From: Vairimorpha necatrix
Taxonomy: Eukaryota
NCBI GenBank assembly: GCA_036630325.1
Contig: CP142728.1
Span: forward strand, 682,001-746,000
DNA length: 64,000 bases
Direction: 5' to 3'
The notes beneath the pieces are model-generated. The model was not told the origin of the DNA. It saw only the letters and a list, made by a program, of their open reading frames with translations, and did no database searches. The translations under genes were made by a program, and so were the position numbers. Of this stretch, positions 1 through 64,000 are shown one piece after another. Position 1 is the stretch's first letter. Each line of letters begins with the position of its first letter.

Positions 1-618
1 CATTTCTGATAGTTTCTTAACTAGTGATGCATCATTATCTTTTTCATTTATATAGTTTTGGTTGCATTCGTCATAAAATAGTTGTTGATAATTTGTGTTC
101 AAATAAGATTTATCATTTGTCAAATTACTTTTATATATTGGATTTTCATCGGAATTTATCGGTTCCACTGCATTTTGCTGTATAAAGTCATTATTGCATT
201 GAAAAATAATACTGTCTTGATGAAAATTTTCTTCCCGCTCCCAAATTTCCGCTATATCTCTCGAAACTTCTTGCATTAATTCTTCATTTGTCTGATATGT
301 TGTGTTTTGTAAAAAGTTCTCATCGGTTTTCAAATAATTAACTAAATTTTGTATTTGCATTTCTTCTGTGGTTTCTTCGTTGTCATAGTAATAACTTCCG
401 TTCATTATTAATTTCTTATGATTTTCGTAGTAGTCCATTTTCTCTTCAACAAGCTCATTCTCTCTATTTTCATTACAATCCTCTGTCATAACTATATCAA
501 AATCGAAACTTACATTGCTATCTATTTGATTATAGTTCTGTGGTTGTTGAAGCACTTCAGTATTATATGTATTGAATATTTCATTTGAGCATTTTAGTAG
601 CAAGATAAAAAAATACAT
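1..618 (-). CDS. Putative secreted acidic/Asn-rich protein, 3' end runs off the window (absent from the ORF track)
   Basis: Minus strand CCCC-ATG (CAT at 616-618). Frame is open to the window edge: MYFFILLLKCSNEIFNTYNTEVLQQPQ..., with a short hydrophobic N-terminus like a signal peptide. Confidence 0.7.
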   Translation of the reverse strand, partial: MYFFILLLKCSNEIFNTYNTEVLQQPQNYNQIDSNVSFDFDIVMTEDCNENRENELVEEKMDYYENHKKLIMNGSYYYDNEETTEEMQIQNLVNYLKTDENFLQNTTYQTNEELMQEVSRDIAEIWEREENFHQDSIIFQCNNDFIQQNAVEPINSDENPIYKSNLTNDKSYLNTNYQQLFYDECNQNYINEKDNDASLVKKLSEM

Positions 619-1739
619 GGGGATAACTTACAAAATTTTTAATTACAATAAAAAAAAAACTTAAATATCATCATTAATGACTTTTTTGATTAAAAAAAAT
701 TTATATATTCTAGAATACTAGTAAAGCTTGTTATTTACATCTTTATTCTAATTTTCATTAACCATTTTTGGTTTAAGCATTAAAAAGAAAAATCTGCAAT
801 AAAAATTAGAAATTTCAAATTTTTAGAAAGGTTTAAAAAATTCTTAAATTCCAAATGTTCTTTTATTTCATAAAAATGATTTATTGTCTCATAAGTATAA
901 ATTTTGACACTCATCATTAAAATTTTTAGTGCTACAACAATATGCAATTTTTTGTGTATGAGTTAAATCACCTCTATGACACTTCTGATATTATTTTCGA
1001 AGTTAGTTCTACAAGAATAATAGGCCAATTAAAATTAATTTTAACAATATACACTCTTAAAAGTCCTTAAAATGACGCCTATAATCTAATTTAATATCAT
1101 AATAACGTAAATTACTAAGTAAGTAGTTTTTAAATCTAAAGTTAAAAAAATAGTCAAAATATTGGAGGAAAATCATTTTACAATAAATTATTAAAAATAA
1201 TAAATAATGATTTAGATATAGACAAATGTATCAAGACAGGATTATATAATAATATCATATAATTAATTATTTTAAAGAGCCGGCGTTGACTCGCCCCCGC
1301 AACGTTTATAAAAAATATACAAATGCATTTTTAAAATATTTAATTTCTAAAAAGGGTATTAAGGTTGAAGAGAATTTTTTTTGTACGCTCTTCGGTTTTT
1401 TATTTCACTATGTTGTTTGAGAAAATTTTCGTAATGGTCACTTTGTAGAAAAAAGAATGATAATTGTAGTTGTTCATTTTAGTATTATTTTTTCGAATAT
1501 TAGTTATATTGATATATCACCAAATCGAAAAGTATATCTGATGCTATGGGCTAATAAATGACTCTCCATTCTAGCAAGTTTATTTGAATTAAAAAAAAAA
1601 AGAAATTTTTTTTTCTGGGAACGCTGGTCGACACATTTCTTTTATTTTCTTCTCAGATATCTTTTCATTTTCTTTTATACTGTCATTTGAGGACACACCC
1701 AACCCGAGTACAAACAGTATAAAACCCTTATGATTTTAA

Positions 1740-3050
1740 GAAAAAGTCAAATAAAATTGCTTTATCTCACTATGTTTGGTTAAATTGTAGTTCTAAACGA
1801 CTTATCAAGATGTTTGAGCCATTCCCTACCATCTTCGGCTCTAGAATCCTCAGCGGCTATCGAACATTCTTTAAGTATATGTTTTAAATAGTCTCAGAAA
1901 TTGATTAAATAATCCTTTTGTTTACATGTTAAACTGTGGGTGACGCATTCTATTTTGTTTTTTTTTCATTTCAAAGTCTATACAAAGCTGTTTTGGTGAA
2001 TTGCCGTTTGGAACCCGCTTTGAAAAAATATACACGCATTGAAAATTTAAAAAAAGAAAAAATAAAGAGAATTGTAAAAAAAGACTTAGCAATTTATTTT
2101 GAATAATAAAAGAAGATGATTTATAGGTTGATTTTTCGGTATTCGATAAGAACAGTAAAAGGTACTCATAGTGTTCGTCCTGGGTTGCTCAATGTCTAGA
2201 CCCCATAATTTTTTTTAAAAGAAGCCAAAATCTCTCAATTTGTATGGTATTGTGTCTTATAACCGTTAAAATTTACGACGTAATAAACAGTTTTGTGCTC
2301 CATTCCAGTGGTTTGTCTAGTGCGGCATCATATGCTGCCATTGATTATGATCACAATGTGAACTTATTGCATGATGTTGTATCATCTCAGGAGAATAGCC
2401 GGATTTCTACTAGACACAGGTCAAGTAGGGCACACACTGGTTCTGCGTTATTCAATTTTTTAAAAATGAACTTTAATTCATTTTCATATTCACATACACT
2501 CTCTTTTTAACAAATTTTGTCATTTTTAAAGAAAGTCCTTTCAAATTTTCAATGCGGGGTCCAAACGGTCACGTACCGCTGTTTTATATTAAACCTACTG
2601 AATTCTTATATTTTTGCTTCGAAAGATCTTGAGTATAGGTCAACATGTAAATAAAAATTCTAGGTTATTTGTAACCTCTTTTCCGGGTTTATTTGTTAAC
2701 GGAAAGCACCAGATAAAATCAGAATGCACATACATTACATTAACCCCTAACAATCCCATCATAGAACTTTTTATGTTGCGTCATATCGATTAAATCGATC
2801 ATAATTCTATTCATTCATATAATGACCGCAATTTAGACCTGGCGCTCTTTTTTAAAGGTTGTTATTGTCCACATGTGTTGCATTCGGACCGCCTTTTCTT
2901 TTAATGTCCCCGCGGGGTCCTATAGAACATTGTTGCATGATATTTTTCAAACAGTAAACACCTCTATGATGAAGCCAATCAAAATTTTTTTTAAAAATCA
3001 ATAGCTTCAAACAGTTCACTATATAGATCGTTTCTACCTTGGCCTCGTCC
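1740..3050 (-). pseudogene. Decayed DDE (rve-type) integrase with HHCC zinc finger, Ginger/KRBA2-like or gypsy-like, interrupted by a Merlin derivative
   Basis: Manual translation across stops and frameshifts gives ordered integrase motifs: WLHHRG (~2965), CNTC (2871-2882), DLIDM (2782-2796), WCFPLTNKPGKEV, EFSRFNIKQ|LCIDFEM (joined across the insertion), RHPQ (1934-1945), WLKHLDK, NYNLTKH. Ends approximate. Confidence 0.7.
1995..2577 (-). mobile_element. Non-autonomous, internally deleted Merlin (IS1016/ISXO2-like) element, 583 bp
   Basis: TIRs GGTGAATTGCCGTTTGGAACCCG and revcomp GGTACGTGACCGTTTGGACCCCG. Perfect 8-bp TSD GCTGTTTT (1987-1994, 2578-2585). Interior matches the 3' half of the element at 33522-34597 in opposite orientation. 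Confidence 0.85.
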
Positions 3051-3479
3051 TATAAATATAACGGACTGCCTATAAGATGGCAATTTAAAACTTTCCCATT
3101 TTTTGTTCCTTGTACAAAAAAACCTCAATCATGCTTCTTTGAGTTAATACTATAATATTGTACTCAACAGCATTATTGTGAGACTGAAAAAATTTATAAA
3201 GGGGTAAAAACAGCTCATCTAACAAATATCACTGGCAAAGGTTTGTTTTTTTAAAAAATATAAAATTTTTTTATTTGTGTGCGATAGGCTCTAGTGGTTT
3301 GCTAACAAGTTCCCAGCGCACTAGCCAGGAGTTAACCCCTTTCGGAGGTATTTATTTAATTGACAAAAAATCTTTACGGGTTCTCTTAGGACAATTCAAG
3401 GTGATCAACACTGCCTGTTCACAATTAATATACAATATTTGTAAAGAAATTTTATAACTAAAAAGACACATGAAGTTTT

Positions 3480-3790
3480 TTTTGTCTTGATCTTGAATAA
3501 GATAGGAATTATAAATGATAACATTAAGAGAGTAGTAGACCTTTAATAAAATACTTGAATTAACGAGAAGGATTTTAATGTTTTAAAAAAACTAGGTTAT
3601 AAAGATTTATTGTAAAAAAAAAAAGACGCTTTTTTAAAATTTCTTTAGAGTGAGTTCTTAATAAAGTTAAAATGAATTCAATAATTTTCTGAAATTATTT
3701 ATTAATACATAGGGGAACAGGTGTTCATTCGCAATTAAGAGAATATTTTCGGAGGCAATTATAAGACGTAGGGAAATTTAATAATTTCAA
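3480..3790 (+). pseudogene. Possible remnant of a Ty3/gypsy integrase C-terminus
   Basis: Broken translation ...ILNKIGIINDNIKRVVDL**NT... and IGEQVFIRN*ENIF weakly resembles the post-core region of gypsy integrases. Confidence 0.25.
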
Positions 3791-4609
3791 AAATGATAAG
3801 GAAACATCGTTAGAAATAAATATACTGTCAACTTGTTCCTATTTGATAACGTAGAAAAATATATATAACATTTTACAAGAGGCCGTATTAGCCCAAATAA
3901 ATAGAATCATATCGCCTAATTATACAACGAAACATAAAATTTGCACTTGCTATTTAGCCTCCGCAAAGGCAAATAAAACATTATCTTATATTAGCCATCA
4001 TTTGAATGAATAGTAGCATACTGTTGTTTTACCACCATACTATTATTAAGATAGATCTGCTAGCTAGGAATTAAAACTTCCTTGGTTGTGTAGTTTATTG
4101 TGATATATTATACATTATCATGGTTAAGCCTGTCTTTTACAAATGTTATAAGACAGAAGTATGATACAAATAGAAACGATTTGACTAACAGCATCTGATA
4201 ACTCCCAAATACAACAATCGAAGGCAACGCTAAATGATATTTATCATTGGCTTTTACTGCAACCTTTAACCACCACTGAGACAATAATAAAGTAAATTAT
4301 AAACAACTTATTTATCAAGGCACAGGAAGAAGCATCATAGAAAATTTAGTGAAATCTGTTCACTTTCTGCATGGAAAGCCACATGAACGTGTTTACAGTA
4401 CATAAAAATAAAAAATAAACACCTCCGTCCTTAGGTATGCGGCCTGTTCTAAAGTAAAATTCGACAGAACTAAGCTATTGTTGTCTGTCCTTGACAAGTT
4501 TTTTGTAAATTCAACACGAAAGTTTTTATTTGTTTTCCTTTTGACATAGGGCAAAAATTAAATGTTTAAAAACATGAAAGGGGGAAAATATATCCTCTAA
4601 GAAATAGAG

Positions 4610-4623
4610 ATGTCACGTGACAT
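4610..4623. promoter_or_regulatory. Palindromic extended E-box ATGTCACGTGACAT (Cbf1/USF-type bHLH site)
   Basis: Perfect 14-bp palindrome containing GTCACGTGAC, about 70 bp upstream of the ATG at 4692. Confidence 0.4.
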
Positions 4624-4691
4624 TATTTACACCATTATATTCATAATCCACCAATTTTTATCTTATAAATAAATTTTTTTTTCTACCCCAA

Positions 4692-6395
4692 ATGAATAAA
4701 TCTGAAAAATACAAAAATATTTTAAAAATCATAAAATCTACTAATCTGTCTCTCCCCGACATAATCTATAAAAATATTGATGACAAACACATCTACTTAG
4801 AACTTCTTATGACTCCTGATCTACTTCCATATTTAATTTCCACTTCTGAATTACATTTTTCCGATTATTTTTATTTACTTTACAAATTCACCAGTAAGTT
4901 TAAAATTACTGACAATTTATTAAAAATTAAATGTTTAAATTTTTTTAAATATAAAAAATTACGAGGAATAATTTTGAAAATATTAAAATTTTATAAAGTA
5001 AAAAATTTCCAAAATGATGACATTTATAATAAAATTAATACAAATGAGTTTAAATATGTAAAAAAGTTTATAAATGTTCATGACTGGGAATCTTTCCCAA
5101 TTAAATATACGAAACAAGGATATAGAAATTTAAAAATTTTACGAAATAATGAGAAGATAGAAGTAGAAGAAAATAGTTTAAGGACTTTATTCTTGTTTGG
5201 GAAGTGTAAAGATGATTTTTATAAACATGAAGATGAAGAAGTAAGAATTGAGAATTTTTTAAATCATTTTAGACAACGTAAAAAAAATTTACAAGATCAA
5301 CAAATCCAAATCATAAGCCAACAAGATCAACATAATGATAAAAAAGAATCTAATATTATTTTTTTACAAAATTTTATAAAAGATAATATTTATATAGAAA
5401 ATATAAGAAATATTGATTATTTAATAGAAAACATACAAAAAATAGATTCTAATGACGCCATAGAAAATGAGACAATATTAGATCCAGACTTCTTGGTTTT
5501 TCTTATAAATCATGAAGATGTAAATACAAGATATTTAGGATATTCTTTATTCAATGAAGAATATCATAATCATGATCTACTAAATAATTTAATCTTTGAT
5601 AAGTCCAAGATTATTAGAGACAAATTTATAAAAAAATTTAAAATAGATATTCCAAATAAAACTAATAATGAATTATATTATAAAACTAATATAGAATTAT
5701 ATTATAAAAATATAGAATTATATTATAGAAATAATGAATTATATTATAAAAATATAGAATTATATTATAAAAATATAGAATTATATTATAAAAATATAGA
5801 TAAGTTATCAGATCTTCTTATAGAAGAGACAAATCTCAAATACATTCTCAAACTTGAGAAATGTCTCAATGTTTTATTTAAACATGCAGACACTTTTAAT
5901 TACTCAGATTTAATAAGTAGAATATTTAAGAAATCTCCTTCTCTAAATATCAGGAAGAGTGGTGGCCTGAGTGTCATTTGTAAATGTCTCTTAAAAAATA
6001 AAATGAACAGACTTAGAAATCTCAAGTTAATCTCAGAATATTTAGAGATTAAAAAGCACGGCTTTATGAAAAATGAACATTCTTTTAATATTTTCTTAGA
6101 AATATTCAAGAAATATAAAATCTTAGACGACTCAGAAGCAATGAAGATTGTACTTGAGAATGTTGACAGTGAGAAATTTATAGTGAAAAATATGTGTATA
6201 AGAATGTATGAGATAATTTTTAAGAGAGGAGAAGTAATAAATATAGAGAATAAGGAATATAAAGACGACTCTATGTTTTTATTTCTGTGTATTGTAGAGA
6301 AATATAAAGAACACGACTTAAGACAAATAAAATGTGAGGGAAATAACCAACTAATAAAAGCGAAACTCAATGAACTAAGAAATATAAAATACTAA
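4692..6395 (+). CDS. Reduced THADA/Trm732-like HEAT protein (partner of tRNA methyltransferase Trm7)
   Basis: CCCC-AA-ATG start. IRKSGGL resembles the RRSAGLP hallmark, followed by HSFNIFLEIF and IVKNMCIRMYEIIFKR in the expected order. Internal NIELYYK repeats. Confidence 0.55.
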   Translation: MNKSEKYKNILKIIKSTNLSLPDIIYKNIDDKHIYLELLMTPDLLPYLISTSELHFSDYFYLLYKFTSKFKITDNLLKIKCLNFFKYKKLRGIILKILKFYKVKNFQNDDIYNKINTNEFKYVKKFINVHDWESFPIKYTKQGYRNLKILRNNEKIEVEENSLRTLFLFGKCKDDFYKHEDEEVRIENFLNHFRQRKKNLQDQQIQIISQQDQHNDKKESNIIFLQNFIKDNIYIENIRNIDYLIENIQKIDSNDAIENETILDPDFLVFLINHEDVNTRYLGYSLFNEEYHNHDLLNNLIFDKSKIIRDKFIKKFKIDIPNKTNNELYYKTNIELYYKNIELYYRNNELYYKNIELYYKNIELYYKNIDKLSDLLIEETNLKYILKLEKCLNVLFKHADTFNYSDLISRIFKKSPSLNIRKSGGLSVICKCLLKNKMNRLRNLKLISEYLEIKKHGFMKNEHSFNIFLEIFKKYKILDDSEAMKIVLENVDSEKFIVKNMCIRMYEIIFKRGEVINIENKEYKDDSMFLFLCIVEKYKEHDLRQIKCEGNNQLIKAKLNELRNIKY

Positions 6396-6493
6396 GTAAG
6401 AGAAATCAAAAAAAGAGAAGTTTTATTTTACTAAAGTAGAATGAAAGCTCTTATATTTAAAAAGCTTACTTATAATTTGATTTGACCCTTCTT

Positions 6494-6658
6494 ATGGATT
6501 TTGATACAAATATAGAAATAATTGAAGAATCAGAAATAAATCTGGAATCTCTCCGTGACTCAATAAATAATTTTATAGAAGAAAATCCAAATATAAAAAG
6601 TATCCAGAAGATCTACTTTGATGAACTAATAGATTTCATAAATAAACAAACATCTTAA
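6494..6658 (+). CDS. Small 54-aa protein below the ORF-track cutoff, possibly RNA polymerase I A14-like
   Basis: AT-rich stretch plus GACCCTTCTT-ATG, the same start context as the real genes. MDFDTNIEIIEESEINLESLRDSINNFIEENPNIKSIQKIYFDELIDFINKQTS*. Confidence 0.6.
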   Translation: MDFDTNIEIIEESEINLESLRDSINNFIEENPNIKSIQKIYFDELIDFINKQTS

Positions 6659-6802
6659 TTTTTAAAAATACATCTTAAATTTAAATATACATCTTAATTT
6701 TTAAACATACATCTCGATTTTAAACAAACATCTTAATTTTAAACATACAGTTTAATTTTAAATATACATCTTAATTTTTAAACATACAGTTTAATTTTAA
6801 AT
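6645..6802. repeat. Degenerate ~19-20 bp tandem repeat (AAACATACATCTTAATTTT-like), about 8 copies
   Basis: Directly visible between the small ORF and YIF1. Confidence 0.8.
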
Positions 6803-6818
6803 TTATTTTTTTCCCCTT

Positions 6819-7427
6819 ATGAATTTGGATTTTAGTAAAGAAGCCCTAAAAAGCGGCAGTTCTTACGTCTCAAGAAAATTCAGCCTGAATTTTCTTCATT
6901 CTTATTTCAACATAGACAACACCTTCGTATACAAGAAAATCTTAATGATCTTCTTTCCTTTTACATTTAACTGGGAAGATGATTCATTAACAAGACCAGA
7001 TCTTTATATTCCTATAATGAGCTTCTTTACTTACATTTTAGTAAAAGGAATGTATTACGGTCTTCTTAATAATTTCTTACCAGAGAAAATTGGACTTATT
7101 TTTACTCGTCTAATATTCCTGGAAATTGTAATATGTTTTATTGTAAAAGGCTTTTCTTATTTTATGAATATAAAAATAAGAAGTTTAGATATGCTGTGCT
7201 TTTCAGGGTACAAATATTTCACAATATTATTTTTACAACTTGTGCCTAAAATTATAATTATAAGATTTATTATAAAAGGGTATTTTTATACAAGTTTCTT
7301 CTTTTTTCTTAGTAGGAGTTTGAAGAGTAGATTGTTTAATGAGTTTAGTAATGAGAAGATAAAAAAGATATATTTTATATTTGGATTTGTATTTATGCAG
7401 ATATGTTTTGTATTTATATTTTCATAG
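6819..7427 (+). CDS. YIF1: Yif1 ER-Golgi membrane trafficking protein
   Basis: YFNIDNTFVYKKILMIFFPF and PDLYIPIMSFFTYIL signatures, multi-pass hydrophobic, CCCC start motif. Confidence 0.9.
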   Translation: MNLDFSKEALKSGSSYVSRKFSLNFLHSYFNIDNTFVYKKILMIFFPFTFNWEDDSLTRPDLYIPIMSFFTYILVKGMYYGLLNNFLPEKIGLIFTRLIFLEIVICFIVKGFSYFMNIKIRSLDMLCFSGYKYFTILFLQLVPKIIIIRFIIKGYFYTSFFFFLSRSLKSRLFNEFSNEKIKKIYFIFGFVFMQICFVFIFS

Positions 7428-7679
7428 AAAAAAATAAAAAAAACTTGCACTAAAATGAGTGTGTTATATATCAAATTACTTATAGTTTTTATTTTTATTT
7501 ATGCATTTTTATATTTATTTATGTTTATGCATGAATTTTAAATTTATACTAAATTAGTTTATTTTTATGCAAGAAAACTATAAATAATATAATAAATAAT
7601 TGCATAAATAATTAAATATTTTTAAATATTTTATGCATAAACAAATATAAATTTAAAAATGCTTAAAAACCCCCTTCTT

Positions 7680-9422
7680 ATGGTTTTTAAACTCATAAAA
7701 AATATGTTCAAGAAAAAAGACGAAATATCTGGAGACTTAAAAATAAATCAAAAATTAGTCCTAGAAAATTGTAACTTAAATCTAGTGGATTCAATTTTAT
7801 CATTTTCAGAATCTTACAAATTCGAAATAAAAAACATCAAAGACTTAAAGCTCGACACTAAAAGCAACGAAGATTCAAAAGATTCCAATTCTTTGTCTTT
7901 CACTTATGATCATAAAAAGATCAAATTTACTTCTAATTCAGATCTCAAAGATTTATTCCTTAAAATTCATCCTCTTACTTCAGAAAATACTGTATTATTT
8001 TCTACCATAAATTTCATTTACAAATTCTACGACACAACTCAAAATAATTTCAAAGATACTCAACCAGATTTATTATTAAGAATTATTGAAGATAACAAAA
8101 CTAAATATTTAAAAATAGAATCAGATGACGAAATATTACATTTTGAGGAAATTAATAATGACACACAATATTATTTAGATAAAAATAATTTAATATTTGT
8201 TTGGTCAGTTATGAAAGATGACTTGTGGTTTACTTTTAATTTACAATTTGATGATAAATTAATTTATCTTGAATTTGTTAGTAAATATTTGATGAGTACT
8301 TATAAAATAGAAGAAAATGAAGAATATTTTGAGAAAATGGAAATAGAAAATTATAAATCTAAAGAAAAAGAAGAAATATTTTATGATTTAAAAAGTTCAA
8401 GTGAAGAAGAAACATTAAATATTGATAAAGTTAAAGATGATAATAATAAATTTAATGATAATAAATTTAATGAACATTTAGTGGTTGGAAATGAAAGAGC
8501 TTTCGTCACTCGTGGTTCATCTGTTGGAATATTTGAAAATACAAATGATGGTTTAGAATTTAGAGAAAATTTATCAGAAATTATGGAAAATCCTGCTAAG
8601 AAAATAATAAGTCATGATAATTGTAAATCTCTAATTTATTTAGATAAAAATAATACTAAAATTTTACACAAAATAGATTTAGAAAGAGGAGATGTTGTAG
8701 AAACTTGGAATGTAAATAAAAATATAAATGATTATTTTGAAGCCTCAAAATTAGTAGACAATCAGACACTTGTCGGATTATCAGATTATTCAGTTTTCAG
8801 AATTGACCCTAGAACTAAAGAGAAAGTTACAGAATCTAAAGATTATAAAATGAAAAATGAGTTCATGTGTGGCATGTCCACGTCTAAAGGTCATGTGGCA
8901 GTAGCTAGTAAAAATGGAGATTTAAGGTTATACGATAAATTGGACAAAAGGGCGAAGTCCCTTTTGCCCGGATTTGGTGATGAGGTGAAGCACGTTGACG
9001 TGACCACGAATGGACAGAATATTATATGTACTTGTAAGAATTATCTTTTGTTGTATGTAGTAGATGGGAATTATAAAAATCAAGTTGGTAAAGACAAGCC
9101 TGTCCCTAAGAAATTGACACTTAGGCCTGAACATTTGGCTTATATAAATGAAGAGATAAATTTTACACCTGCTAAGTTTAGTACAGATTCTAATGAGGAT
9201 AGTATTATTACTAGTACAGGGAAATATGTAGTAAGATGGAATCTTAAGGAAGTTATTAGTGGACAAGTTTATTCTTACCAGTTGAGTAAATGTAGTGATT
9301 TAGTTGTGGCAGATAATTTTGAGTTTGGGGTTAATGACAATATAATAGTGACCATGCCTGATGATGTAAGGAGTCTTAAGGGGAGTAAATTAAGGAGGCC
9401 CAATAAGCGAACATTTGAATAA
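7680..9422 (+). CDS. VID27: Vid27/CYPRO4-like WD40 protein
   Basis: FRIDPR, GDLRLYDKLDKRAKSLLPGFGD and PKKLTLRPEHLAY motifs. Start moved to the ATG after CCCCC (track start 7659). Confidence 0.9.
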   Translation: MVFKLIKNMFKKKDEISGDLKINQKLVLENCNLNLVDSILSFSESYKFEIKNIKDLKLDTKSNEDSKDSNSLSFTYDHKKIKFTSNSDLKDLFLKIHPLTSENTVLFSTINFIYKFYDTTQNNFKDTQPDLLLRIIEDNKTKYLKIESDDEILHFEEINNDTQYYLDKNNLIFVWSVMKDDLWFTFNLQFDDKLIYLEFVSKYLMSTYKIEENEEYFEKMEIENYKSKEKEEIFYDLKSSSEEETLNIDKVKDDNNKFNDNKFNEHLVVGNERAFVTRGSSVGIFENTNDGLEFRENLSEIMENPAKKIISHDNCKSLIYLDKNNTKILHKIDLERGDVVETWNVNKNINDYFEASKLVDNQTLVGLSDYSVFRIDPRTKEKVTESKDYKMKNEFMCGMSTSKGHVAVASKNGDLRLYDKLDKRAKSLLPGFGDEVKHVDVTTNGQNIICTCKNYLLLYVVDGNYKNQVGKDKPVPKKLTLRPEHLAYINEEINFTPAKFSTDSNEDSIITSTGKYVVRWNLKEVISGQVYSYQLSKCSDLVVADNFEFGVNDNIIVTMPDDVRSLKGSKLRRPNKRTFE

Positions 9423-9571
9423 AAAAATATATAAAAAGAATGAAGTAATAATATATTATATTATATTATAATGACATTATGTTGTACTTATTATATTTTA
9501 CTTATAATAATATACTTATAATTATAATTATAATATCATATGTAATATCGTATTATTATAATGACATTATA

Positions 9572-10189
9572 TTAATTTATACTATATTTAGTTTGCTTTT
9601 TATAATCCATCGGTAATATCATGTCTTTTAATCCCCATATACCTTTCTTCCTCTTTATTGATTCCTTCTCATTTATAATCATCTTATCTTTATACTTCCC
9701 ATACACCCCATCTCTCCCTTTATAAACACAAGCATATCCTTTTTTAATCATCTCTATATTAATATTAATACTATCTAAAAACACTATAGCCAATATTCTA
9801 CTATACCTGTCTACACCAAGTATCTCTAAATACACTGTCTTATTCAAAATCAAACTTGATAGAAAAAGCTTACTCTCTTGAGACAGAGGCTGAGCGGGAA
9901 TATTAAAATACCTCGTCTCTGGGGCGTCAATCCCGGCTAGACGGATCTTCAACTTTGAAGATGAAGAAGGTTTACTAGATCTGAACAGAGGGACATGGAA
10001 GAAATGGAAGCCGTCTCCGTCTGATATATAAGTGGCTATACCTGATAATTTAAGGCCAGTGCAGTCACGGGGTAAATCATTTATAGAAGAAATGCGCCTG
10101 GATTTGGAGTAAAGAACTTTGAGAAGGAAAATGAGGAATAGAAAGAAGAAAGAGAAAACAAGATGACTGGTAGTGATCTCTAATTTCAT
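9572..10189 (-). CDS. LCL3: Membrane-anchored staphylococcal-nuclease-like endonuclease (Lcl3 family)
   Basis: N-terminal TM segment, SDGDGF, KIRLAGIDAPE, DRYSRIL, KRKKGIW. Start at the ATG after CCCC. Confidence 0.85.
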   Translation of the reverse strand: MKLEITTSHLVFSFFFLFLIFLLKVLYSKSRRISSINDLPRDCTGLKLSGIATYISDGDGFHFFHVPLFRSSKPSSSSKLKIRLAGIDAPETRYFNIPAQPLSQESKLFLSSLILNKTVYLEILGVDRYSRILAIVFLDSININIEMIKKGYACVYKGRDGVYGKYKDKMIINEKESIKRKKGIWGLKDMILPMDYKKQTKYSIN

Positions 10190-10859
10190 ATTTAAGGGGC
10201 AGAAAAAAGGCACATTTGAGGGTATGGGAGCAAGATTGGGATGCTATAAATATAGCAGAGATTCATAAACATCAGGTTCTTGTAGAAACTCAGAACTTTC
10301 TTCAAGTATCATTTTGTACGTAGCATTTGAGACATGTACAAGATGTGTCTTAAGGCACTAGATAGGCGAGTTAATTTATGAGACGATTTTATACATGTGG
10401 GCCTAAACTTATATATGCTAAATTTAACACGGATTTGATCTTGGATTATATTGAGTTAGTACGATGATGTCTCTTCTTCGAATTAATAGTTACTTTAATT
10501 AAATTGAACTAAATATAATAAAAATCATACTCAGAAACTTGCTAAGTTGAAAAATAAAATGTATTTTTTTGAATAAGAATCTCACAGTACCAGTTGGATG
10601 TTTAAAACATAAATCCTAAGAAATATGATATTTCTGTAGACATTTCATAAATCCTAAGAAATATGATGTTTGTTTTTTTTTTATAATTTTCGAAGGAAGA
10701 TCTTTCTTTTTTATTTATGCTGAATTTTTATTTTTAAGCTTAAATTTGTTTGGAAATTATTTAATGCTTCTTAAAATTATATGGTTTTTAGCTCCTTTTT
10801 ATTGTACTAAAAAAATCTCAACTTGCTTTTAATTTGATTATAATTATTTTTCGCCCTCT

Positions 10860-12293
10860 ATGGAATCTAACAAAGATGACTACTCATCCAATAAAGATGA
10901 TTATTCATTAAGTAAAGATGATTGTGTATCCAATAAAGATGACTACACATCCAATAAAGTTCATATATCCAATAAAGTATACATATCCAATAAAGTTCAC
11001 CACATATATAATAAAGTTCACTACACATTTAATGAAAATTTCACTATTCCACAAATTAGAAATCTAAACACTCTCGTTATTAAAGAAATCCCTCCTCTTA
11101 ATACTTATAACTTGTCTCTTTCTGACAATTTATCTTACATTAATACTAATATTAAAAATATCAAGAAACTTGATTGTACTTGGAAAGATACCTACAAACT
11201 AGAAATAAACCACAGACTTGATTTCATACCAGGAGACAGTATTGGTCTACTCTGTAGTAACAATTTAAATCTAGTAAATAAAATATTAGAAATTTGTAAT
11301 TTACCAAAAGACAAGTCTGTTTTTATATCTCAGAAATCTAGAAATGGCTTCAATTTTGAAGGATCTCTTTTTGATTTCTTCAGTCATGTCTTTGATTTCA
11401 CTTCTCTGCCTAAAAAGGCCTGGTTAGTCGACATATCAAAAACAAGTCAAAAAAAGACAGAACTTCTTTATCTGGCGAGTAAAGAAGGAAGTAAAGATTA
11501 TTTAGGGATGATAAGGAATTGGAATAATGTGCTTGATATTATAAATGAGTTTAAGTGTAAACCCAGTTTAGAAGAATTAATAATGAATTGTCAGGTTATT
11601 AAGCCTAGATATTATTCATTGACAAATCTAGTAGAAGATAATTGTGAAGTGATAATTAATACAGTGAGAAATGGGGAGAGATTTGGACATGTATCAAATT
11701 TCATAAGCACAATTTACACCAGAAAAGAAGAATTAAATAATACAAGTAAGACAGATAAGACAGATAATATAAGTAAGACGAATAAGACGAATGGGACGAA
11801 TAAGACAGATAATATAAGTAAGATGAATAAGACAGATAATATTATAAATATTAGTAAGACAAATAATATAAATACAGATAATATGAAGTTAAAAATTCTT
11901 CATAGAAAAAGTTCCCTTTTTAGATTACAAAATTCTAAAAATCTTCTCTGTATAGCGACAGGCACAGGTGTCGCCCCGTTTATAAGTTTCATGAAAAACA
12001 AATCTGACCAATTTATAAAATTGATCTACGGGTTTAGAAATCCAGAAGACGATTTATTAAAAAATGAAAATTTTTATAATTCAGAAATTATAAAAATTTT
12101 ATCAAGCCAGAAAAAATATGTCACTGATTTTATTTTAGAAAATATTAAAGATTTACAGAATTTTATAAAAGAAGACTGTCTAGTTTATGTCTGTGGGAGA
12201 CCAGAAATGCAGAGACAAATTTATGAAATATTTAAAGAAAATATGCCTGTCATTATAGAAGAAAAGAAAATATATTTTGATAGTTGGTTATAA
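10860..12293 (+). CDS. Diflavin-reductase-family FAD/NADPH module (MTRR/CPR-like) with no recognisable flavodoxin domain
   Basis: PGDSIG, KPRYYS, ATGTGVAPF, VYVCG and C-terminal DSWL. N-terminus is made of SNKDDY repeats. Confidence 0.8.
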   Translation: MESNKDDYSSNKDDYSLSKDDCVSNKDDYTSNKVHISNKVYISNKVHHIYNKVHYTFNENFTIPQIRNLNTLVIKEIPPLNTYNLSLSDNLSYINTNIKNIKKLDCTWKDTYKLEINHRLDFIPGDSIGLLCSNNLNLVNKILEICNLPKDKSVFISQKSRNGFNFEGSLFDFFSHVFDFTSLPKKAWLVDISKTSQKKTELLYLASKEGSKDYLGMIRNWNNVLDIINEFKCKPSLEELIMNCQVIKPRYYSLTNLVEDNCEVIINTVRNGERFGHVSNFISTIYTRKEELNNTSKTDKTDNISKTNKTNGTNKTDNISKMNKTDNIINISKTNNINTDNMKLKILHRKSSLFRLQNSKNLLCIATGTGVAPFISFMKNKSDQFIKLIYGFRNPEDDLLKNENFYNSEIIKILSSQKKYVTDFILENIKDLQNFIKEDCLVYVCGRPEMQRQIYEIFKENMPVIIEEKKIYFDSWL

Positions 12294-12445
12294 TAAAAAG
12301 AAATCAAATATAATAAAAAAATATTTTAAAATATGTACCATAATAATATATTTTAAAATATGTATTATAATAATATATTAGAATAAATTTTTTTTTACAT
12401 TTAATTAATTTTTAATTAAAAAAATAATAAGAATAAAAATGTATT

Positions 12446-13285
12446 GGGTGAAGGATACTTTAGACCCCCCCCCCTTTGAAGCGCTTCAATTTTTTTTTCG
12501 AACCCCAAAATTGAAGTGCAAAAAAAAAGAGGAGCAAGAAAGGGACAAAAATTTCTTATCACTTTAAACATTAAAAATACAAAATAAATATATGCTTTTA
12601 TACAAAAATTAATTTTAGATTTAGTTATAATAATCATTTGAAGTATTGTGTCTTTTTTCGCCCTTCTTATTTTTTCAATTTTTTTTAATTGTTGGTTTAT
12701 TATTAAAGTAGAATTTCTTCAAAAATCTACTTTAATAATAAACCAACAATTAAAATTATAAATATTATTTATAAAAGAAAATTTAAATAAATGTTCAACG
12801 ATCTACACATATTGTTAAATCAAAAAATTTAATTTAAATATGTTAAGTTATAAAGAATTATATAGTTTTATGGTTATAATCTTTTTTTAAATTAAATTTC
12901 GTATACAAATATATATTTATTTGGTATTTTTACTGTTTGAAGATGCAAGTAATTTGAGTACTAATGATTGCTTCTCCTTTATTTTGCACTTCGTTTTTGG
13001 GGTTCAAAATTATAAAGTGAACACTCTCAGAGGGGAGCGTTTTTGTCCCCAATTCTAAAAAATCAGAAGGGCAAAATTAGCTTATTGGTTTATATTATTT
13101 TAAAAACTTGTATTAAAATATAATTGTGTGCATAAATATATATTTATTTTGTATTTTTAATGTTTAAAGTGATAAGAAATTTTTGTCCCTTTCTTGCTCC
13201 TCTTTTTTTTTGCACTTCAATTTTGGGGTTCGAAAAAAAAATTGAAGCGCTTCAAAGGGGGGGGGGTCTAAAGTACCCCACCTCC
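12446..13285. mobile_element. Non-autonomous Mutator-like (MULE/foldback) element, 840 bp
   Basis: 148-bp TIRs (12446-12593, 13138-13285) starting GG and ending CC. Perfect 9-bp TSD AAATGTATT (12437-12445, 13286-13294). No coding capacity. Confidence 0.9.
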
Positions 13286-13390
13286 AAATGTATTATAATA
13301 ATATATTAACTAGTATTAATATGTATTCTACAAAATATATTAACTAGTATAAATATAATTAAATTTTTAAGTTTTAATTTTCAATTACAT

Positions 13391-14494
13391 TTAATTAATT
13401 TTTATAAGTTTCATTAGTTTAATTAATATTCCAATTAATAAAATAATTATGAAACTTATAAAAATCATCATTTTAAAAAGACTAAAAGCCTTCTTACGAT
13501 TTACTAGTCCACTAAAAGAACTATAATAAAAATACCCTTTTTCATAAGAAATCCCTGTAAGTGGCAAATCACACAACTTTCTAGTACAAAACAACTGCAT
13601 ATTTTTAAACAAAAAGCCTTTTCCTTGTGCTGTCCCAATAGTCACGAAATCTTCTTGGTCAACATTCATACAAGTAATTCTCGGAATTTTATAAGAAACC
13701 TCATTTTCTTTTATAAAAATCAACTGAGAATTTTCTCCTTTTAAATAAAAGACGAGTGTCTCGTCTTTTAAACAAGAAATGTCCCCAATTTCCAAATCAT
13801 AAAAATATTTCTTACCGTTAAAAACGAAACAAGATTTTGAATCTTCAATACAAACTTTGTGGATTCTATTATCGACAATAAAGAAATTTTCCCATGTATC
13901 TGGGACATCTGTCAATCCTTCTTCTCTTTCTATTAAGATTTTATTAGCAGATTTCTTTAAAGCGTAAACATATTCTTCTTGTGTCTCGTCTCTAAGAGTA
14001 TTTTTAAGTTTTATGTTTTTTTTTGAGGAAATTTTCGTGTTTTTTAAAGCATCGAAAATTGTGTAAATTTTCTTGTTTTCTATGAAAATCAAGTGTCTTT
14101 TAAAAATAAGGCGATCTGCTGGTTTTTCTATTTTAAATAATAAATTTATAGATTTTTTATCAAATTTACACAAATAAATGAAATTTGTGCCTCTAGCGGC
14201 GAAATGAACAGGGAAAACTTTATCAACTTTAGAAAAAGAATTATCAACTTTAGAAAAAGAATTATCTTTAGTTTTGTCATTATTGTCTAATTCTAAAGAT
14301 ATGTATCCTTTAGAAATAAATAAATCTAATATCATGTCTTCTGTCCCATAAAAAGCAATGTCTTTACTTGTAGTATCATTTAAAATTATAATTCCATTAT
14401 TTTTACCATCTTTTTCTTCTCCGCCTCCTCCGGCGACTATTACGAAATTTTCATAAGTTTTTAAAGTGAAGATTGGGAAAACAGGAGCTTTCAT
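13391..14494 (-). CDS. SEC12: Sec12/PREB-like Sar1 GEF
   Basis: N-terminal K-loop AGGGGEEKDGKNNGI, beta-propeller-like body, C-terminal TM helix. Confidence 0.7.
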   Translation of the reverse strand: MKAPVFPIFTLKTYENFVIVAGGGGEEKDGKNNGIIILNDTTSKDIAFYGTEDMILDLFISKGYISLELDNNDKTKDNSFSKVDNSFSKVDKVFPVHFAARGTNFIYLCKFDKKSINLLFKIEKPADRLIFKRHLIFIENKKIYTIFDALKNTKISSKKNIKLKNTLRDETQEEYVYALKKSANKILIEREEGLTDVPDTWENFFIVDNRIHKVCIEDSKSCFVFNGKKYFYDLEIGDISCLKDETLVFYLKGENSQLIFIKENEVSYKIPRITCMNVDQEDFVTIGTAQGKGFLFKNMQLFCTRKLCDLPLTGISYEKGYFYYSSFSGLVNRKKAFSLFKMMIFISFIIILLIGILIKLMKLIKIN

Positions 14495-14682
14495 AAAAAA
14501 GGGCGTGAGAAATCTTTTTTATATTTAAGAAATTTTTAATTGGTTCATTTTCTAACAAATATTAAAACTTTGTAAGAATTGTATATTAAATTTACATAAT
14601 ACTAATAAAAATAAAGCAATATACATTTAAAAAATAAAGCTTTATACATTTAAAAATAAAGCTTTATACATTTATTTAAGTT

Positions 14683-16410
14683 CTATATTTTCTTGTTGGC
14701 TTCTTCATTTACATTCTTAAAATCATTACTTAAATTTCTATCAATTCCTTCCAAATATTTATAAAAACATGTCGTCTTAGCCGCATTCTCCCTCCTCATT
14801 TCTACATCTTCTTTATTCTCATTTATCATTTCTATAAACTTAATCTTTATTATTTCATACAATTCTTTATATATCTCCCTATGACGTGTCATATAATTTT
14901 GTATATTCAAATTAAAATTTTTTTTTTCTTTGAAAATTTTTTCAATTTCTTTAATTTTTTCTTTACAAATTTCAAATTTAATATTCTCGATTTTTTCATT
15001 TATAATTTTCTCAGATCTAAGTTTAAATTTGTTTTTAATTTCGTTTACAAATTTTTCATCTTGAAAAATTTTATCTTTATTTGATGATAAAATTAGATCT
15101 TTGACGAATAAATCTATTTTATTGTGGAATAATTCAGTTATTTCTGAGTTATTAAGTTTTTCAATGAATGGAATTGCATCATCTATAAAAATATTAATTT
15201 CTTCTTTTTTATTATTTTTTATAGTTAGTTTTGATAAGTATTCTATACTTATTCTGCCTATTGTATCGGTCAATAAGTCGTCATTGATATTTAGTAGGTT
15301 AATTAAATTTTTTATAGAAATTAATAAATTTTTCATTTTTGAGATTTCAGTAGTGTTTGAGTTTAAGAAGAGTTCATTTATATTTTCCAGTATGACGTCA
15401 TAGAAATTTTGAAAATTTTTATTAATTTTCATAAGAAAAAAGCTATTTAGAATTTCAGCAATGTAGAAGTGCATTAGCAAGATATTATAGTCATAATTAT
15501 ATTTACTATTATCGTCATAATTAGATTTACTATTATTAATACTATCGTCATAATTAGATTTACTATTATAATTATTATATTTACTATCATTGATATTAAA
15601 TTTACTATCATTATTACTATCATCTTTATTTTTACCATTATTAATATTATTTAATTGTTTTTTTTTAATGTATATTTTCCTTTCTAGGTTAAATTTCTCT
15701 ATAAATTCGTCAATTTTGTTAATTTTCTTTTTCATATACAAAATATCCATCATCTTCCTACTTATAAACTTATCTCTTAACAATAATACTTCATTAAATA
15801 TTATTTTATTTTCTTCATCCACTAATTTAACTATTTTCTCTCCTAAAAATCCAAATTTTATCATATTATCATTTTTATATTCATTTATAAACTTATTAGT
15901 TTCTTCTGTCTCTTTTTTTCTATACAAATCTGCTATTTCACTTAACTCCGCAAAATTTTTATAATTTTTTAAATTATTTGTCAATTTTTCAATTTGACAC
16001 AAATTTGTTGTAAATTTGTAGAAATATAAATCGTCATTTCTATTAATATCAATATTTACACTTGTAAAAAATTTTTTAAGTTTTTCTAGTTCATTTATAA
16101 TTTGACAAATTCTTTTATCTAAAAAAATGTTGTCATTGATTTCTTGTTCTAAATTGTTTATTTTTATTAAGTTTTCTTTGTATTTTAAGACTAGAGACTC
16201 GTTTTCTTCTAGTAATTTTGGGATTTTATTTTTTATATTTTTTAAGTCTGTACATTTTTCGAGTATTTTTAAATATTCTTTGGAGATATTTTTTAACATT
16301 TTTAGTTCTTTTTGTTCTATTTCTTTAGTTAATGAAGCAGATTGGGCTTGTTTATCTTTTTGTCTTAGAATGTTTTTTAGTCTTATTTGATTTTCTATTG
16401 ATATTTTCAT
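14683..16410 (-). CDS. Hypothetical helical/coiled-coil protein, possibly a tethering-complex subunit
   Basis: Long ORF. Start moved to MKISIENQ after CCC. N-terminal coiled coil and Asn-rich insert, no diagnostic motif. Confidence 0.7.
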   Translation of the reverse strand: MKISIENQIRLKNILRQKDKQAQSASLTKEIEQKELKMLKNISKEYLKILEKCTDLKNIKNKIPKLLEENESLVLKYKENLIKINNLEQEINDNIFLDKRICQIINELEKLKKFFTSVNIDINRNDDLYFYKFTTNLCQIEKLTNNLKNYKNFAELSEIADLYRKKETEETNKFINEYKNDNMIKFGFLGEKIVKLVDEENKIIFNEVLLLRDKFISRKMMDILYMKKKINKIDEFIEKFNLERKIYIKKKQLNNINNGKNKDDSNNDSKFNINDSKYNNYNSKSNYDDSINNSKSNYDDNSKYNYDYNILLMHFYIAEILNSFFLMKINKNFQNFYDVILENINELFLNSNTTEISKMKNLLISIKNLINLLNINDDLLTDTIGRISIEYLSKLTIKNNKKEEINIFIDDAIPFIEKLNNSEITELFHNKIDLFVKDLILSSNKDKIFQDEKFVNEIKNKFKLRSEKIINEKIENIKFEICKEKIKEIEKIFKEKKNFNLNIQNYMTRHREIYKELYEIIKIKFIEMINENKEDVEMRRENAAKTTCFYKYLEGIDRNLSNDFKNVNEEANKKI

Positions 16411-16427
16411 AAAAAAGGGTGGAAATT

Positions 16428-16570
16428 TAAAAACAATGTTTAAAAAGAACAATGTTTAAAAAGAACAATTTATTAAAAAACAATGTTTTAAAGAACAATG
16501 TTTTAAAAGAACAATGTTTTAAAGAACAATGTTTTTAAAAGATTGTGTTTTTAAAAGATTGTGTTTTAAA
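16428..16570. repeat. ~15-16 bp tandem repeat AAAGAACAATGTTTT with variants
   Basis: Directly visible, about 9 degenerate copies. Confidence 0.8.
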
Positions 16571-17140
16571 TTATTATACCTATAAGATTTTTTTTAAATA
16601 AAAAAGATCTCTTTGCTTGCTTGTTACTCAGTCAATCCACTTATCTAAAGAAAGCCTTAAAATAGTCTGACTTAAAATTTGATTTTTTTTTATATCTTTA
16701 AACTTGATTAGTCAACAAGCCCAATTTTTATAGACTCGAAAATATAATTTATAATCAGAACAGATTTTTATACACCCGTTTGAAAAATATTCTCATATTA
16801 AGCCCATTATAAAAATATACTTAAAATCAGATTTCCATGCTTTTGTCTAGTCTCTTAAGTCTTCTCATAAAAGATTTTTAAATTCCATACATGTTTTCTT
16901 TACCTTGACCTAATTTTAGCCCTTTATTTTTTTAAGTCTATGCGTAAATCTCCCCTGGTGGACACACACAAGTTTTTTTATATCAGCATGTACGATTTTA
17001 AATTTATCTTAGTCCCGCGGTTCTTACCCGTGTAAATCTTAGAAATGTTTTTTTAATGTCTTATAATATAATACATATAATAAAATGTTTTATTAAATTG
17101 CGTAAGCCCACGCAGGCTTTATAAATTTACTTCTTTAAGT

Positions 17141-18124
17141 TTATTTTTGCCTTATATTTGGCTCCATTCTTAAATATTTCTCGTCTACTTGTTTTTCTTT
17201 TATAAATTTCTCTATCTTCTCACTTATCTTTTCATAATCTTCAAGTTTCTTACACAAGTTTATTTCTTCTCTAAATTCTTTATATTCCTTCAAAAATACT
17301 TGTAATATTTTATAAGTATGTGACTTTATATTCCCCAGATCATATTCATTATATTCTTCTCTATAAATCTCCAAATATTCTCTATAAATTTCTACACTTG
17401 TTTTATCTTTTATATTTGTAAATATAAGCGGGTTATACAAATGTGTCTCTGCTACCATCACTCCGTCACATTTGGTATATTCTACACATCTTTGTATATC
17501 AGAATTATAAATAATATTCCCATTAGAAATTACTGGTATATTTAGTGCCTCTTTTATGGCTTTTATATGCGCCCAACTGGCCAGGCCTGTGTTTACTCCT
17601 CTTTGGTGCCTTTGTCTCCCGTGGACTGTCAGCATTTTACAGCCTGCTTTTTCTATCATTTTGGCGTATTCTACGCTTTTTTCTATTGACTCAAATATTC
17701 TGATTTTACAAGTCACTGGTACTTTCAAATGAGTAGAAAGTTCTTTAATAATCTTCTCTACTAATTCCCAGTCGTCTTGTAGAAATGAGCCATAATGTCC
17801 TCTTCTTGCTATTTCTTGAGGACAGCCCAGATTTATGTCTATGGCGTCACAAAAATCTTGGACTAAAAGAGAGACTTTTAACATTTTAGAAATGTCATTA
17901 CCACATATTTGAATTATAAGAGGCCTGTCTTCTTGATTTGTAGTGTAGAATTTGTTACTTAGTGGATTTTGATTAGATCTTAGAAATGTGTCACAATTTA
18001 TCATCTCAGTGAAACAGAAATCTGCACCGTATCTTCTAGAAAGTTTTCTCCAACTCAGTTCTGAGTTGCCTACCATGGGAGCGAGGATTTTGTATGGCTT
18101 TACAAAATTTTCAAGAAAATTCAT
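17141..18124 (-). CDS. DUS1: tRNA-dihydrouridine synthase
   Basis: LAPMV, DRPLIIQICGND, IDINLGCPQ, TVHGR and SNGNI motifs. Confidence 0.92.
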   Translation of the reverse strand: MNFLENFVKPYKILAPMVGNSELSWRKLSRRYGADFCFTEMINCDTFLRSNQNPLSNKFYTTNQEDRPLIIQICGNDISKMLKVSLLVQDFCDAIDINLGCPQEIARRGHYGSFLQDDWELVEKIIKELSTHLKVPVTCKIRIFESIEKSVEYAKMIEKAGCKMLTVHGRQRHQRGVNTGLASWAHIKAIKEALNIPVISNGNIIYNSDIQRCVEYTKCDGVMVAETHLYNPLIFTNIKDKTSVEIYREYLEIYREEYNEYDLGNIKSHTYKILQVFLKEYKEFREEINLCKKLEDYEKISEKIEKFIKEKQVDEKYLRMEPNIRQK

Positions 18125-18299
18125 ATTAAAAAATCAAAGGGGTCAAAAAAAAATCAGCATAAAAAGTAACTTCAAAAAAGTAACTTAAAAATGTCTTAAA
18201 AGTATCTTAAAAGTAACTTCAAAATGTCTCAAATATTTTATAATTGTATTACTAATATTAGTAATATATTAAAATATGTGCGCTGCCCCTAATTTTCTT

Positions 18300-18530
18300 A
18301 TGTTCTCCCTTTATCTTTATAATCTCAATTATAAAATAAAAGCCAAGTGGTTAAAATACGAATTAATAAAATTAATCTCAAGATATGTCAAGTCTTATAA
18401 AATACGAATAAGTAGAAAAATGCCAGGACAAGCATTTGTAGATTTTGAAAATAAAAAAGACATGAAAAAATTAAAGAACATTTTAGAAGATCTTTTATTT
18501 CTTAACAGGCCAATAAAAATTACAATTTAA
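18300..18530 (+). CDS. Single-RRM U1A/U2B''-like snRNP protein (76 aa)
   Basis: LYLYNLNYKIK and KMPGQAFVDF match U1A/U2B'' RNP2/RNP1 (YINNLNEKIK, KMRGQAFVIF). Start at the ATG after CCCC. Confidence 0.75.
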   Translation: MFSLYLYNLNYKIKAKWLKYELIKLISRYVKSYKIRISRKMPGQAFVDFENKKDMKKLKNILEDLLFLNRPIKITI

Positions 18531-18551
18531 AAAATAAATATTAAAGGCTAT

Positions 18552-20147
18552 TTAATAAGTCTTGGAATAAAGTTGTTTCCTTACTTGTCTATTATTATAA
18601 TAATCATCTAAATCTTTATCTTCTAAATACCCAATATCCCTTAACTTCTGTATCACAGGAAAAAGCCCTTCTAAATTAAAAGGAGGGTCACAATACAAAA
18701 CAGTAACAAGTCTTGTAAAAGCAAGAGCCTCTTTTTTATCTTTAGCACTAAATCTCATCAAAAAAGTCATGTCAAATCTCAAACCATGAACTGTGAAAAA
18801 CCTGTACAAATCTAAGGCAACAAACCTCATGTTATTTTGTAAAAGCCATAATATTTCACGAGCTATTAAATCTTCATCTTCTTTATTTATATTCTCAATA
18901 TTCTTGTAAATATATTTTATATTTGTAAAATTATAGAGCATTCGTCGTACTCCTTCGGCATTTATAGATTCGTATGTTTTAAACTTGTCATCTTTGACAT
19001 TTTCTCTTATTAAATTGATGACGTCATTTTTAATATCAGGATTTAGATTGTTGGATCTAATGAAATAATCTGCTACTTCGTAGATATTATCTTTTTTATT
19101 AAGTGAAATCGTGTAAATAGTCCCATCTAAATCTACATTGAGATTGTAATCATAAGTTTTCTCTTGATTTCCTACTAAGACCCATTTATTTTGTGTCCAT
19201 TTGTAGACCAAATTATTAATCACTTTATATTTTTCACCATCAGACATGAATTCATGATCATTATTTGTATTCTGAAATTCGTCTCTATAATATTCATTAT
19301 TACTAATTTGATCTTCTTGTTTTTTATCATTAGCTTTATAAATATATAAAATCCCATCAGATCCACAAACATAGACAATATCTTCATAAACAAATACTTT
19401 CCAACACGAAGTACAAGGCGCATTATATTCTTCTAAAATATGAAGATTGTCATTTAAAATGACAATCTTCCCATTTTCCCCGGCACAAATAAAATGATTT
19501 TTAAATTGGACAATACAATACATAAAATCCTTAAACGAGTTATGAGATAATAAGTCCATATTTAAATTAGTCTTTAAAATAGTCCCTTCATTATCAACAG
19601 AATATATCAAATTATCTTTTACTATGACAGATCTAACACAGAAATTGTGTAAAGACATCGTATTTTCTAATTTATTATTTCTATAAATCCTTAACATTTT
19701 GTCTGCGCATGCTGTGACATACCGAGAATCGTCTATAAAATCGGAACACCAGACTGTCCCAGGGTGGTCAACACTGTACAACATTTTTAATGTCTTCATA
19801 TCCCATGCTTTGAGAGTGTGGTCCCATGAGCCTGATAATAAAATGTTCTTTCTTAATTTTAAGTTACAGACATTTCCACTGTGTCCGTAAAGGGGGGTCC
19901 TTTCAGATCCGTCAATATTGAAAATGCAGATAGTGCCATTTTGACAACCTATGATGATTTTCTTACCATCAAAAACTACAGAGTTTACATTTCCTGAATC
20001 TGATTTTATTTTCCCTACAGGGTTGTCATTCTTGTCATAGATTATTACTAATTCTTCTCTGCCTACAGTGATAATGTACTTGTCTGTTATTACGGCGTCC
20101 TTTATGTCTTTTGTACTGCAGTTTATGATATTCTTTAATTCTAACAT
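18552..20147 (-). CDS. DOA1: Doa1/Ufd3/PLAA WD40-PFU ubiquitin adaptor
   Basis: WD40 repeats (GHSGNVC, SGSWDHTLKAW) followed by PFU-like YKWTQNKWVLVG...YDYNLNVDLDG. Confidence 0.8.
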   Translation of the reverse strand: MLELKNIINCSTKDIKDAVITDKYIITVGREELVIIYDKNDNPVGKIKSDSGNVNSVVFDGKKIIIGCQNGTICIFNIDGSERTPLYGHSGNVCNLKLRKNILLSGSWDHTLKAWDMKTLKMLYSVDHPGTVWCSDFIDDSRYVTACADKMLRIYRNNKLENTMSLHNFCVRSVIVKDNLIYSVDNEGTILKTNLNMDLLSHNSFKDFMYCIVQFKNHFICAGENGKIVILNDNLHILEEYNAPCTSCWKVFVYEDIVYVCGSDGILYIYKANDKKQEDQISNNEYYRDEFQNTNNDHEFMSDGEKYKVINNLVYKWTQNKWVLVGNQEKTYDYNLNVDLDGTIYTISLNKKDNIYEVADYFIRSNNLNPDIKNDVINLIRENVKDDKFKTYESINAEGVRRMLYNFTNIKYIYKNIENINKEDEDLIAREILWLLQNNMRFVALDLYRFFTVHGLRFDMTFLMRFSAKDKKEALAFTRLVTVLYCDPPFNLEGLFPVIQKLRDIGYLEDKDLDDYYNNRQVRKQLYSKTY

Positions 20148-20589
20148 TGTAAATTTAGGGGGTCAAGAAAAAATATTTAAAGAAATGCCTGTCAAAAAAT
20201 GAATAATTTTTCCAATATATTGAAAAAACATCTTAATTTTAAATAAAAAGTTATAGGCATTTTTACAGTAAATTTGTTATAAATTTTTTGCCTATTTGTA
20301 AATATTTTTGATCTGCGTTGATATTTCTTATAATTTTTTTTCTACACTGGATATTATTCTAGTATTAATTTTGTTTTTTTACACTAATGCTGATTTTAGC
20401 CAATTTAATCCTCAGGATTTAATATTAATTGAATAATTAATTTTGTAATCTTCTTTTAAATATTAATTTTGTTTTTTTACACTAATGCTGATTTTAGTCA
20501 ATTAAAATTTAAATAATTTTCATCTATCTTAATATTATTAGATTCTATATCTATTTTCTGGTTTAATTTCTTGGCCCCTCTTTTCTCTA

Positions 20590-21135
20590 ATGAAGAGGAA
20601 GTTGCTTCTGTCAAATGTTTCAATGTGCATAAACTGCGGCATTAATTTATTTGATACAAAATCAGACTATGAATGCAAATCATGTCACAAAAAAGTCGAC
20701 AAATATTTCGAAGTATCTCAAACACTTCTTCTTATTGATCTTCTTCTCTTCAAGAAGCCTGTCTTAAGACACATCTTATTTAATAAGACTATGTCTTTGT
20801 TAATCTTCTTGTCTTATTCTTCTTTATTGTTTATTTTGAATATTGATTTTATGCTGTATTTTATTTTTTTAATATTTTTTTGTAAATTGAAATATTCAGA
20901 TTTAAATAAAATTCTTCTTTTGAGTTATTACTTGTTTTTTAATTATTTACTGAGAGTCTGGGGATATAAAGGAAGAGAATATAAATTGGTAGTGGAATTT
21001 ATAGTCATAGTAATAAATAGTAAAGGACTAGGGTGTATAAATGGGAGTAGAGTAGAAGATAATATATTAATATGTTTTATATCAAGAATATTGTCTATAT
21101 ATTTATTTAATATAATAAAATCCTCTATATTTTAA
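20590..21135 (+). CDS. ARV1: Arv1-like ER lipid-transport protein
   Basis: MCINCG...ECKSCHKKVDKYFE...LIDLLLFKKPVLRHILFN Arv1 homology domain plus TM segments. Confidence 0.85.
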   Translation: MKRKLLLSNVSMCINCGINLFDTKSDYECKSCHKKVDKYFEVSQTLLLIDLLLFKKPVLRHILFNKTMSLLIFLSYSSLLFILNIDFMLYFIFLIFFCKLKYSDLNKILLLSYYLFFNYLLRVWGYKGREYKLVVEFIVIVINSKGLGCINGSRVEDNILICFISRILSIYLFNIIKSSIF

Positions 21136-21366
21136 ATTAACTTCATAAAATTTAATTAAAATTTTAAAATTTATCTTAACTTTATAAAATTAAATTAAAA
21201 TTTTAAAATTTATCTTAACTTTATAAAATTTAATTAAATTTTGTTTATACTTTGTTGTACGGCAATTTATTGCATAAAAAAAATGCATAAATGAATATGC
21301 ATAAAATTAATATGCATAAAATTAATAACATAAACTTAATATATATTAAATTCTTAAATTATCATT

Positions 21367-23211
21367 TTAATGAATTTTATATGCTGATACCTCTTTTTTT
21401 ATCAATTCTTCATTCCTTAATAATCTTCTGATTAATTTACCGGTCTGAGTCTTAGGCAACTCTTTAAAATATTTGATCTCATAATTCCTTAAAATCTTAC
21501 CAAAATGCTTACTAAGTAAATCTCTGATATGCGCACTGACGTCATCTTCTAATATGCCCTTATTAAGGACGACATTTATCCGGACCCTTTGACCTACTAA
21601 ATCATCAGGAATCCCAACCACTGCTAATTCACAAGTACCTACACAATTAGACAAGACACTTTCTATCTCTAGCGTACTAATCCTGTGACCACTTATATTT
21701 ATGACGTCATCACATCTACCTAAGATGAAATAATTCCCTTCTTCGTCTTTTATGGCCTCGTCTCCTGTGAAATAAAAACCAGGGAAAACTTCAAGATAAG
21801 TGGATTTATATCGGGCGTGATCATTGAGAAGAGTCTTGGCCAGAGAAGGCCACTTGTAAGAAAAGAGCAAAATGCCCTTTTCATTGGGTAGACAATCTTG
21901 TATTTCATAAGTCTCTGGATCAACTTTGACTATCTTGGGAATGACGAAAGGAGTGGGCACGCCCACTCCTTTCAGATTAGAATTCTTTATTGGAAGAGGA
22001 CTGATCATTATTGAACCAGTCTCTGTCTGCCAATAAGTATTAATAATTGGTATATTATTCCCTATCAACTCCTTAAGGAAATTATGTGGTTCCTCATTTA
22101 GTAATTCCCCTACACTTCCTAGTACTTTAAGGGAAGACAAGTCATATTTCTCTTTTATATCTTTGATTTTTATATTATTTTCTTGCATAAACTTCTGTAA
22201 CATTCTGATGACAGTCGGCGCAGTGTAAAAATGCGAGATCTTAGACCTGGAAATTATGTCAAAAATCCTTAAATAAGAAGGATAAAAAGGCATACCGACA
22301 AAGACTACAGATGTACCACCCCATAATAAAGGACCATAAATAGAATGAGAAAAACAAGCAAGCCAGCCTATGTCTGCTGTAGAAAAATAAATCTCGCCTG
22401 GTTTTCCTTCATATCCAAAATTCAATCTTATGGTCATCATCGTACCAAAAAGAAACCCAGCAATGGAGTGGACAATCCCTTTGGATTTCCCCGATGAGCC
22501 ACTAGTGAAAATTATAAAAAAGTCATCATTGGCATTTAAACTGACACAAGGAATAAAATCAGAAGACAATTCAAGCTGACTAAATAAAAAAATCTTCTCA
22601 TTTTTCTTAATATTTTCTTCATTATTAAAAATTAAAATATAATTTTCATAATTAATTTCTTCTATCGCTTTTTCTACTGTCTCCCAGTACTTCGTGATTT
22701 TATCACCTCTTCTCGCATAATCTAAAGTTATAATCAATTTAGTATTCGTGTCTCTAATTCTCTCACCTACAGTGTGAGAATTAAATCCACCAAAAACAAA
22801 ATGACAAACAAGTCCCAATCGGCCACATGCTAAAACGCATGCATAAAAATCTAAAGAATTATTTCCATAAAAAGTCACTACATCTCCTTTTTCTAATTTA
22901 ATCTTTTTATAAAAACTAGAAATTTGTAAAACTTTTTCCATCAACATTTTATATGTGACATAAGAAAATTCGTCTTCATTACTCACACAAATAAATGCAT
23001 TCTTTTCTGGGTCTTTATTAAAATGTCTATCTAAAACATTATAACAAGGATTTAACATCCCATCAACGAAAAAAAGATCTTTTTCTTTATCATATGCTTT
23101 AGTAAACGGAATGTCCCAACTTAATAAATCAAGAGCTTGTTCTGTCAGAAAAACATCTGAATCATCGATAGATTTCTTGTACATTTTTTTGTATACATCA
23201 ATGCTCTCCAT
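21367..23211 (-). CDS. ACS: Acetyl-CoA synthetase (AMP-forming)
   Basis: FTSGSSGKSKG, STADIGW, TYWQTETG, GRCDDVINISGHR, LPKTQTGKLIRR. Start moved to MESIDVY after CCC. Confidence 0.95.
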   Translation of the reverse strand: MESIDVYKKMYKKSIDDSDVFLTEQALDLLSWDIPFTKAYDKEKDLFFVDGMLNPCYNVLDRHFNKDPEKNAFICVSNEDEFSYVTYKMLMEKVLQISSFYKKIKLEKGDVVTFYGNNSLDFYACVLACGRLGLVCHFVFGGFNSHTVGERIRDTNTKLIITLDYARRGDKITKYWETVEKAIEEINYENYILIFNNEENIKKNEKIFLFSQLELSSDFIPCVSLNANDDFFIIFTSGSSGKSKGIVHSIAGFLFGTMMTIRLNFGYEGKPGEIYFSTADIGWLACFSHSIYGPLLWGGTSVVFVGMPFYPSYLRIFDIISRSKISHFYTAPTVIRMLQKFMQENNIKIKDIKEKYDLSSLKVLGSVGELLNEEPHNFLKELIGNNIPIINTYWQTETGSIMISPLPIKNSNLKGVGVPTPFVIPKIVKVDPETYEIQDCLPNEKGILLFSYKWPSLAKTLLNDHARYKSTYLEVFPGFYFTGDEAIKDEEGNYFILGRCDDVINISGHRISTLEIESVLSNCVGTCELAVVGIPDDLVGQRVRINVVLNKGILEDDVSAHIRDLLSKHFGKILRNYEIKYFKELPKTQTGKLIRRLLRNEELIKKEVSAYKIH

Positions 23212-24122
23212 AGGGAGGTGGAAATTTTTTTTATTTATGCAAAAAAAATAATATAAACACTTTGTTTGTTTACAAACAAAGTGATTATGCAAAAATTTCA
23301 AGTATTTTTTAAGCAATCATCTCTCAATTTGTAAACTTAGTAATGTAAAAATTTAATTAATGTTTTATGACATGTGTAACATGACATCAAATTAATTAAA
23401 TGTGTTTTCTTGTCATAAAAGACAATTAGAAATTATTATTTATATTTTTCGTCATTTTTAGCAGTACCAAAAACGGCAAATAGACGACTCCTTAAAAAGA
23501 CTTTTTTCAAAAAATCGCCCTAATTTTTGGAGATCAGAGTCATAAAAAATATTTAATTTATCAGTAATTTAAAATCATTACGGATCCTATCTTTTTAAAT
23601 GCTGTAAGTAAAATATATTTATATCATTTTTTTAGTTATCTTCCTAATGTCCATCAAGAATTATTTAAAAATGTCATATATCTCTTTTTATCCATAATGA
23701 TGATTAAATTTATTGATCAAATATATTTAAAAAGGTAAGAACAACTTAAAAGAAATATTGAATTTATAAAGTTTATTTAGTTAAACATAAATACATTTTT
23801 ATATTCATTTTACTAAAGAATATTTAAAATTAATTGAACTCTGGAGGTTTTCAATTTTGACCGTTTTCTAAAGAAAATTTGGTACACTGCCTGTTTGATA
23901 AGATAAATAAAAGAATAAAGTCATTTTAAGAATAGTAAAGTGTGAAACTATATTTGAAAAAAAAATCTAAAGGGTTCTAAACAAAACCTCTATGTTTAAA
24001 ATTGTTGCTGCACTAAAAATTAAGACCCTTTACAAATATGTTTTGTCTGTTTATTTTTTAATTTACAGTTAACAGATTTTGACATTTGACGTTTAGGTTT
24101 TTTTTCAATAAAATGTTTTATA

Positions 24123-25010
24123 TCAAGCAGAATTTATTTTAAATCCAATTTCATCAATTAAAATTTCTTCCCAATTCTCCACACTAATATTTTTTTCCAC
24201 CACTGTAAACAAATGTCCTCCATTTCCCGCTCCTGTAATTTTCGACTCAATTCCCAAGCTTCTCAATTTTTTTACTTCTTTTTTCATAATTTCCGGTACA
24301 ATTCCCAAATCTTCAAGCACATCTTCTGCCCTCCTAATCAATTTATACAAATCTACTAATTTAAAATTTTTTTTTAATAATTCATAAGCTTCTTCAGATA
24401 TTTCTTTTAATTTCTCATAATTCTTTTCTTTATTATTTAATACTTGTTTAATAATTTTTTTAGTATCTTTAGGTATTTTACTATTAAAAATTAATATTTT
24501 ATAATTATTAATATATTCAGTAGACATTTTCTCTACTTCTTTTTCTTTAAATGATATCATTCCGCCGTGTTTTATTGTAGCAACATCTACTCCCGAACTT
24601 TTACCATGAAAAAAATCTTCTATTAGATTTGATTGGGTGAAAATTTTTTCAGAATGTAAACTTAGGTTTAAAAAGGTAGAAAACTTTTTAAGATACAAAG
24701 ATGTAGAAGTTAAAGTAGAAATAGCTGCACTACTTCCCAGTCCACAACCTAAATGACAGTTTATTTTTATCATAGCATTGTGTTTTTGATCTTTACTTTC
24801 TATTTTCAAATTGTCGTCAAGTGACAATATAAACTTAGAATTTGTCATGTCTTTGATCAAAATTTTTATATCTGGTAGGTTGACAAAATCTTCTGGTAAG
24901 TAAAGATTACAATATTTATTTATACATAGAGAAATACATCTACCGCCCATTAAAACAGAATGTTCACCGAAGAGAATAAGTTTTAAAGGACTTGTTGCTA
25001 CATTGATCAT
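24123..25010 (-). CDS. ERG12: Mevalonate kinase
   Basis: PLKLILFGEHSV, GCGLGSSAA, HGKSSGVD and KITGAGNGG GHMP motifs. Confidence 0.9.
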   Translation of the reverse strand: MINVATSPLKLILFGEHSVLMGGRCISLCINKYCNLYLPEDFVNLPDIKILIKDMTNSKFILSLDDNLKIESKDQKHNAMIKINCHLGCGLGSSAAISTLTSTSLYLKKFSTFLNLSLHSEKIFTQSNLIEDFFHGKSSGVDVATIKHGGMISFKEKEVEKMSTEYINNYKILIFNSKIPKDTKKIIKQVLNNKEKNYEKLKEISEEAYELLKKNFKLVDLYKLIRRAEDVLEDLGIVPEIMKKEVKKLRSLGIESKITGAGNGGHLFTVVEKNISVENWEEILIDEIGFKINSA

Positions 25011-25556
25011 TTGGGGAAAAAAATAATAATTTTTTAATAATAATTTATTTAATTTAGAAAAATAGTTTTTTGGGAATAATATGAGTTTGTTTGTTTTGAT
25101 ATGATTTTTTGTTTGTTTATAATTAGTAAATTAAAAACTGACATTCTAGAATTTAAGCCACAAGGATAGAAGATAAAAATAAATAATTTATTATGTGTTT
25201 ACTCATTATGTTATTTAGTGATATATTAAAATTTAATATATAAACATCACCTAAAAGTGAATATTAATATATTATAAAAATAGAAGGGAATTAATTATTT
25301 AAAAAGAGATGTCATATTAAAAAACGAATTTACTTGTTATTAATTAAGAATATAATTGAGTCTTATTAAAATCAATAAAATGTTAAAAGTCAAAAATCAA
25401 TATATAATTGAGAAAAAAAATTTATAAAAAAATAGGTAAGGTCGCTTTTCTTAATTTTCCTTAAAATGGTGTTCTAAAATTATTTATTATAAAAAACATG
25501 CCAAAGAAGACTTTGTCTTAAAACTATAAATTTAAATGAATCATTTTATTAAATAT

Positions 25557-27686
25557 TTATTCTTCGCTAGTCTGTTTAAATGTTAGAGGTTCAAATTTAT
25601 ACCCAGTTCCTTTATAAAATTTACTATGAAATTCTATCCAATTAAGTCTAAGCGCATGCAAACATGCGCCCAATCCTTCTAGACCTATCAAAAGACCAAA
25701 AGTCAAAAGAATGAAAATTGGAGATAAAAATATTTTCAAAAATATAGAATTATTTCCACCAATAGTAAATTCTACTAAAACTTTTGTCAATTGTGCATGG
25801 GCAAGAGAAACGGCCCACAATCTCAAATAAGAAGAAGAATTAGAAATTAGACCAATTCCGAATTCTATGGTGTGTATTCCAGAATTCATCCAGACGTCTA
25901 AAGAATCATCTCCTTTGACGAGTTTCTTTTTAAAAAGATAAATTGGTTTAGCGAAGAACATCCAAGGCAAAGCGATAAGAAGAGTAAGAACAATGCATAA
26001 TTGGACATAAGCTTGGCCGGGGTAAAGAGGATTCTTGACTGTGAAAGGACTGGTGTACATTAAAACAAGAGTAGAAATCAGAGAAGGATTTTCTAGAGAT
26101 AAATCAATATAAAGCCACTTAAAAACAATAAGGAAGACTAAATAGCCTAAGAAAGTAGCATAAGCAAGTGCCTGAGGAATGAGAACACAATACATGTCCA
26201 CATAATCAGAGAAATGAAAAGCATTTAGAAATGACAGAACAACCCCCAGGCCCATGTGTAAAAAGCCAATAATAATTGACATCTTCATTTTGACAGAATT
26301 AGTAAATTCCATAGAATTTTTCGCCTCATGCCAGTCGGGATCCAAGCCAAAAGGATAAATGTCATCTACAGTCGTCCTATTTCTAATTCTTCCTCCAAAA
26401 ATATCAATAGGGAAAGAAGTCGAGTCAGAATAAAGAAACCCAAAAAGGATAGAACTTAACCCGCATAAAAATAAAACATACCTGCCATCAATTAATAAAG
26501 CAAAAGACTTGTACTTTTTGTATAAACTTTCCTTGTGCTTGATCATGAAGCAAGACATAAAAACGAGAATCAACCCATGGAAAACATCCCCGAACATTAC
26601 GCCAAATAACATGGGAAACAAGAAGATCATAAAAATCGCAGGATTAATTTCTCGGTACGAAGGGACTCCGTACACATTTATCAAATCTTGGAAAACTTCA
26701 GTGTATTCGTTAAGCTTAAAAGACGAAGGAGGTGTTTCGTCAACCTTAGAATTCTTTTCAAATACAAAATGCCAGTCAGAATTTTCTGAAGATTCTGACA
26801 TTTTTTGTAATTTAAAACAGTCGTCTTTTCTAATCCAAGCTTCTCCTATGAGACAATCTCTTCCTTCATCGAAATTAAACTTATTTAAAGTTCTATAAAT
26901 TTTATATTCTTTTTCAATATAATATTTCAAAGTCAAATAAAGTCGAGAAATCTTCTCGACTTCATTTTTCATTGCTTCTTTGTTATGATCTTCTACACTT
27001 TCAATTCTACTTATAACACTTGTAAGTGCTAATAAATTCTTCTTTGGTTCATTATATTTTTCCATATCTAAAATTCTTCCTCCTAAACTTACGAAAATCA
27101 TTCTAATTTTATCAAATGCTTCTTTCCCATGTGTAAAAATTATAAAAATAACTTTTTTATGTTTATCACTGTCTCTTGTTTTTACTACTAAATTCCTTCT
27201 AAATGCTTGATGAAGAATTTTCTTCATTAAAAATTTCTGCTTTCTGTCTACAATTCCTGTAATAAATTCAAAACTTATTTTACTTGAATCTCCACTAACA
27301 TCTGAAACAAATCTTTCCATATCTTCTACCATATGTAAATCTTCTTTTAATTTCATTAAATTTGAATGTGTATCTTTCTTTATATTTTTTAATTGTACCA
27401 TTCTATTATAATATTTATTTATGCTTTCTTCTACTGTATCTAAATCACTATTCTTCATTTCTGATAATTCAACATTTTCTACTTCTTTACCAAGAAAATT
27501 AAGTCTAGATTGTAATTTCTCAATATGTTTTAATTCATTAGTATAAAGGAGTTTGTCTGATTTAACATTGTCATTTAAATCTTTGAAATGTGTTATTTCA
27601 TTATTACCAAGTTCTGTAATGCATTTTCTTGCATTATCTTTACTTAAATATAAAGTTACAAATTCCATTTCTTCGCTTCTTATCAT
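25557..27686 (-). CDS. VPH1: V-type ATPase V0 subunit a
   Basis: IRSEEM, YREINPA, MFGDVFHG, NSVKMKMS, SNSSSYLRLWAVSLAH, LHALRLNWIEF. Confidence 0.95.
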   Translation of the reverse strand: MIRSEEMEFVTLYLSKDNARKCITELGNNEITHFKDLNDNVKSDKLLYTNELKHIEKLQSRLNFLGKEVENVELSEMKNSDLDTVEESINKYYNRMVQLKNIKKDTHSNLMKLKEDLHMVEDMERFVSDVSGDSSKISFEFITGIVDRKQKFLMKKILHQAFRRNLVVKTRDSDKHKKVIFIIFTHGKEAFDKIRMIFVSLGGRILDMEKYNEPKKNLLALTSVISRIESVEDHNKEAMKNEVEKISRLYLTLKYYIEKEYKIYRTLNKFNFDEGRDCLIGEAWIRKDDCFKLQKMSESSENSDWHFVFEKNSKVDETPPSSFKLNEYTEVFQDLINVYGVPSYREINPAIFMIFLFPMLFGVMFGDVFHGLILVFMSCFMIKHKESLYKKYKSFALLIDGRYVLFLCGLSSILFGFLYSDSTSFPIDIFGGRIRNRTTVDDIYPFGLDPDWHEAKNSMEFTNSVKMKMSIIIGFLHMGLGVVLSFLNAFHFSDYVDMYCVLIPQALAYATFLGYLVFLIVFKWLYIDLSLENPSLISTLVLMYTSPFTVKNPLYPGQAYVQLCIVLTLLIALPWMFFAKPIYLFKKKLVKGDDSLDVWMNSGIHTIEFGIGLISNSSSYLRLWAVSLAHAQLTKVLVEFTIGGNNSIFLKIFLSPIFILLTFGLLIGLEGLGACLHALRLNWIEFHSKFYKGTGYKFEPLTFKQTSEE

Positions 27687-27949
27687 TTGTTTTCTTTTTG
27701 TTTCACGGTTTATTTTTTTTTATAAAACCAATGATTTTTGAAACACCAATAAAATTATGCAAAAAATAATTATTTATAGGAATTTGTTTGTTGAACAAAC
27801 AAATTCCATTGAAATTATGCAAATAATTTTGAAAAAAATCTTGACTTTAAATTTTTAAATTAGTTTTTCAAATAATTTTAAAAACAGTTCATTTATTATA
27901 TGTTACTTTATTAATAATATGTGCATTATGAATAGTAATAAATTTGGTT

Positions 27950-28237
27950 TTATATATTCTCACTAATTTTTTGTAAATCTGAAATGCTCAATCTTGATGC
28001 TTCACTAATTTTCTCTAAATTTTCGTCTTTTTCTAATTCTATTGTTCTTATGGCTATTCCTTTAAGAGAACAAGTTTCCATGTCTAAAATTGGAATTTCA
28101 CTAGTCTGAATTTCTTCTAAGCACAAATTTAAATATGGATCAATACTGATCAATTTCCCCTTTATATTCATACCATTTTTCAGTATAATTGAGATTTTCG
28201 AATTTATCTTTGTTTTGAAATATTCAAAAAAGAGCAT
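27950..28237 (-). CDS. LSM2: Sm-like protein Lsm2
   Basis: MLFFEYFKT...LKNGMNIKGKLISIDPYLN...EASR. Start moved to MLFF after CCC. Confidence 0.85.
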   Translation of the reverse strand: MLFFEYFKTKINSKISIILKNGMNIKGKLISIDPYLNLCLEEIQTSEIPILDMETCSLKGIAIRTIELEKDENLEKISEASRLSISDLQKISENI

Positions 28238-28335
28238 AAGATAAGAAGGGAAGGAAAATCCAAGAAGATTGCATAAACAAAAAAAAAATATTAGCATAAA
28301 CAACAAGAAGAAAAAATATTTCTTTCGTCTCCAGC

Positions 28336-28511
28336 TTAAATATCTGACATTTCTATTAACCATCTTTCAAATAAAAACAAACAAATACAAAATTTGAGAG
28401 TTTTAAATACCTGACATTTCTATTAACCATCTTTCAAATAAAAACAAACAAATACAAAATTTGAGAGTTTTAAATACCTGACATTTCTATTAACCATCTT
28501 TCAAATAAAAA
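28336..28511. repeat. 67-bp tandem repeat, ~2.6 copies, in the LSM2/SHP1 divergent promoter
   Basis: CTGACATTTCTATTAACCATCTTTCAAATAAAA recurs at 28344, 28411 and 28478. Confidence 0.9.
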
Positions 28512-28564
28512 GAATTTAAAATTTAATGTATTCTTTTTTTATAAATTATCAAACATTTGCCCTC

Positions 28565-29251
28565 ATGGATCAACAAAGTAGAATAAGAAAGATCATGTCA
28601 ATGACAAATTGTTCATATGATCAGGCTCTTGAGTCTGACAAGGAATCCAAGGGAAATTTAAATCTCGCCATTGAAATGGCCAAGAAGAAATCTACAGAAT
28701 TGTACGTAGGAGGAGGAAGCAGTGGCTTAGCAGTAGAATCAAGTAAGAAGAACGAGATAGTAAGTTATAAAAATGGTTTATTAGTTAATAACAAGTTTTA
28801 TGATTACTCAGAAGACGACAACTTGAGACTCAAAAAAATGTTAGAAAATAACGAATTTGACGCCGGCGTCTTGGGAGTCCACGACGACAAGGCAGAAGTA
28901 ATTTTCAGGAATTGTGAAAATGAAGAATACCAAAAAGAAGAGGAAATTAAGCCTAGGACGTACGAGGACAATAAAAAGCATGTCTTGTCTTTTGACTCTA
29001 ATTTAGAGGTTTCTTGTCCTGACGAAATTGTCATGGATGAGAATGGGGAAGTTAAGTTTAAATTTTTAGTAAGCGGCAGACGAGTGTCTGTTTTTATGAA
29101 TGAAAAAATGAAGATTTCTGATTTTTATGAAGAATTAAAGAAATACACAAGTAAAAATGTGGTACTTACAAAAGGAGACAGAAAAATCAACCCGACAGAT
29201 GATGTGAATATTTTAAAGAGGAACATGTTTATATTAAAAGAAGAAAAATAA
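28565..29251 (+). CDS. SHP1: Shp1/p47-like Cdc48 cofactor (UBA-like, SEP, ubiquitin-like)
   Basis: UBA-like N-terminus, YVGGGSSGLAV, SEP-like SYKNGLLVN...YDYS. Start at MDQQ after CCC. Confidence 0.75.
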   Translation: MDQQSRIRKIMSMTNCSYDQALESDKESKGNLNLAIEMAKKKSTELYVGGGSSGLAVESSKKNEIVSYKNGLLVNNKFYDYSEDDNLRLKKMLENNEFDAGVLGVHDDKAEVIFRNCENEEYQKEEEIKPRTYEDNKKHVLSFDSNLEVSCPDEIVMDENGEVKFKFLVSGRRVSVFMNEKMKISDFYEELKKYTSKNVVLTKGDRKINPTDDVNILKRNMFILKEEK

Positions 29252-29348
29252 AACATTTTATAATATAAATTTGTATTAATATATTTGTTTGTAAAATTTT
29301 TATTTATATTTGTCCATTTTGTCTTTTTTTATGCTGCTTTCTTGAGGT

Positions 29349-30509
29349 TTAAGATTTAAATTTACTTATTTCAAAAATATAAGCCAAATTATTTAGAATT
29401 ATTTCATTCATCTTTTTCTCTGTTTTATTTATTTCTTCTGATAATTCCAATATTAAATTTCTTATTCTTTCTAAATTTTCAGATCTCTCAATTATTTTAA
29501 TTATCACGTCTGTTATGCAGACTTTAAATCTTAAACATATTTTATTACCAAATAATAAATTAATCATTTCTCTATCTAAATTTGATAATGTTTCAAATTT
29601 AAAATTGTGTCTTTCAAATTTATAATTTTGTCTTTCAAATTTAGAATTTTGTCTTTCAAATTTGAAATTATGTCTTTCAATTGTAGAATTTTGTCTTTCA
29701 AATTTAGAATTTTGTTTTTCAAATTTAAAATTTTGTTTTTCAAATTTAGAATTTTGCTCTACTAGAGAAAATAAAGCTTCGCTTTTTAATAAATCAAATC
29801 CATCGTAATTCAAAATTATATGGAAATATTCTAAAGATTTCTCTCTTAAAATTCTACTTGTAGAATTTTCTATAAGAAAAGGCAATTTATTGAAAACTTC
29901 TTCTAATCTCTTTTTATTTTCATCTTTAATAATTTGTATACCTTCTTGTAAATAATTAATCTTATCTTTATAAATCTTAATATTATTACTAATTTTCAAT
30001 TTATCATCAAATTTAGATTTTAATTTTATTAATTTTTTCTCTTTAAAACATTCCTGCGGCATAAAACTTTTAAATTTTTCAAAACTCCTGAAATTTGAAA
30101 AATTAAAATTTGAATCTTCAAATAACGAAGCAGTCAAAATTAAAGCGTGTTCGTAAATTTCATGTAGTGGATTTTTCATGTGTTTGGAAATTCCTTTTAG
30201 AAATTTTGAAGGATCAAATTTATGGAATTTTAAAGAATTTAAAATTATTTTTAAAATTTTTTCACTAATTTTTATATCTGTGTTTTTGTAAAATATTTCT
30301 GATAAAAATGTTTGGAATTGATTTATGTCTTTTATATTTTTAAGATCTTCGAGATTGTCGAAATTTATTTTTTCTATTTTTAAATCTTGCATTTGAACAT
30401 CTATAAATTTGTCAAATCTAAAATTATGGTCATTAATTTTGACATTTTCTGCTAAGAAATTTTGAATTTCATGAAATTTAAAACTTTCTTTGGTTTTTTG
30501 ATTATGCAT
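29349..30509 (-). CDS. Hypothetical protein with 7-aa FE(K/R)QN repeats
   Basis: 386-aa ORF with CCC-ATG start. Confidence 0.7.
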   Translation of the reverse strand: MHNQKTKESFKFHEIQNFLAENVKINDHNFRFDKFIDVQMQDLKIEKINFDNLEDLKNIKDINQFQTFLSEIFYKNTDIKISEKILKIILNSLKFHKFDPSKFLKGISKHMKNPLHEIYEHALILTASLFEDSNFNFSNFRSFEKFKSFMPQECFKEKKLIKLKSKFDDKLKISNNIKIYKDKINYLQEGIQIIKDENKKRLEEVFNKLPFLIENSTSRILREKSLEYFHIILNYDGFDLLKSEALFSLVEQNSKFEKQNFKFEKQNSKFERQNSTIERHNFKFERQNSKFERQNYKFERHNFKFETLSNLDREMINLLFGNKICLRFKVCITDVIIKIIERSENLERIRNLILELSEEINKTEKKMNEIILNNLAYIFEISKFKS

Positions 30510-30848
30510 GGGAAAAAATGGGCAAAATATTTTATGTTAAAAAATCGACAATTTTCATTTGTAAAATATTTTATGTGTTAAAAAAAACTCCCGATTGTAA
30601 TAATAATTTAAATAAAATATTTCATGTTTAATACTTTATTTTAAAAATTCGTCAATTTACATGTTTTTTTTTGGGTGGAATATTTTATGTTAAATACTTT
30701 ATTTTTAAAAATTCGTCAATTTTTTGCTTATAAAAATTGGGTGGATTTTGCCATGCTAAAATTTGTTCAATTTTTATTTGTGCTTAAAATTCTGCATATA
30801 ATTTTAGTCCTTGTTTTTTTTTATGTCTTGTTTAAAAATAAGAGGTTC

Positions 30849-31712
30849 TTATTTTTCTACTGGTTTACTGCTCATTATACAATTCGCATCTACACTTCTA
30901 GCGTATAAATCTTCTATATCTTCATTTACTTCCTTATGGTAGTGTCTTAAATGGTAATAAAGACCATTTTTATTTTTATACTTCTTTTTACACTTATCAC
31001 TGAAAGGACAGAGATATGGTTTAATCGCCTTCTCGTTCTTCTCTGAGTGCACAAAAGTTATGTGATATTTTAAACCATTTCTTGTTGTGAAGGTACTTTC
31101 ACAATTTTGACAAATTAATTTATTTTTTTTAGATGAAGAAAATCTGATTTTATACATTTCATCTCTATTGTCATTCGGAGACTTGTTTTTGTCTGCCACT
31201 TTATTTTTTACTAAATCTTTATTTTCTACAGTTTTATCATTTACATCTTTACTTTCACTATAGAAATTACAATCATTTACTTGTTTAGTTTCACTATAGA
31301 AGTTATAATCATTTACTAATTCTTTACTATCAGTAGAATAAAATTTAAAATAATTTTCTAATTCTTCAGTTGTGCTATTTTTAATTTGAAAGTCGAGCAT
31401 TTCGTCTCTCAAATTATTTTTAATGAATGACAAATCGCCACTAATACACCAATGAATTAAATTCTGTATTTTAATTAATAAATATTCGTCGTTACTAGTG
31501 TAAATTCCCAACAAATCTCCAATTTCTTCTATTGAAGGTATTACAGGACTTTTTTGCTTAACTTCTTGCCCGGTACTTAACATAACTAATTTTTCGGCCG
31601 CCAGTAGTTCATCATAAATTGATACATAAAAATCATCTTTTTGTGCATTATTAGGCTTTTTATCAGTGCCTACTTTGATTATTTTTTTATTTAAATCTTT
31701 TTTAGTTAACAT
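30849..31712 (-). CDS. C2H2 zinc-finger protein (Sfp1/JAZF1-like fingers)
   Basis: CQNCESTFTTRNGLKYHITFVH and KPYLCPFSDKCKKKYKNKNGLYYHLRHYH. Start at MLTKK after CCC. Confidence 0.8.
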   Translation of the reverse strand: MLTKKDLNKKIIKVGTDKKPNNAQKDDFYVSIYDELLAAEKLVMLSTGQEVKQKSPVIPSIEEIGDLLGIYTSNDEYLLIKIQNLIHWCISGDLSFIKNNLRDEMLDFQIKNSTTEELENYFKFYSTDSKELVNDYNFYSETKQVNDCNFYSESKDVNDKTVENKDLVKNKVADKNKSPNDNRDEMYKIRFSSSKKNKLICQNCESTFTTRNGLKYHITFVHSEKNEKAIKPYLCPFSDKCKKKYKNKNGLYYHLRHYHKEVNEDIEDLYARSVDANCIMSSKPVEK

Positions 31713-33521
31713 TTTTAAGGGATGAAATTTTTTTTTAAATAGTCTTAACGACAAATCAATTAAACTTATAGAATGAAAAAAGGAGAAAGATAAGGAATAA
31801 GGAAATAGAACACGTGAATATTTAATATATTTTTTTAATTTATCAAATTCATATTTTTAAATTAACAAGTAAACATTTTAAATTATTTAGTAGGTGAAGA
31901 ATTAGTACAATAAAGAGTTTAAGAATAGAAATGTGTCTAAGAAATGATACAAATCAAGTATTAAATTAAAATGAATAAAGTTTTGGAATAATATGAGTTT
32001 AATACATATTTTTAAGATAAACAAATTTTTGATTTATACAAAATGTGAATTTTTTAATTTAAAAATACCTTATTTTTCATAAATCAAAAATTTTAGAAAA
32101 AAAGTGAAATGTAAATAAATAAAAGAAAGTAAGAAAATTTTCTAAAAAGTTCTAGTTCTTAAATTAGGAATATTAAGAATATTCTTATTTTTCATAGAAA
32201 CCTGTGCGTCAAATATCTCAAAAATATTGAAAATTTAAATATTTGACATTCAGGTAAATTGATATTTTTCTGATTGCCTCAAAGATAATATAATTCAATA
32301 AAAAATATTTGCTCTTAATTCCAAAGCAGAAATATGATGATATATTTTTAAAAAATTTGATCTTTTTCAAATGTCAGTAAAGAAATTATTCTTTGAATAT
32401 TATGATTCATATAAATTAAGAAATATTACTAAAAAACTTCATAAATCTATAAATTTGTATATTGCATGTAATATTGATATTTGAATTGCTATATTTGACA
32501 ACGTGTTTTTGATTTAATTATAAAATATTGTATAGAAGTCAAAGTGAGTTTAAAAATGTGTTATTTTGATTAAATATTACTTTTATTTGGAATGTACAGA
32601 GTTTCATAATTCTAATGTAAAAGTCAAAAACAACATCTTTTTCCTAATATTTTAGCTCAACCCATTTATAATGACATCTAAATGGTAACGTAAGATACGA
32701 ATGATGTTGGTTTGACAGATGTCACTAATCTCCAATGTTTATCCTTACCCTGCCAAATCGTACAATGCGGGCTGCAGAGATTTAAATATTTAAAGAGCTC
32801 TAAAATAGTTTGCAATGAGCTTATGGTATCATATTTATACATTGAAAACTGTTGCGTCAATCTTCAAGGAAATAAGATTTACTGATTGATGCACAATAGT
32901 TTGTATATGTGTTGTTAAAATCGTGTTGTAACTAATAGTAGGCGTTGAAAAAAATGCGAATTAAAAAAAGATTCGAAAAAGTCAAAGGTTTCGATGTCAT
33001 AACAACGAAGTATTGTGTTGGGCAAGCATTTGCACTTTTATTTAAAAACAATATTAACATTACCAAGAAAACGATTCTTATAAAGACGTATCAAATTGGT
33101 ATTGATCACTACTTTCTGTAAATTTATAAGACTATCAGTCTCACTAGATCTATTTCACGCACATTCACATTACGTCCGAAACTCTTGTCTGTGAGCAAAA
33201 TAACAGTAGTGTTACTATATATAAATATACTAGCACATTAGATATGATTTTTTAACAAATCGAAGCTTATAAGATATATAAGTTCTGATTATTGGGTAAT
33301 CTTTTGCTTTAAAAAAAAGTTTTCGATGTAAGTTAAAATCTACTGGTGATAAAATTGAGATTTTTCGAAATTATAAATAAAGATAACAATGTTATTGATA
33401 TCTTAAAATATGACAGATGTGACCAAAGTACCCAAGATTTAATACATAAAAAACCAAACAAAGTTCTTTTGAAGTTTTTTTTAGTAGCACAATACTGGAT
33501 GTATTCTGTCCTACTAGTAGA

Positions 33522-34597
33522 GGTATATGACCGTTTGGAACCCGTTTTGGATAAAATTCTACGCATTGAAAATTTAAAAGGACATCTCTTACAAAATAGG
33601 CAATTTTTGTTGAGTCAGGTGAGATCTTAGTGATGAAATGTTGTTGAACTTGGAAATAAATAAAATTTTATGATGCCGAGACAGCGTGTGTCTTTCTGCC
33701 ACGCAGTTCATTGATAAAACCACTTTTTTTGTGCTTTTTCAACTCTGAAAGGTCAATGAATTTAATTAGAAGGATAAGACTAGTGACAAATATGTTTGGA
33801 ATTGTGCCAACCCTTGTAGCATCATTTTCTACGAGAACGGATTCTTTTTTAGAAATACCAAAATAAGTTCTTATAAAATCATAAGAATACTACATAAGTA
33901 TCAAAAGACTTTTTTAGCCCGTTATTTCAAACTATCTTGAACTAGATAGAACCCTCGCAAGTACATGTGGTTTGCTTTGCAGAGATTGCAAAATCGAAGA
34001 AGTAACTAATAGTAGTCAGAGATTGAAAAGTCGTGGTGAGTTTAGCATCTTTAAAGAAGTGGGTATCGACGAAAGTCTATTTTTCGAGCCAAATAATCGT
34101 AATAATTATACCATAGGTCAGTGGTATGTAGAAGGAGTGGAAAGAGGTTCTAAAAATGCCTTTCTCGCTATTTTAGCTAGTAAAATACTGCTACATTCGT
34201 TGGGGCAATACAAGATAATGTACTACCTGGTCCTATAGTGATCATTGATCAATTGAGAGCATATAGTGCCGCATTTAGACTTTTCACAGGGATGGAGCAC
34301 AGGACTTTGAATCACACCAACAATTTCGTAAACCTTAACGATCCCGAGACACAAGCCCAACAAATATAAGGATTTTAATCTTTTTAAGAAAGATATGCTC
34401 TAGACATGGAATAAACCAAGACGAACACTATAAGTACTCTCTACAGTTTCTCTGGGCTCATCAAATGTCGAAAAAATCAACGTATAAATCGTCTTCTTTT
34501 TATTCGAAATAAATCGTAAAGTCTCTTTTTAGAATTTAAATTTTAATTTTCCCGTTATATATATTTTTGTAATGCGGGTTCCAAAAGGTCATCTGCC
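33522..34597 (+). mobile_element. Decayed Merlin (IS1016/ISXO2-like) DNA transposon, 1076 bp
   Basis: 23-bp TIRs GGTATATGACCGTTTGGAACCCG and GGCAGATGACCTTTTGGAACCCG (20/23 match). 8-bp TSD CTAGTAGA/CTAGTAAA. Broken transposase: VGIDESLF, QWYVEGVERGS, LPGPIVIIDQLRAY, HRTLNHTNNFV. Confidence 0.9.
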
Positions 34598-34605
34598 CTA
34601 GTAAA

Positions 34606-36090
34606 TAATCGTGACTTATCAGCGAAAGCTTTGTGTTGATACACAAAGAACCAGGTCAATTTCCGCCTAGGCCAAATTATTTCCTGTGCCAAAGAGGCAC
34701 TGAAATTTTTATACAATAATAGTGTCTTAGGTAATCGTCAAGTTGATCAATGAAACTTGTTGTAAAGTCTAGCTGCAAAGTGTACAATTAGTTAGAACTA
34801 AGCTCAATGCTAAAATTGGGTAGTCTCAATGACTTGATTGTACGCAAAGTGCTATGATGGCCATACTTTGGGTGTATATATCGAATATTCGATGAGATTA
34901 GAAGAAAGTGTGGGAGATCCCATGACTTTATTTTACAGATCTTGCAACAACTGGCCGAAACTTGTCTCTAAAAACTATTATGTGCAGGGAAAGATATGGG
35001 GTGTAAAGAAGCATGTGCGAGTTGTAATCAAAAGTAGAAATGCCTGTTCACTTAGAATATGTTTATGCTTGATTATTTCATCTCATACCTGAAATTAGTC
35101 ATCTATAAATAATTCTCGAGCGACATGAATACGTTGGGAACTAATTCCACCGAAGTCAAAGTCCAATGGATAAGGCGGAGCTTGCTGCACAGACAAGTTT
35201 AATGGAGGGAGTTTAAGTAAGTGAGAATCAAAGAATATTTGAGGTGCTCTTAGCACAGTGGTAGAATGCAATGCTTCCATTGAGCAATGGCTGGGTTCGA
35301 TTCCCGGGCACCAAAATTGTTTCTACTTTCTATGATGCAGTTGGAACAACTCAGATGATAAAAATGCCCACGATAATCATTAAGTTGATTCAATGAAACT
35401 TGTGTGTATCCAGCCACAAGGGGGTTAGCATCTAGTGTATAAACGCACTTCAAAGCCAAAAAGCAGTATCATCCTTTGGTGACTTAATGATACATAAAAG
35501 TATCTAATGGGTACGGCCTAGTTGGAGCATATGGCTGGTACACTCTAGAGTGTGATCCTAGAGCTAACTAGAGACTAGACGAAGTAGGGCAATAGAAGGT
35601 TTCGTGGACCCTATCCTATCAGATTCTGTAACACGGTGGCCGAAACTAGTGGAAGACTGGTGGTCAACGCAGCCCAATAAAAACGCCGGGCTGGTGATGT
35701 GGTGTAGTAAGGAGCCTTGGGTGCAATAAAGATGATTGTAAAGTCCTTTGAGTCAGTACTATGATGTCTATCCTCGGGTTATAGATAACAATGCCCGTTA
35801 AGTATATCCGCTGTGAGGTCACTCTGGACGCGATTTGAGGTATAAATGGAAAGTGCTCTCCTGGAGCCAAAGTCCATTGGATAAGGCGGAGCTTGCTGCA
35901 CAGACAAGTTAATGGAGGGAGTTTTAGTGAGTATGAATCTCACAGTGCCAGTTAATGAGGATCACACCCAAATCCCTCTGGTCCCTTTGTAAGGTTTCTC
36001 CCTACCTCTTACTTGCAAGAAAAAAAATCACAGAATATTCGTTGGATGAAATTCAAAGTCCCTTCTCTTTCAAATTTATAAGTAAGTTTT
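34606..36090 (+). mobile_element. Outer, more degenerate SINE-like element, split by the inner copy (34606-35239 plus ~36040-36090)
   Basis: Colinear similarity to the inner element (AAGTTGATCAATGAAACTTG, GGCCGAAACT, near-identical 58-bp block at 35157-35214). Degenerate tRNA-like head at ~34611-34673. Ends approximate. Confidence 0.6.
35241..36025 (+). mobile_element. tRNA-headed SINE-like retroelement, ~790 bp, with LINE-like 3' tail and A-tail
   Basis: A box TAGCACAGTGG (35251-35261), B box GGTTCGATTCC (35294-35304), 3' hairpin GTGAG-TATGAAT-CTCAC (35927-35943), A-run at 36020-36027. 14-bp TSD AATCA[A/C]AGAATATT (35226-35239, 36026-36039). Confidence 0.75.
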
Positions 36091-36324
36091 TTTCTATGTT
36101 TACTAATATTAATTTCTATCTTTCTAGTCTAGATTTATTTGCTTGTCCAGTAAATTTTTTTATTTTTGGGCTTGCATAAATTAGGAAATTTTAAATACAA
36201 ATTTGCATAAACTTTAAAATAAATTTATCAAAATTAAATTCTTCAAAACTTTTAGCTTTGAAAAACTTTACCTGATCATATAGAATTAATACGTATAGTT
36301 TAAATTTTATTATAGTGTCATTTT

Positions 36325-37128
36325 TTATTTAAAAAATACTTGCTCTAGTTTATATTTCAATAATATTAAATAAACATGCATAAATGTTATCTCGGGCCAT
36401 AAAAAATTACAGAAAAATATATTTGCTCCTCTACAACATTGTAAGATTAAGAAATCTGACAATCTTTTCTCTCCACTAGTACGAATTACTAAATCAACTT
36501 CTCCTTTAAATTTGATTCCATTTTCTACTTCGTCTTGTGAACTGTACGCTATGAATAAATTTACAATTATTCCTTGATTATTTTTACTTTTTTCTACTAT
36601 CTTTTTCAGATTATTACTTATATTTTCAGGTAATAATTCCATATTTCCTATGACTCGTATTTTATAAGATTTGGGGTTTATTTCATGAGTAAGAAGTTGT
36701 AAAACATTTTGTATTTCTTTATGACTCCTGTTAAAATTTTTTATACTGAAGCAATAAAAACCCACTTCTGATAATTCTAAATATTGACATAAATTTATTA
36801 TCTCCCACATTTTCTTTAGTCCTTCTTTTTTTACTTGTTCTACATTTTTGTTCATTTTTTTCAAGTATCTTCTGTTTCCATCGGCGATGAAAGCAATTTT
36901 GAGATTTTTGAATAATTTTATTTTTTTATAAAGTGCGTAAATTAATAAACAAAGAATTGGGAAGAATTGTATTAAAACGGGGTAGATATTTGTAAGATAT
37001 TTACATTTATATAGAAATCTAAAGAAAGGTAAAAAATATTTAGAATTAATAATCGACTCTAAATATTTTATAAGAAATATTTTTAGAAATTTCAGTTTAC
37101 AAGTCTTTGTATTATTCGATAAATTCAT
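36325..37128 (-). CDS. RER2: cis-prenyltransferase (dehydrodolichyl diphosphate synthase)
   Basis: IAFIADGNRRY, FSIKNFNRS, IRTSGEKRLSDFL, LWPE. Start at MNLSNN after CCC. Confidence 0.9.
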   Translation of the reverse strand: MNLSNNTKTCKLKFLKIFLIKYLESIINSKYFLPFFRFLYKCKYLTNIYPVLIQFFPILCLLIYALYKKIKLFKNLKIAFIADGNRRYLKKMNKNVEQVKKEGLKKMWEIINLCQYLELSEVGFYCFSIKNFNRSHKEIQNVLQLLTHEINPKSYKIRVIGNMELLPENISNNLKKIVEKSKNNQGIIVNLFIAYSSQDEVENGIKFKGEVDLVIRTSGEKRLSDFLILQCCRGANIFFCNFLWPEITFMHVYLILLKYKLEQVFFK

Positions 37129-37239
37129 AAGGGCGAAAATAAACAAAAAGGTCAAATAAAAATTAATATACATAAATTTACAATACTAATCGTAAATATG
37201 ATACTAAAAATATTAATAAATAAATTTATTAAATACAAT

Positions 37240-37390
37240 AAACATTTTACTTTTTGATTTTGAACATTTTACACTTCGAATTTGAACATTTTACATTTTG
37301 AATTTGAACATTTTACTTTTTGAATTTTACACTCTGAATTTGAACATTTTACACTTGTTTAAGATATTTTTACATTTTGATTTAAACTTT
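37240..37390. repeat. ~21-22 bp degenerate tandem repeat (TTTGAACATTTTAC core)
   Basis: Directly visible, about 6 copies. Confidence 0.75.
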
Positions 37391-37392
37391 TC

Positions 37393-38982
37393 TTACACTA
37401 AAAATCCTCCAATTTGATTTCTAGTCACTTTTTTATCTTCTGCGTCTAAACAAGAGGCTATTTTCTCATACCTCTGCAATTCTTCTTCCATATCCCGATT
37501 TTTCTGATTATATTCCTCATAAAGACTCTCTAAATTCTCAAGATCTATTCCACTCTTTCCTAACTCATTACTAGTCTTTATTAATTTACTTGATTCATTC
37601 TCAATCTCATCATTATATTTCCTAAGTGTCTGTTCATAAACTTCATATTGCTTCTCAAGCATCTCCAATTTATTAGACTCATTTTCTAATAAATTCCTGT
37701 ATCTTTGTACTTCATTCTTAGTAATTCGTATTAGCGAAATGACTTGATCTTTCTTGTCATTAATTTGTGCACTGTTCTTATTTAAATTTGATATGTGGTT
37801 TTTATTCTTTTTTACATTATTTGTTAGGTTGTCTTTAGTCTTTTTTATATTTTTAATTTGGTTGAGAATGTTTCGTAACTTCTCTTTGTACGAATTCATC
37901 TCTAGAGATAATTTGTCTTTATTGGTTTTTATATCTTGTAATTTCATATTTATATATTCTTTACGATTATTTATTGCTTTCAATAAATTTTGTTGTTCTC
38001 TGAGTTTTGTATAGGCAAGTTTGTTTTCGACCTGATCGAGCATCGATTTATCGTCAAAATGCGGCGGGTCGGGTTTATAACCAGAAGTAAAAGGTGGTTT
38101 ATATTCAGTTGAGAATGGATCGGGCTTATTATTCTGATTTTTTATTAATTCATTTTTGAATGAATTTATTATTGCGTTCATCTTGGGGAAACCTCTGTTT
38201 CTGATCAGATCAGGAGAATCATCTCTTTTTCTTGATCTTATGTTTTTAAATGGTGATTGATTTGCAAAGGACTTGTTCAATAATTTGTCAAAAGGGTCGT
38301 TTGACAACGAGCTGTCTCTAGTGAATGGACTGTCTCTGGTAAATGGAAGTTTATTTGCTAGGGAGCTGTCTCTTGAAAATGGATTATCATTTAATAACGT
38401 ACTATTAGGCGAAAATGGATTATCATTTGAAAATGATCTATTTGGCAAAAATGGATTATCATTTGAAAATGATCTATTAGGCGAAAATGGATTATCATCT
38501 AACAATGACCTACCTGCTCTTGACAACGACCTATTGCCACTTGACAAAGGTCTACTCTTACTTGAAATTGGAATATTACTCGATACTGATCTGTCGAGTG
38601 CCAATAAACTATCCCCTGTAAATGGACTTTCACTTGCCCGCCTAGTTCGCTTTTGTTTATTTTTTCCCTTATTTACACTATTTACTATGTTTTTCAATTC
38701 TTTTACGCTTTTCTCATATTTGTCAATCTGCTGTGATAATTGACCTCGTTCCTCAATTGGCACATCAATCTCCACTCCTTGACTTGTAGACTTTCCTTTA
38801 CTGGAAATTCGCAAATTTTTATTTTCATTAAAAACCACTAATTCGCCGTCACTTGGCTCGACTTTCTTTTTTAAAGTATTCACTAGATTGAGATTTGCAC
38901 GCGGTGTATCATTGTTCGTAATGTTTAAATCGTCTATAACTAGTATTTTCCCGGATATATATAAAATCAAAAATATTATCAT
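37393..38982 (-). CDS. Putative secreted protein with Ser/Pro-rich 9-aa repeats and a long C-terminal coiled coil
   Basis: Hydrophobic N-terminus MIIFLILYISG, DNPFSPNRS-type repeats, heptad-rich C-terminal half. Confidence 0.75.
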   Translation of the reverse strand: MIIFLILYISGKILVIDDLNITNNDTPRANLNLVNTLKKKVEPSDGELVVFNENKNLRISSKGKSTSQGVEIDVPIEERGQLSQQIDKYEKSVKELKNIVNSVNKGKNKQKRTRRASESPFTGDSLLALDRSVSSNIPISSKSRPLSSGNRSLSRAGRSLLDDNPFSPNRSFSNDNPFLPNRSFSNDNPFSPNSTLLNDNPFSRDSSLANKLPFTRDSPFTRDSSLSNDPFDKLLNKSFANQSPFKNIRSRKRDDSPDLIRNRGFPKMNAIINSFKNELIKNQNNKPDPFSTEYKPPFTSGYKPDPPHFDDKSMLDQVENKLAYTKLREQQNLLKAINNRKEYINMKLQDIKTNKDKLSLEMNSYKEKLRNILNQIKNIKKTKDNLTNNVKKNKNHISNLNKNSAQINDKKDQVISLIRITKNEVQRYRNLLENESNKLEMLEKQYEVYEQTLRKYNDEIENESSKLIKTSNELGKSGIDLENLESLYEEYNQKNRDMEEELQRYEKIASCLDAEDKKVTRNQIGGFLV

Positions 38983-39425
38983 AATGGTTTGTTTACAGGC
39001 GAATTTATTATTATTTGTTTCATCAAATGTTTAAAACAGTAAAAACACCTTTTCGAAACATTGTAAATATTTTTATTTGTATTGTAATTATTAGAACTTT
39101 GCCTGTTCTATGTGAAAAATGAAGTCATAAAACTAATAAACATTTCTAGGGAAATGATAATTGGTCAATGGAAATGGTGTATTTGAAACGTATCACACTA
39201 TAACAATGCGAGTGAAATTGAACTGGTGTGAATGTTTTACAGTAAAACTGTGCGGGGTATTTTTTATATTCTAATTTAATATTATAAAAATGCAAATTTA
39301 TTAATAAAACATTTATATTTATACAAACAAAGTCTTTATACCTTTTTTGGTCTTTGTAGGTACAAATTTTTCTATTTGTTTTTTTTTATAAAATCAATAG
39401 TAAATTTTTTTTTTTAATCCCCTAA

Positions 39426-42023
39426 ATGCGAGATGAAGACTTGAAAAAGATCTATGCGGCTTATAAAAGCTGTAATATTGATGTTCCTTACACAAAAATT
39501 AATAATTTAATCTCTAAATCCCATACTATCATGGATACAATAGATGCAAATTATTTTAATATAAAAAGAATTCCTAATTTAAAAACGGAAATGAAAAATA
39601 TACTAAAAAATATTAATAATAAATCTAAAAAAACAAGAAGTTGGGGAGAAGAATATAAATTAGGCTTAGAACAAATACAGAATGTCCAATCATTAATGAA
39701 AAAACGAACTTATGATATAAAAATAAATCAAAAACGGATAAGTTTTGTAGTTGTAAACCAATACAGAAAATTTTTATCAAGACAATTTCCGAATTCAAAG
39801 ATGCGTAGAATTTCTAAGGAAATTAATATGTCAGGGAAAAAATTTGACAAAGAAAGACGAGATATAAATAAAAAAATGGAAAAAGCGGCACAAGAAAAAA
39901 GAAAACAAATTGAAGAAAATAAAGAAGTTATGAGACAAAAAAGGAAATTTGAATATTTATTGACTCAGACTGAACTATTTTCGCAATTTATGTTGGGCAA
40001 AAAAAAATTAGACAGTTTTGAAAAAAAAGATGATGAAGACGCGGAACTTAGCGAATTAAATAAAAAATTTCAAATGGCAGCGAGTCAAATTAAAGCGAAT
40101 ATTGAAGAAAAAAAAGATAGTCAACCAGAAATAAATGAAGAAAAAGGGAAATTAAAACAACCGAAAATGTTACAATGTGAACTTAAAGGTTATCAAATTA
40201 CAGGATTTAATTGGTTGGCGAGATTGTACAATCAAGGAATTAATGGAATATTGGCCGATGACATGGGACTTGGTAAAACTGTTCAGTCTATTTCTTTATT
40301 GGCTTATTTGGCAGAAACTGAAGATATTTGGGGACCATTTTTGGTAGTCACACCTGTTTCTACGCTTCATAATTGGGAACAAGAATTAAAAAAATTTGTA
40401 CCAAATTTTAAAGTACTAAATTATTGGGGAACGGGTCCTTACAGAGCACAAGCAAGACATGAAATTAAAAAGGCGAATGTTGTATTAACAAGTTATCAAA
40501 TAGCAGTAGCAGATTTTAAAATTTTGAGGAAGACTGTCTGGAAGTACATGATTTTAGATGAAGCACAAGCAATAAAAAGTTCTGCCTCTAAAAGATGGAC
40601 AACTCTTTTAGAATTCAAAACTAAGAGTAGACTACTTCTTACAGGTACACCAGTACAAAATACTATGAGAGAGTTGTGGGCTCTACTTCATTTCATAATG
40701 CCTTCTCTGTTTGATTCATTGGCCGAATTTACTGAATGGTTTTCTAAAGGCATCGAAGAATCGGCAGAGAAAAAGAAAGCAGTGGACAAAGTTCAACTGG
40801 AAAAACTTCACGCGATTTTGAAACCTTTTATGTTGAGACGACTCAAAAGTGATGTAAAAACAGAATTAGGAGAAAAAACAGAACTAGAAATTTATTGTGA
40901 TTTAAGTGTAAGGCAGAAAATTTATTATCAAAGCATCATCGACGCTTGTAAATCTTTTGAAATGGAAAATGTCGTCATGCAATTGAGAAAAGTTTGTAAC
41001 CATCCTGATATTTTTGAAAAATTAGAAACTACTACAAAACTCAGTATGTTAAGATATGACGAAGAAGGTAAAACAGTGGAAAGTGGAAGATCGAAGTTGT
41101 CTTTTAAAGTGCCTTGTTTTATGGCTAATGAATTTAATGAAGATTTAGAACGAAAAAATTTTATAAAAAAAATTATTAAAAATAAGTTGGAGCGTCGAAC
41201 TCAAGATTATGAGGTCAAAATTATTGAAGGCAGTAAATTAAACGGAGAATGGATCAATAATTCCAAAGAGGATAAATGTATTTTTGATTTGACCATCAAA
41301 GATCTTGTCAATAATCCAAAAAATGAGGTCATTGGAAATTTTTTCCACAGAAAATTCAAACAGAAAGTTGAAAAAGACATTTTTGATCTTCAAATGATTC
41401 CTGTTTTTACAAAAAAAATATTGTCGCAGACACCACATGTTTTTACAAATGATGGTGACTATGTAAAACTCAACAATGAAAATATTAATTTTACCATTAA
41501 AAATGTAGTAGATGTTCCGCCTCTAAATACTTTTATAATTGACAGTGGTAAACTTAGTTGTTTAGACAAACTTCTTACAAAATTAAAACAAGAAGACCAC
41601 AGAGTTTTGGTTTATTTCCAAATGACTAAAATGATGGATTTAGTTGAAGATTATTGTGTAAAAAAAGAATACACTTATTGTCGACTAGACGGCTCATCAA
41701 AAATAGCAGTGAGACGCGACACTGTCAATGATTGGCAAACAGGCGACAAGTTTATATTTTTACTAAGTACTAGAGCAGGTGGACTGGGAATAAATTTGAC
41801 GGCTGCTGATACTGTAATATTTTATGATAGTGACTGGAATCCGACTGTAGATCAACAAGCCATGGACCGGGCTTATAGAATTGGACAGACTAAAGATGTA
41901 ACAGTTTATAGATTGATTACTAGAAATACAATTGAAGAAAGAGTTATTGAGAAAGCAACAAACAAAGGAAATTTACAGAAAATGGTTATAAAAGGAAAAA
42001 TCTTTGAAGGTCTTGAATTTTAA
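39426..42023 (+). CDS. INO80: Ino80 chromatin-remodelling ATPase
   Basis: DBINO motif RQKRKFEYLLTQTELFSQFM, GILADDMGLGKT, LDEAQAIKSS and split helicase with SDWNPTVDQQAMDRAYRIGQ. Confidence 0.95.
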   Translation: MRDEDLKKIYAAYKSCNIDVPYTKINNLISKSHTIMDTIDANYFNIKRIPNLKTEMKNILKNINNKSKKTRSWGEEYKLGLEQIQNVQSLMKKRTYDIKINQKRISFVVVNQYRKFLSRQFPNSKMRRISKEINMSGKKFDKERRDINKKMEKAAQEKRKQIEENKEVMRQKRKFEYLLTQTELFSQFMLGKKKLDSFEKKDDEDAELSELNKKFQMAASQIKANIEEKKDSQPEINEEKGKLKQPKMLQCELKGYQITGFNWLARLYNQGINGILADDMGLGKTVQSISLLAYLAETEDIWGPFLVVTPVSTLHNWEQELKKFVPNFKVLNYWGTGPYRAQARHEIKKANVVLTSYQIAVADFKILRKTVWKYMILDEAQAIKSSASKRWTTLLEFKTKSRLLLTGTPVQNTMRELWALLHFIMPSLFDSLAEFTEWFSKGIEESAEKKKAVDKVQLEKLHAILKPFMLRRLKSDVKTELGEKTELEIYCDLSVRQKIYYQSIIDACKSFEMENVVMQLRKVCNHPDIFEKLETTTKLSMLRYDEEGKTVESGRSKLSFKVPCFMANEFNEDLERKNFIKKIIKNKLERRTQDYEVKIIEGSKLNGEWINNSKEDKCIFDLTIKDLVNNPKNEVIGNFFHRKFKQKVEKDIFDLQMIPVFTKKILSQTPHVFTNDGDYVKLNNENINFTIKNVVDVPPLNTFIIDSGKLSCLDKLLTKLKQEDHRVLVYFQMTKMMDLVEDYCVKKEYTYCRLDGSSKIAVRRDTVNDWQTGDKFIFLLSTRAGGLGINLTAADTVIFYDSDWNPTVDQQAMDRAYRIGQTKDVTVYRLITRNTIEERVIEKATNKGNLQKMVIKGKIFEGLEF

Positions 42024-42226
42024 AAATGGTAAAATGATGAAAAAATAAAATTTTTAATTTTTTAAATCAAAATATTATTAATCTACAACAGTGTAGAAAA
42101 GTATAAAAGCTGTAACGATTTGCTGAATAAGAACACTAAATTTTAGGGATTTTTGTCTTTAGAAACTCAATATGTGTTAAAACAACTTGTTTATTTAAAA
42201 ATTCAAAAAAAAATTATTTGGCCCTA

Positions 42227-42673
42227 ATGATTATTTTTAGAAATTCGAATGAAAAAACTGTTTTACCTTCTCTATTTTTAAAAACACAGAAAAAATTCGA
42301 AATTACAATCGGAACATATCAAAACACTGTAGTATCCTGCACAGATGACAAATCTACATTATATTTAAAAAATAATTTAACATTAGAAATTCCTTTTCTT
42401 TTTCAACAACCATCAAAAAAGTATTCCATAAAATTTAATGAATACATTTTGGAAGAGAAAACTGTCTTTGTCTCAGACGCTGTAAATATTGAAAATAAAA
42501 ATTACAACTTTGTAATATTTCATGACTTAGATCTTTATCCTTTTGTTTATGACTACTTGAGAAATAGGTTTGATTTACTAGATGCTAAATATAAAATATT
42601 TAATAAGAAAATATTTATAAGACAAATAATAACTTGTAATATCATACAGGAGGATAATATTAAAATTAAATAA
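42227..42673 (+). CDS. Hypothetical protein
   Basis: CCC-TA-ATG start, 148 aa, no recognised motif. Confidence 0.65.
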   Translation: MIIFRNSNEKTVLPSLFLKTQKKFEITIGTYQNTVVSCTDDKSTLYLKNNLTLEIPFLFQQPSKKYSIKFNEYILEEKTVFVSDAVNIENKNYNFVIFHDLDLYPFVYDYLRNRFDLLDAKYKIFNKKIFIRQIITCNIIQEDNIKIK

Positions 42674-42760
42674 AATTTATTTAAGACAGTTTGTTTGTTT
42701 TAGACAGTTTGTTTGTCTCGTTTATGCAAAAAAGCATAAATAGACTCAAAAAATAAATTT

Positions 42761-45112
42761 ATGCATAATGAAACAATAGCTACTATATTTTATAAAGACA
42801 TAAAATTAGAATATTGTATCTATGAAAATGAGTCATTGTACGTAGGCAGATATGTTTTAGACACAAGACAGTATGATAGTGGAATATCAATTATCAAAAA
42901 ACACAACATAACAAAAATTATTTTTCCGAATACATGCGATTTGAAAATGTTCAAAATCTTTAAAAATGAAATTCCAAATATCGAATTACTAGATAAGAAA
43001 CATTTCTCTGTACGAAAGAAATACAACGAAGAATTGTCTTTTGGGTGTCTTAATGCCTTAATTTATTATTTAGAAATTTATGTATTTAAACATCATATTG
43101 GATACTTAAATATTAAAGAACAAAAAACTTCGGAAATTGGTACTGTTGGCCAATTTAAAGTTTACAAAGATAATATTAAGGATTTCTTATATTTAGATCA
43201 CAATACGATTGAAGATCTAAATTTAAGAACTGATTTATTTAAGAAGATAAATTATGCTAAAACATCTTTTGGAAATAAGCAATTATTAAAATGGATGCTT
43301 TTTCCATTGAAAAGAGAATGTGAAATACTTAATAGACATAAGAATATATCAACGTTGATGAATGTTATAATATCGCCTTACCTGAGTAAGATCAAAGGAT
43401 TAGAAACCAATGGAATTATAAATATTTATAAACTTCCCATTTTGCTGAATAACGTCATAATTATAAACGACATATTGAAAGAAACAGCCTTGAAATTCCC
43501 CGAGATAAAACAGATAAGAAAAATGTATACGCTTATCGATATATTTGATGGCAAGGAACTTAAACGAGGAGTTTTCCCTAAATATGATCAATTAGTCAAT
43601 CTTTACACAAATCTTCCGACATATTTAGGTGAGATCGCAAAAAATATTACTCAGGAATCTGTAGAATCAATAAGTATTGTCTATATTCCTCAACTTGGAT
43701 ACCTCGTCGAACTCGATAAAGATGTAGATGCACTTGATAAAATGTTCGACATACCGGATGAATACATAAAAAATACTTCTATGAATAAAACAAAGATGTT
43801 AGAGCGATCATTGTTCAGTAATAGTGACATAAACAATAGAAGTAAATCTTATAAGAAATATTTCGATAGCAGAGTCGACAATATAAGTCAAATTATGGAT
43901 GATTTTACAAGTAAAAATATATTTGCAGAAAGTCAAACTAATAAAGATTTAACAGATAACACATTTACTGAAACTTATGATAAAAAATCCCGCGAAGTAG
44001 AAGATTTATATTCTTGTGCAATAGAACAAAACACAAACCAAATTGAAAGCAAGTTTTTTATAAATGATAAAATATACTTAAAAACCAAGGTAATGAATTT
44101 ATTAGACAGAGAACTTGGTGATTTAAATAATCTTATAGAAGAATTTAAAGATCTAAAAGTTAAAGAAATACGAGATTTGATTCTTGACTTTTCTCTGGAT
44201 AAAATATTAGAATACGTAGGAATGATAGACGCACTTAATTCCTTGAAATGTTTTTCCTTGGAACATAAATGTTGTGTGCCCAAAATATCTAAGGAAAGAA
44301 GAATAATTCTAAATAATCTTTGGAATTACGAATGCAGGATAGATTTATCTCAAAATGTAATTTTCAACGGATCTGAAGATTTTTTACATTTAATTGGAGA
44401 AGTAACTATCTTGTTTCACATTGGTTCTCACATTCCTTCACTTTCAGCAGAATTTTGTATATTCGATCAAATATACACATCGATAAATGTAAAAGAATCC
44501 TTGACAACAGACACGAGCTATTTTTATGCTTCATTGAAAAATATATCCAGGATAATAAACTACCACAATGACAGATCTCTTTGTTTAATAGCCAATCTTG
44601 GAGATGGTACAAATTCAGACATAGGAATGATTATCTACGAGAAGATCCATAAAAAGATAAAAGACGCCTTTGTAATTTCCTCCTGTAATTTTCTGGAGAG
44701 ATTTAAACATTTCAAAAAGCCAATATCGAGTACAGAAATAATCATCCCTGATGTTCCATACGAAGAAACATTTGAGTTAAAACAAGATTCCATTAGACAC
44801 GAAAGAATGTCTTCAGTATACGTCAATTCGAGTGCATCTGTAGAATGCGAAGATTGTCTTTGTTCAAACTATAAATATTGTAAGATACAAATTAGGGATA
44901 ATCTTATTTTATTTGAGAATATAAAAGATATCGAATCTTACTTTTCAAATCAAATACAAAATATGAATATTTCAGATAAATTTAAAATTCTCCTCAAGGA
45001 GAGCCTGGAAATGATAAAACAAGGAAATATCTCCTTTTTAGATAAACAAGAAGATTTATGGGCCATAAAAGTCGTCAATGATTTTTTCAAGAAATACAGA
45101 ATTGAAATGTAA
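42761..45112 (+). CDS. MSH5: MutS homologue 5-like protein with degenerate ATPase motifs
   Basis: KTSFGNKQLLKWMLFP, the MSH5-type YIPQLGYLV, LDRELGDL, HIGSHIP...DQIYT...ES...SYF...SLCLIANLGDGTN. Confidence 0.75.
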   Translation: MHNETIATIFYKDIKLEYCIYENESLYVGRYVLDTRQYDSGISIIKKHNITKIIFPNTCDLKMFKIFKNEIPNIELLDKKHFSVRKKYNEELSFGCLNALIYYLEIYVFKHHIGYLNIKEQKTSEIGTVGQFKVYKDNIKDFLYLDHNTIEDLNLRTDLFKKINYAKTSFGNKQLLKWMLFPLKRECEILNRHKNISTLMNVIISPYLSKIKGLETNGIINIYKLPILLNNVIIINDILKETALKFPEIKQIRKMYTLIDIFDGKELKRGVFPKYDQLVNLYTNLPTYLGEIAKNITQESVESISIVYIPQLGYLVELDKDVDALDKMFDIPDEYIKNTSMNKTKMLERSLFSNSDINNRSKSYKKYFDSRVDNISQIMDDFTSKNIFAESQTNKDLTDNTFTETYDKKSREVEDLYSCAIEQNTNQIESKFFINDKIYLKTKVMNLLDRELGDLNNLIEEFKDLKVKEIRDLILDFSLDKILEYVGMIDALNSLKCFSLEHKCCVPKISKERRIILNNLWNYECRIDLSQNVIFNGSEDFLHLIGEVTILFHIGSHIPSLSAEFCIFDQIYTSINVKESLTTDTSYFYASLKNISRIINYHNDRSLCLIANLGDGTNSDIGMIIYEKIHKKIKDAFVISSCNFLERFKHFKKPISSTEIIIPDVPYEETFELKQDSIRHERMSSVYVNSSASVECEDCLCSNYKYCKIQIRDNLILFENIKDIESYFSNQIQNMNISDKFKILLKESLEMIKQGNISFLDKQEDLWAIKVVNDFFKKYRIEM

Positions 45113-45123
45113 AAAGTCGAGGT

Positions 45124-46443
45124 TTATATGACGTCATGGCTTGAGTTTTTATTTTTTACTGTGTTGAGAATTCTGTCATATTTCATGTTTTCTCTAAAAT
45201 ATTCTAGTTCGTCAGATGATGAATGTTCAGAATAAGGAGTATAAAAGATGTCTATGCCTTTTTTGACTTTTCTCCCGTCTGCTTTTAACCAGTCAAATGA
45301 CACAGTTGTGTCTCGCCAACCAGTGCCACAGAAGACAGCCACTCTGTCTGCTTTTACAGTGTCTAGAATTTTATGAAGTCTCTTTTTTTCTGTGTGCTGC
45401 GTGCTTATGACCATCACTTGGTTTTCTGTGTTTTCGGTTGTAATTCTAGAAAATGGTCTTATGTGACTATGTGTCTGTATATTTCCACTATTAATATTTG
45501 CGTCAATGATATCTTCACTATTAATATTTGCGCCAATGATATTTCCACTATTAATATTTGCGTCAATGATATTTTCTGTTTGAATATTCGTCTTTTCCTT
45601 CAAAGGCGTAGGCTTCTTACAGTATTTCAAGATTGACTCACTTTTATTTACAGGAGATTTCTTTTTAGATACTGTCAGTGTTTTAATTGTTCGTTTTATG
45701 GTTTTAATTTCAGATAATGTTTTCTCGGGCTTAGTTTTACTTCGGTAGTTATTTACTATTCTCTCCACTTCGTTGTTTAGTCTATCAATGGCTTCTTGAT
45801 CATAGCATTTATATATTCTCATCTTCTCGTATTCCACCTTGACACTCATATTGAAATAGTGCGCCACACATAGAAAGATCTTCTCTTTTCCTATGGAATA
45901 CGTACAGAACAGATATTTATAATTTATAGGCACTAGACAGTTCGTGTTTTTATGATTTCTGATCGTGTCTAAAATACCATGAATGACGACTTCCTGAGAT
46001 GGGAAAGATCTAAATCCTTCAAATGTGTTGTCTAAGAAGATTGTATTAAACTTGTACTTCAAAAGATGACTAGTTAAATCAAAAGTACATCTAAAATCCC
46101 CTGTGTGTAAGATAAGATGACCATTTATAGAGAAGATAAAACACACAGCCCCAGGACAATGATTCGCATCTATCAAATATACTGTATTATTATCACCAAG
46201 ATGGTACAATACATTATTTTCTAAGGGGGTTGTTTTACATTTAAATTTGAGATCTATCAAATTGGCTGTCGTATTTGAACAGTAAATTGTATGAGGAAAA
46301 GATTTCTTTAAGCCACCATAATGATCAGCATGGAAATGAGATAAGAAATAATGAGAAGCATTTGATATTTCCAGATTGAAACAATCTACTACATAATCTG
46401 TAAATGGTATCTTCTTGTGTCTAGGGATACTATAAATATCCAT
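45124..46443 (-). CDS. PSO2: Pso2/SNM1 beta-CASP DNA cross-link repair nuclease
   Basis: FLSHFHADHYGGL, ANHCPGAV, LHTGDFR, LDNT, PYSEHSS. Start at MDIYSIP after CCC. Confidence 0.92.
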   Translation of the reverse strand: MDIYSIPRHKKIPFTDYVVDCFNLEISNASHYFLSHFHADHYGGLKKSFPHTIYCSNTTANLIDLKFKCKTTPLENNVLYHLGDNNTVYLIDANHCPGAVCFIFSINGHLILHTGDFRCTFDLTSHLLKYKFNTIFLDNTFEGFRSFPSQEVVIHGILDTIRNHKNTNCLVPINYKYLFCTYSIGKEKIFLCVAHYFNMSVKVEYEKMRIYKCYDQEAIDRLNNEVERIVNNYRSKTKPEKTLSEIKTIKRTIKTLTVSKKKSPVNKSESILKYCKKPTPLKEKTNIQTENIIDANINSGNIIGANINSEDIIDANINSGNIQTHSHIRPFSRITTENTENQVMVISTQHTEKKRLHKILDTVKADRVAVFCGTGWRDTTVSFDWLKADGRKVKKGIDIFYTPYSEHSSSDELEYFRENMKYDRILNTVKNKNSSHDVI

Positions 46444-46483
46444 GGGCAACAAAGTATTTTTTACTAATAGAAAATTATAATAT

Positions 46484-46831
46484 TTAAATGTATTCTTGAT
46501 ATTGACAGTCCGCATACCATGACTTAGAATCTGTAAATGTGTGTACAAAAATATTAAATCCTTTACAATTCAGAATCTGCATATAATTGTAGATCTTATT
46601 TGTGATATTGATAGTACTCATAGAATAAATAAGAATATCTTCTGGACTACGTAACAATTCTAATAAAATCCGAGATAAGTCCAGAGAATCACAGGCTACC
46701 ATTGTCTTTTGATGGTCCAGATTTTTAAAAGTGCAAATTATCAAGATATTTGGATTATGGAGAATGAAATCATCAAAATCAAAAATTTGAAAAATTTTTC
46801 CTATTTTTGCATTTGATTTCAGAAGAAACAT
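46484..46831 (-). CDS. Hypothetical 115-aa protein
   Basis: Fills the gap between PSO2 and RPT6. Start context TTTGTCCTTAA-ATG. No motif recognised. Confidence 0.55.
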   Translation of the reverse strand: MFLLKSNAKIGKIFQIFDFDDFILHNPNILIICTFKNLDHQKTMVACDSLDLSRILLELLRSPEDILIYSMSTINITNKIYNYMQILNCKGFNIFVHTFTDSKSWYADCQYQEYI

Positions 46832-47105
46832 TTAAGGACAAATTAAAAAAATATTTTAAATATGCCTAAAACAATTAAGTAATGAGATAAATAACATTTA
46901 ATTCCAAGATACAATGCTTAATTTTAAATATAATATATACACACAGATATCAATAAGATACAGTATCATAAAAAATACGATATTTTCGCATAGATTATTA
47001 TGAGATATATTTAAATTGATGCCAAGATAAATTACTCACTCAAAACACCAAAATTTATTCACAAAAATTATAATAAGATTTATTTATAATTTTTCTTACC
47101 CCAAA

Positions 47106-48284
47106 ATGTCCTCATCTATTTGTAGAGATTTTTATATAAACGAGATTGACAAGATTGATGTCCAAATCCAGAAAAAGAAGAAAGTTCTACAACATTTAGA
47201 ACAAGAAAGGGCAGAATTGAATAAACAAGTCAGACAATTAAGGGAAGAAATCAGTATTGTACAAGAACCCAGTAGTAATGTGGGGACTATATCTGAAAAG
47301 ATGGGCAAAAAACAAGTTCTAGTGAAGACGAACCCAGATGGTAAATATCTAGTCAAAGTCGAGCCTCATATAAATTATGACGAGTTGAAGCCTGGCGTGA
47401 GAGTGGCTTTGAGAAGTGACAGTTTTGAAGTTCATAGGATTTTACCTTTAAAAGTTGACCCACTAGTGTCTCTGATGATGGTTGATAAAGTGCCTGATTC
47501 TACGTACAATATGATAGGAGGACTAGATGAACAGATTAAAGAAATACAAGAAGTAATTGAGTTACCAATTAAGCACCCTGAGTTATTTGAGAATTTGGGC
47601 ATAGCTCAGCCAAAGGGTGTGCTTCTTTACGGGCCCCCTGGGACGGGCAAGACCCTCCTGGCCAGGGCTGTGGCTCATCACACCATGTGTAAGTTTATTA
47701 GAGTGTCCGGCTCGGAATTGGTCCAGAAATATATTGGAGAAGGGTCGAGACTAGTGAGGGAGTTATTTGTCATGGCAAGAGAACACGCCCCCTCTATTAT
47801 TTTTATGGATGAGATTGACTCTATTGGTTCCTCCAGGACTGACTCCTCTTCGGGGGGAGACAGTGAAGTGCAGAGGACCATGTTGGAATTATTAAACCAG
47901 TTAGACGGATTTGAGTCTCAGCAGAATATCAAGGTTATTATGGCTACTAATAGGATAGACATCCTTGATTCTGCTCTACTTAGAGCAGGGAGAATTGACA
48001 GGAAGATCGAGTTCCCTCAACCAAAGGAGTCTGCTCGATTAGAAATATTGAGGATACATTCTAAGAAGATGAATTTGACCAAGGGCATAGACTTGGACAG
48101 CATAGCTTCTAAGTTGGTAGGGTCTTCTGGCGCCGAAGTAAAGGCAGTCTGCACTGAGGCGGGGATGTTTGCCCTTAGAGAGCGCAGAGTTCATGTGACA
48201 CAAGAAGATTTCGAGTTGGCAGTTTCTAAAGTCATGAAGAAAGCGACAGATCCAAATGGAGATTTGAGGAAATTATTAAAATAA
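47106..48284 (+). CDS. RPT6: 26S proteasome AAA ATPase Rpt6
   Basis: [63 protein letters not shown]. Confidence 0.97.
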
Positions 48285-48328
48285 AAAGATTATTTGTACT
48301 CAGAAATTTGAATTTTATTTACCCTTTT

Positions 48329-48880
48329 ATGACAAATATAAAACGAGAATCTAATAGTGACAAATCTATTACAGATATAAATGATATATCTAATAGTGAC
48401 AAATCTATAGATCAGAGATCTGAACTCATTAATCTTTGTAATAAATACAAATTACCTTTAAATGTCAAAAATACTTGTATAAAAATTTATAATAAGATCC
48501 ACAATATTCTCAATATTGATGACCTCATCTTTCACATTCTGGCAGTCGCGGCCAAATGTGAAGAGATCCACACTCTCAATATTCCTTTTAGACATCTCAA
48601 ACATGAATCCCAAATCCACGAAGCCTTGGATTTTCAGTATGACTTCCCTTCTATTTACCTCAAGATGAGCTCAATATTAATTAAATTACAATTAAATGGC
48701 ATGGGAGACTACACTGAGAAATATGAAGAAGCGTGTTTATTATTAGACAAATTACTAATAAAAGACAATGACGAGTACAGTGACATAGAGAAAGTGGTGT
48801 GTGTATTGGGACTTCCTGAGAATATAACAGGGTATTTATGCAATATTGAAAGAGTCAAAAGATTATCAAAATATTTATGA
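48329..48880 (+). CDS. Small transcription-type cyclin (cyclin H/C/K-like)
   Basis: Cyclin-box pattern ILAVAAKCEE...ESQIHEALDFQYDFPSIY. Start after CCC. Confidence 0.6.
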   Translation: MTNIKRESNSDKSITDINDISNSDKSIDQRSELINLCNKYKLPLNVKNTCIKIYNKIHNILNIDDLIFHILAVAAKCEEIHTLNIPFRHLKHESQIHEALDFQYDFPSIYLKMSSILIKLQLNGMGDYTEKYEEACLLLDKLLIKDNDEYSDIEKVVCVLGLPENITGYLCNIERVKRLSKYL

Positions 48881-49560
48881 CAATATAATACCAAATAACA
48901 TATTTACATAAATGAAAACAATTCATGTGGAATTTCTTAGAAACTGAATCAAGAAAAAACACGCAGAATCTATAAAAAGATGAGACACGTTGATAACAAA
49001 TAAATTACAATTTTCTAGACTAAAATATATAAGCATTCTATAGTCTTAAATCTAGTATATAAAAAACTCAACATTTTCTAAGCTTCAGATTTCCATTTTA
49101 CTAAATACAAAACATACTTCTAATTCTTAGTAGTATTAAAGGAAAATATTAAAACAGATCCTAGGTAATGTGTTTTATAGTAAATAAATAAAGTAAATCT
49201 TATTTTATATAATTTGTTCGTTAACAAACAAACTGTTTATTCAAAAAACTATTTAAGAATAAATTTCTGCAAGAAATTAAGATCTTAATTTTCCAGTATA
49301 AAATTTATACCTAGAGAATTTGAGCGATTTATAAATTATACATCAGATACATGTATTTATATTATGGGATTTAAATGATGTCTAAAGCACTATGGAATTT
49401 ACTTTGGATGTCCTATTCATACATTAGAATATATTACATTTCTAAGATGTCATATTTTATAGAATGTTACACAATTATCCATACTACATAGTACTATGCA
49501 TTTTGTTCATCTTCTAAAACTTAATGCTTGTTTTGTTTTATTTCATCCCTTATATTTCAT

Positions 49561-50625
49561 ATGGATATTTTAAAAAGCCCAATAGACGCCGACTCAACAA
49601 TTCTTGCCCTTGACAAGTCTTCAGCATACACTGACTTATTCCTCAGTGTGCTAAGAGATCCCAATCCAGATTTAATAAGTAAGTTAGTAATTAGTAATCT
49701 GACTAAGATGATACAAGACTTGAAATATTTGATAAAGATGAAATACCCTAAACTTAAATCAGAGATACAGACTAATATTCACATGATTGTCCTTCTACTT
49801 CTCGGGTATGGTATAAATGTAGACACTATAATTATTAATTTATTAAGACAAGGGTATATAAATTTCCCCACAGATCATAAATATTTTAAAGAGTATAAAA
49901 ATGCACTGCCTTTTATTAGATTCCATCATAAAGAGAAGTGTCCCTTACCCCTGAGTACTACTTGTGCTACACTTATTACTTATGATATGGAGACAGATAT
50001 TTTATTTATAGCCCACGTTGAATCAAATATACAGTTTTATATTAATGCATTTATACAGAAGTATAAGAATAAGGCAGATGATATATTGACATTTATTAAT
50101 GGTAAATTATTATCAGGAGATAATATAGATTGTCTTATTAAGAATATTTATAGATATGGTAAAGTGTATAATGAGCACAATATACAACCCAGAGATATAA
50201 AAATGCAAACAAAATCTAAACCAAGAGATATAAATAATCAAATTAGAGACATTGACTCACAAATAAGAGATATAAATCCTCAAATAAGGGACATTAATTT
50301 ACATAGTACAAAAAATATAAAACAAGATATAAATAAGCCAAATGACTGCCATACATTATTACGAGTTATTTCTGATTTATCTTTCCCGAGCTACTACACA
50401 TGTATAAATAATATGAAGAATACTAAGGTCCCCTTCATTGCCCCTGCCTTGTACAAGGAAGTAGTCTTCGCTTCATTTGGTTATGACAATTATGTCCAGG
50501 TCTACTTGTGGAAGATACTCGTCTACCAGAAAATATTATTTGATATAGAAATCGAGATCGAGGAATCAGATCTTAAGACTCAGGAAGCCTTAGAAGGGTA
50601 TGACATTTACTTGAATATTCACTGA
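49561..50625 (+). CDS. Hypothetical protein with 7-aa RDIN repeats
   Basis: Long ORF, ATG after CCC. Confidence 0.7.
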   Translation: MDILKSPIDADSTILALDKSSAYTDLFLSVLRDPNPDLISKLVISNLTKMIQDLKYLIKMKYPKLKSEIQTNIHMIVLLLLGYGINVDTIIINLLRQGYINFPTDHKYFKEYKNALPFIRFHHKEKCPLPLSTTCATLITYDMETDILFIAHVESNIQFYINAFIQKYKNKADDILTFINGKLLSGDNIDCLIKNIYRYGKVYNEHNIQPRDIKMQTKSKPRDINNQIRDIDSQIRDINPQIRDINLHSTKNIKQDINKPNDCHTLLRVISDLSFPSYYTCINNMKNTKVPFIAPALYKEVVFASFGYDNYVQVYLWKILVYQKILFDIEIEIEESDLKTQEALEGYDIYLNIH

Positions 50626-50629
50626 TAGA

Positions 50630-51127
50630 TTATTTATAAGTCCCTCTTAATATATTGTGCATCTCCTTACTAAGCTTGTCTACTTCTTCCTCTTCTAAAA
50701 TACTTAGAGATTCTTTGTCCAGTAGTATCTTTATATCTTTTATATAAGAATATAAGACAAGGTTTAATTTAATATAATTATTAAGTAGTTCTGAGATTCT
50801 TCTATTTAGTATATTCTGTAAGGGGTGATCACTTTTCTCTAATATTTTACACCCTTGTAATATCTTGTTAGTTTCTATTATTCTATTTATTATTCCTTGT
50901 CCGTCTTTCTTGTAGTATATAAATTCCCTAATTTCTACTAAGAGTCTTCTTTGGATATCTTTGAATTCTAAGGAATATTCTAGGGTCCCTAATTCCCCGG
51001 GCTTGATAATAAGTGGGTGAAGATCTTCTATATTATTTTTACTTGTAAAGATGTGAGACAAGGACTCTTTTCTATTATTCTTATGAATAGAGAGGAGTAT
51101 CTTATAATATTCAGTGAGATCCTTCAT
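50630..51127 (-). CDS. Hypothetical protein
   Basis: 165-aa ORF converging on the previous gene with a 4-bp gap. Confidence 0.6.
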   Translation of the reverse strand: MKDLTEYYKILLSIHKNNRKESLSHIFTSKNNIEDLHPLIIKPGELGTLEYSLEFKDIQRRLLVEIREFIYYKKDGQGIINRIIETNKILQGCKILEKSDHPLQNILNRRISELLNNYIKLNLVLYSYIKDIKILLDKESLSILEEEEVDKLSKEMHNILRGTYK

Positions 51128-51408
51128 GAATATAATCGAGAAATTTCATTATATTTTATATCAAGTATGAAACAAATTTAGAACAAATAATTAATAAACC
51201 AGTACTAGATAAAAATCATATATATATAATTAATTTATATATACATAGATATATAATTAAGTTAAATATAATTATCTTAATATACTTTAGATATATAATT
51301 AAGTTATATATATATATTATAAATGTAATCTTATATATAATTATGTATGTATAATTTTGTTATATATAATATTTTCTTTTTTTATATTTAAATTAGTCTC
51401 AATGTTGT

Positions 51409-51924
51409 TTATTCATGTTTTTTCTCTTGTATCTTCTTCGCTGCTTCTTTGGCCACTGCGTCTGCTTTACTAAGTGCTGAATTTATCCCATTATCATTTA
51501 TATACCACCTCTCTGGTATTTTACTTATTATTACATCATAGACGACTTTACTCCCTCTAAATCTTGAAGGTCCAATATAAAGAAGTAAGAAGAATTTTAA
51601 GGTATAAAACATTGGTATAAAAGATACAATAAATCGGGAATATGCATCCAGAGAAGTAAGAAGCCCAAAAGTCACCCAGAATATTAAGAGATGTCTTATT
51701 TCATCTTTATTTGGGTTTACTTGTTTGAGGACTAAGAGTGTCTCTCTTAGAGGAATTATTACTCCTATAAGGGAAGTTATAATTGGGCCTATGGGTGTCG
51801 ACATGATTAAGATTATTACTAGAAGAACAGAAGCTAAGAGGGCGTATTCTTTAGGGATTTTTAAGTCTCTTTCTATTTTATTAAGAATAGGGAATTTTGA
51901 TGAAATATTTTTTATATCTTCCAT
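51409..51924 (-). CDS. YOP1: Yop1/DP1/REEP ER-shaping protein
   Basis: Two long hydrophobic hairpins, LLIFWVTFG, FIPMFYTLKFFLLLY, FRGSKVVYD. Confidence 0.85.
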   Translation of the reverse strand: MEDIKNISSKFPILNKIERDLKIPKEYALLASVLLVIILIMSTPIGPIITSLIGVIIPLRETLLVLKQVNPNKDEIRHLLIFWVTFGLLTSLDAYSRFIVSFIPMFYTLKFFLLLYIGPSRFRGSKVVYDVIISKIPERWYINDNGINSALSKADAVAKEAAKKIQEKKHE

Positions 51925-52217
51925 GTTTATTTATGGGGTGGAAAATTATATACAAAATATTGAAACATTTATTTACAAAATGAGAAATATAGTAAATTAA
52001 TTTATATTATGCGGTATATGTTAATAATTTCCTTACAATAAAATAGTTTTTATTTTATTGTGCCGCATAAAATAGTCTTTATTTTATTATATGGAATACA
52101 AATTAGATTTTATATTGCAGCGTATATTTTAAATCTTCTTTATTTTATGCCGCATAATAAAATAAAGACTATTTTATTTTAATGCATAAAATATCCTTTA
52201 TTTAATAAAATCGTCTT

Positions 52218-52889
52218 TTACTTAGACTTCATTGTCTGTAAAGTACACGACAATAAAGACACAGAAGCATGCGCACTCATCAACAAAACATTATTCTCAT
52301 TTAAATCCCCAGACATCAAATCCAAATACATTTTCAATAATCCCAAATTTCTATCAAAAAGAAACTCGAAATTCAGAAACAGCATAAATGTCCCGACTAG
52401 AGAAAAAAACAAAGAAATTATAATCTCAAGGAAATAGAACAAGATAACACCAAATATGAATAATAAGACGACAAATATGCCCACTACTGATAAATGTACA
52501 CCAGGAAGGAGGATTATATGGATCATAAGGATTAATATAATAAGATATATTAATAAATTCAACAAAACTAAAACCAAGTAAGATAAGATGAATGAAGAGA
52601 AACCGAGCAGATATTTAGAAGAGATTATAAGCGACAAATATGAAGCATATTTAGAAATCTCTAAGTGATTAATTAGTGTGGTGTGTGTAGCGGAGATAAA
52701 TGAGAAAAGAAGGGTAGACAAGGAAATATATTTGAACCTTAAACCGAAGAAAATGAGAAAGAGACCGAGAGAAAAAGATAAAGCAGTGGATAGGGGAGTA
52801 GAGAACATATACTTGTAGATGTCCTGTAAGATGTGGTCTACTAAATTCGAAGAACAACAAACAAAACTAAAAACAACAAAAATCTTCAT
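52218..52889 (-). CDS. Polytopic membrane protein (TMEM198/DUF4203-like)
   Basis: Signal-like N-terminus, LGLFLIFFGLRF, several TM segments, CCCC start motif. Confidence 0.6.
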   Translation of the reverse strand: MKIFVVFSFVCCSSNLVDHILQDIYKYMFSTPLSTALSFSLGLFLIFFGLRFKYISLSTLLFSFISATHTTLINHLEISKYASYLSLIISSKYLLGFSSFILSYLVLVLLNLLIYLIILILMIHIILLPGVHLSVVGIFVVLLFIFGVILFYFLEIIISLFFSLVGTFMLFLNFEFLFDRNLGLLKMYLDLMSGDLNENNVLLMSAHASVSLLSCTLQTMKSK

Positions 52890-53612
52890 TTAAAAGGGGA
52901 GAAAAAGAATTAATTACAATTATAATGAATAATAGATAAACTCCTTAATGCTTGTTAACTCCTTCAACATAATATATTGTAGAATATATTGACTCAGTGT
53001 GCCATAAAAAATTTTAATTAAAAAGAAAACAATAATAAGATTAGTAAAAAATTAGAATATTGAATGCACCAATTGGTCAGATGTCTACGAATAATATATA
53101 TTTTATAATTTCGCAAGGAATTTGGGATGATAATCACTAAGAGGAAAAAATTAATTTAATGGCTTGACGTGGCATCAAACTGTCAAAAGGGACATAAGAG
53201 AAAACAAGTTAAAAAAAAAAAACTTTTGGATTTTATGATGGGTCAAGATAATATTTATAAACTTACTTCTTTTTAAATACAAAGAGGAAATAGAATGTCT
53301 CTTCATTTATTAAGAAAGAGATAAATTTAGAAGATAAATATGTAGAAAGTGTAAACATGTCAAATCTGGCAGCGTTCATCATGAGAAATTTGACATGTTT
53401 TTCTTTCAATATTTTATAATGAAAAAAATCATGTTTTAATTCCGACGAAATATTAAATCAAGTGTTGTGACATTTTCATGTCATTGTTTATTTTATATTT
53501 TTATTATTAAATACCCCTTAACTTGGATATGTCTAACATCAAGATTTAGCATAGGAAGAAATTAGTTTAAATGCTTATTGATCCCTTTATAATTTAGTAC
53601 CCCCTTGGAATA

Positions 53613-54065
53613 ATGCATGACTTCTTTCTTGACCAGGCCTATGATCAAGCCGTCTTGGCTTATGAAGCACATGAAGTCCCCGTGGGCTGTGTCATAGTCC
53701 ACAAAGGGGAGATCATCAGTAGATCCCACAATCTGACTAATTCTTTGAGTACTCCTCTAGCACACGCAGAGCTCAATGCTCTGAAGAATATTGAGTCTCT
53801 TAATCTTAGTGGCAGAGATCTTGTCTTTTACATTACTTGTGAGCCATGTGTAATGTGTCTGGGTATTTTAGAGAGACTAGAGTGCACTGTCTATTTTGGG
53901 TGTACAAATGGGATATTTGGAGGAACAAGTGTAGTAAAATGTAAGAAAGATTTCTTAAATAATATGAACAGTAAGAAGTGTTATGAAATATTACAGAAGT
54001 TTTATAAGAGAGAAAATATAAATGCGCCCTCTGATTTAAGAAAACATAAACCTCCCACAAATTGA
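53613..54065 (+). CDS. TAD2: tRNA adenosine-34 deaminase catalytic subunit
   Basis: EVPVGCVIV, HAE, TCEPCVMC, FGCTNGIFGG. Confidence 0.9.
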   Translation: MHDFFLDQAYDQAVLAYEAHEVPVGCVIVHKGEIISRSHNLTNSLSTPLAHAELNALKNIESLNLSGRDLVFYITCEPCVMCLGILERLECTVYFGCTNGIFGGTSVVKCKKDFLNNMNSKKCYEILQKFYKRENINAPSDLRKHKPPTN

Positions 54066-54248
54066 ACTACCATAAAAATAAATTGATAAATTTAAATATG
54101 TTCATTAAATTGTACTGTATATAATGTATTATATATATTGTACAGTATATGTAAAAAAAAACATTATCAAATTAATACAAACAAAATTTAAATCAACAAA
54201 TTTTATATAAATCAAATATTAAAATTATATAATACACATCCTTTTATT

Positions 54249-57200
54249 TTACTCGGTCACAAATTTGATCTCCTCACTGGGTACAAATCTGGGCACTACA
54301 AAATTCTCTTCTATTTTCTCAATTTTATCTACAAATCTAAGCGGCTCACAAGATATGAAAATATCTTCCCTTACTATCTCCTGCTCATAACCCATTTTCA
54401 TTAATAATGTCCTAATCTGTCCACTGGTCAATATTTCACAATTCTCTTTAATATCTTCCAAATCTACTTCACTACTATAAGTCATATTCACAATCTTAAT
54501 AATCTCCATAACATGTCTAAATTTATCTCTAGACTCTACTGCGTCTATCTCATTTAACCAAATATAAATCTGATTTAAATTATAATTTATCTGTATACAT
54601 CTATTAAAACTTAAGAAATTATTCTTAATAATTATACTATTAAAAATATTAGTATTAATATTACTTAATATATAATTTATAATAGATTTCTTATATTCCT
54701 TATCTAAATAATAAAACTCTATTTGATTATTAATAATATCTAGAGTCTTAATAAGTCTCTGTATAGTAAACGGTTTAAAGATCTTCTTAATGAACGAGTC
54801 ATTACATTTAAAATTTGATAATTCTTGGTGATCTGTAATCGAAGAAGGAATTAAATCCTTAATCATCTCTAAATAGTAATCTGATAAATTTATAAACATC
54901 TTCCTGATTAAATCTTGCAGATCTCTGAGATCTTCGACTAATTTGGAATATTCTACTAAATTACTTAAGAAAAATAATAAAGAAGGAATAGACTTTTCAT
55001 AATACTTGGATCTTAAGGATATTTCCTCTATAAAAATCAAAATTGATTCTCTTTGGATCTTATTGGACTTTTTAGTGATCAAAAAGGCAGAGTGGGCGAA
55101 AGATAGCATTTCTGAGCGGGGCACTGAACCAGAAGTCGGAATATTCTCGAGATAAAGATAAAAAAGGCGAGAAAAGAGAGTAGAGGCGGGCTCTATAATA
55201 TTTATAACAGGGGAACTCAATTTGATATTTGCTTCTCTGAGTGCTTCACTGACGAATTTGTATTTTAATTCAAGATTCGCACAATTTGGACACTGTGTGG
55301 GAGATGTAAAATTTTGATTTGGCACAGAGGATTTCTCTTGAGTTTCATCCATGAGATCTGAAATTTCAATAATGCAAGGATTGGTCCTATTTAGTCTGGG
55401 CAAATCGCACAATGTGGAATTCTCCACTGTATCGATCTTCAATAATGTATTCATGTTTTCTGAAGCCTCTAAATTCGTGCTAATATTTTCCAACTCTTCC
55501 ACTGTATTGATCTTTATATAATCTGTATTCGTATCTTTAGAATTTATAGAATGATTTTCCTGGATAGTTTCGCGACCATCTGAATTTATCATGTCAAGTT
55601 TTATATTGACCGTATTCGTATCTTTTAAGGCAACTAAATTCGTAGTATCATTTTTCAAATCTTCCTCATTGATCTTTATATCGTCTGTGTTCGTATCTTC
55701 TGAAATAATTTGATTCAAAGTATGGTTTTCTATATTTGACGCGTAGTGACCATCTAAATTTATTGAGTCAATCTTTATGGTGTCTGTATTCGTGTCTTTT
55801 AAGGCAACTAAATTCGTAGTATCATTTTCTAAATCTTCCTCATCGATCTTCGTGGTGCCTGTGTTCATAATGATTAAATCTTCTAACTTTGTGTTGCATC
55901 TTTCTAACTTTGTTTTATTCAGATTGCTATTATCAATATTTGCTGTATCGATGTTTGCTGTTTCAATATTTGCTGTATCGAAATTTGCTGCATCAATGTT
56001 TGCTGTATCGAAGTTTGTAGTGTTAATTTCTGTAGCTTCTATATTTTCAGAGCTTAAGTTCTTGAGTTCTGTGATCGTATTGACTACATTTCCTGAATCA
56101 GATTTCATATCTTTTTTTTTCATGTCTACATTTATTTCTTCCTTTGGTTCTTCTTCTTCTTCCCCAAATATTGTGTTCATTATAATATCAGCTGTGCTAA
56201 CATTCTCATCTTTAAATTTAATACATTCCTTTTTATTATTCTTTTCTATGTCGATATTTGGCAGATTCTCTTTGCTTTTAAACGGGTTAATGCTTTTTAA
56301 TACATTACTTATAGCAGCCTGACTTATATTTTTCAGACTTATTGTTTTTTCATTTTTAATTGGTTTCTCAATAATATACTTGGGATCATTAAGTCCTTCT
56401 TTCTTTTTTATTAATTCTTTCATAAACCAATTCATAATCTTCCTCTTTCTATCATCTCGCATCTTCTCTGATATTTCTATACCTACCTTGACTTCACTAT
56501 TAAAATATATTTTAGTCTTGCCTTCTAATATATTCTTATACTTCTCATATTTCTTATACCATTCTTCTTTATTCATTTCATAAGTGTAAATTTGTTGGTT
56601 AATTTTAATAACTTCTAATATTCCAGTACTTACTAATTGATCATGTACTACTTCTTTATCGAAAATATTTCTTTTCTTATTATTCGGTTTTATACATCTT
56701 ATATATTTAATCTGTGTGCTATTTATTTCATTAAATAAACTTCTTAACGAATATAAGAAATCATTCAATACTGTCGTATTTCCAAATTTCTCTTTAAAAA
56801 TTTTATTGAAAAATTTTTCATCTATTTTTACTTCTCGATTTTTATTAATAAAATCTTTGATATTATATTCTACATCTTTAATAAAATGCTTTACTATAAT
56901 AATATCATTAGATTTTATCTTTATTCCATTTTTTATATAAGATAATATCTTATTCCTTAAATTATTTGTACTACCAAACTTATTTTTACTTTCTTCATCT
57001 ATCAAATCAAATAATCCACATCTTCTTTCTAATTCTTCTATTAAACTAATATTAGAATTAAAAGGTACAAAATTATAATTTTCTAATTCTTTTTTATATT
57101 CTTCTTGTTTTACTTCAAAAATCTTTTTTATAAAATCATCTTGGATTTTCTCATTTGCATAATTTATGCAAAGTTGATCTAAAGAATTCTCTTTGAAAAC

Positions 57201-58226
57201 TTCAAACCCAAAAATATCTAAAATATTTATACATGGACCACTTGTAGTACATAAAGTATCATTAATTTTGGAAACTAAAAAATCAAAAATTTTTACATAC
57301 AAAATTCTACTAATACTATCTCTAATTATTAATGCTTCTTCTATCGTATTATACTTTACAAGTACCTCTTCGTTAACTCTAATTTCTTTTTTTAATAAAA
57401 CATCTTCTAAAAAATTTTCATCAATTTTTAAAATTTCTAAAATTGATTTTGTAAATTTCATTTTGTTTATGCAGATTTTATTGTTTTTATAGTTAAATTG
57501 CATAAAACCAAAATACAAAATCACCAACAAAATATTTTCTATAAAATCAATATTTTCAAAACCTAAACTTCTTAAAGCATTTTTTACATTTTTATAATTC
57601 TTAGAAATATTATCATTTGTGTTTATGTAATCATTTTCAATTTTCAAATTTTTATATTTACACAATTGGTAAAAAATATTAAAATTACATTCTCCTTCAT
57701 TTTGATGCGTAACTCTACTTTTTTCTAGTAGAAAAGTTTTCAATTTTATTCCTTTTATCGTATCATCAATGTAATAACTTATCATTTTGCCAACTCTGCT
57801 ACTATTATCATTTAAAATAGTTTTGGCATTTCCAAAACTTTCTAAAATTATAGTAAGTGCATCAATTTTATCTTTTAAATCTTTATTTGTTCCTGTTCTA
57901 GTTATTAAATAATCTTGTAGTAATTTTGTATTTTCAGTTTTTCCAGATCCACTTTCTCCTGAGATCATGATTGTTTGGTTTGATATTGACATGTCTTGGA
58001 AGGCATTTTCGCAAATATTGTAAATGTGTGGATCGCATGATGAAATATTAAAATACGCATTCATAATGTTTTTACCGTACAAATTTAGATTTGTATATGG
58101 ATTTATAGAAATCAAAACTATACCTGCATTAGTATAAATTCTGTTTGATAAATATCTCTCTTCTAGTATTTTAATGAGATTTTCTTCGGTGGTGTCTAAT
58201 AATTTACATAAGTCGTCTGTTTGCAT
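54249..58226 (-). CDS. Class V-like myosin: motor, acidic repetitive mid-region, dilute-type cargo domain
   Basis: GESGSGKTE, FGNAKTILNDNSSR, LDIFGFE, YIRCIKPN, GKTKIYF and C-terminal FLSFNRCIQINYNL (DIL domain). Start at MQTDD after CCC. Confidence 0.88.
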   Translation of the reverse strand: MQTDDLCKLLDTTEENLIKILEERYLSNRIYTNAGIVLISINPYTNLNLYGKNIMNAYFNISSCDPHIYNICENAFQDMSISNQTIMISGESGSGKTENTKLLQDYLITRTGTNKDLKDKIDALTIILESFGNAKTILNDNSSRVGKMISYYIDDTIKGIKLKTFLLEKSRVTHQNEGECNFNIFYQLCKYKNLKIENDYINTNDNISKNYKNVKNALRSLGFENIDFIENILLVILYFGFMQFNYKNNKICINKMKFTKSILEILKIDENFLEDVLLKKEIRVNEEVLVKYNTIEEALIIRDSISRILYVKIFDFLVSKINDTLCTTSGPCINILDIFGFEVFKENSLDQLCINYANEKIQDDFIKKIFEVKQEEYKKELENYNFVPFNSNISLIEELERRCGLFDLIDEESKNKFGSTNNLRNKILSYIKNGIKIKSNDIIIVKHFIKDVEYNIKDFINKNREVKIDEKFFNKIFKEKFGNTTVLNDFLYSLRSLFNEINSTQIKYIRCIKPNNKKRNIFDKEVVHDQLVSTGILEVIKINQQIYTYEMNKEEWYKKYEKYKNILEGKTKIYFNSEVKVGIEISEKMRDDRKRKIMNWFMKELIKKKEGLNDPKYIIEKPIKNEKTISLKNISQAAISNVLKSINPFKSKENLPNIDIEKNNKKECIKFKDENVSTADIIMNTIFGEEEEEPKEEINVDMKKKDMKSDSGNVVNTITELKNLSSENIEATEINTTNFDTANIDAANFDTANIETANIDTANIDNSNLNKTKLERCNTKLEDLIIMNTGTTKIDEEDLENDTTNLVALKDTNTDTIKIDSINLDGHYASNIENHTLNQIISEDTNTDDIKINEEDLKNDTTNLVALKDTNTVNIKLDMINSDGRETIQENHSINSKDTNTDYIKINTVEELENISTNLEASENMNTLLKIDTVENSTLCDLPRLNRTNPCIIEISDLMDETQEKSSVPNQNFTSPTQCPNCANLELKYKFVSEALREANIKLSSPVINIIEPASTLFSRLFYLYLENIPTSGSVPRSEMLSFAHSAFLITKKSNKIQRESILIFIEEISLRSKYYEKSIPSLLFFLSNLVEYSKLVEDLRDLQDLIRKMFINLSDYYLEMIKDLIPSSITDHQELSNFKCNDSFIKKIFKPFTIQRLIKTLDIINNQIEFYYLDKEYKKSIINYILSNINTNIFNSIIIKNNFLSFNRCIQINYNLNQIYIWLNEIDAVESRDKFRHVMEIIKIVNMTYSSEVDLEDIKENCEILTSGQIRTLLMKMGYEQEIVREDIFISCEPLRFVDKIEKIEENFVVPRFVPSEEIKFVTE

Positions 58227-58485
58227 ATGAAAAATGAGGGAGAAAGTTTTTAAAGACATGTCAACCAATAAACAATAAAAAGGGGGATGTATCAAATAAG
58301 TACTGATTCTAATGTAAAAAGGGGCAATATTAAAATTGATGCACTGTAAGAAATTTATTTGAAGGTTATTTATGATTAATTTTAACTAACAAACGTCTAT
58401 ATCCATTATTATATAAAATATAAAATTTTAGACCTCATTAAAATTTTTAAGATTAACTTTAAAATTAATATTAAAATTTTTTATT

Positions 58486-59046
58486 TTATTTTCCATTTGT
58501 TATAAAAACAGTAATCCTATTGTTATAATGAAAAAGTGCACTAGCTAAATCTGAATTATTATCTAATGGGATTCTTATATTTGATTCCCTAATATAAAAT
58601 CTAAATTCTTCAAAATGATCAATTTGGATTTGATGTTTATCTTTAGGATAAAAATGAAAAGCTATTCTTTTTAAAACAAGTTTACGAAAATCTTCATAAG
58701 AAGTACTGGTCATAAAAACAATAAAATGGCTTTCTCCAAATTGTATTATAGCAGTGCCTATGACTTTATTCATATCTATAGACACAGTATTCTCGTTTAG
58801 ACATTTAAAAAATCCAAAAATTTTTCGTTTTATTTCTTGATCACATGGAATATCAAAGGATTCCCTGTCTGTGGTCAAAATTCTTAGTCCTGTCTTGTAT
58901 TTAGACACTTTTTGAACTTTAGAATATTGAATAGTATCATTATTAATTAACATATAAGTTGTATAAAAAAATATTGGATACATATCTAGAACTCCTTTGT
59001 ATTCGAAATAACTTTCTGTAGTGAATGTGTATTTTTCGCTGTCCAT
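58486..59046 (-). CDS. Hypothetical protein, possible C-terminal PB1-like domain
   Basis: TSYEDFRKLVLKRI...FRFYIRE...IPLDNNSDL pattern. Start uncertain (59046 or the track's 59067). Confidence 0.55.
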   Translation of the reverse strand: MDSEKYTFTTESYFEYKGVLDMYPIFFYTTYMLINNDTIQYSKVQKVSKYKTGLRILTTDRESFDIPCDQEIKRKIFGFFKCLNENTVSIDMNKVIGTAIIQFGESHFIVFMTSTSYEDFRKLVLKRIAFHFYPKDKHQIQIDHFEEFRFYIRESNIRIPLDNNSDLASALFHYNNRITVFITNGK

Positions 59047-59360
59047 AATATATGAAACATAGCACAAACTTATGTATTTTATGTTTTAAAACTGCCCAAT
59101 GATTTACAAAAATCTCAAGAAAAGTAATTTTATAAATTAATGGACATTTGCACATGACACGTTATATGTAAAGTCTTTTGTTAATAAATTACAAATTTAT
59201 AGAATATTTTTGATGTATCTTACAACAAATATGTATGACAAATGAACATAGAAATGTACTTGAGACTTTTATAAAATAAAAAAAAACTAATATCAATAGA
59301 AATACTAACCCAATATTTTCAGGCCGAAAATAAAAAAACTATTTTTTAAATTTATAACCC

Positions 59361-59966
59361 ATGGAGAAATTTAGCAAATTTAATGACCCGTTTACTGGTA
59401 TAAATCCATTTATACAAACAAAGTTAAAACCAATTAACAAACTTAAAGCTATAATATTTTTACCAATCTACTTATTAAGCTTAATACATCCCGTATTCTT
59501 GAGATTATTATTTAAGATAAAAATTGAAAATAAACCAATTAAACAAATAAGAACAATGATCTGCAATTCTGTGACTCCTTTTGATATTCCACTTTTAAAA
59601 ATGATATTTAAGATTAACAATTTTTATTTTTTAAGAGATGACAATTTTTACGATAAAAATTTTAAACGAGTTAAAAAAGTAATAAAACCTTCTATAATTT
59701 TTTGTGAAGGAACTTCCACTAATAATAAATCTTTACTAAAATTCAATTGCAATTTTAGAGTAGATAGTGTTTGCTTCTTAAAATATGATCAAGTATACAC
59801 TTACGGAAGTTTTTGTAAATATCTTTTTAGTATTTTATCAAATACAAACACTGTCGAAATAAAATTTAAACATACTGATGATTCTAAAGATTTAACTAAA
59901 ATTAGTGGAGTAAAACAAGTTAAATTTACTTACAAAGACAAGGAGGATTTTATGAAACTGATATAA
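59361..59966 (+). CDS. LOA1: Lysophosphatidic acid acyltransferase (Loa1/Vps66 family)
   Basis: MEKFSKFNDPFTGINPF N-terminus, NSVTPFD, FCEGTSTN. Confidence 0.75.
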   Translation: MEKFSKFNDPFTGINPFIQTKLKPINKLKAIIFLPIYLLSLIHPVFLRLLFKIKIENKPIKQIRTMICNSVTPFDIPLLKMIFKINNFYFLRDDNFYDKNFKRVKKVIKPSIIFCEGTSTNNKSLLKFNCNFRVDSVCFLKYDQVYTYGSFCKYLFSILSNTNTVEIKFKHTDDSKDLTKISGVKQVKFTYKDKEDFMKLI

Positions 59967-60241
59967 ATAAAATTGTTTAATAATAATGTACAGTTCGAGA
60001 TAAAATAAAATATAAGTTTATATTATGGCCCTTCATATCTCATATAATTTTTTTTTATATAACAAGATTTTTAATAAAATTTAACATTTGAATTTTTATT
60101 GAACTCGTGGAATCAAATTTATTCGTAGTATTTTTTAATAAATACATTGATGATTTTTAATAAAGTAAATTTAATTTCTCATAAATATTGGTAAATTACA
60201 TAACCAACAAAAAAAAGTAAATATACTTAAAAATAATTTGT

Positions 60242-60739
60242 TTATTCTTTAAGAACTCCAGAATCAACAACAATCACTGGTTTCTTTGTTTTACCACTAT
60301 TGGAACCAACTGCTTCCAGTTTTTTTAATATTTCTGGTTCTCCTTTAACTTCTCCAAAGACGACATGCGCATTGTCAAGCCAATCGCACTCTACAAATGT
60401 AATAAAAAATTGAGATCCATTAGAATTTTTACCAGAATTGGCCATACTTAAAAGATATTTTTTATTATGTTTTTTAATAAAATTTTCATCTGAAAATTTT
60501 TCCCCGTAGATACTTTTTCCACCATATCCATTTCCATTAGTAATATCTCCTCCTTGAGCCATGAATCTTGGTATAATTCTGTGGAAGATTGAATTTTTAT
60601 AACCATCGGGTGTGCTCTTCTTGCATAATTCACTAAAATTTTTTGCTGTTTTAGGGACCACATCATCGTATAAGACAAATTCAACTCTTTCTGGTTCTTC
60701 AGTACCAATTTTTACATCGAAAAAACATTCAGTGGCCAT
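60242..60739 (-). CDS. CPR1: Cyclophilin A-type peptidyl-prolyl isomerase
   Basis: VPKTAKNF, FHRIIPRFMAQGGD, LSMANSGKNSNGSQFFIT, WLDNAHVVFG. Confidence 0.95.
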   Translation of the reverse strand: MATECFFDVKIGTEEPERVEFVLYDDVVPKTAKNFSELCKKSTPDGYKNSIFHRIIPRFMAQGGDITNGNGYGGKSIYGEKFSDENFIKKHNKKYLLSMANSGKNSNGSQFFITFVECDWLDNAHVVFGEVKGEPEILKKLEAVGSNSGKTKKPVIVVDSGVLKE

Positions 60740-61163
60740 TTGGGGGTAGAGAAAAATTAAAAATAAAAAAAAAATAACGGTTTTTGAAAATTTAGATGTA
60801 AAAATATTAACGTATATTCTAAATCTATAAAATAATAATAACTTCTAAAATAAGTAGTTACAAATGACATGATTCTTTCTAAAAAAAATTAGAAACTTCC
60901 CTAAAAATTCTAATTTTAAAATCAAAATCCATTTTCTTTCATTATTGTCAAAGTATCTTATTTTAGTCTGCAAAATATCAAATAGTTTTGTCCAATTAAC
61001 CATCAACTCTTAAATTATAGTCATTTTATTTTAAATTTAAAAATACAAAATCATAAAAGTCATTATTGTTGTTTTCCATGCTGAAATTGATGATTTTTGG
61101 CTATATGAAATTTTTATACTTAAAATGAAACCGTTTTAATTTAAAAAAATAATAAATAATCAT

Positions 61164-62126
61164 TTATTTATTGTACACGACCAACTCTCTATCTGTAAAA
61201 TTCATTCTTGTTTCTTTCTCTTGCTTATTTTCCACGTCATCAAATACTTGTTCTTTCATTGGACAGAACATGTTGACGAGTAATAAATCAATAACAAGTT
61301 TTAGTGCAAATACAAGACTGTGTATCACTTGATGACTTGTGTAATCAACTGCGAAAGGGAATGATAAACAGTTAATTGAGTAATTTAGAAATCCATATAA
61401 TCCTAGACATACACCAAGCAGTGTAATAGTATCCATTCCTTTATATCCAGACACAAAGTTATGTTTAGTGCGCAACACCAAAAATAAAGCAATACAAGAA
61501 TAAATCTCTATACTCATGAAAAAGGACTCAAAAAAGATCAACGAACTAGTACCGTAAGTTCTTAATTTATTGTAAGCAAAGATAAAAATAGGTATTCTAA
61601 TGAAAGAATATATTTTAGAACATGAGACTATAGATGTTTGAAATAAATTTCTAGTAATAAAAAGGTTCCAGTGCAGCTGCGCATTCTTGTAAATATCATT
61701 TCTTATGTCATCTGCATTGATAAATGAATATAGACACGGTCCCCATAGACCGAGTAACATGAATATTGAGGACATTCTAAATATCTTTGAAAAAAGATAA
61801 GTTACATTTAGCAAATTACTAAGGTCAATATTCATTTCCCGATACTTAACCATATACGAATAGCGTAAAAAGCCGACTAATTCAAAATCAGATTTATCAA
61901 GTACAATTTTACTACTTAGGAACCAATACAACATATTGTAAGAAAATGTTGAAATAATAGAGGAAATTATAAAGAAAGATCCTACATTTCTCATTCTGCT
62001 TTTATATGTATTTGGTTTAATCTTTGATATTTTACTAAACCTCCATATAGAATATATCAATAGAACAGCACAGAATATTAATTCATTTAGATAACTTGAT
62101 CTTTTTATATCTTCGGTTATATTCAT
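61164..62126 (-). CDS. Hypothetical multi-pass (~7 TM) membrane protein
   Basis: About seven hydrophobic segments and a charged C-terminal tail. Confidence 0.7.
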   Translation of the reverse strand: MNITEDIKRSSYLNELIFCAVLLIYSIWRFSKISKIKPNTYKSRMRNVGSFFIISSIISTFSYNMLYWFLSSKIVLDKSDFELVGFLRYSYMVKYREMNIDLSNLLNVTYLFSKIFRMSSIFMLLGLWGPCLYSFINADDIRNDIYKNAQLHWNLFITRNLFQTSIVSCSKIYSFIRIPIFIFAYNKLRTYGTSSLIFFESFFMSIEIYSCIALFLVLRTKHNFVSGYKGMDTITLLGVCLGLYGFLNYSINCLSFPFAVDYTSHQVIHSLVFALKLVIDLLLVNMFCPMKEQVFDDVENKQEKETRMNFTDRELVVYNK

Positions 62127-62837
62127 AGTTTGTTTACTTTACTGTATCAAATTTGTTTATAAAATTTTTGAATCTGAAACATCAATAATATTGAATTAGA
62201 TCTGATTTGTTATTACATAACAAATAATATGAGAATGTGATATTTCTGTAATAAAGATCATCGATGTATATATTTTTATTTGTGCAAGTGGAACTAAAAA
62301 CCTATTTTTCAAGAAAATTACATTTATTTATAATTTAGTCTATCGAATTCCCTCATTTATATACAATTATAAAATATCGTTTTATGATCTTCTACAGTTA
62401 AAAAAAAATTTTAACTTATATTTATCACATTCTTCCTTAGAAACGCCACACTCAAACTCAAAATTTGACTTTGTATCACCAACAAACTAGTATCAGTTAT
62501 GCTTGTAAGATATTACAGAGTCCTGTTTTTATGGTAAATTAGATGATTAGTATTTACAGGTGTATAAGATATGTGATCACTAATTCCGCTATTTTAATTA
62601 TAAGTTAATGCTTTTATGATACAATCCTTTTTTATAATTGATAATGATAGACATTGCTTTTAAAACTAATAAAGAGCTATTAATTACATCAGTTTTTCTG
62701 CTATGTGCCAATAAATCGCTGTCATCAAACTAGTAAAACAAATCATAAATATGAAATTCAAGGCGTATACCGCTCTCTAATTGTTATATTTTATAAAATT
62801 TAGAAGGTAAATTATTTAAAAAATTTTTAAAAATTAA

Positions 62838-63113
62838 TTAAATTCTTTTAATTTCATTATGAATCTTAAAATATTCATCCAATTCTTTATCTCCTCCTAT
62901 AAACTCTCCTTTTATAAAAATTGTAGGATAATATTTAAAATTGTACTTTTTAATAACATCTTCCACTAAGTCAGGATTTTCTTCCTTTTTAAAAGTTTCA
63001 AATTCCACATTATTGGCGTATAATATTGCTAGTCCTCTTACAGTATCTTGACATTCTTCCATTGTCAAGATACAGGTTCTTTTTTCATTTATTAATGTTT
63101 CTAATAAAGACAT
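62838..63113 (-). CDS. Glutaredoxin-like protein with a CxxT site
   Basis: ECQDT at the active-site position and YYPTIFIKGEFIGGDKEL (cis-Pro and GG motif). Start at MSLLETL. Confidence 0.75.
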   Translation of the reverse strand: MSLLETLINEKRTCILTMEECQDTVRGLAILYANNVEFETFKKEENPDLVEDVIKKYNFKYYPTIFIKGEFIGGDKELDEYFKIHNEIKRI

Positions 63114-64000
63114 GTTTGTTATTAATAAAATTTTTTTATAGTGAAATATGAAACTATTTATTATGTTTTGCAAATCTAAACAAACGCGTTATTCAACTAA
63201 ATGAATACAAAATTAATAATGCACGATAATATATCATAATATTTAAACACTAAAATAAAATTTACAAACAGTCTGAAATTTAGTATTTAAAAAATGAAAA
63301 TAAATAGGAAATAATTGTTTGTATTGTTGTTCCAATTACGTTGTCATTGGTCGCATGTAAACATTCAAGAGTTTTCCATTTAAATATTTTTTAGTAAATA
63401 TAAATGGGGATGCAAGTCGTTGCCATAATACTTTATTGTAAGTTGTACATGTATACAAAGTGTTAGTTGACGCTTTATACGTCCAACAATTACAAAGATT
63501 GTGGCGATTATAGTTCGGCGGGAAATTTCAAAAGTATTAAATGCCTTTCGTACTTATTCAAAGTGTTAAATGTAAAAATAATTTTTAAAAATACATACAT
63601 TAATCATATAGAGATTTTAATATTGGGTTTTTAATAAAAAGTGTTAGATTGCGACATATGCAACGAAATCGCTTAAAAAAAAACAATCACAGGTCAAAAA
63701 CAATTGACATTCGTATATTGTCACGCCACAAAGTTTTATTGTTCTAATTTTTATTCTACAAATAAAGAAGTCTTTTGCTAGGATGTCCCAATAAATGATA
63801 TTTGCTGAGATTTAGAAAGAGGCGTTTCATGAGGAAATAAAAATAAAAGATTCCACATTAAAAGAATATATGACTTTAAATAATACTATATGACATTAAA
63901 TAACTTGTTATAAAGATTATACAATGAATAGAATGTTCCTAAGAGGAAATAATAAGTAAAAAAATCTAACAACATGTTTTTTTTTTTCGTTCTGGACATC

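Follow-up and report, generated by a model that had tools for sequence, protein, structure and literature searches.

A tRNA-like sequence with a long non-coding continuation and an A-run at its end lies between protein-coding genes in the DNA analysed here, a stretch of 64,000 nucleotides (the window), and raises the question of whether it is a SINE and, if it is, which reverse transcriptase moves it. The original prediction called it a SINE, and the evidence supports this for the Pol III-type tRNA head, the non-coding body, the A-tail and the duplicated target site. We consider the sequence at 35243-36027 very likely to be one copy of a many-copy tRNA-derived SINE family. The gene content of the window is consistent with a reduced, intron-poor, AT-rich eukaryote, and genome reduction among eukaryotes is classically exemplified by microsporidia. 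We could not find a tRNA-derived SINE family described for microsporidia; the available text of two microsporidian transposon surveys (PMC4202319, PMC7313128) names LINEs, LTR elements and DNA transposons, and the term 'SINE' occurs in it 0 times.

Anatomy of the element

The element is 785 nt long and consists of a tRNA-like head, a non-coding body, a tail with a hairpin, and a run of eight A's (A8). The features of the locus, including related sequences elsewhere in the window, are given below.

35226-35239, + strand: upstream copy of the 14-bp target-site duplication, AATCAAAGAATATT, probably inside the tail of an earlier-inserted copy
35243-35313, + strand: tRNA-derived head with a degenerate cloverleaf, an A box, a B box and a CCA end
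35314-35864, + strand: non-coding body with 43% G+C
35865-35911, + strand: block near-identical to the upstream copy (46 nt, 96%)
35912-36019, + strand: 3′ tail module including the GTGAG/CTCAC hairpin, common to other variants of the element, with an R2-3′UTR-like part at 35916-36003
36020-36027, + strand: A-run (A8), its final two A's within the duplication
36026-36039, + strand: downstream copy of the 14-bp target-site duplication, AATCACAGAATATT
34656-35225, + strand: earlier-inserted, divergent family copy, beginning at what is left of the B box, covering the body and reaching the first tail hairpin, where the newer copy interrupts it
36040-36105, + strand: probable remainder of the earlier copy's tail past the nested insertion (alignment in register, moderate support)
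10451-10616, + strand: possible third copy, a decayed and internally shortened 3′ remnant made of two colinear same-strand segments in another intergenic region
36087-36093, + strand: T7 run in the flank that may stop Pol III, some 60 nt downstream of the A-tail

The tRNA-like head with its two boxes and CCA end was present where the original prediction had placed it. An A-box-like TAGCACAGTGG occupies 35251-35261, a B-box-like GGTTCGATTCC lies at 35294-35304, and CCA follows at 35311-35313. The head matches the Rfam tRNA model over its full length (1-71) with 18.1 bits against a cut-off of 29 (E 0.11). ARAGORN reports 0 tRNA genes at default settings and draws a cloverleaf for the head only at the relaxed setting -ps80, with an acceptor stem of 7 pairs, one of them G-U, and D, anticodon and T stems of 3, 4 and 3 pairs. 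Of the two arms said to fold non-canonically, the anticodon arm does so, being shortened like the D and T arms, while the acceptor arm does not. Contigs representing other copies carry AG or AA after 35305 (5 + 2 contigs in the public sequencing run X1 and 1 in the run X2), and in our reading these two extra bases would restore a regular 5-bp T stem. As judged from its letters, the head is shown to be a degenerate tRNA derivative with intact-looking A and B boxes. Since it scores under the cut-offs of both tRNA finders, we infer its promoter function from the two boxes only. A functional tRNA gene next to an unrelated repeat, which the original prediction had named as one of the outcomes that would speak against it, is ruled out by the ARAGORN and Rfam results together with the family-wide presence of the head in contigs.

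The body is GC-richer than its surroundings and non-coding, as had been claimed. Its G+C fraction is 0.432 at 35317-35864, rising to 0.465 at 35865-36019, compared with the window's 0.272 and a value of 0.214 in the downstream flank. No open frame on the sense strand of the element exceeds 53 aa, and no Pfam match was obtained among its 9 longest frames. The predicted tail string was located at 35914-35944, and the GTGAG/CTCAC stem forms part of the minimum-free-energy fold. The only run of at least four T's inside the element, TTTT at 35922-35925, falls within the tail; it could act as an early Pol III stop in some organisms and in that respect counts against the SINE reading. The usual length range of SINEs lies at or below 785 nt, making this element a long one, which likewise weighs against the SINE reading.

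Insertion site and other copies of the family

The predicted 14-bp flanking duplication with one mismatch proved to be real: its two copies adjoin both ends of the element and are identical at 13 of 14 positions, with TGA (35240-35242) as the three bases separating the upstream repeat from the head. Shuffling the two flanks (41-42 nt) 2000 times produced a run of this length with no more than one mismatch in only 3 cases. When one position of the 14-mer was left free, exact matches across the whole window were confined to 35226-35239 and 36026-36039. These values refer to the single copy at which the duplication was examined. Inverted repeats joining both element ends were absent among the 25 listed of 38 found between 33000 and 38000, and a MITE or other DNA transposon was rejected as a candidate on the lack of terminal inverted repeats among those 25. 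Elsewhere upstream, a transposase remnant in three pieces had relatives only by exhaustive HMMER search and gave no match in Pfam, NCBIfam or a word-indexed protein search.

A stretch of 76 nt 5′ of the head (35154-35229), overlooked in the original prediction, repeats the element's own tail (35865-35939) with 90.8% identity and a spacing of 711 nt. Therefore the duplicated target sits within another family copy. This second, divergent copy lies directly upstream at 34656-35230, where nhmmer aligned it with element positions 55-698 (E 7.4e-20); a local alignment of the bodies only scored 92, compared with a shuffle maximum of 43, and the divergent copy retains a remnant of the B box. The bodies of the two adjacent units are ~59% alike, and the 76-nt repeat is 91% alike. 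Past the newer element, 36044-36105 aligned with 35959-36014 in the expected register, with 12 of 2000 shuffles as good and a rank of 4th among 639 window 100-mers. Thus, the newer copy was probably inserted into the tail of an earlier copy belonging to a divergent subfamily, a nested insertion for which support is moderate. The flanks of the earlier copy share just a 10/11 AT-rich match (34539 / 36105), too weak to be called a duplication. The insertion site is probably the tail of another copy, between protein-coding genes, and not a 28S rRNA gene; no rRNA was listed in the Rfam search of the whole window.

A possible third copy is represented by two short segments some distance away. Positions 10451-10492 are identical to 35748-35787 at 33 of 42 positions (0 of 500 shuffles as good), and 10564-10616 match 35922-35975 at 40 of 55 (1 of 300 shuffles as good); nhmmer at E up to 10 did not recover this remnant. 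Counting the possible third, the 64 kb hold three copies of differing state in two separate intergenic regions, among eukaryotic housekeeping genes.

The abundance of the family outside the window was assessed with contigs of X1 and X2, which were mapped onto a 4-kb stretch at 80% likeness or more, giving 503 pieces for X1 and 295 for X2. A single-copy locus, another outcome that the original prediction had set against itself, is not what we observed: relatives exist both in the window and in many contigs of the two runs. Position 35987 in the tail is covered by no fewer than 43 distinct contigs from X1 and 18 from X2 that carry another base there. The summed contig depth of X2, a quantity not equal to copy number, jumped from 5.8 (35108-35241) to 489 (35242-35375), stayed at 290–640 across the element, and was 2.3 after 36045. 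The same measure in X1 was 15,000–170,000 over the element versus 40.2 for a contig of the flank with 3 differences from the window in 636 bases. At 36027 contigs leave the window's flank: 36 from X1 enter a long stretch of nearly nothing but A, and 6 from X2 enter poorly agreeing AT-rich sequence. The bin containing the head and the neighbouring body bin had summed depths of 23,818 and 23,909 in X1 and of 489 and 638 in X2. As the head and the adjacent body are equally deep in both runs, the head is a regular part of the family.

The 3′ tail module and a proposed route of movement

Contigs that diverge from the window just 5′ of 35912 were found in both runs (2 in X1, 5 in X2), and 35912 is the end of 3 of the 15 X1 joints listed, a fourth joint being known by its inserted letters only. 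The last ~116 nt of the element appear to behave as a separately shared module. The original prediction had seen a LINE-like 3′ end here and had named the R1 group of LINEs. The LINE likeness is supported at sub-threshold level, and through a family other than R1: positions 35916-36003 match the R2 3′UTR element of Rfam (RF00524, R2_retro_el) with 22.1 bits against a cut-off of 38. E was 0.009–0.011 in searches of 246–286 nt, corresponding to about 0.2 when scaled to 5 kb. Of the 212 model positions, the match takes in 90-204 and lacks a 32-nt insert of the model; it comprises an outer helix and two hairpins with no non-standard pair flagged. RF00524 was not listed in Rfam searches of 5 kb or 64 kb, in which long inputs are filtered more strictly; the whole-window search, with no R2 match of any kind, is hence no fair control. 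The sole R1-like trait that we observed is the 14-bp length of the duplication, seen at one copy and non-specific as a length alone.

The minimum-free-energy fold shows the same helices as the R2-like alignment. Folding stability did not exceed that of shuffles for either the tail (z 0.66) or the whole element (z 0.75), so the structure has no thermodynamic support. The best-supported variant positions of the tail (35934, 35954 and 35987) are all unpaired in the R2-like alignment; such an outcome has about a 1-in-4 chance and is therefore not evidence on structure. Two patterns were scanned for exactly, a 24-mer within the conserved block and a 26-mer within the tail; both had 0 matches in metagenome contigs and in prokaryote genome contigs, and the 24-mer had 0 in viral contigs. 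Reverse-transcriptase domains numbered 0 among the 35 window ORFs scanned, which were 34 of the 43 listed with at least 120 aa and one piece of 106 aa; a partner LINE was not seen among them, which is a point against the SINE reading.

Because the tail module is common to variants with differing upstream parts and weakly resembles the R2 3′UTR element, the RNA to which R2 proteins bind, it is the likely recognition signal; the specific link to R2 has, in our judgement, about even odds. A plausible cycle would begin with Pol III starting at the internal promoter of the head, reading through the body and tail, and probably terminating at the T-run in the flank. A LINE-encoded reverse transcriptase of the same cell would then bind the tail module (35912-36019), the A-tail or both, nick the target and convert RNA into DNA by target-primed reverse transcription, with staggered nicks yielding the 14-bp duplication. 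The family itself may stem from a template jump in which a reverse transcriptase left a LINE-derived RNA for a tRNA. Template jumps onto tRNA have been reported for R2 (PMC3414825), and such jumps have been proposed as a general origin of SINEs (PMC5786205), as far as the available text of both papers goes. In its fullest form, which we put forward tentatively and hold to be possible at best, this scenario would have the 3′ module of a Pol III-driven SINE be a true 3′UTR signal of an R-element (R2- or R1-type). The microsporidian would carry, or would once have carried, an animal-type R-lineage LINE free of rDNA specificity and most likely received from an arthropod host, and a tRNA template jump would have been followed by amplification to hundreds of copies.

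The likeness to the R2 3′UTR could instead be due to chance, with the SINE moved through its A-tail by a 'relaxed' LINE of the L1/Tad/Jockey type, an explanation that we take seriously without expecting it to be the right one. The A-tail is the only 3′ feature in all copies seen, as the contigs running into long A's illustrate, and a 14-bp duplication suits endonucleases that make staggered nicks. The sub-threshold score and scaled E of the R2 match, as well as a tail fold no more stable than shuffles, point in the same direction. Against a chance match, the R2 model ranked first of 4227 families, the next matches in the same search having E of 1.4 and 3, and its three helices align without a flagged pair. 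Moreover, the match lies on the sense strand and ends at 36003, 16 nt before the start of the A-run at 36020, which is the place expected for a LINE 3′UTR signal, and its start at 35916 coincides with the independently seen boundary at 35912.

We regard it as unlikely that the family is mainly that of an animal host, the copies in the window having been acquired horizontally or the contig being a chimeric assembly. The G+C of the whole element (0.447) is indeed far above that of the window, the closest match among RNA families is an element of animal LINEs, and transposon exchange between microsporidia and animals is documented in the available part of PMC4202319. The contigs of X1 and X2 total 104 and 268 million letters, far above a microsporidian genome; host DNA is thus probably present, and some of the copies counted could be the host's. 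What speaks for residence in the window's genome is the occurrence of three differently decayed copies in two intergenic regions among housekeeping genes, and the lower G+C of the earlier copy at 34656-35225 (0.366). An X2 contig of about single-copy depth (2.9) also spans the earlier copy, differing from the window at 33 of 511 positions over 34564-35074, and the X2 flanks past 36027, very AT-rich like the intergenic DNA of the window's genome, weakly agree.

It seems improbable that Pol III plays no part, and that the element is a SIDE-like derivative of a LINE with an internal deletion, or a 5′-truncated LINE 3′ end, carrying its tRNA head as a template-jump passenger. Where R2 copies have tRNA sequence at the 5′ end, this has been ascribed to template jumps (PMC3414825, available text), the body is long, and the summed depth in X1 climbs toward the 3′ end from about 24,000 to 170,000, as from 5′-truncated copies. 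Yet in X1 as in X2 the head bin is as deep as the body bin, the A and B boxes are conserved despite a decayed cloverleaf, and the divergent upstream copy still has its B-box remnant. Finally, the two head-to-tail units could be explained by tandem duplication at the locus or by an LTR-type element with the 76-nt direct repeats as its borders. This reading has next to no probability; it was rejected on the X2 depth profile, in which the repeated unit begins at the head and not at the upstream repeat, and on the A-tails in which copies finish. The unequal likeness of bodies and repeat and the separate remnant 25 kb away can be added.

Comparison with known SINEs and R-elements

Many copies of a tRNA-derived SINE ending in long A-tails would show that a reduced genome has seen activity of a LINE reverse transcriptase and of parasitism driven by Pol III, and the family would supply insertion markers for strain and species typing. 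If the tail is truly R2- or R1-like, it would in addition provide a handle on transposon traffic between the parasite and its arthropod host and on the loss of rDNA specificity. For gene insertion by means of R2 proteins, a natural short RNA module that recruits an R2-type enzyme would be of interest as well (PMC13708176, as far as the available text goes).

In its general plan, the element conforms to the definition of SINEs given in the available text of PMC7245038 and PMC5786205 and resembles 'stringent' pairs of a tRNA-SINE and a LINE tail: it has a small-RNA head with an internal promoter, a non-coding body, a tail putatively recognised by a LINE, an A-rich end, a duplication and many copies. 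It differs from such pairs by its length of 785 nt, its apparent microsporidian host, and its nesting in the tail of another copy. With Bov-tA type SINEs, for which a template switch adding a small-RNA head to a LINE-derived non-autonomous unit has been proposed (PMC5786205), it shares the outline of its possible origin, although the LINE origin of its body and tail is only putative. In the survey reported in the available text of that paper, RTE and Vingi LINEs were the only ones to have contributed SINE bodies.

The tail shares with the R2 3′UTR element (RF00524) the sense strand, the position at the 3′ end, and primary motifs including the UUUUAG stretch. In contrast to it, the tail reaches 22.1 bits where 38 are asked for, matches part of the model, and belongs to a copy outside the 28S gene. 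A poly(A) tail that varies likewise terminates R2 of D. willistoni (PMC3414825, available text). R2 has been reported from animals, and the word 'fungi' is absent from the available text of PMC5035012. For R1-type insertions, the accessible part of PMC3414825 describes 14-bp duplications and tandem arrays in which the 14-bp repeat stands between successive copies, a layout that the two adjacent copies here resemble.

The R2 SIDEs and R2/R1 hybrid SIDEs of Drosophila (PMC3414825, same text) are, like this element, short and non-autonomous, keep a LINE 3′ end, and use LINE machinery. They differ in having a 5′ ribozyme, in not depending on Pol III, and in residing in rDNA, whereas the element described here has a tRNA-type head and lies between protein-coding genes. 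An R2-type partner of the family would need to have lost rDNA specificity and dispersed, as R2-lineage elements can do according to the available text of PMC5035012, where the non-target-specific R2NS-1_SMed and R2NS-1_CSi are described. These two are autonomous flatworm elements, likened to the present case by description only.

Anatomy of the element and its tRNA-derived head

The element at 35243-36027 represents a genuine tRNA-derived SINE family. Every part named in the original prediction, i.e. a head, a GC-richer body of ~550 nt, the quoted tail with its GTGAG/CTCAC stem, an A-run and a flanking duplication, is present in the sequence.

Features of the element
35226-35239, + strand: 14-bp duplication, 5′ copy, AATCAAAGAATATT
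35243-35313, + strand: tRNA-like head, 71 nt, ending in CCA
35251-35261, + strand: A-box-like TAGCACAGTGG in the head
35294-35304, + strand: B-box-like GGTTCGATTCC in the head
36020-36027, + strand: A8 run at the 3′ end of the element
36026-36039, + strand: 14-bp duplication, 3′ copy, AATCACAGAATATT

The ~550-nt stretch 3′ of the head has a G+C content of 43%, compared to 27% for the window mean and 21% for the downstream flank. The longest sense-strand open frame is 53 aa, no Pfam matches were obtained for the nine longest frames, and none of the 25 inverted repeats listed (of 38 found) joins the ends of the element. The duplication adjoins both ends; when the two flanks were shuffled 2000 times, a run of this quality arose just 3 times, and the 14-mer with one free position has exact matches at only these two sites window-wide. 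The only T-run of at least four within the element (TTTT, 35922-35925) belongs to a conserved UUUUAG motif, and a T7 run is found 60 nt beyond the A-tail.

ARAGORN with default settings detected no tRNA genes in the whole 64-kb window, and the all-family Rfam search of the window returned just three weak, chance-level matches. A search limited to 111 nt was needed for the Rfam tRNA model to match the head; the match covers the full model at 18.1 bits (cut-off 29) and E 0.11. At 80% of its threshold ARAGORN draws a cloverleaf whose D, anticodon and T stems have just 3, 4 and 3 pairs; its acceptor stem has 7 bp including one G-U, so the acceptor arm had been wrongly described as not folding canonically. 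Given the low Rfam score, the lack of a default ARAGORN match and the short stems, the head is a decayed tRNA derivative and not a working tRNA gene.

Dispersed copies and a shared tail module

Contigs of four public sequencing runs (X1-X4) were aligned to 33500-37500 at 80% likeness. X1 contains this organism (3 base differences from the window in a 636-nt contig that spans the prenyltransferase gene in the flank) and X2 a relative (flank contigs ~5-7% different); X3 and X4 gave almost no matching contigs on this interval. In total, 503 pieces were aligned for X1 and 295 for X2. Alternative bases were carried at 35987 by 43 and 18 contigs, and at 35760 by 18 and 8 (X1 and X2, respectively). 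Beyond 36027, 36 X1 contigs run into an almost pure A-run, and 6 X2 contigs into AT-rich sequence agreeing poorly with the window. From the count of different contigs and from the loose ends with A-tails, we conclude that the element belongs to a many-copy, dispersed family ending at 36019-36027. Summed contig depth, which does not equal copy number, may include other organisms and was used only to place repeat-unit boundaries, rises in X2 from 5.8 (bin up to 35241) to 489, 638, 405, 290, 360 and 299 over the element and drops to 2.3 after it; in X1 it lies at 15,000-33,000 for the head and the body, reaches 110,000-170,000 in the final 270 nt and falls to 6 after the element. These steps coincide with the element coordinates originally proposed. 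The anticipated dispersed copies were also recovered, as many relatives with differing 3′ flanks found by window search and in X1 and X2 contigs; the duplication was read at one copy.

In contigs of other copies AG or AA is inserted after 35305 (5 + 2 in X1, 1 in X2). By our reading, a regular 5-bp T stem would result from the two additional bases, which the copy at 35243-36027 has thus probably lost.

Two X1 and five X2 contigs diverge from the window immediately before 35912, where three of the 15 X1 joints listed, plus a fourth tabulated separately, also end. These breakpoints indicate that the last ~116 nt is common to variants with differing upstream sequence, as would be expected if a LINE protein recognised the tail.

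When the tail alone was compared with Rfam, the R2 3′UTR element (RF00524) was the best of 4227 families (35916-36003, sense strand; E 0.011 with 286 nt and 0.0093 with 246 nt searched, ~0.2 when rescaled to the 5 kb first examined), followed by matches with E 1.4 and 3. The match spans model positions 90-204 of 212 with no non-standard pairs flagged, starts 4 nt past the module boundary and stops 16 nt before the A-run; motifs common to tail and model include UUUUAG. It was absent after filtering from Rfam searches of 5 kb and 64 kb. The outer helix of the match and its two hairpins recur in the minimum free energy fold of the tail, a fold whose stability is not unusual relative to shuffles (z 0.66). 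The LINE-like character originally ascribed to the tail has sub-threshold support (22.1 bits vs cut-off 38), from R2 rather than from the R1 group named there. From this resemblance we consider the chances of an R2-related signal about even; an R-element 3′UTR signal is an unproven, testable suggestion.

Probable nested copies and genomic surroundings

An earlier copy just upstream (34656-35230) corresponds to element positions 55-698 (nhmmer, E 7.4e-20), and its local alignment with the element without tail scores 92 (shuffle maximum 43). The 76 nt directly 5′ of the head (35154-35229) are 90.8% identical to 35865-35939 of the tail. Body similarity between the two copies is only ~59%, with many gaps, while the 46-nt block 35865-35910 is 96% alike, which rules out uniform decay as the cause. 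Either the earlier copy belongs to a divergent subfamily sharing a conserved 3′ part, or the 46-nt block underwent gene conversion between neighbours. The 14-bp repeat sits inside the earlier copy's tail, and 36044-36105, past the newer copy, aligns with 35959-36014 in the expected register (matched by 12 of 2000 shuffles; rank 4 of 639 among window 100-mers). The likeliest reading, with moderate support from this arrangement, is that the newer copy inserted into the tail of the earlier one.

The earlier copy is also covered, at 34564-35074, by an X2 contig with 33 differences in 511 nt; the depth of this contig (2.9) is roughly that of single-copy sequence, and the related X2 organism may thus have the earlier insertion as well.

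A possible third copy, decayed and unreported by nhmmer, lies at 10451-10616 in another intergenic region as two colinear, same-strand segments.

Segments of the possible third copy
10451-10492, + strand: segment 1, vs 35748-35787, 33/42 identical, 0/500 shuffles as good
10564-10616, + strand: segment 2, vs 35922-35975, 40/55 identical, 1/300 shuffles as good

The window carries compact, uninterrupted housekeeping genes, including YIF1, VID27, Dus, V-ATPase subunit a and myosin V, as well as an INO80-like helicase of 865 aa; of the 35 ORFs scanned, 14 lack a Pfam family. This content fits a microsporidian. Two ORFs without a Pfam family, 29349-30536 (-) and 37393-39030 (-), contain internal peptide repeats, FKFE(R/K)QNSKFE-like in one and NDNPF(S/L)PN(R)SFS-like in the other; an Atlas search with the former gave weak helical-repeat look-alikes only.

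The element itself is located in a small transposon nest. An exhaustive HMMER search gave 10 relatives (E <=0.001) for an ORF piece at 33918-34235; in two of them (P0006 and P0009, 322 aa each) the ISXO2-like DDE transposase domain PF12762 scores above cut-off, and PMC4202319 reports this domain for microsporidian Merlin transposons. Immediately 5′ of the SINE copies, 33918-34509 is a frame-shifted IS1595/Merlin-type DDE transposase remnant, and an X1 summed depth of up to 1388 marks it as also a repeated element. At the edge of the nest, a depth of 3173 at 33500-33633 vs 49 in the next bin (X1) suggests another repeated sequence. Beside the prenyltransferase gene, six intergenic tandem units (37222-37378; period 22 nt, one step of 14) seem to vary in number, since X1 contigs omit 80-83 nt there (37255/37258 to 37339).

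Proposed mechanism and comparison with known elements

The anatomy, duplication, A-tails and multiplicity of the element are observed directly. Pol III transcription would initiate at the internal boxes of the head, a LINE reverse transcriptase would recognise the tail module and/or the A-tail, and target-primed reverse transcription with staggered nicks 14 bp apart would follow. LINE families are tabulated for many microsporidia (PMC4202319, Table 1), so partner LINEs are available in principle. The family could plausibly have originated via a template jump onto a tRNA; PMC3414825 reports such jumps for R2, and PMC5786205 proposes this route for the birth of SINEs generally.

In the literature proper, as distinct from paper supplements, Repbase and Dfam, in which such a family may be catalogued, we found no named microsporidian SINE family and nothing on 'SINE-like' elements in microsporidia. 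The word 'SINE' does not occur in PMC4202319 or PMC7313128, 0 SINEs are reported for Microsporidia sp. MB (PMC11585130), and SINE appears solely as a RepeatMasker category in PMC13702014. The element is of a known kind, in a group for which we found none described.

PMC5035012 describes R2 in animals only, including two flatworm families that are not target-specific. Outside the melanogaster group, R1 insertions show 14-bp duplications and occur in tandem arrays with that repeat between the copies (PMC3414825); the 14-bp duplication is the one R1-like trait seen in our element.
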